DNA of 37,565 bases from a virus. Taxonomy: Duplodnaviria; Caudoviricetes. The notes beneath the pieces were generated by a model. It saw nothing but the letters and a program-made list of their open reading frames with translations. It was not told the DNA's origin and did no database searches. The first letter of the stretch is position 1. Every line of letters starts with the position of its first letter. Positions 1 through 37,565 of the stretch are shown here, piece by piece. The stretch is taken from positions 1-37,565 of IMG/VR virus record IMGVR_UViG_3300032243_001234; one strand, written 5' to 3'. A program made the position numbers and the translations under genes.

Positions 1-944
1 CCACCAGAATACATGGGTTGATTATTGATTCTTAAAACATGACAGGCGGTATTTGAATCAGTAAAATCTGTTAATTTAGCCATTTCTGTGGCACCGGTAT
101 TGTGTGTATATCCAATTCCAATAATGGCGAATCTGCTATTCTGTAAAACACCCTGCGAGGACCATTCGCATAAAGCATCAGCGACGGCATCAATTGTTCC
201 AGACATTGAACCAGAATAATCTACAACAAGGAGATAGTCTGCTGAATCGTTTGTTGTTTCGTCTTCGTCCGTAACACCATCACAATCATCATCGTCACCG
301 TTACCACAAATTTCGACAACAGGTGTTCTCATATTTCTTATATTTACTTGGCCATTCACGCATTCACGATAACCGGCACGACACTCACCAACGTTTATTG
401 TATCTGGATCACCTGTGTAAACATAGCGTTCTGCCGGATCAAATATTGGATCATCATCTGTATCTTCGTCTATTTCGCCGTCACAATCATTATCTCTGCC
501 ATCACATACTTCTTTGCCATAATTGTCTGGTGGAACACAAATATATTGTCCATCAATACAAAGTTCTTGCGAGGATCTACATACGCCCAAAGCATTTTGA
601 ACGCACTCATTTCTTAAATCCCAAGAACTTCTGTTAACTTGCCAAGGATTATCCACAACACCATCACAATCGTCATCTAGACCATTACATACTTCGTAGT
701 CTGATCTTACTTCTCCATCACAGTATATTTTGTTTTCTTCGTCTTTTTTTGTATAACCAACGTGGCATATACCTACGTTAATTTGTTCTACATCTTCTTG
801 ACCAAGTTTAAGATAATCGTAAGGATCTGATTCGTTTATCATACATGGCTGACCTAAAAGTTCTACTAATGGTTCCTGTTCGCAGTTATCGCAAGAAACC
901 GAAAATAATAATAAAACTAATAGTAAAAGCCTATTTTTGGTCAT
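1..944 (-). CDS. Lipoprotein with three Cys/Asp-rich repeats (MopE-like metal-binding motif) and a VWA domain; runs off the window edge
   Basis: Hand-translated from ATG 944, not in the ORF track. MTKNRLLLLVLLLFSVSC is a lipobox-type signal. Repeats are EVCNGLDDDCDGVVD, EVCDGRDNDCDGEIDE and EICGNGDDDDCDGVTDE, followed by a VWA MIDAS motif YLLVVDYSGSM. Confidence 0.8.
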   Translation of the reverse strand, partial: MTKNRLLLLVLLLFSVSCDNCEQEPLVELLGQPCMINESDPYDYLKLGQEDVEQINVGICHVGYTKKDEENKIYCDGEVRSDYEVCNGLDDDCDGVVDNPWQVNRSSWDLRNECVQNALGVCRSSQELCIDGQYICVPPDNYGKEVCDGRDNDCDGEIDEDTDDDPIFDPAERYVYTGDPDTINVGECRAGYRECVNGQVNIRNMRTPVVEICGNGDDDDCDGVTDEDETTNDSADYLLVVDYSGSMSGTIDAVADALCEWSSQGVLQNSRFAIIGIGYTHNTGATEMAKLTDFTDSNTACHVLRINNQPMYSG

Positions 945-1125
945 AAAGCACCGAATTACATATATTCTGTTTTCTATCCTCTGGAAGCTTGTTTAGCCAC
1001 TCAATTATAACTGTATCTGCTGCTTCTATGTATGTTAAGCCGTCGCTATCACAAGCATAACAACCCAGAGCCTTTCCTCTACAAACAGCACAAGTGCCCT
1101 TAATGTAGAGGATTCCGTTATTCAT
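931..1125 (-). CDS. Small hypothetical protein with CxxC…CxxC zinc motif
   Basis: CAVCRGKALGCYAC. The likely start ATG 1125 overlaps the stop of the upstream gene. Confidence 0.6.
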   Translation of the reverse strand: MNNGILYIKGTCAVCRGKALGCYACDSDGLTYIEAADTVIIEWLNKLPEDRKQNICNSVLYDQK

Positions 1126-1465
1126 TTGTTGTTTGAGAGCTTTTGATGTAAGTGAAACGCATGACACCAGGAATTCTTAATGCTTGGGCTCTAACCATTT
1201 CTTTAATCGCATCTGCTGAATTTTCTGGCAAGTATTCACCGTCAATCTTAATAGACATGCGAGTTGTGTTGTGTAGAGTCTTTTCAAGAGTTTCGTTAGC
1301 TTTAACGATCGTTACACCATCTATTGCGCGGATTCGTGATAGATAATCAGTAACTGTCATGTCGTGCTTCTTGGAAGTAACAACAACAGCTTCTGTTTGA
1401 ATAATCTTATCACCAGGTCTTTCCTGTAAGTTTTGTCGGAAGCTTTCAAAAAGTTTATACATCAT
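1118..1465 (-). CDS. Hypothetical protein
   Basis: 115-aa ORF with GGAG upstream, on the coding strand. Confidence 0.7.
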   Translation of the reverse strand: MMYKLFESFRQNLQERPGDKIIQTEAVVVTSKKHDMTVTDYLSRIRAIDGVTIVKANETLEKTLHNTTRMSIKIDGEYLPENSADAIKEMVRAQALRIPGVMRFTYIKSSQTTNE

Positions 1466-1483
1466 TTAGTAAATATCTCCACA

Positions 1484-1515
1484 AAAAGTAAAAAGCAGCC
1501 ATTTCTGGCTGCTTT
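1484..1515 (-). terminator. Rho-independent terminator after hsp20
   Basis: aagcagcca-gaaa-tggctgctt followed by a T-rich tract on the minus strand. Confidence 0.8.
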
Positions 1516-1517
1516 CT

Positions 1518-1868
1518 TTATTTAATTTCAACAGTCCGTGATTTGTCCACTTTTGCTTTTACCGGTATGTTAATTGTCAAGATACCATTTTTACATTCTG
1601 CTGAAATATTTTTTGTATCGGCAGAATCTGTTAGTTTCCAAGAGCGTTGAAACTTCTTGTTTTCGTCCTTTGTGCTTAATTTTAACGTGCTATCGTTTAC
1701 CAGCAAATTAAAATCTTCTTTGGCAAATCCAGGAACATAAACAGTAATCTTTGTGGCTCCATCTTTTTCCGTTGTAAGCTGATCCGGATTCATTTCCATC
1801 GTTGACCAACGGATGTGTGGAACCGCAAAAATATCATTAATCATCTTGTTAACATTGTAAGAATACAT
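1518..1868 (-). CDS. Small heat shock protein (Hsp20/alpha-crystallin)
   Basis: VPGFAKEDFNL…FQRSWKL…ISAECKNGILTINIP motif; AAGGAG RBS. Confidence 0.9.
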   Translation of the reverse strand: MYSYNVNKMINDIFAVPHIRWSTMEMNPDQLTTEKDGATKITVYVPGFAKEDFNLLVNDSTLKLSTKDENKKFQRSWKLTDSADTKNISAECKNGILTINIPVKAKVDKSRTVEIK

Positions 1869-1914
1869 AATTTAAATCTCCTTTCGGGTTCTAAACCCCG
1901 TAAGTAATTTGTAA

Positions 1915-2388
1915 TCACGCTGCAAGAGCGTCAAGATCTTTTTCTTCTGTTTCTCGTTTTGTTTTCTTAACTTTCACACCAGACTGAATTGGTGCGTCAC
2001 CCCAAAAATTAGGATTATCATGCTGATTTGTTAGGAACTGAACGATGATAAATTGTTTATCATCTTTAATCTTGAAATCAGCCTTGTATGGCTCCAGTTT
2101 ACCGTATTTTGGTTCTGGCTCTTTCTTTTGATACTTCTTCTTTTCTGGTGCTGTATTTAAGTGATTGAGAACACGATGAATAATATCTTTCTCACTCAAA
2201 AACTCATCACGAACCATATTGACCCAATTAATATCAATATAGCCCAATACAACCCACCTTGATGAACCAAAGTTCTCAACTTCCCAATGCATCGATTGAG
2301 AATATCGACCAGCTCTTGTTTCTTCACTATTTGAAGCTGGAATTTGTCGAAAATCACATTCAATTTTTGGTTTCTGGGTGTCAGTCAT
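1915..2388 (-). CDS. Hypothetical protein
   Basis: 157-aa ORF overlapping the glutaredoxin stop. Confidence 0.7.
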   Translation of the reverse strand: MTDTQKPKIECDFRQIPASNSEETRAGRYSQSMHWEVENFGSSRWVVLGYIDINWVNMVRDEFLSEKDIIHRVLNHLNTAPEKKKYQKKEPEPKYGKLEPYKADFKIKDDKQFIIVQFLTNQHDNPNFWGDAPIQSGVKVKKTKRETEEKDLDALAA

Positions 2389-2656
2389 TTAGTAGAATCC
2401 TTCCTGAGTTACGATTCAAGCGTTCATTCAATTCGGTAAAACCACCAACAACAGTTTCATTATTGTTGTCATCAATAGCCACTACAATTGGGACAGTTGG
2501 CCAATTATAGTGAGCCTTTTGCTCTTGAAGGAAGTTATCACTTCTATCGGCTGCAACCACAATAAAAGGAATTTTCTTTTGTGTCAAGAGATTAACTGCC
2601 TTCTTACAAAAAGGACAGTCAACTTTGATGATCAGTTTATACATCTTGATATTCAT
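2381..2656 (-). CDS. Glutaredoxin
   Basis: CPFC active site, TVP cis-Pro motif, VGGFTEL. Confidence 0.9.
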   Translation of the reverse strand: MNIKMYKLIIKVDCPFCKKAVNLLTQKKIPFIVVAADRSDNFLQEQKAHYNWPTVPIVVAIDDNNNETVVGGFTELNERLNRNSGRILLND

Positions 2657-3000
2657 TTTGTTAAGACTCTGCTACCAAGCACCTGCATTAGATCAGAGAA
2701 CGATGATACAACAACCTTTTCTGATGAAACGTTACCAAAATTAAATGTTAGCAAACATAGGTTTTTTCCATCAATATCGGTAACATCACTTGGACCGAAC
2801 ATCTCATGTTTTGGAAACTTTTCTTCCAAAGGCATCTCGCGAACGAAACTGAGATTATGTAAATTTAATATCTCTTTATCAACTACTGCTTTGTAACCAG
2901 CAACCGAACGATTATGTGAATCTTTTACGACCATACTAACTTTATTAACTACATCAAGTGTGAGAAACATTTGGAACCTCGTAAATTTCTGTATTGTCAA
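2653..3000 (-). CDS. Hypothetical protein (start probably ~30 nt further in)
   Basis: ORF track; tightly packed with its neighbours. Confidence 0.6.
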   Translation of the reverse strand: MTIQKFTRFQMFLTLDVVNKVSMVVKDSHNRSVAGYKAVVDKEILNLHNLSFVREMPLEEKFPKHEMFGPSDVTDIDGKNLCLLTFNFGNVSSEKVVVSSFSDLMQVLGSRVLTK

Positions 3001-3181
3001 TCAGCCAATATTCACCATCAATCAAGATACAATAACTTTGTTCATTAAATTCAGAAACAACCAATGCAACTTTCGGGTCTTTTGTAAATGTGACCTTTCT
3101 AATGACCCCATCTTCCTTTTTAGCCCATAATAATCTAGAGCTCTCTGGAATCCAAACAAGGTCACCAATATTGCACTTCAT
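2954..3181 (-). CDS. Small hypothetical protein, KOW/SH3-like 'IGDLV' family
   Basis: MKCNIGDLVWI N-terminus. Confidence 0.6.
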   Translation of the reverse strand: MKCNIGDLVWIPESSRLLWAKKEDGVIRKVTFTKDPKVALVVSEFNEQSYCILIDGEYWLIDNTEIYEVPNVSHT

Positions 3182-3474
3182 TGATTAGAACTAGTTTCCT
3201 GCTTTTGTTCTTGATTCTGTGGATTCTTGACTTTTTCATAACCTTCTAGGATTACTTGACAATCGGTAAGCCTAGCAAACATCTTCTGTAACTTTTCCAT
3301 TCCAGTTTTCAGTTTTAGCTTTGCCAAAACCACTTCTCTGTTAGAGAGATCGACGGAAGCTTCCTGCATAAGTTTCTGAAACTTCTCAATATCTTTTGAA
3401 AGCGTGTTGGAAATATTTGCTACTTCGTCTGGAACATCTTCTAAATCTGATGTATAACTTACTTTAACTTGCAT
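3178..3474 (-). CDS. Hypothetical helical protein
   Basis: 98-aa ORF with AAAGGTG RBS, right after groEL. Confidence 0.7.
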   Translation of the reverse strand: MQVKVSYTSDLEDVPDEVANISNTLSKDIEKFQKLMQEASVDLSNREVVLAKLKLKTGMEKLQKMFARLTDCQVILEGYEKVKNPQNQEQKQETSSNQ

Positions 3475-3484
3475 ATATCACCTT

Positions 3485-5059
3485 TCACAATTCTACAACA
3501 GCGTGATCTGTTGTAATTAAAGTGCCTGCTGCTGATGCAGCATTTTGTAATGCACACCGTGTCACCTTCACAGGATCAATAATACCTGCTTCGTATGCAT
3601 TAATGAATCTCTCGTTAACAGCATCATAGCACACGTCTTCGTCAAAGTCAAGTGCTTGTGACAAAACAACGTCTGGTTTTCCACCACCGTTTTCAACGAT
3701 TGTTTTAAGTGGCTGCTGGCAAGCTTTAACAACAATATCAACACCATATCTCTCTGCCTGAAAATCCACGTTAATATGGAGCCTGTTCTGTGTTGCTACT
3801 TTGGCTAGTGTGATGCCTGAACCGGGGATGATTCCTTCGTCTAGGGCCGATTTAACCGCTTCTAGGGCATCTTCAATACGGTGCTTCTTCTCGATCATTT
3901 CAATCTCTGTTGCGGCACCAACATTAATTACGGCAATACCACTCGCCAAACGTGTAATACGTTCCATTGTTGTTTTAGAAGAATCAAGATCGCTTGATTG
4001 AGCAACTTCTTCTTTAAGAGATTCGATTCGTTCCTGAATCTTATTTGGATCTCCTTTGCCACCCATAATGATTGTTTGAACCTTTGAGCACTCAATTGAT
4101 TTAGCTTTACCTAAATCTTTTAGTTTGGCATTACGAATGTCACCGCCATTTAGTCTTGTGAAGAAAGTAGCACCAAGTGATACAGCAAGATCACCAAGAA
4201 TATTTCTACGCTCTTCACCATAACGTGGTGCTTTAATCGCTGAAACAGCCATTGTTCCACGTAATGTATTCATAATAAGCGCCGCGAGTGCTTGGCCTTC
4301 AATTTCTTCAGCAATAATAACAAGTGGTTTGCTTTCTCTTGCTACAACTTCCAAAACAGGAAGTAACTGTTCAACGGCTTCAATACGTTCATCTGTGATA
4401 AGGAAATATGGATCATTATAACTCATGATTCCTTTACGCTCGTTTGTAACGAATTGTGACGAGGCAAAGCCAGAATCAAAACGGAAGCCTTCAACAATAT
4501 CAAGACTTGTCTGCATCGACTTTGCTTCTTGAATAAGAATAGAACCATCTTTACCAACAAGATCGACTGCTTTGGCAATTAGCTTACCAATACTCTTATC
4601 GCCATTAGCTGAAATGGTAGCAATACGTTCCAAGTCCTGTTCGTCTGAAACAGGCTTTGACCAACGTGGCAATTCATTAACAATGAATTCAACTGCTTTA
4701 TCAATACCACGCTTTAGATCAATTGGTGAAATACCAGCAGCTAGAAATGGCTGTGCTTGAACAAGAATAGAGTGCGCTAATACGGTAGCTGTTGTTGTTC
4801 CATCGCCAGCAGAAGCAGCAGATTGACGAGCAACTTGTTTAATAATTTGTGCTCCAACATTCTCAAATGGATCACTTAATTCAATTGCCTCTGCGACTGT
4901 GACGCCGTCCTTAGTTATAATTGGGTTCCTGCCCTTTTGGTGTAGAATAACATTCTTACCACGTGGACCCATAGTTGTTTTTACATTATTAGCTAGTTTT
5001 GTAACACCATCTAAAATCTTTTTATTTAGTGATGAACCATTATCAAATACTTTCGACAT
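3485..5059 (-). CDS. groEL: Chaperonin GroEL (phage-encoded)
   Basis: TMGPRGKNV, ITKDGVTVA, AGDGTTTATVLA, KAPRYGEERR and GIIDPVKVTR motifs. Start ATG 5059 follows GGAG. No C-terminal GGM tail. Confidence 0.97.
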   Translation of the reverse strand: MSKVFDNGSSLNKKILDGVTKLANNVKTTMGPRGKNVILHQKGRNPIITKDGVTVAEAIELSDPFENVGAQIIKQVARQSAASAGDGTTTATVLAHSILVQAQPFLAAGISPIDLKRGIDKAVEFIVNELPRWSKPVSDEQDLERIATISANGDKSIGKLIAKAVDLVGKDGSILIQEAKSMQTSLDIVEGFRFDSGFASSQFVTNERKGIMSYNDPYFLITDERIEAVEQLLPVLEVVARESKPLVIIAEEIEGQALAALIMNTLRGTMAVSAIKAPRYGEERRNILGDLAVSLGATFFTRLNGGDIRNAKLKDLGKAKSIECSKVQTIIMGGKGDPNKIQERIESLKEEVAQSSDLDSSKTTMERITRLASGIAVINVGAATEIEMIEKKHRIEDALEAVKSALDEGIIPGSGITLAKVATQNRLHINVDFQAERYGVDIVVKACQQPLKTIVENGGGKPDVVLSQALDFDEDVCYDAVNERFINAYEAGIIDPVKVTRCALQNAASAAGTLITTDHAVVEL

Positions 5060-5082
5060 TACTGACTCCAATCTGTCGTTCT

Positions 5083-5110
5083 ATTATACTCACACCGTAG
5101 AAGAAGTAAA
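5083..5110 (-). promoter_or_regulatory. Putative sigma70-type promoter for groEL
   Basis: TTTACT-N16-TATAAT, 24 nt upstream of the ATG. Confidence 0.6.
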
Positions 5111-5129
5111 GAGGCTTTTCAGCCTCTTT
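5108..5129 (-). terminator. Terminator-like hairpin
   Basis: aaagaggct-gaaa-agcctcttt immediately after the stop at 5132. Confidence 0.7.
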
Positions 5130-5131
5130 CT

Positions 5132-6535
5132 TCAATCATCAACTGCCGTATCTTTTACTATTTTCGATGTTTGTTGTGGCAAGTTAGCTGCCAACTGAAC
5201 TGCTTTCTCACCATCTTTTCCTCTGCTTGATGCAGTAGAAGTCAAATAGGATTGTAGTGAACTGGTGAAATCTGCAAGATTATTAAAAATTTCTGTTATG
5301 CTTTGATCAAGTGATTTAACAGCATTTTCGATAATCTGTTCTATCTTTTTATCTGAGAATTCTATAACAATCTGTTTTTGTCCATAACTTCGCGCGAACT
5401 TAGACCAATGCGATTGTGGAATTTCAAATTCTGTTCTTAGACCTTTCTTTGAGACTTTTGTTTTTTGTATCTCTGTTCCAGCAATATCTTTAATTAATTG
5501 ACTTATTTTCTCACTGTCTGGTTCATTTTGAAGTAAGGCACTCAAAGTAGCAAGTGAGCGATCATCCAGATTATTCACAAATAAAGTAAAGTCTCCTACT
5601 TTTGGCATTTCAAAATTATTTGCTTTGAGAACATTAAATGCTATTTCACCACGCTCTTTTGAATTTAGGGTGGCTGGTTTTCCTTTTTTATTTAGAACTT
5701 GACTTTTAAATAGTTGTTGTACTTCTGGACTTAAATCTTGATCTAAACCTGGAACATTTGGCTCTTCTTCGCTTATTACAAAGCCTTCTTTCAATGCACG
5801 CTGTGGTAATTCTAAATTACCGTTAGCATCGGTTGTTATTGTATTTGGTGGAAGTTGCAAGAACTGATTTACATTAGAACCATCAACTACGAATCTAACA
5901 ACTCTTAATTCTCCAACAGGACTCTCGGCACCGGAAGAGTTTTTTAGATAAAGATCAAAATAAACCTTTCCACTTTTATTGATAGAGGTAATCAAATTAG
6001 CAACACTACCTTTTACATGAGCACCAGAAGAAGTTAGTGTTTTAAGTGAAACTGGAATATTACCATCTGTAATATCACCAATATCACCTTGTGCATTTGC
6101 CTCTAATGAACCTTTTTGTTCACTACCATACAAAACACTCAAAAATGCTTCATTAATGAAACCCGCTGGAGAAGGCTGGAAGGATTTAAACATTCGATTT
6201 AAAGTCTCAAGAAGCATAATTTGTGAAAGAATTCTTCTTGGACTCTTAACATCGGCACCAGAAGCAATTTCTTCCATTTGATTTTTAATCATTTGAAGTT
6301 TTTCAAATGGAGTTTTACCACCTCTTGTTGCAGAATCAACAATTCTACTTAATTCAGCTCTTTCTACAGTATTTTCTTTACCCCAATTTTCAGAAATCTG
6401 AAGTTGTGGTAGTTTCAATACTCTCTCTTGTGTCGAGACTTCTTTTTCCTGAACTATTTCAGTTTCACTAACGATCTTTTTGGTTTCTTCCAAAAGATCT
6501 GCCATCTTCCATATTTCTTCCAGCGTAAGTTTCAT
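5132..6535 (-). CDS. Large hypothetical protein
   Basis: 467-aa ORF; no confident motif. Confidence 0.75.
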   Translation of the reverse strand: MKLTLEEIWKMADLLEETKKIVSETEIVQEKEVSTQERVLKLPQLQISENWGKENTVERAELSRIVDSATRGGKTPFEKLQMIKNQMEEIASGADVKSPRRILSQIMLLETLNRMFKSFQPSPAGFINEAFLSVLYGSEQKGSLEANAQGDIGDITDGNIPVSLKTLTSSGAHVKGSVANLITSINKSGKVYFDLYLKNSSGAESPVGELRVVRFVVDGSNVNQFLQLPPNTITTDANGNLELPQRALKEGFVISEEEPNVPGLDQDLSPEVQQLFKSQVLNKKGKPATLNSKERGEIAFNVLKANNFEMPKVGDFTLFVNNLDDRSLATLSALLQNEPDSEKISQLIKDIAGTEIQKTKVSKKGLRTEFEIPQSHWSKFARSYGQKQIVIEFSDKKIEQIIENAVKSLDQSITEIFNNLADFTSSLQSYLTSTASSRGKDGEKAVQLAANLPQQTSKIVKDTAVDD

Positions 6536-6545
6536 TATTTAGACC

Positions 6546-7232
6546 TCATTCAGCGATTTTATCAGCAATACCATAGCTGATCGCTTCTTCTGCGCTAATA
6601 TAAATATTACGCTTTTCGTCAATTAGCTTCTTAATTCGTGCGCTCTTCATTTTTGTTTCACGAGCGAGGGCATCAATATACATTTCTTGTGTTTGGTTGA
6701 TTTCAGCGAATTCATTTTCAATATCGTGAATACCGCCCATAGCACCAGCTTGAACAGGGTGAATCATAACACGGCAATTCTGTCCAATTTCACGCAAACC
6801 CTTTGTTCCAGCAGCCATCAATAAGACACCGGCACTCATTACTTTGCCCATACCAAGTGTGCGAATCTTAATGTCTTTCTTTACCATACACATCGTATCG
6901 TAAATTGAGAACATGTCACTTGCTGAACCACCGTGAGTTGAAATAAGGAAATCAAGTGGTTCGTTTACTTTTACAAGAAGTTCTTTTAGCAGTTCATCGT
7001 TCTTGCCTTTGAACTTGGCAGTAAGATGTTCTGGAAGTTTTACTACTTGATCTCGGAAATGAAATAGTGAAAGGACGATTTCACGGCCACGCTTTTCATT
7101 TACGTTTCCATACAGTGAAATAAGATTCAATTCCTGAACGAATACTGAATCCTCTCCACCTTCTTCGGTTTCTTCAAGTTCCAAGTCATCTTCTAGGCTT
7201 TTACTTTTTTTACGCATCAACATATTAATCAT
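6546..7232 (-). CDS. clpP: ClpP-like protease subunit
   Basis: ISTHGG, GKVMSAG (catalytic Ser), VMIHP (His) and SAEEAISYGIADKI. Confidence 0.9.
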   Translation of the reverse strand: MINMLMRKKSKSLEDDLELEETEEGGEDSVFVQELNLISLYGNVNEKRGREIVLSLFHFRDQVVKLPEHLTAKFKGKNDELLKELLVKVNEPLDFLISTHGGSASDMFSIYDTMCMVKKDIKIRTLGMGKVMSAGVLLMAAGTKGLREIGQNCRVMIHPVQAGAMGGIHDIENEFAEINQTQEMYIDALARETKMKSARIKKLIDEKRNIYISAEEAISYGIADKIAE

Positions 7233-7666
7233 CCCTTCTTGTTACGAAATTCGGTACTGTTATGAGTTTTAGCGCCTAAACCATCTACAATTTTGACACC
7301 CAGTTTATTACATACTTCAACTTCTGGAATATTACCAACAAATCTATCTCCACCTTTTGCGAAGATAAACTTTGTGTCCTCACCTAAAACCATTCTCTCA
7401 TTAAGAACAACAGTTTCAATTGATTCACAAACACTTCCATCCTTGTCAATAGATAGCATGACTTCATCTACTGGCTTTAGTGAACGCATCACTTTCATTC
7501 TAAAATCTTCATCTTGAAAGATCTTACCAATCTTTAACATTTGCTGTTGATCATTATTAACAATAACAACCAATCTATCACCCAATTTCCTAGCCATTTC
7601 TAAACATTCAATATGGCCGGGATGAATTGGGTTCGCATACATTGATGTAATAATTACTGTGCTCAT
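7229..7666 (-). CDS. Cytidylyltransferase-like nucleotidyltransferase (TagD/RfaE-II/RibL superfamily)
   Basis: HPGH (HxGH) motif, ARKLGDRLVVIVNND, FAKGGDR. Confidence 0.85.
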   Translation of the reverse strand: MSTVIITSMYANPIHPGHIECLEMARKLGDRLVVIVNNDQQQMLKIGKIFQDEDFRMKVMRSLKPVDEVMLSIDKDGSVCESIETVVLNERMVLGEDTKFIFAKGGDRFVGNIPEVEVCNKLGVKIVDGLGAKTHNSTEFRNKKG

Positions 7667-8055
7667 TTTTGTACCTTACAGGTTCTACTATTGTGACCTG
7701 ACATACCACATTTACCACAGCATCGACCACTTTGTTTAGCTGATTTTACTACTGTTTTTGAAGTTTTACGGGTTCGCTTTACAGCGACAGCAGTCTTAAC
7801 CCTTTTCTTGTTTCCATCACGATCACATTCAAAAACTTCAAATGGAAGTGATTTTGCGAAGCTTACCCAATTTTTCGGGTCTTGAAACTCTTTACAGAAA
7901 ATATTCAAAATATGACCATTCTTGTTTGTGCCTGTTCCCGTCAGGCGCCAATCCTTAAAGTAAGAGTCAAGTGATTTAAATTCTGTGTTATTTTTAAAAA
8001 TAATTTGTAGATTATAAGTTGTAGGGTTTGTTTTCCAAATACAGCCTTCGACCAT
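7663..8055 (-). CDS. Hypothetical protein with basic tail and C-terminal CCHC zinc knuckle
   Basis: CGKCGMSGHNSRTC. The start at ATG 8055 follows GGAGG. Confidence 0.7.
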   Translation of the reverse strand: MVEGCIWKTNPTTYNLQIIFKNNTEFKSLDSYFKDWRLTGTGTNKNGHILNIFCKEFQDPKNWVSFAKSLPFEVFECDRDGNKKRVKTAVAVKRTRKTSKTVVKSAKQSGRCCGKCGMSGHNSRTCKVQK

Positions 8056-8071
8056 AAAACCTCCAAGCAGT

Positions 8072-8100
8072 ATGATAGCACACGTCGACGGAGCCGTCAA
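8072..8100 (-). promoter_or_regulatory. Sigma70-type promoter
   Basis: TTGACG-N17-TATCAT with a TGn extended -10, just downstream of a terminator. Confidence 0.75.
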
Positions 8101-8119
8101 GTGTTTTCCTAGAAAAACC

Positions 8120-8142
8120 AAAAAGCCCCGTAAGGGGCTTCT
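8120..8142 (-). terminator. Rho-independent terminator
   Basis: aagcccc-ttac-ggggctt followed by TTT. Confidence 0.85.
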
Positions 8143-8173
8143 GGTTAGGAGTTTAGTACCTTGTTTAAGGGAA

Positions 8174-9022
8174 TCAGGCTTTCTTTAAACGTTCTGCTAC
8201 TTTGGCAGCAACTTTTTTAGCTAAAGCTTCTTTTGTGACAGCAGCTTTTGGCTTTTTTGATTCCATTAGGCGAGCCTTGACACGCTTGACTGTTTCAGCT
8301 ACGACTTTTTCAAGAGCAGCTTCATCAAGTGTTGGGTGTGGGGCCATTCCTTCTTCTTCTTCCTCTTCTTCCTCTTCTTCACCGGCTGGCATTTCACCTT
8401 CGGCGGCTTCATGGCCGGGAGCACTTTCATCACCTCCCATCTCGATTTCTGTTTCGTCGCCTTCTTCTTCTACTGAAACAACATCAGCGGCACCTGGAAC
8501 TTTTTCTGTAATGACGCGAATTAGTTCTTTTACAAGACCTTCAACGTCAAGACCACCGGCAGCTGGTGCTTCTGGTGCTTCAACATCTGCCATATCTTCT
8601 TCTGGCATTTCTTCTTCTTTAACAAGACCACCGGCTTTCTTGGCTGGCTTCATTTTTTGTGAAGCTGGTGCGCCTTTCATTTTTGCTGGCTTAGCTGCTG
8701 AAAGAGCTTTGCCTTCTTCTACTTTTTCTTTTCCTTCTTCTTCCATTTTCTTGGCTTCACCAAGATCACGGCCTCTGGCCATATCTCTGTCGTCTTCGCG
8801 ACGTGATTCTGAATCAACTGGCATTTGACCGCCACCTTCTTCAAGTGAAGCTACTTCTTCGAGTTTTTCGCCGTCTTTTTCAACGGCTTCATCTTCCATC
8901 TTCTTGCCGTAAGCTTCTTCAACTGTTTCACTCTCTTTCAAGAATGAATTTGTTAATGGTTGCAATCCTGCAATTTTCATGAATTTGCGAACTGCTTGTT
9001 CTTCTAATAGTTTCTTTGACAT
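8174..9022 (-). CDS. Very acidic low-complexity protein
   Basis: 282 aa, E/A/K-rich with a poly-E run; AGGAG RBS; followed by its own terminator. Confidence 0.8.
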   Translation of the reverse strand: MSKKLLEEQAVRKFMKIAGLQPLTNSFLKESETVEEAYGKKMEDEAVEKDGEKLEEVASLEEGGGQMPVDSESRREDDRDMARGRDLGEAKKMEEEGKEKVEEGKALSAAKPAKMKGAPASQKMKPAKKAGGLVKEEEMPEEDMADVEAPEAPAAGGLDVEGLVKELIRVITEKVPGAADVVSVEEEGDETEIEMGGDESAPGHEAAEGEMPAGEEEEEEEEEEGMAPHPTLDEAALEKVVAETVKRVKARLMESKKPKAAVTKEALAKKVAAKVAERLKKA

Positions 9023-9087
9023 TACTAAACTCCTATTTCTAATAGTAAATCATAAATAAATAGTGCGTGTTAAGCGAAAATCCATAC

Positions 9088-9537
9088 TTATTTGTCTTTT
9101 AGGTCAATTGAACGCTGAATTTCTCTAATTTCGCGCATAACTTGCGATTGTTCACGAATAACAATTCGCTGACTTTCAAGCATTTCTTCCAATAAACGTG
9201 TTTGTAATTCGCTATTTTTTGCGATTGCTGCTACAGCTTTTGCGTTATCTCTTAACACATTTTCAAGGCTCTGACGAATATACCAAACTTTTACGCCGTC
9301 TTGATCGTCTTTATCGTGCCATTCATATAATGTATGAACTTCTTTACTTAGATTATCAAAACGAACTTTTTGTTCTTTGCCGTCATCAACGAGTGATTGT
9401 ATTTGTTCACTCATTAACTTGATTTTAACGTCACTTGATTGAAGGTTCTTATTGCCCAACCAAACCATAACTTCTCTGGTTACGATTAATAGTAATGCGA
9501 CCACTAAACCCATTGCTGTCATATCTGTTGTTGGCAT
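9088..9537 (-). CDS. Membrane-anchored coiled-coil protein
   Basis: N-terminal hydrophobic helix AMGLVVALLLIV followed by heptad-like sequence. Confidence 0.7.
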   Translation of the reverse strand: MPTTDMTAMGLVVALLLIVTREVMVWLGNKNLQSSDVKIKLMSEQIQSLVDDGKEQKVRFDNLSKEVHTLYEWHDKDDQDGVKVWYIRQSLENVLRDNAKAVAAIAKNSELQTRLLEEMLESQRIVIREQSQVMREIREIQRSIDLKDK

Positions 9538-9569
9538 AAAAGAACCCTCTTAAATACTATAATTAGTAT

Positions 9570-9809
9570 CTAGTCTTCTAGTTGTTTCATGCCTTTTTTA
9601 ATCTTTTTTACAGCATTATCTTCAATTTGTTTGATACGGACGAATGAAACTCCTAGTCGATCTGCCACTTGTCGTAGCGTCATAGGTCCATTCTTTTTAA
9701 TGGCTATCAAGTCACAGTTTAGATCTTCACCATGTTCAATCCAATGTTTACATTCTTTAAACGGACACTGAACTTCACCTTTTACACAAGCCTCTGAGCA
9801 TTCTTTCAT
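9570..9809 (-). CDS. Stand-alone sigma70 region-4-like HTH protein with Cys-rich N-terminus
   Basis: MTLRQVADRLGVSFVRIKQIEDNAVKKI matches the sigma region 4 pattern TLxEV…GVxxERIRQIExxALxKL. Confidence 0.8.
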   Translation of the reverse strand: MKECSEACVKGEVQCPFKECKHWIEHGEDLNCDLIAIKKNGPMTLRQVADRLGVSFVRIKQIEDNAVKKIKKGMKQLED

Positions 9810-10180
9810 TTTTCATCCTCAAATAAGTCATAAATGTCTTCGATTTCATCGGGATTGAGTTTGAATTGGCGAATTGTTTTACGCATTTTCTCACGTTCCT
9901 TTTTGATAATCTCGGTGCGATACTTAAATCTTTCTTCTCTTACGGCTTCATCAATAATTTCATTAATTCGTGGATCATCTTTCAAAAAAGCATCGATTAG
10001 AATTTGAAAGAATCGACGAAATGATATGTTTTCGTGCCGAATCTTAATAAGGAAGTCGGCATACAACTTTTCAGGAAACCTTAAATAAACCTGTCGTAGA
10101 TTTTTAATTTCCTGCTGAATTACTGATGGTTCTTCTTTTTCACTTGGCATTTCGGTGAAGGATGTGTGTAAAGCTTTCAT
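9806..10180 (-). CDS. Hypothetical protein
   Basis: 124-aa ORF. Confidence 0.65.
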   Translation of the reverse strand: MKALHTSFTEMPSEKEEPSVIQQEIKNLRQVYLRFPEKLYADFLIKIRHENISFRRFFQILIDAFLKDDPRINEIIDEAVREERFKYRTEIIKKEREKMRKTIRQFKLNPDEIEDIYDLFEDEK

Positions 10181-11183
10181 TCATTCCAGCAGAACTTTGT
10201 AGAACGAATTGAGCCTTTTCCCTTAATTCTCGTAGTGAACGAGCACCAGAATAGGATAGTCCACTCTTGATATTACCAATCAAGTCATCAAGAATATCAT
10301 TTACTGAGCCCTTGTAATTAACAAAGGTTGCAATACCTTCTGGTGAAGATGATTTACCACGCCAGTTCATCTGTGCTTCTCGTGAAGCCATACCACGATA
10401 TTCTTTTACAAGTGAGCCGTTTGGATTTTGAATAAGATTTCCTGGTGATTCATCTGTTCCGGCGAATAGTGAACCAGCCATAATGGCATCTGCGCCAGCG
10501 GCGAGGGCTTTTACAATATCGCCAGCATATTTGATTCCGCCGTCAATAATAATAGATGGCTTATTTGAGCCACAATCAGGCGATTTACGAGCGTTAACAC
10601 AATCAAACAAGGCAGACATATTTGGTAGTCCGTGGCCGGTATTAATTCGTGTACTACATATCGCACCTCCACCTACGCCTACACGAACAGAATCGGCACC
10701 CCATTGAGCTAAATGCTTATAACCAGCACCAGTAGCAACATTACCAGCCATTAAGTGAAACTTGCCACGTTCTGGTAATTTTTCTAGTGTTTCTAGAGCT
10801 TTCTTAACTGAGATGTGATCGCCATGTGCAACGTCGACACAAATTACTTTTACACCTGTTTTAACAAGTTCTTGTGTTCTCTCGACGAAATCATCTTTTA
10901 CACCAACAGCAGCACCAACCATATAGCCATCACACTTTTTAATAATCGATGTTTGCTGTTCAATTGAATTGTAACGGTGAACGATACCTAATCCACCTTT
11001 GTTTGCTACCGAAACAGCCATTTCGTGCTCTGTAACAGTATCCATTGGTGAAGTAATAATTGGTGTATTAAGTTTTAGTTTGGTGTCTAACTGTGAACTA
11101 ATATCTACTTCACTGCGAGATTCAATATCACTGAAAGACGGCACTAATAAAAAATCATCAAACGTTAGAGATTTTTGAAACAT
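10140..11183 (-). CDS. IMP dehydrogenase / GMP reductase family enzyme without CBS domain
   Basis: LTFDD, SPMDTVT, DVAHG, GNVAT, GVGGGAICSTR (catalytic Cys), DGGIK and YRGM motifs. Start ATG 11183 follows AGGAG. Confidence 0.92.
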   Translation of the reverse strand: MFQKSLTFDDFLLVPSFSDIESRSEVDISSQLDTKLKLNTPIITSPMDTVTEHEMAVSVANKGGLGIVHRYNSIEQQTSIIKKCDGYMVGAAVGVKDDFVERTQELVKTGVKVICVDVAHGDHISVKKALETLEKLPERGKFHLMAGNVATGAGYKHLAQWGADSVRVGVGGGAICSTRINTGHGLPNMSALFDCVNARKSPDCGSNKPSIIIDGGIKYAGDIVKALAAGADAIMAGSLFAGTDESPGNLIQNPNGSLVKEYRGMASREAQMNWRGKSSSPEGIATFVNYKGSVNDILDDLIGNIKSGLSYSGARSLRELREKAQFVLQSSAGMNESFTHILHRNAK

Positions 11184-11442
11184 CTTCTCCTGCTTTCTTT
11201 TCGAAAAAATCCTTCGCAATTTGTTGTGCTTTGTGCCAGCATTCGGGACAGTAAAGATGGACTTTTTGTTCAACATTCTTTACGACAACAAACCAGCTTT
11301 GAACTTGCTCCTTGTTCTTTCTATCAAACGGAGAAGCACAAGTCAAGCAGTTTTCTGGCAAACGATCAAACATGTTCAGTTTTTGATTTAAATCTTTTTT
11401 CTGCTGTTTGTGCGTTTGCTTATTTGGTTCGATTTTTTTCAT
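11158..11442 (-). CDS. Hypothetical protein with CxxC…CxxC zinc motif
   Basis: CLTC…CPEC. Confidence 0.7.
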   Translation of the reverse strand: MKKIEPNKQTHKQQKKDLNQKLNMFDRLPENCLTCASPFDRKNKEQVQSWFVVVKNVEQKVHLYCPECWHKAQQIAKDFFEKKAGEDVSKISNV

Positions 11443-11737
11443 CTATTTCCTTTTCTACTTTCGCTAACTCTTTTTTAAAGAATCTTATATGATCGGTTGA
11501 GTATTTGTGGACGGGATTATCATAATCAGCCCATAAAATGCTGTATGATATTCCATCGCTAAAATTGTCTGGATAGGATTTATAGTAATGGTCTGCTGGA
11601 TCGATAGGCTCTGCGGATACTATTATACCAAAAGTATAATATACAATTATATCTCTTGGATCGGTGTTGAATACATCACCGTCACGGGCAGACTTTATTT
11701 CAAAATCAATTACTAAATCGCCTATCTTATGATCCAT
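11420..11737 (-). CDS. Small hypothetical protein, 'KIGDLV' family
   Basis: MDHKIGDLVI N-terminus. Confidence 0.65.
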   Translation of the reverse strand: MDHKIGDLVIDFEIKSARDGDVFNTDPRDIIVYYTFGIIVSAEPIDPADHYYKSYPDNFSDGISYSILWADYDNPVHKYSTDHIRFFKKELAKVEKEIDEKNRTK

Positions 11738-11753
11738 TACATACTAAATATGC

Positions 11754-11933
11754 TTAGAGTTTGCCATAACCTCCAAACCCGAGCATATCTTCTGTTAGTT
11801 CCGTAAGCAATTTACAAGGCATCTGTGGGTCAAGTTCTAAAATATCAATACCCATCATATTTTCTGCTACAATCTGCTGCTCTGCCTCACGACGAGCTTT
11901 AATAATTTGATATTTAAGAATTTCGTTTTCCAC
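11754..11933 (-). CDS. Small hypothetical protein
   Basis: GTG start after GGAGG, directly downstream of a promoter. Confidence 0.6.
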   Translation of the reverse strand: MENEILKYQIIKARREAEQQIVAENMMGIDILELDPQMPCKLLTELTEDMLGFGGYGKL

Positions 11934-11954
11934 AAGAACCTCCAATGATTAAGC

Positions 11955-11983
11955 AGTTTAGCACGGATCGTGCCGCCTGTCAA
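11955..11983 (-). promoter_or_regulatory. Sigma70-type promoter
   Basis: TTGACA-ggcggcacgatccgtgc(17)-TAAACT. Confidence 0.8.
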
Positions 11984-12468
11984 TCAGCTTTGTTTGACAT
12001 AGTGTTAATTAGTGGTCGACTTGACGTTCCTTTATTAAAAACAACTACCATCGAGGGAAACGGAGCACTATTTTTGCCTTCGCCAAACTTTAATCGTCCT
12101 TTAATAAAAGTGATCTCATTCACAATAGAGCCATTTAAACAGTATTCGTGGAACCATCGTGTGTCCGCGCGCACGGGCAAAATCATGACAACAGTTATAT
12201 CATTTAACAAAACCTGTTCTGCTGCCTTTTTTACCCAATCATATATTTTGCTATATGGTGGATTAATAAAAACAGTTTCACCAGCCCAATCTTGTTTTAG
12301 ACCATCATCATCAAGTGTAAAATACTTTACACACTTACGATTAACATGATCAGCGGCTGGATCAAGTGTAAAGTTGTATATCTTGTTTAACTTTTTAAAC
12401 AGCCATTCGGGTGTTGACCACGAATCTGTTTTGTGCGAGAACATAACATTTAAATCTTCTTTGTCCAT
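11980..12468 (-). CDS. Phage-type DNA N6-adenine methyltransferase
   Basis: WSTP, FTLDPAA, DGLKQDW, FINPPYS and FIKGRLKF motifs. Confidence 0.93.
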   Translation of the reverse strand: MDKEDLNVMFSHKTDSWSTPEWLFKKLNKIYNFTLDPAADHVNRKCVKYFTLDDDGLKQDWAGETVFINPPYSKIYDWVKKAAEQVLLNDITVVMILPVRADTRWFHEYCLNGSIVNEITFIKGRLKFGEGKNSAPFPSMVVVFNKGTSSRPLINTMSNKAD

Positions 12469-12473
12469 AAAAT

Positions 12474-12500
12474 ATATCCTGTATAATAAATACAGGATAT
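12474..12500 (-). promoter_or_regulatory. Perfect 10-bp hairpin covering the methylase RBS (translational control and/or terminator)
   Basis: atatcctgta-tttatta-tacAGGAtat; ends 5 nt before the ATG. Confidence 0.6.
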
Positions 12501-12530
12501 CATAAAGAAGTTATATTTTAAGTATTAAAT

Positions 12531-13316
12531 TTATGCTACTCTTTCTTTATATACTTCAAATTGATCAATTGCTACTGGATTGGTATCATATCTAGCCCAC
12601 ACTCTTATTCCCATATATCCTTTTCCGCTTGCAGCAGCACCGTCGCCATTTGGATTATTTGCCCAAGGAATATATGCACCGGTTTTTGTTCGTGGAATAT
12701 TAACTGTATGTCTTTCTGTCCATACATCCGGAGTTGTTCTTTCTGCAGTATATACTGTTATTTTATCATAAGCTCCTGATATTGGAGAAATATCCATTCT
12801 CATGCCTTTCCAGATATTATTTGTTGTTGATACACTAATATCTTTACTATATCCATATGCATTATAAGCAGGATCAAGACTATCGGCAACTGGATTAGCA
12901 TTAATTGAATTACAGAACAAAGTTAAATATCCATTACTACTACAATACAAACCATAGCCAAGAGAGTTCTTCATATTTTGAAAAGGATCTGGAGGATATG
13001 TGATTGATAAATCGCTGTAATTTTTAAATGTTAAAAGAGTTCCACAAGCGTTCCACTCTGCTCTCGTCCACACTCTCATAGAATATCCATATCCATATTC
13101 ATATCCAGATGAGCTTGTTAATTCAGAATTACCAATGGGAATCATTGCAAGCTGACGATATGATTGAACGCCATTATCTGGTTGAAAATATCTACACCAA
13201 TCACCAGAGCTAGTTAATGGATTTGAAAAATCAGTATGTAGTTTTGCGCTACCGGAAGTTCCACCAATAAAAGTATTTGCATCAGCTAAAATAAAATTCC
13301 AATCACTTTGAGACAT
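12531..13316 (-). CDS. Hypothetical beta-rich protein (G/S/N/Y-rich, possibly lectin-like or virion-associated)
   Basis: 261-aa ORF with AAGGA RBS; function guessed from composition only. Confidence 0.7.
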   Translation of the reverse strand: MSQSDWNFILADANTFIGGTSGSAKLHTDFSNPLTSSGDWCRYFQPDNGVQSYRQLAMIPIGNSELTSSSGYEYGYGYSMRVWTRAEWNACGTLLTFKNYSDLSITYPPDPFQNMKNSLGYGLYCSSNGYLTLFCNSINANPVADSLDPAYNAYGYSKDISVSTTNNIWKGMRMDISPISGAYDKITVYTAERTTPDVWTERHTVNIPRTKTGAYIPWANNPNGDGAAASGKGYMGIRVWARYDTNPVAIDQFEVYKERVA

Positions 13317-13336
13317 ATATTAAATTCCTTTATCAA

Positions 13337-13498
13337 TTATGGCCATGAACCAGAATCGTATGTTTCTGAAAACACAACTGAACCTGTAAAAGTTGGATAT
13401 ATTATACTTCCAGTATCATATGTTCCAATCCAACTTGGATATTCAAATGATTCTTTAAAAGATATAATTGGTGATTTTCTATAAAAAAACAATCCCAT
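13337..13498 (-). CDS. Unannotated 53-aa protein
   Basis: MGLFFYRKSPIISFKESFEYPSWIGTYDTGSIIYPTFTGSVVFSETYDSGSWP fills the gap exactly; AGGA upstream. Confidence 0.6.
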   Translation of the reverse strand: MGLFFYRKSPIISFKESFEYPSWIGTYDTGSIIYPTFTGSVVFSETYDSGSWP

Positions 13499-13502
13499 AA
13501 TC

Positions 13503-14210
13503 CTATATAGTTATATTTTTCAATATATCCCTTGTTTGTTCCCAATTTTCCACATGTGATACACTGGAACCTGGAATATCCAAGGAAGCAATAGCGATAT
13601 TTCTATCATTGCCGCCTTCACAAATTCTATCACCAAAAAAGTGAACTGGTCCTTTTAGTTGTTTTAGGACTTGTTCCTTACCTGTTCCTTTTGGATAAAT
13701 GTCAATTGATATTTGACCACCTGTATCAAATTGTAAATCTTTGAAAACAGGAGCAAGAACGGTATCAATCAATTTTCTTCTTTCTTCCGAGGACTTTTCC
13801 CATTCAACATAATTTAAGCGTTGTTCTTGTGAACAGTTTCTGCCAACAGTAGAAAAATTAACCATACCATTTCTTATTTCAATATGTTGACCGGCTTTTA
13901 CTGGTGCTTTTGAACTTTCTACAAGAGCCTGTAAAGAATTTAATAAATTTTGTGGTGGATTCCAAACATTATTTGCTATCAGTTCTCCACCAATATAAGT
14001 TTCATTACCAGAACAAGAAAACACAGCTTGGCAAGCCATTAATATTCTTTGTGATAATTGTTCTTGTAGCTTCTTGTAATCTGATCCTGACACAAGATAG
14101 GCTTTGTGTGTTAGGCAGAATTTAAGGAACTGCTCTTCAAATTCTTTTACCATTGGTAAACGATTTGGAGTTAGTGTTCCATCAACATCAAATAAATAAT
14201 TCATAATCAA
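13503..14210 (-). CDS. Eukaryote-type phosphomannomutase (HAD IIB, PMM/Sec53-like)
   Basis: LFDVDGTLT, VSGSDY, IEIRNGMVNFSTVGRNCSQEQR, GGQISIDIYPKG and HFFGD…GGND. Confidence 0.88.
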   Translation of the reverse strand: MIMNYLFDVDGTLTPNRLPMVKEFEEQFLKFCLTHKAYLVSGSDYKKLQEQLSQRILMACQAVFSCSGNETYIGGELIANNVWNPPQNLLNSLQALVESSKAPVKAGQHIEIRNGMVNFSTVGRNCSQEQRLNYVEWEKSSEERRKLIDTVLAPVFKDLQFDTGGQISIDIYPKGTGKEQVLKQLKGPVHFFGDRICEGGNDRNIAIASLDIPGSSVSHVENWEQTRDILKNITI

Positions 14211-14257
14211 TCACCCCACTTATATAGCTTTTTATAAATAAAAAACCTAAACTGATC

Positions 14258-14288
14258 AAACAAAGAAACCGCCATAAAAATGGCGGTT
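14258..14288 (-). terminator. Rho-independent terminator after dut
   Basis: aaccgccat-tttt-atggcggtt followed by a T-rich tail. Confidence 0.75.
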
Positions 14289-14322
14289 AAAATGTAAAGA
14301 GGAATCTCTTTAATAAATTTTA

Positions 14323-14796
14323 TCATTTCTTATCTGTGCTACCCAAAGCACCTGTTCCACGATTTGAAATGGTGATTGGATAATAATCATATAGGTCTGG
14401 CTTATCTCCGGTTTGCTCAAATGCCTTGAAATGAACAACTGGAATCAATACAGCCTGTGCGATTTTATCGCCCTTCTTTAAGGTTTGTGGACCAACACCA
14501 ACATTATGTAGATTCACAAATACTTCACCATCATATCCACTATCTACAACACAAGCACCGACAAGTAATGAACGTTTTGCGGCTACACCAGAACGGTTTT
14601 TAACCTCTAACATATAGCCGTGAGGAATACCAAAACGACACCCTGTTTGTAATAGGGCACAACGACCCGGATCAATAACAACTTCTTCACCATTTGGAGG
14701 ATTGAAGAATAAATCTAATCCAGCATCACTTGGATTAGCGCGTGATGGAGCAATTACATCTGGACGTGTTTTAGCAAATTCAATAATAAGACCCAT
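14323..14796 (-). CDS. dut: Trimeric dUTPase
   Basis: DAGLDL, RSGVA, VVDSGYDGE, IAQAV and RGTGALGST motifs. Confidence 0.96.
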   Translation of the reverse strand: MGLIIEFAKTRPDVIAPSRANPSDAGLDLFFNPPNGEEVVIDPGRCALLQTGCRFGIPHGYMLEVKNRSGVAAKRSLLVGACVVDSGYDGEVFVNLHNVGVGPQTLKKGDKIAQAVLIPVVHFKAFEQTGDKPDLYDYYPITISNRGTGALGSTDKK

Positions 14797-14820
14797 AATA
14801 ACCTCTTCTTTCTTTGTATC

Positions 14821-15819
14821 TCAAATATCGTTTGGTGTAAAGGAGAACTTAATCTGTCCAACCGATTCACAGTTCTGGATAATTGTATCTGCTACAACTT
14901 TCCTAAATGTTTCTTCGTTTCCTAGATCAACTACTTTACCATCGATAATAATGTTCCAGCAGTTGACTTCTTGTAGAATATCTGTTTTGTTAATAAACAA
15001 CTGCGATACACCATTAATACGAATTGACTTAATCAAACTTGTAAGGTTTAAGAAATTAACTTGACGAGGACGGCCAGTTGTAGCACCAAATTCTTGTCCA
15101 ATTCTACGAATATCCCTTAATACTTGTAAATCTGGTTCAAACTGTTTGGCACCAACATATGTGTCATATGCTTTTGCTACACCAATTACTTTTCGCACAC
15201 TCTGTGGTGGAATACCATTTACAATGGCACCTCCAACATTACAGTGAGATGAAGTAACATAAGGATAATCACCCCAATCAATATCTAAATTAAATCCTTG
15301 CGCACCTTCAAGCAAGACTTTTGCGTCTGGATGTGTGTTGAACAATTCTTCATAAATATCGATTGATTTAATATCCTTAAAGCCCTTGTCGAAACGTAAG
15401 CCTTTTCTGGCATACTTATCGCGATATGCTGGACCATTACCACGCTTTGTTGTTCCAATCTTTGTGTCTTGCGAATCTTCATGTAAATGCTCGCCTGTGA
15501 TCAAATTGACACGATGATCAACAAACAATAACTCTCTCGCATTAATACCAGCAGCTTCTAGTTCTTTAATTTCTTCTTCTAGAAGACCAGTATTTACAAC
15601 ACAACCCGGACCAATAATAGATTTTACGCCCTGAACAACACCTGTTGGAATAGCGTGTGTTACAAGTTTTTTACCGTCCTTATAGATTGTGTGACCAGCA
15701 TTATGCCCTCCACCAAACCTAATACAGTGCGTGTATCCGCCATTTTTCAATAGTGAATTGGTAATTTTTCCTTTACCTTCATCACCCCATGCTAGCCCAA
15801 TTATAATATCAGCAATCAT
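14821..15819 (-). CDS. purA: Adenylosuccinate synthetase (short form)
   Basis: WGDEGKGK, GGHNAGHT, IGTTKRGNGPAY, EGAQG, GDYPYVTSS and EFGATTGRPR. Confidence 0.95.
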   Translation of the reverse strand: MIADIIIGLAWGDEGKGKITNSLLKNGGYTHCIRFGGGHNAGHTIYKDGKKLVTHAIPTGVVQGVKSIIGPGCVVNTGLLEEEIKELEAAGINARELLFVDHRVNLITGEHLHEDSQDTKIGTTKRGNGPAYRDKYARKGLRFDKGFKDIKSIDIYEELFNTHPDAKVLLEGAQGFNLDIDWGDYPYVTSSHCNVGGAIVNGIPPQSVRKVIGVAKAYDTYVGAKQFEPDLQVLRDIRRIGQEFGATTGRPRQVNFLNLTSLIKSIRINGVSQLFINKTDILQEVNCWNIIIDGKVVDLGNEETFRKVVADTIIQNCESVGQIKFSFTPNDI

Positions 15820-15823
15820 TTTT

Positions 15824-18800
15824 TCACCCTAAAAGTCTAAAAGACTTGCGAATTGAACGTGTTGAGAAACCAAACTGTTCGTTAAAATCAATCCTACTCA
15901 TGTAGGGCTTATTGATGTGGATAACGTCATTTTCTTGGATACCCCAACAACGAATTTTTGTAACCTTACTAGATGAATCAACTACATCTAGAACCCAATA
16001 TTCCTTGCCGTTCTTTGTTTTCTTTACTTCCTTCTTACGAGGAATAAACCAAACGAACTGTAGCTCTGGATCGTATTCACCGATTGGCTTGATACCATTA
16101 TCCTCCAACTTGTTCATCGTGTCAAGAGACATTACACGATTCAATGGGAAGAATCCGGTCAATTCAGTCAAGAATACAATCTTTTCTTCTTCACTAAAAT
16201 CACCTTCTGGACGATAAAGTTCAAGGTTTTCCTCAAACTTCTTCAAGTTACGAGGCCGATCAACAGCAATAGTGGACCAGAAATGCTTCGCACCAGAAAA
16301 GCGATTATCAATCAAACCATTCAACGCACCAGCACGACAAAGAACGTCAAGAGCCTTCTTATTCAGTTTTGAATAAGACATATACTCGTTGAATAGGAAT
16401 TCTTCTACTGTCTTGAATGGACGATAATTGACAATTTCTTTAAACGCAGTCGCGCCAAGACCCTTAATTGCCATCAATGGCTGAATCAGTGTTTCACCAT
16501 CTTCACTAATCTCCCATACTTCACCAGAAGTGTTAATATCCAACTGCTTGATTTTGAAACCAAGACCTTTGGCAATATTAACTGCTTTTTCCTTACGATC
16601 TTCTGGTTCTTTATCAAGGAACGCAGCCATCCATTCAGCAGAGAAATAGGTCAACAACCAAGCACACTGGTAAGAAATAATGGAATACGAAACAGCGTGT
16701 GATTTATTGAAACCGTAACCAGAGAAGAATTCAAACATCTTCCATTGTTCTTCGGCAGCTTTCTTGGAAATATTCTTTTCTACACAACCAGTAATAAACT
16801 TGTCGTATAGAGCGGTTTTTACTTTATCTTCCTTGCCTGTTCCCTTCTTTGTTAGAACTTTACGAAGCTGATTACCTTCTTCCAGTGAAAGATCCTTGCC
16901 AAGTTTATGAGCCATTGAAGCAATCTGTTCCTGGAAGATAAGGAATCCATAAGTATCTTCTGTCACTTGACGAGCAAGTGGGTGAATATACTTAATACGA
17001 GTTGGTGCTTCTCGTGCTTCTATGTAATTCTTATCTACGTCCGCATTTAGTGGACCGGGACGATAGATAGAGGTAATAGCAGAAAGGTCGATAATGTTTG
17101 TTGGCTTGGCACGTTGACAGAATCGTTGAGCACTATTTTCTGTAAACTGGAAGATACCAGCCCATTTTCCTTCATGGAAAACATTCTTGTATACCTTCTG
17201 ATCATCAAGGTCGATTACATCTGGATGTAGAACTTCATCATAATAGGCCTTAATATCATTAAACGTAGGATTTTTGATACCCTTGTGACGCTTAAGAATA
17301 TGGGAAATAGCAGTTTCGATCATCTTCAAGGTAGCAAGACCAAGAACGTCGAACTTAATAAATCCCATTGGTTCAAGGTGGCGAACGTTTTGACCTTCTG
17401 CCCACGGTGTTTGAATTACACCACCGCTATTAATCAATGGCATTGAACGATCAATCTTTTCAGCTACAACGACACCACCAGCATGACGTGAAGCTGAACG
17501 AATTTGACCGTGAAGGGCATTAACGTGCTGTTTGATTTGTGGATACTTTTCAAGAAAGTTCTTCAACGATTCACTGAATTCCATTACCTCTTCAAAGGTT
17601 GGCACATAAAGACCAGCTTTGATACCATTCTTCTGCTTGGCAAGTGGTGTAGCTTCAAGCATCATTTTGCTTGTTACATCATTGACCTCGGAGAATTCAA
17701 TTTCGTAGAACTTGCTAATATCCTTGATAAGCGATTTAAGTTGTAGAGTATTCCAATTTGTGATTGGCGCAACCTTATCCATACCCCACTCTTTAATAAG
17801 AGTTTCTTTAAGAGTCATTGGATCGGCGACGTCAAAGTCGATATCGGGATAATCCTTTTGATTTGAACGCATAAAACGCTCAAATTGAAGTTCCCACTTG
17901 ATCGGATCAATCTGTGTAATACCAAGAAGATAGGATACAAGAGCACCAGCACCCGAACCACGGCCCGGACCACTGATCATTGACTGATTTGCCTTGTCAG
18001 CAATAGCCTTCATTGTAAGGAAGTATTGTGAAAACTTATTCTGCTTGATTACATCAAGTTCACGTTCAAGACGAGCAGTATATTCTTCCTGCTTCTTTTG
18101 AGCACGCAGTTTTAGATTCGCAAGACCAACAAGAGAAAGACGACGCAATTCATCGTCAGCAGTTGAATTCTCTGGCACAACGAAAGTTGGAAGTTTAACT
18201 GTATTGTCGGGCAAGAAACTTTCAATACGGTTCGTGCCAATATTATGTGCTTCGTGAAGCGATTGAAGAACCACTTCACGGTCAAACGTCATATCGTGAA
18301 TCTTTGAATAGTGTTCAAATGACGCAAACATCTGATCACCATTCTTTGGATATAGTTCATAACCAACTTCATCGACTGAAGCTGGAAGAGTCTTGTCGGC
18401 ATCTTTCTTATTCAGCCAGCCAATCTTCTTGTAAAGAATACGGTCCTTCCACATCTCAGGACGTGGGTAGTGTGAATCGGCTGTTGAAATGGTCTTGAAA
18501 CCAAATTCACCAGAAAGCTGAATAATATACTTATTCAACATCATCTGGTCTTTGGAATCATTCCATTGAAGTTCGCCATACCAACGATCACCGAAGATTT
18601 CCATCATCTTCTTTGTTGTCTCTCGCATAGCGTCTAGAATGACTTTTGGGCCACTTTCGTAGTTTTCCCAATAGTCACCAGCATAAATGCCTCCAAGGCA
18701 CGCAGAAGACGCAATAATGCCTTCATTATACTCTTTCAGCATCTCGTAATCAATACGAGGAAAACGATAATAGTTATCGCCCTGATATGATTTTGAAATC

Positions 18801-19286
18801 AGGGTGAAAATATTATTTAGACCTGTTTGGTTCTGCGCCAGAAGAACAAGGTGACGACGCTTATTCAGGACATTCTTGTTTGAAGTCTTTGATTCGCCTT
18901 CATCTTCAACTGTGAGTGTTACTTCTTCTTCATCGGAGGAAGAAGCCTTTTTGGTAGCCTTTTGGTTTTCCTTGATCTGCTTCCATTCTGCGATAGAATG
19001 ATGAAAATAAGCTTCAACACCAAAGATTGGCTTGAAGCTAATTCCCTTTTCCTTCAACTTTTGTGCGTGAAGAACCTGATAAGGCAGGCCCGACATATTG
19101 CCGTGATCTGTCAAAGCAAGAGCATCCATGCCATTTTCATAAGCAAAGTCAATGTGTTCGTTTGGAAATCCAAGGCCATCAAAAATGGTTCCATTAGGAA
19201 AAGCCCGAATGTGCGTGAAGTCCGACGAACTTAATACGCGAAACGAGCCTTTCCTTGGAACCTCCTTTCTCATTTGTATCAGTCAT
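15824..19286 (-). CDS. dnaE: DNA polymerase III alpha subunit (DnaE, family C), interrupted after codon 30 by a stop and frame change
   Basis: Segment 1 (19286-19197) ends FVGLHAHSGFS. Segment 2 (from 19186) reads IFDG…ALTDHG…GVEAY…SACLGG…ADSHY…GRGSGAG…PDIDFD…HAGG…KFDVLGL…FQEQ…GYGFNKSHA. Confidence 0.95.
19187..19196 (-). other. 10-nt coding gap (TAATGGAACC) in dnaE; candidate bypass or frameshift element
   Basis: mRNA reads CAC GCA CAT TCG GGC TTT TCC [TAATGGAACC] ATT TTT GAT GGC. Removing the bracketed bases gives HAHSGFSIFDG, the canonical HxHSxYSLLDG spacing. Confidence 0.7.
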
Positions 19287-19288
19287 TT

Positions 19289-20092
19289 TTATCTTCCTTC
19301 CCAGTTAGAAATTTTGTGTTTAAACAGGTTGCGGAGAGTATAATACTTCTCCTCGTCTATCAAGTCAAGTTCGTACTGCGGATATTCTTTGATAAACAAT
19401 TCAATTTTGACTTTTGAATCATCATCAAACCATCCTTTTAATTCTACGAACTTATTATCACTTATTTTAAAGTCGGGAGTATAATGAGTTCCATTTGATA
19501 GTAAAAACGAATGTTTCTCATATTCCCAATCAATTTTTAATTCATTTAATATTCTGGCGTAGTTTGCTTCCCAATTACTTCTAAAATAGAAATCGTTTAA
19601 ATCCTTTCTTTTACCACCATTAGCACTTGAATATATAAGTGAAGGATTTTCTTGTAATAACTTTTTTCTACTCAAACTCATCAATTTTTTTGATGCATCA
19701 GAAACAACTTTATTTTTAAGAATATTTTTTAGATATTCTTTATTTTCTGGTACTTGTGCCCAATGTGAATATTTTGTCTTGTCGTATTTATTAAGACCTC
19801 TTGCTTCTCTTTTTTGTAAAAGAAGTTTTTGTTTTTCTCCATATTGAGAATTTTTTAATTTTCTTGTCTCAAATTCTTTTCTTTTCGCTTCTTCGGTTCT
19901 CACATAAGAATTATTTGCCATTCTTTTTTCAGTCATTAAAGAATTCGCACATTCTTTTGTACAACAAACATATTTGGGAGTTCTATATCCAGTTGGAGTT
20001 ATAGAACAAAATTCAATATTACAATTTTTACAAATTTTATGTCTTGCTTGCTGTCTTTTGTGAGAAAGATCCGAATTTACATTTTTTATCAT
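19289..20092 (-). CDS. Free-standing homing-endonuclease-like protein with C-terminal PD-(D/E)XK domain
   Basis: FRSNWEANYARIL…WEYE…YTPDF…FVELKGW; N-terminal CxxC…CC zinc motif; basic linker; more AT-rich than dnaE. Confidence 0.85.
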   Translation of the reverse strand: MIKNVNSDLSHKRQQARHKICKNCNIEFCSITPTGYRTPKYVCCTKECANSLMTEKRMANNSYVRTEEAKRKEFETRKLKNSQYGEKQKLLLQKREARGLNKYDKTKYSHWAQVPENKEYLKNILKNKVVSDASKKLMSLSRKKLLQENPSLIYSSANGGKRKDLNDFYFRSNWEANYARILNELKIDWEYEKHSFLLSNGTHYTPDFKISDNKFVELKGWFDDDSKVKIELFIKEYPQYELDLIDEEKYYTLRNLFKHKISNWEGR

Positions 20093-20128
20093 ATACTACT
20101 CCTTACATACTCATAGAGTAAGTAGTAT
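20093..20128 (-). promoter_or_regulatory. Hairpin overlapping the endonuclease RBS
   Basis: atactact-tactc-tat-gagta-tgtAAGG-AGtagtat-ATG: an 8-bp outer stem plus a 5-bp inner stem. Confidence 0.65.
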
Positions 20129-20155
20129 GATATAACTTTTCTATGGGTGTGTAAA
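20127..20155 (-). promoter_or_regulatory. Putative sigma70-type promoter for the endonuclease-dnaE unit
   Basis: TTTACA-N17-TATCAT. Confidence 0.55.
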
Positions 20156-20168
20156 GTACTAAATTAAT

Positions 20169-20420
20169 TTAACTAATCACCTCACCATCAAATTCATCTT
20201 GGTAGAAATGGTATTCTTTTCCATCAACTTGTGAAAGCCAGACATAAATATTAATATTTTCTCTTGAATGTTTTTCAACTTCGGTGACAATACCAAGTGT
20301 ATTTTTAAGGTGAGGAATAATGAATGCACCAATATGAAGGCGAAGGTGAGGGCAAATATCTTTTATAAGAAGCAGTTCACCAACTTGGTATTTAATCTTG
20401 GACGTTTTACGTTGAGCCAT
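20169..20420 (-). CDS. Small hypothetical protein, KOW/SH3-like
   Basis: KYQVGELLLI…LGIVTEV; AGGAG RBS. Confidence 0.7.
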   Translation of the reverse strand: MAQRKTSKIKYQVGELLLIKDICPHLRLHIGAFIIPHLKNTLGIVTEVEKHSRENINIYVWLSQVDGKEYHFYQDEFDGEVIS

Positions 20421-20431
20421 TTTAGCTCCTG

Positions 20432-20647
20432 TTAATTGATTACTTTGAGTTCTACTTCGTCAAACCAGTATTCGCGCTGCTTATCTTGTAACAGAACAAC
20501 GAATTTTTGTGCTGGTGCTGAATTGTCAGCAAATGTTGTGACTTTAACAACGTCAATGATAACACCAATAGTTCCACCGAATCTTTCGGTCATTGGTGAA
20601 TATTTCTCACGACTATTAAAGATTTCTACTAGATCGCCAATTTTCAT
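20432..20647 (-). CDS. Small hypothetical protein, KOW/SH3-like
   Basis: MKIGDLVEI…IGVIIDV. Confidence 0.7.
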   Translation of the reverse strand: MKIGDLVEIFNSREKYSPMTERFGGTIGVIIDVVKVTTFADNSAPAQKFVVLLQDKQREYWFDEVELKVIN

Positions 20648-20819
20648 CCACTTCTTCCAATTCAGACGCTAGAAAATAGAGCTGGCGATCACCCGTCAGA
20701 ACAGTATAAAACTTTATAATATGATTAATCGGCAAATCAGGATTCTGCTCCGATACAATAAGGCCGACAGTATTCTTAAAGTCTCCAACCCGAATAAAGA
20801 CTAGACTACCGATTTTCAT
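20616..20819 (-). CDS. Small hypothetical protein, KOW/SH3-like
   Basis: MKIGSLVFI…VGLIV. Confidence 0.7.
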   Translation of the reverse strand: MKIGSLVFIRVGDFKNTVGLIVSEQNPDLPINHIIKFYTVLTGDRQLYFLASELEEVDENWRSSRNL

Positions 20820-21187
20820 TTATTCCGCGCCTTTTTCTTAAACGGATCTGCTAGGAAGCTGTCCGTGTAGGATCCCATCGTAGCATACTCCTCGCCGGTT
20901 GTCAACTCACCTTCGAACATTATGTATTCTTTACCTGTCTGCTGTGAATACCAGATATACACATTATTTTCTTTTCTTCTTCTGAGGAATATATCTTGTG
21001 AAGGATATACTTCCATTATGATTCCAACGTTATTTGCTTCTTCCATAAAGAAAGGACGAGCATAACGTAAACGAATCATCCAATATGGCGCGTATTGATC
21101 AACATGTTGTGGATCTAATTCTCTTGGCTTTGAATAGATGGCAAGATCGCCAACTTCAAATTTTAAGCTTCGTTTTTGCCGTGCCAT
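20816..21187 (-). CDS. Hypothetical protein, KOW/SH3-like; paralogue of 20169-20420
   Basis: KFEVGDLAI…VGIIMEV…ENNVYIWYSQQTGKEY. Confidence 0.7.
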   Translation of the reverse strand: MARQKRSLKFEVGDLAIYSKPRELDPQHVDQYAPYWMIRLRYARPFFMEEANNVGIIMEVYPSQDIFLRRRKENNVYIWYSQQTGKEYIMFEGELTTGEEYATMGSYTDSFLADPFKKKARNK

Positions 21188-21471
21188 TCAACAGTAAGTA
21201 ATTGTGTAACAGAATTTGTTGTTACGTAAAATAGTGGATTTTTATTCTTAAACTGGACCGCTAGTTCCTGAAACATCTTTTGTGACAACTTGGAACAATC
21301 GTATGAAAACTTATCTTTTCCTGCTTCCGCTAGTCCTAAAACATTGTATTCAATATCTTCAATATAATACTGAACTCGTTTTAGTTCTTTTTCTGTCAAA
21401 GGAACTTCCTGTTTCTTAACAGTTGAAACTTCTTTTGTCATTTTTCGAATTGCCTGATAATCAAGTGTCAT
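21163..21471 (-). CDS. Hypothetical protein
   Basis: 102-aa ORF with GAGGA RBS. Confidence 0.7.
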   Translation of the reverse strand: MTLDYQAIRKMTKEVSTVKKQEVPLTEKELKRVQYYIEDIEYNVLGLAEAGKDKFSYDCSKLSQKMFQELAVQFKNKNPLFYVTTNSVTQLLTVEWHGKNEA

Positions 21472-21524
21472 ACGTTATTCCTCTTTAAATAATTAGGCAC
21501 AGATTCTAGCGGAATCCCATCCTA

Positions 21525-22496
21525 TCACGGTTCTTTTTCATCGTCAACCTCATCCGTGCCAACTTCTATTTCATTATCAACCCCGATTGGGTTAAATTCG
21601 TGGTATTCAAAACCAAATGTTGGTCGCTTTATTAAACGCTTATTCCCTGAACCAAGAAACTTACAGTAACCATCCCAAGTGCTTATGTCATTATGCCATT
21701 TAAGTTTTATTGTGTTTTCTTCTGTGACTGGTGCTGTATGAAAAACCTGTTCTGGCTTAATAAATCTGCCTGTGTATCTTTCACCTGTTGGAAGCTTTTC
21801 ACCAATGAACTTGCCGTTTTTCCATTCACCGTTTTTCCACAATAATTTTTCGTGTTCTCGAAAATTCTTCAAGTAGCCAACATATTCACTAGTATCAAGA
21901 GAGAAACCAACAAGAGCACCATCACGAATTGTTTTACCGTCTGGTGTTTCTAGGAAATGGCTTTGTTTGCTTGATATGTCCAAACGCTTTTCTTTTAAGC
22001 CACCTGCTGTATAAACAGAATACGGAAATGAAACATAGTATTTGTTTGGTGTTACCCATTTACTAAAATAGTGTGAAATGTGGTATGCTTTTCTTATGCC
22101 ATAAAAAATAGACCAAACAAGACCGTCACGCACATCACGATCCTTTGGATGAATTGGCACATAGTAAATGGGTATTTGCTTGAACTGCTGATTGAATCGT
22201 TGACTGTATTTACGTCGAATAGATGGGTTTATAACAGGATCATAAATCCAATCGCCCAAACGGTGTCTTAAAAGTGGTGTTGTTTCACGGTGCGAGACAA
22301 TCCAAATTGTTTCACAGCCCGCAACAGCACATTCATATATCGAGCGTTCAAAAGCAAGATAATTTGGTGCCAATGGCATCAAGCTTTCATGCCAAGGCAT
22401 ATTAAAATTCAATGGCTGTGTGGCAATTGGTATAATGCCTGCCAAGTGAAATTTGTTCTTATAACTTACCGGATTTTCTTCTAACTCTTCTTCCAT
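21525..22496 (-). CDS. Divergent sugar-phosphate nucleotidyltransferase-like protein
   Basis: LAGIIPIA…LMPLA…ECAVAGCETIWIV resembles the NTP-transferase N-terminus but lacks GxGTR. Confidence 0.55.
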   Translation of the reverse strand: MEEELEENPVSYKNKFHLAGIIPIATQPLNFNMPWHESLMPLAPNYLAFERSIYECAVAGCETIWIVSHRETTPLLRHRLGDWIYDPVINPSIRRKYSQRFNQQFKQIPIYYVPIHPKDRDVRDGLVWSIFYGIRKAYHISHYFSKWVTPNKYYVSFPYSVYTAGGLKEKRLDISSKQSHFLETPDGKTIRDGALVGFSLDTSEYVGYLKNFREHEKLLWKNGEWKNGKFIGEKLPTGERYTGRFIKPEQVFHTAPVTEENTIKLKWHNDISTWDGYCKFLGSGNKRLIKRPTFGFEYHEFNPIGVDNEIEVGTDEVDDEKEP

Positions 22497-23263
22497 TTAT
22501 ACATCTGCTTTAAAACAGTTCTAACATACTTGTTTTCACTTGTTAAATCGACGAAAACAGGGCTGGAATCAAAAAATTTTACCTCGCGTCTGTCAAATTC
22601 TAATTTGATTGGAGCGGTGCTTGGTTTGCCTGTTGACGAAAATCCAACCTTTTTACCTTTTAGTCCTGCGTCCTTCATCATTTGAACTGCCTTTAATCTT
22701 GAATAAACTTCACCGTGTCCTTCATCAAGCAATTCTTGTTTTGTCAAGAAAGATAAGCAAACAAGATCTTTTGGTATCTTCTCGTATTCAACGTCTGTTT
22801 GAAAATACAGTTTTGATTTGTTTTGTCTTTGCGAGGGATAAAATAAGATCTTCTGGACAAAACTGTCTTCACTGTCAATATGATAGAGTGAATGATGACC
22901 ACAGCTTCTTATATTGATCCAATCAATTACTTGATATAAGCCGTCATAAGCATTTTCATTTACTGTGAAATCGTGGATATTCTTACACTGGAATTCATAT
23001 GTCCACGCTCTTTTACCAGTTACTTTAACAATATCGTCTTTGATAGAGATGTTTTCTATCTTGTCTCCAAAATAGTTTAATCCTGCCATCGAAAGCAGGA
23101 AAGCGATATATTCTTGATAATCTCGTTTTGAGAAGTTATCATCTAAATAATCAAACTCAAAAGGCAAATCCAACTCCTTATACAGAATTGGATAGCCTTT
23201 TTTGAGAGCAAATTGTAATGCTTTTAAATTACCACCGATTACAATATTGTCCAGTTTTATCAT
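22481..23263 (-). CDS. Hypothetical protein with a degenerate Rossmann-like start
   Basis: DNIVIGGNLKALQFALKKG. Confidence 0.65.
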   Translation of the reverse strand: MIKLDNIVIGGNLKALQFALKKGYPILYKELDLPFEFDYLDDNFSKRDYQEYIAFLLSMAGLNYFGDKIENISIKDDIVKVTGKRAWTYEFQCKNIHDFTVNENAYDGLYQVIDWINIRSCGHHSLYHIDSEDSFVQKILFYPSQRQNKSKLYFQTDVEYEKIPKDLVCLSFLTKQELLDEGHGEVYSRLKAVQMMKDAGLKGKKVGFSSTGKPSTAPIKLEFDRREVKFFDSSPVFVDLTSENKYVRTVLKQMYKWKKS

Positions 23264-23279
23264 GGCCCGAAAGTAGATT

Positions 23280-23963
23280 TCACGAATTTCTTACTTCATT
23301 ATAAGCAGCCATAGTCTCTGGAAAAAGTTGCTGAACTATTTTTAACATAGCATTAGCAACTTGAACTATTTCCCATTGTGCTCCTTCATGAGAACGTAAT
23401 TCAATGAACTTGAGAATATTATTCAAGTTTGCTGAAGCATAGTATTCGGTATAAAGATTTTGTGGTAATACTCCTCTTGCTTGCTCACGACAAACCCCAG
23501 ATTCCATTAATTTATTATAGAGCTCTAAACTTTGTTGGTGATGTTCCGAAACGAGCTGATTAGCATCTTTACCGTCAATAACTGGATTAATTAGCTCATT
23601 TTCGTTACTTGCTTGACGATTGTTTTTGTGTTGTGTGCGAAATTGGTTTGGTTGATAAAATTCCATTTTTTCAGCAGTATAACGACGAGAAATTTCGTTA
23701 TATGACCAAGTGCGATGGCGATGATGCTGTGAACGAATAAATAATGGAACCTTTACACGAAAGGTTACAAAACAATGTTCTAGCGTTGATGTATGTTTGT
23801 GTTTAATAAGATAACGAATCAGTTTCCTGTCTTTATCATTAAGTTCTTCTTGATGAACGCCAAAGCTTACACGCGCACTATTGACAATCGTTAGATCATT
23901 TCCAACACTATCAACTAATTCTACTTTACCAATACCATCACCATACAGTTCAATGCTTTTCAT
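23280..23963 (-). CDS. thyX: Flavin-dependent thymidylate synthase
   Basis: ARVS, HTSTLEH, RHRTWSYNEISRRY, EQARGVLP and LRSHEGAQWEI. Confidence 0.97.
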   Translation of the reverse strand: MKSIELYGDGIGKVELVDSVGNDLTIVNSARVSFGVHQEELNDKDRKLIRYLIKHKHTSTLEHCFVTFRVKVPLFIRSQHHRHRTWSYNEISRRYTAEKMEFYQPNQFRTQHKNNRQASNENELINPVIDGKDANQLVSEHHQQSLELYNKLMESGVCREQARGVLPQNLYTEYYASANLNNILKFIELRSHEGAQWEIVQVANAMLKIVQQLFPETMAAYNEVRNS

Positions 23964-23970
23964 TTTTTCC

Positions 23971-24261
23971 TCATTTAAGCTTTTCAATCAAATCAAGATA
24001 GGCAAATTCGCCTTTTGCTCCAACGATCATACCAACAGGCTGACCATCTTTTAAGGCAAAAACCGTTGGAACAGATCGAACACCAAATTCTTCAGCAATC
24101 TGTGAACTTTCATCAATATCTACATCAAACACAGTTACGCCTGTTGTATTTTCGACCTTCTCTAAAACTGGCTTAACTGCTTTACAAGGGCCACACCAAG
24201 TAGCACCAAACTTAACAAGACAATTTCCAACTATTTCACTTTTATCTGTAACTGTTTTCAT
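23971..24261 (-). CDS. Thioredoxin
   Basis: WCGPC active site and SVPT. Confidence 0.95.
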   Translation of the reverse strand: MKTVTDKSEIVGNCLVKFGATWCGPCKAVKPVLEKVENTTGVTVFDVDIDESSQIAEEFGVRSVPTVFALKDGQPVGMIVGAKGEFAYLDLIEKLK

Positions 24262-24488
24262 TTCTTCCTCTTATTTTCTAGCAATTTCATTGCTTCTTCC
24301 AAAGAATAAAGCCATTTCATTTTATAATGAGCTTCACCCATAGCAAGACTATAAGCAAAATATAAATCTTTATCTATCTTTTTTCTATTTGCTAAATAAA
24401 TTCTTACTGTTTGATATGACACTGGAATATACCATCTTAATCGCCAAAGTTTAATATACCAAGGTTGATCTTGAAATCGATCTTTCAC
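24258..24488 (-). CDS. Hypothetical protein
   Basis: 76-aa ORF overlapping its neighbours. Confidence 0.65.
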   Translation of the reverse strand: MKDRFQDQPWYIKLWRLRWYIPVSYQTVRIYLANRKKIDKDLYFAYSLAMGEAHYKMKWLYSLEEAMKLLENKRKK

Positions 24489-24556
24489 TTACCTTCTCCG
24501 TGTTTTTCTAATATCCAGTTAATTGCTTCACCTTCTTCAATATTAATTTTGATCAT

Positions 24557-24769
24557 TTATTTCTCAACAACTTTAAACTCATTCTCAATACTAACAAAAG
24601 TTTTTTCAATACTGGATAATAGTTCTAATCCTCTTTTGAAATGTTCTCTATCTTGTGGAGAGTTAAGAGAGACAAGAAAATACTTTTCATATCTTTCCAG
24701 AATATCTTTTATATCTACAAGTGCTCTATTCGCATCCCAAATTTTTAAAAACAATTCTTGTTCATTCAT
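24557..24769 (-). CDS. Hypothetical protein
   Basis: 70-aa ORF with AAGGA RBS. Confidence 0.65.
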   Translation of the reverse strand: MNEQELFLKIWDANRALVDIKDILERYEKYFLVSLNSPQDREHFKRGLELLSSIEKTFVSIENEFKVVEK

Positions 24770-24991
24770 TTATTTATCCTTTATCCTTATCGTGATTAAC
24801 CCAAGTCAAATATCCAATACCAAAATTTAGTGTATGCCAATTTTCATCATCATCTTCATAGCAATCTACACTATAATGAAAGCCATTCTACAATTTTCTG
24901 GTGAATATTCCCAAAGTAAAAGAGGTATTTTTTAACATACCATTAATACCAAATCTACAAAAATACTTATCAGATGGGTAAATGAGGTTCA

Positions 24992-25237
24992 TTATTTATT
25001 CATCCATTCTTCCAGATCAACAATTTCATACCAATCAACTTCTCTACCGTCAATCTCATAATGTTTTCTTGTTTCTTTTATTTGACCTTTTCTTGGTCCT
25101 TTTGAAAAGTATTCGTGTGTTTCTTTTACTAATACTTTTGATTTTGCTTCTTCATATGTGTTAAAACAACCAACCCAATCATTTGTTCCACTCTGTGGAT
25201 AATAACATGCTCCGGCAATTAATAAAAACTTTTTCAC
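24992..25237 (-). CDS. Hypothetical protein
   Basis: 81-aa ORF, GTG start overlapping the upstream stop. Confidence 0.7.
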   Translation of the reverse strand: MKKFLLIAGACYYPQSGTNDWVGCFNTYEEAKSKVLVKETHEYFSKGPRKGQIKETRKHYEIDGREVDWYEIVDLEEWMNK

Positions 25238-25530
25238 TCTTTATCTCCTGGAATATCAACGATTAATTTTTCAATAACTTCCCAATAATCATCTTCGGTT
25301 AGGTATTGCCACTTATCCCATTTTGTGGTATTCAAGATATTCATTTCTAAAATCAAACTGGAAAACTCTTCTAAATCATCACATTTAAGTTTCTTTGATT
25401 TTCGTTGTTCAATCCCGTCAAGAAACAGGGAACGAAAACTAACAAGAAACACATTGAAACTATGTTTTGAAATCAAGTTTGCTAAATCTTTTTTACATTC
25501 AACAACCTTACTATTAAGTTTTGTCTGCAT
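25234..25530 (-). CDS. Hypothetical protein
   Basis: 98-aa ORF with GAGGA upstream. Confidence 0.65.
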   Translation of the reverse strand: MQTKLNSKVVECKKDLANLISKHSFNVFLVSFRSLFLDGIEQRKSKKLKCDDLEEFSSLILEMNILNTTKWDKWQYLTEDDYWEVIEKLIVDIPGDKE

Positions 25531-25738
25531 ATTTATTCTGAATTTCCTCTGCGAGAGATAGTAGATTCTTTATTGTATCATTACCTTCGCCATCTTGGAT
25601 TAGGTGAGAAGTGGTGATTTGTGCCACATTTACAAAATCTAGTAATTCATTAACTGCTTTTTGTAAATGGGCGATTTGGTTTTCTAAAAACATATTATTT
25701 AAACGCATAAATCCGTGCCTTGCCTGTAAGCATAGCAC
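25514..25738 (-). CDS. Hypothetical protein (true start likely downstream of the promoter)
   Basis: The ORF-track start lies inside the promoter. Confidence 0.5.
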   Translation of the reverse strand: MLCLQARHGFMRLNNMFLENQIAHLQKAVNELLDFVNVAQITTSHLIQDGEGNDTIKNLLSLAEEIQNKYADKT

Positions 25739-25757
25739 GGATCTAGCGGCTTGTCAA
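25729..25757 (-). promoter_or_regulatory. Sigma70-type promoter
   Basis: TTGACA-agccgctagatccgtgc(17)-TATGCT. Confidence 0.85.
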
Positions 25758-25765
25758 GCTAGCTC

Positions 25766-26230
25766 TTATTGTTTGTAATATAGTTCGGCTTCTGCTTGTC
25801 TGCGAATTGTTAGCCCTTTTAATACCTTTCCAGCAGCTTTATTCCATTTTAGGAACTCGTTCTTGATTAGTGGGTCACTTGGATTGGTATTTACCAGTTT
25901 AAGCAGTGTAGAGGATTTTAAAGAGCCTACACCAACATTATAAGCAAAGCATACAAGAGCATCAAACTGGTGTTGTGTTATATCATCTCTTGTATATGAA
26001 TCAACATACTTTTCAAATGTCTTTAACATATTTTGAAGAAGCTGTGTTGCTCTTTCTTCACTTATTACTGGATCTGTCACTTTTACTTTTGTTCCATCTT
26101 CGTAAAATGTTGCACCATAACCAATTGTTGGAACATTTGCAGGACAAAGATATGGTTGAGCACAGAAGCCTTCAAACTTCTTTATAAGTTCTAATGCTTC
26201 TTTTGAAACTTTTGTTATTTTCTCTGCCAT
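25766..26230 (-). CDS. GH24 lysozyme (endolysin); in-frame TTG extension possible to 26299
   Basis: LIKKFEG…PYLCPANVPTIGYG, QFDALVCFAYNVG and GLTIRRQAE; GGAG before ATG 26230. Confidence 0.95.
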   Translation of the reverse strand: MAEKITKVSKEALELIKKFEGFCAQPYLCPANVPTIGYGATFYEDGTKVKVTDPVISEERATQLLQNMLKTFEKYVDSYTRDDITQHQFDALVCFAYNVGVGSLKSSTLLKLVNTNPSDPLIKNEFLKWNKAAGKVLKGLTIRRQAEAELYYKQ

Positions 26231-26300
26231 ATTTAAAATCTCCAATGAATCGCTCTTTATAAATATGGTTAACAATAACAATAATATTAACTTTTTCAAA

Positions 26301-26332
26301 ATATAAACCTACCTGTAAAGGTAGGTTTATAT
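26301..26332 (-). terminator. Perfect 14-bp hairpin between the two lysin genes
   Basis: atataaacctacct-ttac-aggtaggtttatat followed by TTT. Confidence 0.65.
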
Positions 26333-26348
26333 GATACAGACAGATTTG

Positions 26349-26771
26349 TTAATCGATCCTTAATACTTGTTTTCTATTACCCTGTGAATTCCAGGAAACA
26401 TGAACCCAGCCACTATCGGGAATGCCTTCTTTGTAATATTCTAAAATCAACTGGTCAAATTCCATATTATCTTTAATCCAGCAAAACAAAATTTTATTAT
26501 CCATTCCAGCAATTTCAATATCTGCTGCTTGACCGGTCATATGCTGGCTGTTTTTTGCTCCACCAATAGCTTTATTTAAAGCTGGGCCACGATAGCCACT
26601 ATTAACGTTCAATGGTCTTCCAAAGTGAATTCTTATTTTCTCTAAAACATTTTCACAAAGCTGTTTTAGGTTTTCTATTTCTTTTTGTCCCGGTGTATTA
26701 TCAATACCTTTTCGTGAACCGGTTTGAGATTTCGTCATCTCTTCTAATGTAAAATGTTGACTTAAATTCAT
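26349..26771 (-). CDS. Peptidase M15 family zinc peptidase (second peptidoglycan hydrolase)
   Basis: LSQHFTLEEM, SGYR…NKAIGG…SQHMTGQAADI and WVHVS. Confidence 0.92.
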   Translation of the reverse strand: MNLSQHFTLEEMTKSQTGSRKGIDNTPGQKEIENLKQLCENVLEKIRIHFGRPLNVNSGYRGPALNKAIGGAKNSQHMTGQAADIEIAGMDNKILFCWIKDNMEFDQLILEYYKEGIPDSGWVHVSWNSQGNRKQVLRID

Positions 26772-26778
26772 ATTATAA

Positions 26779-26892
26779 TTACATATTCTTTGTTGTTTTT
26801 TCAATATAAACGCTAATAGCAATTCCAATAAACCAAAGAGGCAAGCTAATAATAATAGAACCTGCGAGAATCAAGAGTCCAGTGCTTTCCAT
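26779..26892 (-). CDS. Unannotated 37-aa single-TM peptide
   Basis: MESTGLLILAGSIIISLPLWFIGIAISVYIEKTTKNM, with GGAG RBS, fills the gap exactly. Confidence 0.6.
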   Translation of the reverse strand: MESTGLLILAGSIIISLPLWFIGIAISVYIEKTTKNM

Positions 26893-26893
26893 G

Positions 26894-27232
26894 TTATCTC
26901 CAAAATAGTTGAATTAAAAGGATACTAGCAGACAGAGCGATACAAATACCAGTTTTTAAGCTTATTGCTTCACCAAAAACAAAGTGTGATAACACAGTAA
27001 AAATGATTGTTCCAATAGAGAAACCAATCAAACGTGATGGCCAAATTTCACCATCATAATGTGCTACCATAAATTTTACCGAATAAACAAAGAGGAAAGA
27101 TATTGGTATGCCAAGTGCTACAACTGCCCATACATTTTCTTTTAAAAAAGGTATCTTAAATTGTCCCTGTAATTGACAAAAAGATAGGATATGAGCACAA
27201 ACACTTATCAAGATACCATAAAAAAGTTTCAC
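26894..27232 (-). CDS. Small four-TM membrane protein (SMR/DMT-like)
   Basis: Four hydrophobic segments; FGEAISLKTGICIAL resembles the DMT C-terminal motif. Confidence 0.7.
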   Translation of the reverse strand: MKLFYGILISVCAHILSFCQLQGQFKIPFLKENVWAVVALGIPISFLFVYSVKFMVAHYDGEIWPSRLIGFSIGTIIFTVLSHFVFGEAISLKTGICIALSASILLIQLFWR

Positions 27233-27657
27233 TTATTAAATAGGTCGAGTTGAACTGGACCTTCCTTTTTATTTAGGATTTGTTCTTCTTTTAGGGCTTC
27301 GATTCCTGCTTCAACAATATCACTCATCGAGACACCTTGAAAAGTTAGTGGAATATCAACACCCATAATTTGCTTCCAAGATTCAAGCGCCCTTTCTACT
27401 TTTGGTCGCAAGTATTCTGGATAATGCTTTGGTGAAATTTTCATTTCATTCACCTTAATCATTCGTTCAACCATGGCTTCTTTGGCAATCCTCAAAGCCG
27501 CTTCAACACCAGCGAGTTCAGGAGAAATACGGAATTTCCAAGAAGTTAATCCCGGATTTACTGACACAATATGATGACCCAGAGGAATTGTATCCCAAGT
27601 CCTATCTTCGGCAATAGGAGCATATTTACGACCTTTTTTAACGTAGTATGTGCTCAT
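27229..27657 (-). CDS. Hypothetical protein
   Basis: 142-aa ORF with coupled overlaps. Confidence 0.7.
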   Translation of the reverse strand: MSTYYVKKGRKYAPIAEDRTWDTIPLGHHIVSVNPGLTSWKFRISPELAGVEAALRIAKEAMVERMIKVNEMKISPKHYPEYLRPKVERALESWKQIMGVDIPLTFQGVSMSDIVEAGIEALKEEQILNKKEGPVQLDLFNK

Positions 27658-28223
27658 TTCTTTGGCTTCCTTTCTAAATCACAAGTATCACAAAGCGTTC
27701 TAATCCAGCCACCGGGACGAATCTTACCGGGATTTCCACAATCTTCACAAATTCGTGAACTTAATCCTTCTGCCATATCAATAGCTCCACGGCAGTATTC
27801 ATCGCCACCGGCAGAATATACAGTAAGTGTTCCAAATTTCTCTTTAATCTGTGTAAAAACAAGCTGTGATGGGACTTCTCTGTGAAGAACACGAAATTTT
27901 TTTTGTTCAACATCTTTTTTTATAAATTCTTCAACAGACTCTTGTTTGTGCCCTAGACGCTTTTCATAATAAAAGCGTAGATTTGTATCATTTCCACCAA
28001 TCGCCTGCTTAAGAGCACGATTATATCTTTTGATATATACAGCAGAGCGACGACGTTCATCGATGTGATGTTGAATAAGATTGCACATTCTATCAAGAAT
28101 GTCAAACCAGCCAGAACCACACTCTATTCCAAAATACATGCAGCTTTGTGTAGGCGGTAATTTAGTTTCAATAAAAAGTTTTGGATATTTGTTGTAAAGC
28201 TGTTCTTCAAGTTCTTGTTTCAT
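27654..28223 (-). CDS. Phage hypothetical protein with C-terminal zinc ribbon
   Basis: GIECGSGWFDI…QIKEKFGTL…CEDCG…WIRTLCDTC. Confidence 0.75.
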   Translation of the reverse strand: MKQELEEQLYNKYPKLFIETKLPPTQSCMYFGIECGSGWFDILDRMCNLIQHHIDERRRSAVYIKRYNRALKQAIGGNDTNLRFYYEKRLGHKQESVEEFIKKDVEQKKFRVLHREVPSQLVFTQIKEKFGTLTVYSAGGDEYCRGAIDMAEGLSSRICEDCGNPGKIRPGGWIRTLCDTCDLERKPKK

Positions 28224-28594
28224 TTAAGCTCGCCTTTCTTGAAAGCTACTGATTGTTCTTTTGTTCTTGGACAAACCTCGCAGGTGCCACACATAAACAA
28301 GTCGATATCTTTTTGAATACAAAGACCATATTGGTGACAAATTCTCATCTTTTGATCAAAATCTGATAATTCTTGTGGTTGTCTGATTGCTTTAATATCT
28401 ATGATAGCCGTTTTCTGTGCTACTTCTAGGTTGAAAAGGTATGATGGATAAAGTTCGCTATATGAAAAATCAGTTCCACAGGCTTCATTGATTAATTCTT
28501 TAAATCTTCCATAAGAAATCTCACCATCGAGATATTCTTTAAGTGGACCATTAATAAATTTAAGAATTAATTCTTTCTTTTCTTCGTTGTTCAT
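28220..28594 (-). CDS. Hypothetical protein
   Basis: 124-aa ORF with a Cys-rich C-terminus. Confidence 0.7.
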   Translation of the reverse strand: MNNEEKKELILKFINGPLKEYLDGEISYGRFKELINEACGTDFSYSELYPSYLFNLEVAQKTAIIDIKAIRQPQELSDFDQKMRICHQYGLCIQKDIDLFMCGTCEVCPRTKEQSVAFKKGELK

Positions 28595-28821
28595 AATTTC
28601 CTCATATCATCGAATCTTCTTATTACCACATCACAACCAAAAAATAAAGATGGTTCAAACACCCAAATTTTGGCATAGCCATGAATACCAATAACGTCTA
28701 AAACTATTCCTAAACCTGATTGGGGTCTTTCTGACTCTTCTGTAATATATTTTTCTTCCGCAGGTGTATGCGGCCTATTATAGAGTTCTACTAGATCCCC
28801 AATTTCTAAATTCAATCCCAA
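28591..28821 (-). CDS. Small hypothetical protein, KOW/SH3-like
   Basis: LEIGDLVEL…LGIVLDV. Confidence 0.65.
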   Translation of the reverse strand: MGLNLEIGDLVELYNRPHTPAEEKYITEESERPQSGLGIVLDVIGIHGYAKIWVFEPSLFFGCDVVIRRFDDMRKL

Positions 28822-29342
28822 AATCTGTCAAGAGTTTCCAAAATACCAATAAAGTCGTGAAATGGATCTCCGCTACGAAATGCACCAACTTGATCTGGAT
28901 AATCGCCGTATCGGCAAATACCTTTTTCTTGGTGCTCTTTCATTTCTTTTAGCTGCTTGACAGCTCCCTCTGTAATATAATTAGAAGAGATATACCCAGA
29001 ATACTTGAAACTTCCATCGTCAAGTTTTTCAATAGTATCGCCGCCAATACAATCCATGGTTTTACAATAACCTAAATCGTATGGACTTTCACTTTTAAAT
29101 TTAAGAGTTGAAAACTCAGTTCCCTCAATATCTTCAAAATACATATCGTCTACTGGTAAGTTGTTATAATGATCCTCGTATTTTTGACGATCAATCATAG
29201 CAACTGCTTTAAAATACTCGTCAAGGAAACCAAAATTGAAATCTTTTCCATGCTCACCAGAATGTGAGAAAATTACTTCAATAAGGAAGTAATTGTTATT
29301 CTTCTTTTTGTTCTTCTTAATATCAAGAATTTTAAAGGTCAC
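28812..29342 (-). CDS. Hypothetical protein
   Basis: 176-aa ORF. Confidence 0.7.
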   Translation of the reverse strand: MTFKILDIKKNKKKNNNYFLIEVIFSHSGEHGKDFNFGFLDEYFKAVAMIDRQKYEDHYNNLPVDDMYFEDIEGTEFSTLKFKSESPYDLGYCKTMDCIGGDTIEKLDDGSFKYSGYISSNYITEGAVKQLKEMKEHQEKGICRYGDYPDQVGAFRSGDPFHDFIGILETLDRFWD

Positions 29343-29656
29343 TTTCTATCCTCATCAAAATATATCATCTTGCCATTAACGAATAAGGCAATAAATTCGG
29401 CCCACAAATCCTGCTCTATATCCCAATGATAGAAATGTAACTCACCAGTTAAATCAATTTTTTCTGGTGGCTTCTTTGGTGATTCTTCATCGTCGGCAAA
29501 TTCATTTGCTACCCACCACAATTCACCATTACTGGATAGCTTATAGATATCCATCGCACAAATCAAGCTTTTTGTTTGAAAAAGCTCGTTTTGATATTTA
29601 GCAAATTTTTCTGGTAGAGCGTATTCACACTTTACAATATCAAACATTCCCATCAT
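29339..29656 (-). CDS. Hypothetical phage protein
   Basis: MGMFD…FQTKSL; GAGG RBS. Confidence 0.7.
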   Translation of the reverse strand: MMGMFDIVKCEYALPEKFAKYQNELFQTKSLICAMDIYKLSSNGELWWVANEFADDEESPKKPPEKIDLTGELHFYHWDIEQDLWAEFIALFVNGKMIYFDEDRK

Positions 29657-29966
29657 TAACCTCTAAAAATCTTATTTCGTTTTCGTAAACAAAGTAAAGT
29701 AAGCCATCTTTTTGAGATACGACAACATAACCATTATCTTTTGATGATAAATCGCTATGAACAACTTTCTTAAAAAGATCTTTCGCCTTAACTGCCTCTA
29801 AAACGAGAAATATGGAACTTTTCTGCTTTATAGGACAACCAAGATCACCAAGTTTATTTTCCCATTTCTTTTTAAAACTACCATAGACAAAATGGCGTGG
29901 CTTGTATCCTGTAAATGATACTAAGTCACCTTTCTCAAATAGCGGACGAGTTACGACATTATCCAT
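29640..29966 (-). CDS. Hypothetical protein, KOW/SH3-like
   Basis: LFEKGDLVSF…DNGYVVVSQKDGLLY. Confidence 0.65.
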   Translation of the reverse strand: MDNVVTRPLFEKGDLVSFTGYKPRHFVYGSFKKKWENKLGDLGCPIKQKSSIFLVLEAVKAKDLFKKVVHSDLSSKDNGYVVVSQKDGLLYFVYENEIRFLEVNDGNV

Positions 29967-29992
29967 TAATATAATTAATGGACAGATAAACC

Positions 29993-30016
29993 AAAAGCCA
30001 CCCGTTAAGGTGGCTT
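29993..30016 (-). terminator. Rho-independent terminator
   Basis: aagccacc-N6-ggtggctt followed by a T tract. Confidence 0.8.
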
Positions 30017-30022
30017 ATGATT

Positions 30023-30307
30023 TCAGACTACAACGCCCTTTTTGATTACATCGACATAGTGCTGAATTTCACCCAAGTCTTCATCGTTCTTCAAACTACG
30101 ATAAGCCTTGAGAACAGCCGACATTTCAGCACGCGAAAGCCATTCATTCTCAACATAACTACGCTTCAGATCCTTAAGATGCTCACGAAATGGTTCCATA
30201 GCACGAATCGTTTGATCGAGAGCCTTTACATAGTTTTGAACGTGATCTTCCTTTGTAAGCTTCTTGTCTTCTTCATCGAGTGGCGAAACGTTTGTGTTGT
30301 TGCTCAT
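30023..30307 (-). CDS. Small helical protein (weak resemblance to GapR / T4 DsbA-type DNA-binding proteins)
   Basis: 94 aa with AAGGAG RBS; the resemblance is by eye only. Confidence 0.6.
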   Translation of the reverse strand: MSNNTNVSPLDEEDKKLTKEDHVQNYVKALDQTIRAMEPFREHLKDLKRSYVENEWLSRAEMSAVLKAYRSLKNDEDLGEIQHYVDVIKKGVVV

Positions 30308-30603
30308 ACATTCTCCTTGATAATAGCAGAAATAGCGGTTTCTGGTGACAGAAATAATTCTTTCGCTCCGAATTTACCAATAGGCGTGGCATTTTCGGAA
30401 ACCACCAGATCGCCCTGCGCTAGCTTCCCGATCATCTTATCACAGTCGTCGGAAATGTCAAGCACCTTGAAGAACTCATACTTAATAGCTTTTTGTTCAG
30501 TCGGCAGGATAAAGTTAAAATTGCCAACCTTTGTTTGTGATAAATCTAATTCAACTTTTTCTAATAGAATACGCTTATTCAGCGGTTTTGCTGTCCAACT
30601 CAT
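30304..30603 (-). CDS. GroES-like co-chaperonin
   Basis: KPLNKRILLEKVE…FILP…KVLDI…GDLVV…ETAISAII parallels GroES; ~99 aa. Confidence 0.7.
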   Translation of the reverse strand: MSWTAKPLNKRILLEKVELDLSQTKVGNFNFILPTEQKAIKYEFFKVLDISDDCDKMIGKLAQGDLVVSENATPIGKFGAKELFLSPETAISAIIKENV

Positions 30604-30613
30604 TTTAAGCCTT

Positions 30614-31579
30614 TCATTCTGCCCAAACAGATGACCAATCACCTGTTAAAGCACCTTTCGCATAATCTGTAACTTTTTGTTCAAAGAAGTTACTATGTGT
30701 GACACCAAGCATACCGTCAACCCATTCAAGTGGATTCTTTTTGACTTTGAATATGCCTTTTAGACCCAACATAATAAGTCTACGATCTGCGATGTAACGA
30801 ATATACTGCTTTACTTCGTCTTTTGTTAAGCCCTGAACGGGATGTAAACCAAAAGCCAAATCTATAAATTGATCTTCTAAATCAACCATTTTAGTGGCAA
30901 TTTTATAGATTTCACTCTTTAATGAGTCATTCCAGATAGCTCGATTTTCTTTTACATATTCTCTGAATAATTTTATTAAAGATTCACAATGGAGTGTTTC
31001 ATCAGAAATACTCCAAGCAATAATTTGTCCCATTCCTTTCATTTTGCCAAATCTTGAAAAATTAAGTAACATAATAAAAGAAGAGAAAAGGGCCATACCT
31101 TCTGTGAAGGCAGAAATTAAAGCGATTTTAACTGGAAATGGCTCTTCTGTATTATTAAAATTTTCAAAATAATCGTGCTTATTTTTCATCGCATCGTATT
31201 GAAGAAATTCGTTGTATGTTGACTCTGGCATTCCAAGTGTTTCTATTAAATGCGAATAAGCTTGAATATGAACAGCTTCTCTCGCAGCGAAAGAACACAA
31301 CATCATTCTTAATTCTGGATGCTTAAATCTTGGAAGATATTCTGTGATATATCCTCCTGCCACATCAATATCTGATTGAACGAAAAATCTAAAAATATGT
31401 GTTAAGAATTGTTTTTCATCTTGTGATAAATTATTTTTCCAATCTTTAACATCTTCTAGCATTGGAACTTCTTGTGCAATCCAATGCATAGATTCTGATT
31501 GTTTATAAGCTTCGAAAGCCCATTCATATTCAAATGGCTTAAAATTACTTCTTTCACCTAATAGATTCTTTTTTGTCAT
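30614..31579 (-). CDS. nrdB: Ribonucleotide reductase class Ia beta subunit
   Basis: QSD, EAVHIQAY (radical Tyr), TEG, DETLH and NFFE…DY. Confidence 0.96.
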   Translation of the reverse strand: MTKKNLLGERSNFKPFEYEWAFEAYKQSESMHWIAQEVPMLEDVKDWKNNLSQDEKQFLTHIFRFFVQSDIDVAGGYITEYLPRFKHPELRMMLCSFAAREAVHIQAYSHLIETLGMPESTYNEFLQYDAMKNKHDYFENFNNTEEPFPVKIALISAFTEGMALFSSFIMLLNFSRFGKMKGMGQIIAWSISDETLHCESLIKLFREYVKENRAIWNDSLKSEIYKIATKMVDLEDQFIDLAFGLHPVQGLTKDEVKQYIRYIADRRLIMLGLKGIFKVKKNPLEWVDGMLGVTHSNFFEQKVTDYAKGALTGDWSSVWAE

Positions 31580-32073
31580 TATTCTTCTCCAGTTTAACTA
31601 TTTTTATGAATTTATTTAAATGTTTTTTAGGTATTTGTTGAGTTTTTATCATTTTAGCAGCAACATCTTTATTGATTTTAAAATACTCACAAAAAAGTTT
31701 CAACATCTTAAATTGAATTATTGTCCCATCAACTGTTGTCACTTCTACGGCGAAAGCTGTTCTACCATTTTGAGGATTTTTCCTTAGAGGATGTTCATCT
31801 GAATTAAATTTGTCGGAGAAATATTTTCTTCCGCTCTCCGTTTGAGTCCAAGATAAAGGTTTACCGTTTTTCTTTTGTGTTTCTATTTTTTTTAAAACAT
31901 TTTGTTTATTTTTCATAGGATGATTTTCGCTTCTCATCCTTTTGGAAGCCATTTCTTTTCCCGCAGGTGTTTCAAAAAATTTAACAAAATTTGGTGTATT
32001 TTTCATCTTCTTAGCAACAACTTCTTTATCAAACATTAGATTATGAATTTTCATATATTTTTTTATAATTCAT
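31554..32073 (-). pseudogene. Degenerate MobE-like homing endonuclease (HNH domain missing)
   Basis: MNYKKIYENS* (32073-32041) is out of frame with a 166-aa basic, NUMOD-like ORF; located between nrdA and nrdB. Confidence 0.7.
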
Positions 32074-32080
32074 TTTAATA

Positions 32081-33880
32081 TCAAGTGCAGGCTAGACATT
32101 CATCGCCTTCAACAACCTTTTTGAGATCAATCTCGTCTTCAATCTTCTTGCGTTCAACTTTCTGTCCAACTCTATCGGCTTTACGTAATTTGTCACTACG
32201 GCAGTAATAAAGTGATTTTAGGCCCTGTTTCCAGGCCATAAAATGAATTGCGTGAAGATATTTGATGTTTACATCTGGACGGAAGAATACGTTCACACTC
32301 TGTCCTTGGTCAATATGTTCTTGACGATCTGCGGCCAATTCAATTACCCAACGTTGATCAATTTCAACTGCTGTCTTGTAAACATCTTTTGTATCATCGT
32401 CCAACCATTCTAGGTGTTGAACTGAACCATCATTGGCAATAATTGACGCCCATACTTCACTAATATCTAATTCTAATTCAGCACACTTCTTTTGTAAGAT
32501 CTTGTCAAGGAATCTGTTCTTATAAACCGAAGCACCTGACAAAGTATCCTGTCTAAAAACGTTTGCGCGATATGGTTCGATACTTGGTGAAGTATTTCCC
32601 ATTATTAGTGAACTTGAAGCATTTGGAGCAACAGCAACCATATGCGAGAATCGTAATTTAAGACCAGCCGCAAAAGCATCTGGGCAAGCACCGCGTTCTT
32701 CTGCCAATTCCACATTAGCACTATCTAATTGTTTCTTAATGTGCTTGAAGATACGCATATTAGCTGATTTAGCCAAAGCACTTTCAAATGGGAGATTCTT
32801 CTTTTGTAGATATGCGTGGAAACCTAGCGCACCAACACCAATTGAGCGTTCGCGTTCCGCTGAATATTTAGCTCTACTAATAGCGTCTGGGGCATTGTCG
32901 ATAAAGTAAGTTAATACGTTATCGAGCATTTCAGCAACGTCCTTAATAAAAAGTTTATCGTCTTTCCATTCATCAAAATATTCCAAATTTAATGAAGAAA
33001 GGCAGCAAACGGCTGTTCGTTGTTGATTTGTTGGCAAGAAGATTTCTGTACAAAGATTTGAGCCATTAATTTTTAAATTAAGGTCTTTCAAATGTTTTGG
33101 TAAAGTATTATTAGCCGTATCAATAAAACAAAGATATGGTTCGCCTGTCTGCATGCGCATTTCAATAATGCGTTGCCAAAGCTCTTTTGCTGAAACAGTT
33201 TCACGAACGGCACCTGTTTTTGTATCACGCAAATGCCAAGAATCGTCAGCTTTTGGATCAATCATACACTTTTCAATAATTCGCATAAAGTCATCAGTAA
33301 TATTGATGCCGTGATGTAAATTAAGGCAACGCATATTCTGATCACCAGTTGGTTTACGCATTTCTAGGAACTGAATGATATCAGGATGGCTGATATCAAG
33401 ATAAGCAGCATATGAACCACGACGTGTCTTACCTTGACGATAAGCTAGTGAAGAGGCATCATAAATTTTTAAGTGTGGCATGATACCAGTTGATTTGGCA
33501 TCAGCTGCACGAATTCCTAAATGCACACCAACACCACCACCCAACATTGATAGCCAATTTGTTTCACTTAATGTGTCAACAAGACCATCGGCTGAATCTT
33601 CCATATAATTCAGGAAGCAGCTGATTGGTAAGCCTTTCTTTGAACGGCCAAAGGACAAAATTGGTGTTGAATAAGATAGCCAGTGCTTTGATGAATATTC
33701 ATACAGTCTTTGAGCGTGCTTTTCATTAGAAGAAAACTGTTTTGACACAAAAGCAAAACGCTCCTGTGGTGATGTTTCATCATCAGTCATATATGACTCT
33801 TTTAGTCTTTTTAAACCAAGTTCATCAAACAAACTATCTCGCTCTAAATCAACGACGATGCCATTAGCCAATTTTGTCAT
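32081..33880 (-). CDS. nrdA: Ribonucleotide reductase class Ia alpha subunit, no ATP cone
   Basis: PISCF, GSNLCTEI, VCCLSS, APNASSS, IDQGQS, KSLYY and C-terminal CLAC. Confidence 0.97.
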   Translation of the reverse strand: MTKLANGIVVDLERDSLFDELGLKRLKESYMTDDETSPQERFAFVSKQFSSNEKHAQRLYEYSSKHWLSYSTPILSFGRSKKGLPISCFLNYMEDSADGLVDTLSETNWLSMLGGGVGVHLGIRAADAKSTGIMPHLKIYDASSLAYRQGKTRRGSYAAYLDISHPDIIQFLEMRKPTGDQNMRCLNLHHGINITDDFMRIIEKCMIDPKADDSWHLRDTKTGAVRETVSAKELWQRIIEMRMQTGEPYLCFIDTANNTLPKHLKDLNLKINGSNLCTEIFLPTNQQRTAVCCLSSLNLEYFDEWKDDKLFIKDVAEMLDNVLTYFIDNAPDAISRAKYSAERERSIGVGALGFHAYLQKKNLPFESALAKSANMRIFKHIKKQLDSANVELAEERGACPDAFAAGLKLRFSHMVAVAPNASSSLIMGNTSPSIEPYRANVFRQDTLSGASVYKNRFLDKILQKKCAELELDISEVWASIIANDGSVQHLEWLDDDTKDVYKTAVEIDQRWVIELAADRQEHIDQGQSVNVFFRPDVNIKYLHAIHFMAWKQGLKSLYYCRSDKLRKADRVGQKVERKKIEDEIDLKKVVEGDECLACT

Positions 33881-33892
33881 TTTATCACTCCA

Positions 33893-34372
33893 CTAAGCAA
33901 CTTTCTCTATATTTTTTCTGTGAACCAAGTGATCAGCAGCATAAATAGCTGCCACGTTTTGTGGCTTGAAATATGTAGGGAACCCACAACTTGTAGCATA
34001 TCCAACGGCAGAGTTTAACAGCTTATTTGACTGATGTTCTGGATCTGAATTAAGATCTAGATCTACTGCTTCGATATCAATATTGAATTCTTCACGCAAC
34101 ATTGAAGCAAATGAAACTGCCTTTTCTACCTCACACCAAAGGCGCTTATACATATCATTAATCTTTGGCACCTTGTCTTTTAGATAGACAATAAAGGCAC
34201 CATTATTATTTGGATGAACGCCGACAAGCACAGTAATATAGATAGTCTTATCACGGACATTTAGGCTATCGCAACCAACACGATACTTGATTAATGGAGA
34301 TTTTTCTTTCAAGAAGTCAGATAACGAAACCGGATCATTTGAGCCATATGTTTTAATTTTAATATTATTCAT
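33893..34372 (-). CDS. YkuK-family RNase H-like protein
   Basis: VGCDS…RLWCEVEKA…DLDLN…KP…YAADH. Confidence 0.75.
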   Translation of the reverse strand: MNNIKIKTYGSNDPVSLSDFLKEKSPLIKYRVGCDSLNVRDKTIYITVLVGVHPNNNGAFIVYLKDKVPKINDMYKRLWCEVEKAVSFASMLREEFNIDIEAVDLDLNSDPEHQSNKLLNSAVGYATSCGFPTYFKPQNVAAIYAADHLVHRKNIEKVA

Positions 34373-35775
34373 AATGTTATATCCTGCGGCTTTTTGTCTG
34401 TCTTTACATCACCTTTAAACTCTTTGTATTTGTCCTTTAACTTATTTAGTTGCTTCTTGGCTGCTTTCTTCTCTAAATCTTCCTTACTTTCACTTGTTGG
34501 TTCAAAAACCTTAATTTCTGCGCAGCTTGTATCCATAAAGATGGGACAAATTAGACCATCTGGACCAAATCGATTTTTGGCAATCAACATACGACCAGCA
34601 TTGTTTTTCTTGTCATCAAGTGTGCGAGAAACAGTGAAAATAAAGTCGGCAACGAAACACTTATTAAATGCTTCCGAGATACTTTCAAGAGTATTTACTT
34701 CTGCGTTCAAACCAGAACGATTCGTTTGTGAAGCAGTCCAGATAGGACAGCCTGTTTCTTTGGCAAGTCCACGTAGTTCTTCATAGATTGATTCTAACTC
34801 TTCACGCTTTTCTTTGCGGTTGGAAACTGGTTTAAGCAAATCACCATAATCCACAATCATCATACCAACCTGAACGCCTCTTTGCTTAAGTTTTTCAAGG
34901 TGATTACGAATTGTGCCAGTTGAAGCAGATTTGGTGGGATACTCTTTGATAATAAGCTTACCTTTTACATCCTTGATCTTTTCAAAGACAACATCCTTCT
35001 TTGCGTGTAGCGCATCAAGTGGAATACCAGTGATAGCACTATCATAACGCAAACCAATTGTTTTGTCATCTAATTCTAGGGTGTAATGAACAACAGCCTT
35101 TCCCTCTTTGACGGCTTGTGCTCCCAAATGGCAAAGAACAAAGCTTTTGCCTGCACCAGTTGGTGCGATAACCACGCCCAATTCACCACGGCCCAAACCA
35201 CCACGCATGAAACCATCAAACACTTCCCATCCAGTTGTTACAACATTACGAGCCTTAACTTCATAACGCTGTTCAAAATGTTCATCGTATGAATAACCAA
35301 AATCACTATTTGTGCCAAGTTTAATGGCATTGTCAATAAGTTGACGAATTTCTTCAAAAGAAGATTGTTTCAAGAGTTCAACACTCTTGATCATTGCTTC
35401 TTTTAGTTTCTGCTTCTTACAGAATTCAACTGAATTGGTTTTTACATATTCATCGTCAACGCCAGCAACACCAGAAGCAAAACGTGCGTAAAATTCACGA
35501 ATCTGCTTTTGAATTGCTTCGTTTTCTTCGTCCATCTCTGATCGAAGAATCGTTTCAACGGTTGCTTGACTTGGATATTTACCAAACTTTACTTTGTAAT
35601 CAAAGATCTTTTTAGTAAAGATACGAAGATATTTGAGCTCAAAGAAATTGTAATCCAATACTTCACCAATCTGGTTGGCAAATATAGGATCCTGCATAAT
35701 AAGATATGCGAGTTTTTCTTGAAACTGTTTTCCAAAAGAAGAAAAATTAATCTCTCCTTGCTGTAATTCATCCAT
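34369..35775 (-). CDS. Replicative DnaB-like (SF4) helicase
   Basis: APTGAGKS (Walker A), TLEL, IVDY and WTASQTNR…KNRFG. Confidence 0.95.
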   Translation of the reverse strand: MDELQQGEINFSSFGKQFQEKLAYLIMQDPIFANQIGEVLDYNFFELKYLRIFTKKIFDYKVKFGKYPSQATVETILRSEMDEENEAIQKQIREFYARFASGVAGVDDEYVKTNSVEFCKKQKLKEAMIKSVELLKQSSFEEIRQLIDNAIKLGTNSDFGYSYDEHFEQRYEVKARNVVTTGWEVFDGFMRGGLGRGELGVVIAPTGAGKSFVLCHLGAQAVKEGKAVVHYTLELDDKTIGLRYDSAITGIPLDALHAKKDVVFEKIKDVKGKLIIKEYPTKSASTGTIRNHLEKLKQRGVQVGMMIVDYGDLLKPVSNRKEKREELESIYEELRGLAKETGCPIWTASQTNRSGLNAEVNTLESISEAFNKCFVADFIFTVSRTLDDKKNNAGRMLIAKNRFGPDGLICPIFMDTSCAEIKVFEPTSESKEDLEKKAAKKQLNKLKDKYKEFKGDVKTDKKPQDITL

Positions 35776-36046
35776 CTAGTTTCTCCAAATCGTAGTAATT
35801 GACCCAGCCCTGAATTTGATCAACTTGTAAAAATATAAAATATCTGTCTCTAAAAATTGAACCAAAGTCTTTGTCGACGTGTAAAATAACGCAATTTTGT
35901 CCCTCAGACGCAAATTGAACTAACACTTCATCGTTAAGTAATCTTCCCGAGTAAATACGGGTTAATTCTTTAATACAGGCGATCTCTCCTGTATCAAATT
36001 CGAACCTTGACGAACCCATCCTATCACAAACCTTTGTGTTCCGCAA
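35768..36046 (-). CDS. Hypothetical protein, SH3-like
   Basis: FDTGEIACI…QGWV. Confidence 0.6.
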   Translation of the reverse strand: MRNTKVCDRMGSSRFEFDTGEIACIKELTRIYSGRLLNDEVLVQFASEGQNCVILHVDKDFGSIFRDRYFIFLQVDQIQGWVNYYDLEKLDG

Positions 36047-37001
36047 TGATCTTCTTTAGCGCAGCATAAAGTTCATCGAACTTAACTTCACCAAAACCAT
36101 CTTCGATCATCATTTTACGGACTTCTGTTAAATTAAACTCTGGATTATAATTATCCAGTGAATAGTCAACTTTCTTCAAGACCTGATAAGACATGTTTGG
36201 TGATTTAAGCTGCATCACAGAGAAATTGATATGAACCTGCTCTGCTGCATCAAGGACACTTTGAAACATTTTTAACTTTGATCCTTCGGTGATCTGTTGC
36301 TTACAGAAGTTTAGCACATCTTCTGTAATATGTTCCTTCTCTTCTGCAAGAAAAGGCATACGCTTTGAAATAGTTGTCAGTCCAAGACCTTTTACGCCAT
36401 CAATGTTATCAGAAGGATCACCAGCCATTGCGCGGGCAATAGCAAAGTTATTTGGATGAATACCAAATTGTTCTAGAATTTTCTTTGTTGTCAAAACTTC
36501 ATTCTGAATTGGTCGATATAGAACTGTTGTATTGTCACAAAGCTGAATAAAATCTTTGTCGGAAGATACAATTACCTTATCCCAATCTTTAAACTTTTCG
36601 TGACGGGCAACAACTGAAATAAGATCATCTGCTTCAACTTCCTTTTCTAGAAATTGAATAATTGGCATACAGTTAAGGTACTCAATGGTACGCAACTGTT
36701 GCCAAACTTTATTTTGAATTTCTTGATCTTCTGAAAGATTCTTTACATCACGATTAAGACGAATCGGTTTACGACCATCCTTATAATCCTTGATAATTGT
36801 CTTTTTCTTTCTACTACCACCTGGACCATCGTGGCAAACAACAATACAGTGTGGCTTTACTTCTCTTACTAATTTTTGTAGAGATTTAAAATATCCTTTA
36901 AGTCCACCAATTGGCTGACCATGTGTTGAAATACTCGGATCTACAATATAGTTTCTAATAAAATTATTCAAACTATCTAAAATCATCACTCTTTTGTTCA
37001 T
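36024..37001 (-). CDS. 5'-3' exonuclease / T4 RNase H-like flap nuclease
   Basis: ILD…YKDGR…EADD…SSDKDF…GDPSDNIDGVKGLG. Confidence 0.95.
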   Translation of the reverse strand: MNKRVMILDSLNNFIRNYIVDPSISTHGQPIGGLKGYFKSLQKLVREVKPHCIVVCHDGPGGSRKKKTIIKDYKDGRKPIRLNRDVKNLSEDQEIQNKVWQQLRTIEYLNCMPIIQFLEKEVEADDLISVVARHEKFKDWDKVIVSSDKDFIQLCDNTTVLYRPIQNEVLTTKKILEQFGIHPNNFAIARAMAGDPSDNIDGVKGLGLTTISKRMPFLAEEKEHITEDVLNFCKQQITEGSKLKMFQSVLDAAEQVHINFSVMQLKSPNMSYQVLKKVDYSLDNYNPEFNLTEVRKMMIEDGFGEVKFDELYAALKKIIAEHKGL

Positions 37002-37476
37002 TATTCAACCTTTTATTTTCAATCTCAGAATAAAATTGCCACAATTTTTTTAATTCTTCAAAAGAAGCGTTGCTTTTTAATCTATTTGCTCTATTGCAAA
37101 TAATAACAACGTTATCTTTTGTATATGGCCTGCTTGGATCAATCCTATCTAAAGTAGGACTATTTGGACTGATTATAGAATCAGAAGGCTTTAACTCTAA
37201 ATCTAAAATAGGACATTTATTATCTTTTGGATATATTTCTTTTAAAAACTTCCAATCAAAATCTGGTTGTGGCAAATTTTTCTTATAAGATCTTTTCTTT
37301 GCGCCACGTAGCATAGATCTACAAATACCATCTATATCGTGCTTTTTTGTTTTTCGATATTGTTTTTTAATATTTTTAATACATTCTTTACAATCTGTGC
37401 GAATATAGTTACTCGCTTCAATATAAAAGCATTCTTCTTGTTTTTCTACACCACATTTAACGCATTTACGCAACAT
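36973..37476 (-). CDS. HNH (His-Me finger) homing-endonuclease-like protein
   Basis: CVKC…CKEC zinc motif; CPIL…PTLDRIDPSRPYTKDNVVIICNRANRLKS; very AT-rich. Confidence 0.85.
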   Translation of the reverse strand: MLRKCVKCGVEKQEECFYIEASNYIRTDCKECIKNIKKQYRKTKKHDIDGICRSMLRGAKKRSYKKNLPQPDFDWKFLKEIYPKDNKCPILDLELKPSDSIISPNSPTLDRIDPSRPYTKDNVVIICNRANRLKSNASFEELKKLWQFYSEIENKRLNNEQKSDDFR

Positions 37477-37505
37477 TTTCAATCTCAAAAATCAACCAGA
37501 TCTAT

Positions 37506-37545
37506 AAAAGGGAAAACCCCTGATCGATCTGATCAAGGGTATCCC
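37506..37545 (-). terminator. Terminator-like hairpin
   Basis: gggatacccttgatc-agatc-gatcaggggttttccc followed by TTTT. Confidence 0.65.
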
Positions 37546-37565
37546 AAAGTTTCACTTCTGTTTAC

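Follow-up and report, generated by a model that had tools for sequence, protein, structure and literature searches.

How is a complete replicative DNA polymerase made from a gene whose first reading frame closes inside a metal-binding motif? The question is raised by the dnaE locus of an uncultured phage, represented by a linear virus record of 37.6 kb (37,565 nucleotides, hereafter the window) that carries replication and nucleotide genes. Judging from sequence comparisons, and with a probability of roughly 0.8, the interruption is one of a family of 5–16-nt stop-containing inserts that are likely carried by a homing endonuclease and likely skipped by programmed ribosomal bypassing.

A genuine break in the dnaE gene

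The gene is encoded on the minus strand in two pieces (Table 1). ORF1 is about 8 residues longer than the corresponding region of the intact alleles P0233, P0236 and P0240, and omission of nucleotides 19196–19187 joins its frame to that of ORF2 as HAHSGFS|IFDG. ORF2 contains the Pfam domains PHP, pol3 alpha, finger and HhH, and the PHP motifs TDHG, GVEAY, RRHL, SACL and ADSHY as well as the polymerase motif PDIDFD could be located in it. Its frame has a called start at ATG 19273, and the called protein lacks HxH. The initial annotation had described a dnaE split by a 10-nt coding gap in the PHP motif, a short ORF that begins at ATG 19286, 2 nt past the endonuclease stop (19289), and closes with TAA, and a long ORF in the +1 frame with a called N-terminus devoid of HxH and an otherwise intact remainder of approximately 1120 codons; all of this is confirmed by the minus-strand frames and by identical letters in relatives, with 1120 codons counted from IFDG.

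Table 1 Features of the dnaE locus in the window
Feature	Coordinates	Strand	Description
ORF2	15824..19186	−	Remaining dnaE, 1120 codons from IFDG, no interruption; resumes at ATT 19186, +1 frame
Coding gap, 10 nt	19187..19196	−	From the stop UAA (19196–19194) to the predicted landing triplet ACC (19189–19187)
ORF1	19194..19286	−	Replacement dnaE 5′ end, 30 codons, N-terminal extension and PHP HxH motif; ends LHAHSGFS, then TAA
3′ arm of stem	19197..19207	−	Last codon is the predicted take-off UCC (19199–19197)
His-Ala-His of PHP metal-binding motif	19209..19217	−	Coded in ORF1 only
5′ arm of long stem	19244..19262	−	Pairs with 19207–19187 around a 2-nt bulge; folding and covariation
Internal Shine-Dalgarno-like AAAGGAGG	19261..19268	−	Immediately 5′ to the stem arm, not followed by a start codon
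Endonuclease, free-standing, 267 aa	19289..20092	−	Cys-rich N-terminus; PD-(D/E)XK (T7 endonuclease I-like) C-terminus
Hairpin over endonuclease ribosome-binding site	20090..20131	−	Predicted, RNAfold only
Possible decayed remnant of original dnaE 5′ end (weak)	20143..20163	−	Reads FSTLHTH, no start codon

The gap is a genuine break in dnaE and not an assembly artefact. The three closest IMG/VR contigs (95% amino acid identity across the next 299 residues) all carry the same letters at the site, and Logan contigs from five of eight runs (X1, which is possibly the source run, X2, X3, X6 and X8) span it without an indel; these are contigs rather than raw reads, and none is one base shorter, the form that the initial annotation had raised against its own claim. 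Assembly error is ruled out as the cause of the gap by these two sets of contigs. The RNA run X20 yielded just one 212-nt contig, which lies inside the endonuclease gene and does not span the gap. Together with the conservation described below, the sequence data indicate that the gap is real and conserved, and probably functional.

Spacing of the PHP motif

The distance from H to D in HxH...D is 7 or 8 in all 116 proteins with a readable motif among the 120 best DnaE homologues, and equally in 125 of 125 intact loci; an intact allele aligns with Taq Pol III alpha over HxH...D without a gap. In the window, the spacing is 7 after a 10-nt skip and 10 after a +1 shift. The earlier claim that the skip restores the canonical DnaE spacing is thus borne out. 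The HxH encoded here and the Asp of IFDG are presumably three of the nine residues of the PHP site.

A family of gaps at one serine codon

Related loci were collected through an endonuclease-alignment search and three pattern scans, which together gave 74 records, 30 distinct loci and 24 distinct take-off-plus-gap strings. The pattern scans demanded Ser-TCN and G[LF]HxH, and matches without a dnaE hit were discarded as chance before counting; loci reached via the nuclease, where no Ser-TCN filter applied, all have Ser-TCN too. The comparison of related dnaE 5′ ends that the initial annotation had called for thereby shows gaps of 5–16 nt at the same dnaE Ser codon in 30 distinct loci, with 125 loci intact. 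DnaE proteins of the other gap loci share 34–64% identity with the window DnaE over 300 residues.

Among the 24 strings, the gaps measure 5, 6, 7 (three strings), 8, 9 (eight), 10 (six), 11, 12, 15 and 16 nt. At this one codon they fall into frames 0, +1 and +2 in 11, 10 and 3 strings, respectively, which is the frame independence expected of bypassing. The gap opens with a stop codon in 24 of 24 strings (TAA in 12, TAG in 8, TGA in 4), as bypassing calls for a stop or hungry codon directly after take-off, and in the two scans that left the gap content free, 31 of 31 non-duplicate dnaE rows open with a stop. Two stops lie inside 5 of the 11 in-frame gaps, and a stop in the resume frame lies inside 3 of the 13 out-of-frame gaps (3 of the 10 in the +1 class); neither readthrough nor a single-base shift can therefore serve the family. 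The locus L194 carries UCG-UAG-UCG, a literal stop-hop of 9 nt that is in-frame.

Beyond these loci, a DnaE search of metagenomes returned 80 loci (79 readable), none with a gap or nuclease. In a search of 50,697 GenBank phage records, matches to the nuclease were confined to distant endonuclease I-like proteins and all DnaE matches were below 60% identity (best rows approximately 28–35%), so that these records supply no host or isolate for the family.

Two observations concern other DnaE homologues. P0017, P0015 and P0025 have abnormal or shortened N-termini, where further gaps or errors are possible, and the N-terminus of P0017 resembles an out-of-frame reading of the HxH region. At positions 128–1898 of L189 (minus strand), the gap-bearing dnaE ends approximately 260 residues into the second ORF, in an intein-like segment followed by a nuclease-like ORF; the likely reading is a 'fractured gene' of the split-intein kind within this polymerase.

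Landing triplets

The end of each gap was set by protein homology (S-x-[FYMG]-D). In 23 of 24 strings, C occupies the middle of the last gap triplet, as against just 4 C in 83 bases of the gap interiors. The triplet reads UCN in 13 strings, permitting re-pairing; the other 11 (ACN in seven, GCN in three and UUG in one) carry one mismatch, and 10 of these keep the third base of the take-off codon exactly. By the wobble rules, the third base is compatible with the take-off tRNA in 24 of 24 strings (permutation p = 5e-4, a value that the relatedness of the loci makes optimistic): a UCC take-off is never paired with a landing third base A or G, and UCG never with C. The window, with UCC (19199–19197) as predicted take-off and ACC as predicted landing, has a first-position mismatch and conforms to this pattern; the near-matching codon ACC at the end of the gap, pointed out in the initial annotation, is thus an instance of the family landing rule. 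The matched end triplets could in part be a relic of target duplication.

These properties bear on whether the window allele instead uses a +1 ribosomal frameshift at UUU-UCC-UAA, which would restore the frame and add three residues. From ORF1 through the gap, the +1 frame has no stop, UUU-U permits perfect re-pairing, and UCC followed by a stop resembles the antizyme shift site. However, none of the 116 proteins or 125 loci has an H-to-D spacing of 10, as the +1 product would, and the window's end triplet follows the family landing rule. Within the family, 14 of 24 gaps require a net shift of 0 or +2; a +1 shift is useless for gaps of 5, 6, 8, 9, 11, 12 or 15 nt and is blocked by the resume-frame stop in 3 of the 10 +1-class gaps. 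We consider such a frameshift very improbable. Two further variants for the window were rejected: loss of only the two bulged nucleotides of its stem (see below) gives the wrong frame, and take-off at UUU with landing at the UUU of IFD would lose two conserved residues.

A long-range stem ends at the predicted take-off codon

A long stem is predicted in the window, in which the 5′ extension is complementary first to the codons ahead of take-off and, beyond a 2-nt bulge, to the gap (−39.7 kcal/mol, z-score of −4.4, reached by 0 of 200 shuffles). The stem is found in 30 of 30 gap loci, with a median for the best duplex of −19.3 kcal/mol (range −13.2 to −31.2), as compared with −8.2 kcal/mol (−3.9 to −15.5) in the 125 intact loci; the six intact loci that bear a nuclease reach −3.9 to −6.2 kcal/mol and have no stem. 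RNAalifold predicts the same helix unprompted from a MAFFT alignment that comprised 24 of the 30 loci and was not fitted to structure. Over the eight pairs that run up to the take-off C, pairing holds in 91% of cells, and six of these pairs change on both sides; 0 of 500 shuffles reach the observed covariation, and slid registers give 39–62%. The unusual residues GRS in L170 and GSS in L248 are matched by changes in the arm, and compensatory changes are seen in the window and L204 where the stem pairs with the gap. Automatic selection of the stem register picked a wrong one for L191 and one shifted by a single position for L194.

The sequence GGAG lies 4–9 nt before the 5′ arm in 28 of 30 loci and in all three reading frames, against a background of 37 in 1370 windows (2.7%); the exceptions are L248, where it is absent, and L191, which has GGAT. 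It could also be a relic of an ancestral start site or a simple pairing partner of the landing region.

How far the stem reaches into the gap varies, from full coverage at some loci to no gap base at all at others. In several loci, including the window, the predicted stem spans the entire gap and the landing triplet, pairs that cannot coexist with a ribosome at that place. The correlations of gap length are weak, both with the number of gap bases that are paired (rho = 0.34, p = 0.07) and with the length of the GGAG spacer (rho = 0.43, p = 0.04). Together with the variable coverage, they argue against a simple ruler model.

The initial annotation had assigned the signal to a UUCC-UAAU-GGAA take-off hairpin. 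This hairpin can form in the window (−3.3 kcal/mol) but is outcompeted by the long stem, and, forming in only 5 of 24 gap strings, it is ruled out as a family signal. A mini-Shine-Dalgarno inside the gap at the T4 distance (5–7 nt before landing) occurs in 1 of 24 strings. As predicted from the alignments, the conserved signal is the long-range covarying 5′ stem that ends at the take-off codon, together with the upstream GGAG, neither of which was part of the earlier description.

A duplex of this kind might alternatively guide excision of the gap from the mRNA by a trans-acting ribozyme or by a nuclease and ligase, or be left from a group I intron. The guide-like duplex does terminate at the junction, and L189 has a stranded 5′ end followed by a predicted stem. 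Against this, Rfam searches at the gathering score gave no matches in the window or in six loci and two chance-level matches in 12 more loci; the terminal G is not conserved, as gaps end in C, G, T or A, and the catalytic core and terminal G that mark group I introns are absent. No bulge is conserved either, the gap being fully paired in some loci and unpaired in others, and splicing leaves the third-base wobble rule unexplained. Excision of the gap at the RNA level is accordingly judged highly improbable.

A probable mobile endonuclease cassette

The gene upstream of ORF1 matches PF05367 (E = 9.5e-8) and the PHROG 945 endonuclease (E = 1.4e-14), and its 267-aa product is likely the homing endonuclease of the cassette. 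It has 32 homologues with 50–88% identity. The endonuclease alignment retrieved 25 viral loci, in which all 15 near full-length matches lie directly upstream of dnaE; three of these 15 loci are near copies of the window, six more have a gap at the same Ser codon and six are intact with an altered motif. A genome-contig search with the nuclease gave two distant matches, neither beside dnaE.

The nuclease or a remnant of it is directly upstream in 21 of the 30 gap loci. A nuclease accompanies 6 of the 125 intact loci; all six were fetched by the endonuclease query, and it is present at none of the 119 intact loci that dnaE queries retrieved. In nine gap loci, a stranded former 5′ end of dnaE, reading RFxG[LF]HxH and closing at a stop within a few codons, immediately precedes the nuclease; this indicates that the cassette entered within these codons and brought a replacement 5′ end. 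A role for this stranded segment as a true exon was rejected, its end point being variable and its occurrence confined to nine gap loci.

The window DnaE is 95.7% identical to the intact allele P0240 over the first 300 residues of ORF2 and nests among intact alleles, and the starred branches of a quick tree (from which L220 and L225 were omitted as too short) force at least three gains or losses of the gap. The family thus shows the arrangement of a homing cassette, with a nuclease beside its disrupted target and a patchy distribution among close alleles. Relative to L001 and L003, the nuclease and ORF1 show 0–1 differences per 100 bases, and in a stretch of 280 nt that begins 11 nt beyond the gap the figure is 11–14 per 100; this step fits a conversion boundary, although identity returns further on. 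By analogy with MobA, we infer that the nuclease cuts the intact site.

Some loci carry one component of the cassette only. L194, L204, L210, L212, L221, L238, L248, L258 and L289 have the gap and the stem with no detectable nuclease, and in L194, L212 and L289 a trace of the nuclease 3′ end persists before the start codon. The nuclease-bearing intact loci L164–L167, L169 and L175 (a partial match) have diverged motifs (SLHSHD, SMHMHS, SIHNHC) and no stem, and possibly represent a second route to immunity, via target change or gap loss. The PHP alleles under one cassette are mosaic: the 280-nt patch directly past the gap (18900–19175), 11–14% divergent from L001 and L003 in an otherwise near-identical context, includes a short compensated frameshift near 19092–19096.

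Proposed decoding of the gap

In the history that we propose, the endonuclease would have inserted within the HxHxxFS codons, leaving the host's old 5′ end upstream, and the cassette would have supplied a new dnaE 5′ end whose gap spoils the cassette's own target site. During translation, the ribosome would stall at UCC-UAA, holding peptidyl-tRNA-Ser on the first codon with the stop in its A site. By then the 5′ arm would be translated and free, and it could zip onto the 3′ arm as the latter emerges from the mRNA channel, and the ribosome would slide, re-pair at ACC and restart decoding at AUU. Pairing of GGAG with the anti-Shine-Dalgarno, bridging the looped-out stem, may hold or place the ribosome; this is the weakest step. 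From ribosome geometry, the usual gap of 9–10 nt would approximate what the take-off codon needs to clear the ribosome and complete the stem.

Bypassing had been put forward in the initial annotation as one of three routes to a full-length polymerase, and is supported by gaps in all frames, stops in 24 of 24 strings, matched landings and the covarying stem. The 10-nt hop fits the family; the +1 shift fails on 14 of 24 gaps and on a spacing of 10, and RNA excision on the lack of a ribozyme or conserved junction.

There might also be no recoding at all, if translation started in the second frame (at ATG 19273 in the window) and the polymerase worked without HxH or with the 30-residue peptide supplied in trans. 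Split phage enzymes adjoining homing endonucleases are known, and this ATG is in-frame. The PHP exonuclease site comprises nine residues and three zincs, and, in the available text of that study, E. coli Pol III alpha is functional with five of the nine ligands altered (PMC5636811). However, 18 of 30 loci close the resume frame within three codons of the gap, and the distance to the first start codon downstream ranges from 0 to 142 codons, with no position shared among loci. All downstream PHP ligand motifs are retained, and neither the stem covariation nor the matched end triplets would serve any function. Expression without recoding is therefore very unlikely.

Beyond skipping of the gap as such, a fuller picture is put forward tentatively, at just short of an even chance. 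The gaps would constitute a family of miniature hops that is widespread in nature. A long-range stem, seeded by the 5′ end of the gene itself, would act as a forward ratchet on a ribosome stalled at the stop, and a remote Shine-Dalgarno across the looped-out stem would fix the landing firmly enough for a two-of-three tRNA match to suffice. The whole would be a portable module of less than 100 nt, would include the first natural in-frame stop-hops and would gate a proofreading-competent phage DNA polymerase.

Comparison with known bypass systems

The best reading of the sequence data is a mobile endonuclease cassette with short bypassing that would work like T4 mobA/gene 60 and be unrelated to it. 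As described in the accessible parts of the T4 reports, the gene 60 bypass and the MobA element place an endonuclease in an essential replication gene (10.1101/2022.08.31.505936; PMC7026636). Both systems share a nuclease in such a gene that brings a new N-terminus and a coding gap, a stop after take-off, a landing triplet that the take-off tRNA could decode (in the dnaE family with one mismatch in 11 of 24 strings), a 5′ stem that may drive the ribosome forward, and loss of the nuclease in some members.

There are also differences from these T4 accounts. The T4 host gene is the topoisomerase II large subunit, at Gly46/Asp45, and the take-off codon in that family is Gly or Asp, whereas here the gene is dnaE and the codon Ser. 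The nuclease of the T4 family is MobA HNH, or GIY-YIG/VSR, as opposed to the PD-(D/E)XK (PF05367/PHROG 945) enzyme of the dnaE cassette, and its gaps span 20–50 nt rather than 5–16 nt. The T4 take-off stem-loop and the mini-Shine-Dalgarno 5–7 nt before landing are conserved there, but have counterparts in only 5 and 1 of the 24 dnaE strings. Conversely, the 5′ stem is conserved and covarying in the dnaE family, whereas the T4 5′ stem-loop occurs in one clade only (10.1101/2022.08.31.505936), and the first-position landing mismatch, common in the dnaE family, is absent from all gene 60 family cases as reported. The main text of that paper, in its available portion, makes no mention of dnaE or a polymerase; its supplements could list other genes.

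In hop length and in having a 5′ stem with a flanking Shine-Dalgarno, the dnaE gap is closer to the terminase of Streptomyces phage phiHau3 than to T4, as far as the consulted text of the phiHau3 study extends. There, a 10-nt bypass (a short hop in the 7–10 nt range) was accompanied by a proposed 5′ stem-loop with a flanking internal Shine-Dalgarno, and mass spectrometry demonstrated bypass in E. coli with UUA replaced by UAA (PMC10732093). The phiHau3 trigger is a hungry UUA that is thought to be regulatory, whereas all 24 dnaE strings have a true stop (TAA, TAG or TGA); the gene and codon also differ, and the same text describes no homing endonuclease (PMC10732093).

Synthetic 'stop-hops' have matched codons around a slow A-site codon, as here, and L194 is the exact 9-nt form; a 2016 review, in the sections available, knew of no natural in-frame stop-hop (PMC5009743). 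The mitochondrial byps of Magnusiomyces, as outlined in the seen part of the gene 60 family paper, are unlike the dnaE gaps, with 27–55 nt, an unused sense codon and relaxed mitochondrial ribosomes (10.1101/2022.08.31.505936). A literature search, with subscription papers mostly outside its coverage, found no report of dnaE bypassing.

To our knowledge, T4 gene 60 with its relatives, the yeast mitochondrial byps and the phiHau3 terminase are the only well-supported natural cases of bypassing. The dnaE gaps would add an independent bypass family in a replicative polymerase, with 24 natural variants that separate the signals: hops of 5–16 nt, all frames, three stops, mismatched landings and a covarying 5′ stem. 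What drives and what stops a sliding ribosome would become testable in short reporters. The cassette would also represent a repeated solution, in which a homing nuclease breaks its own target inside an essential motif. In practical terms, gene callers assign false N-termini without HxH to such polymerases (for example, P0001, P0231, P0234 and P0242).

Other genes of the window

A second nuclease gene, at 36973–37488 (minus strand), is endonuclease VII/HNH-like (PHROG 3322 and 1035) and lies beside a 5′–3′ exonuclease gene. Positions 1518–15819 are rich in auxiliary genes, comprising adenylosuccinate synthetase, IMPDH/GMP reductase, dUTPase-like, phosphomannomutase, Dam, ClpP, chaperonin and Hsp20 genes. 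A 467-aa ORF at 5132–6535 (minus strand), between the groEL-like and clpP-like genes, matches an ADP-ribosyltransferase domain only weakly and below the cutoff (PF15634, E = 0.003).
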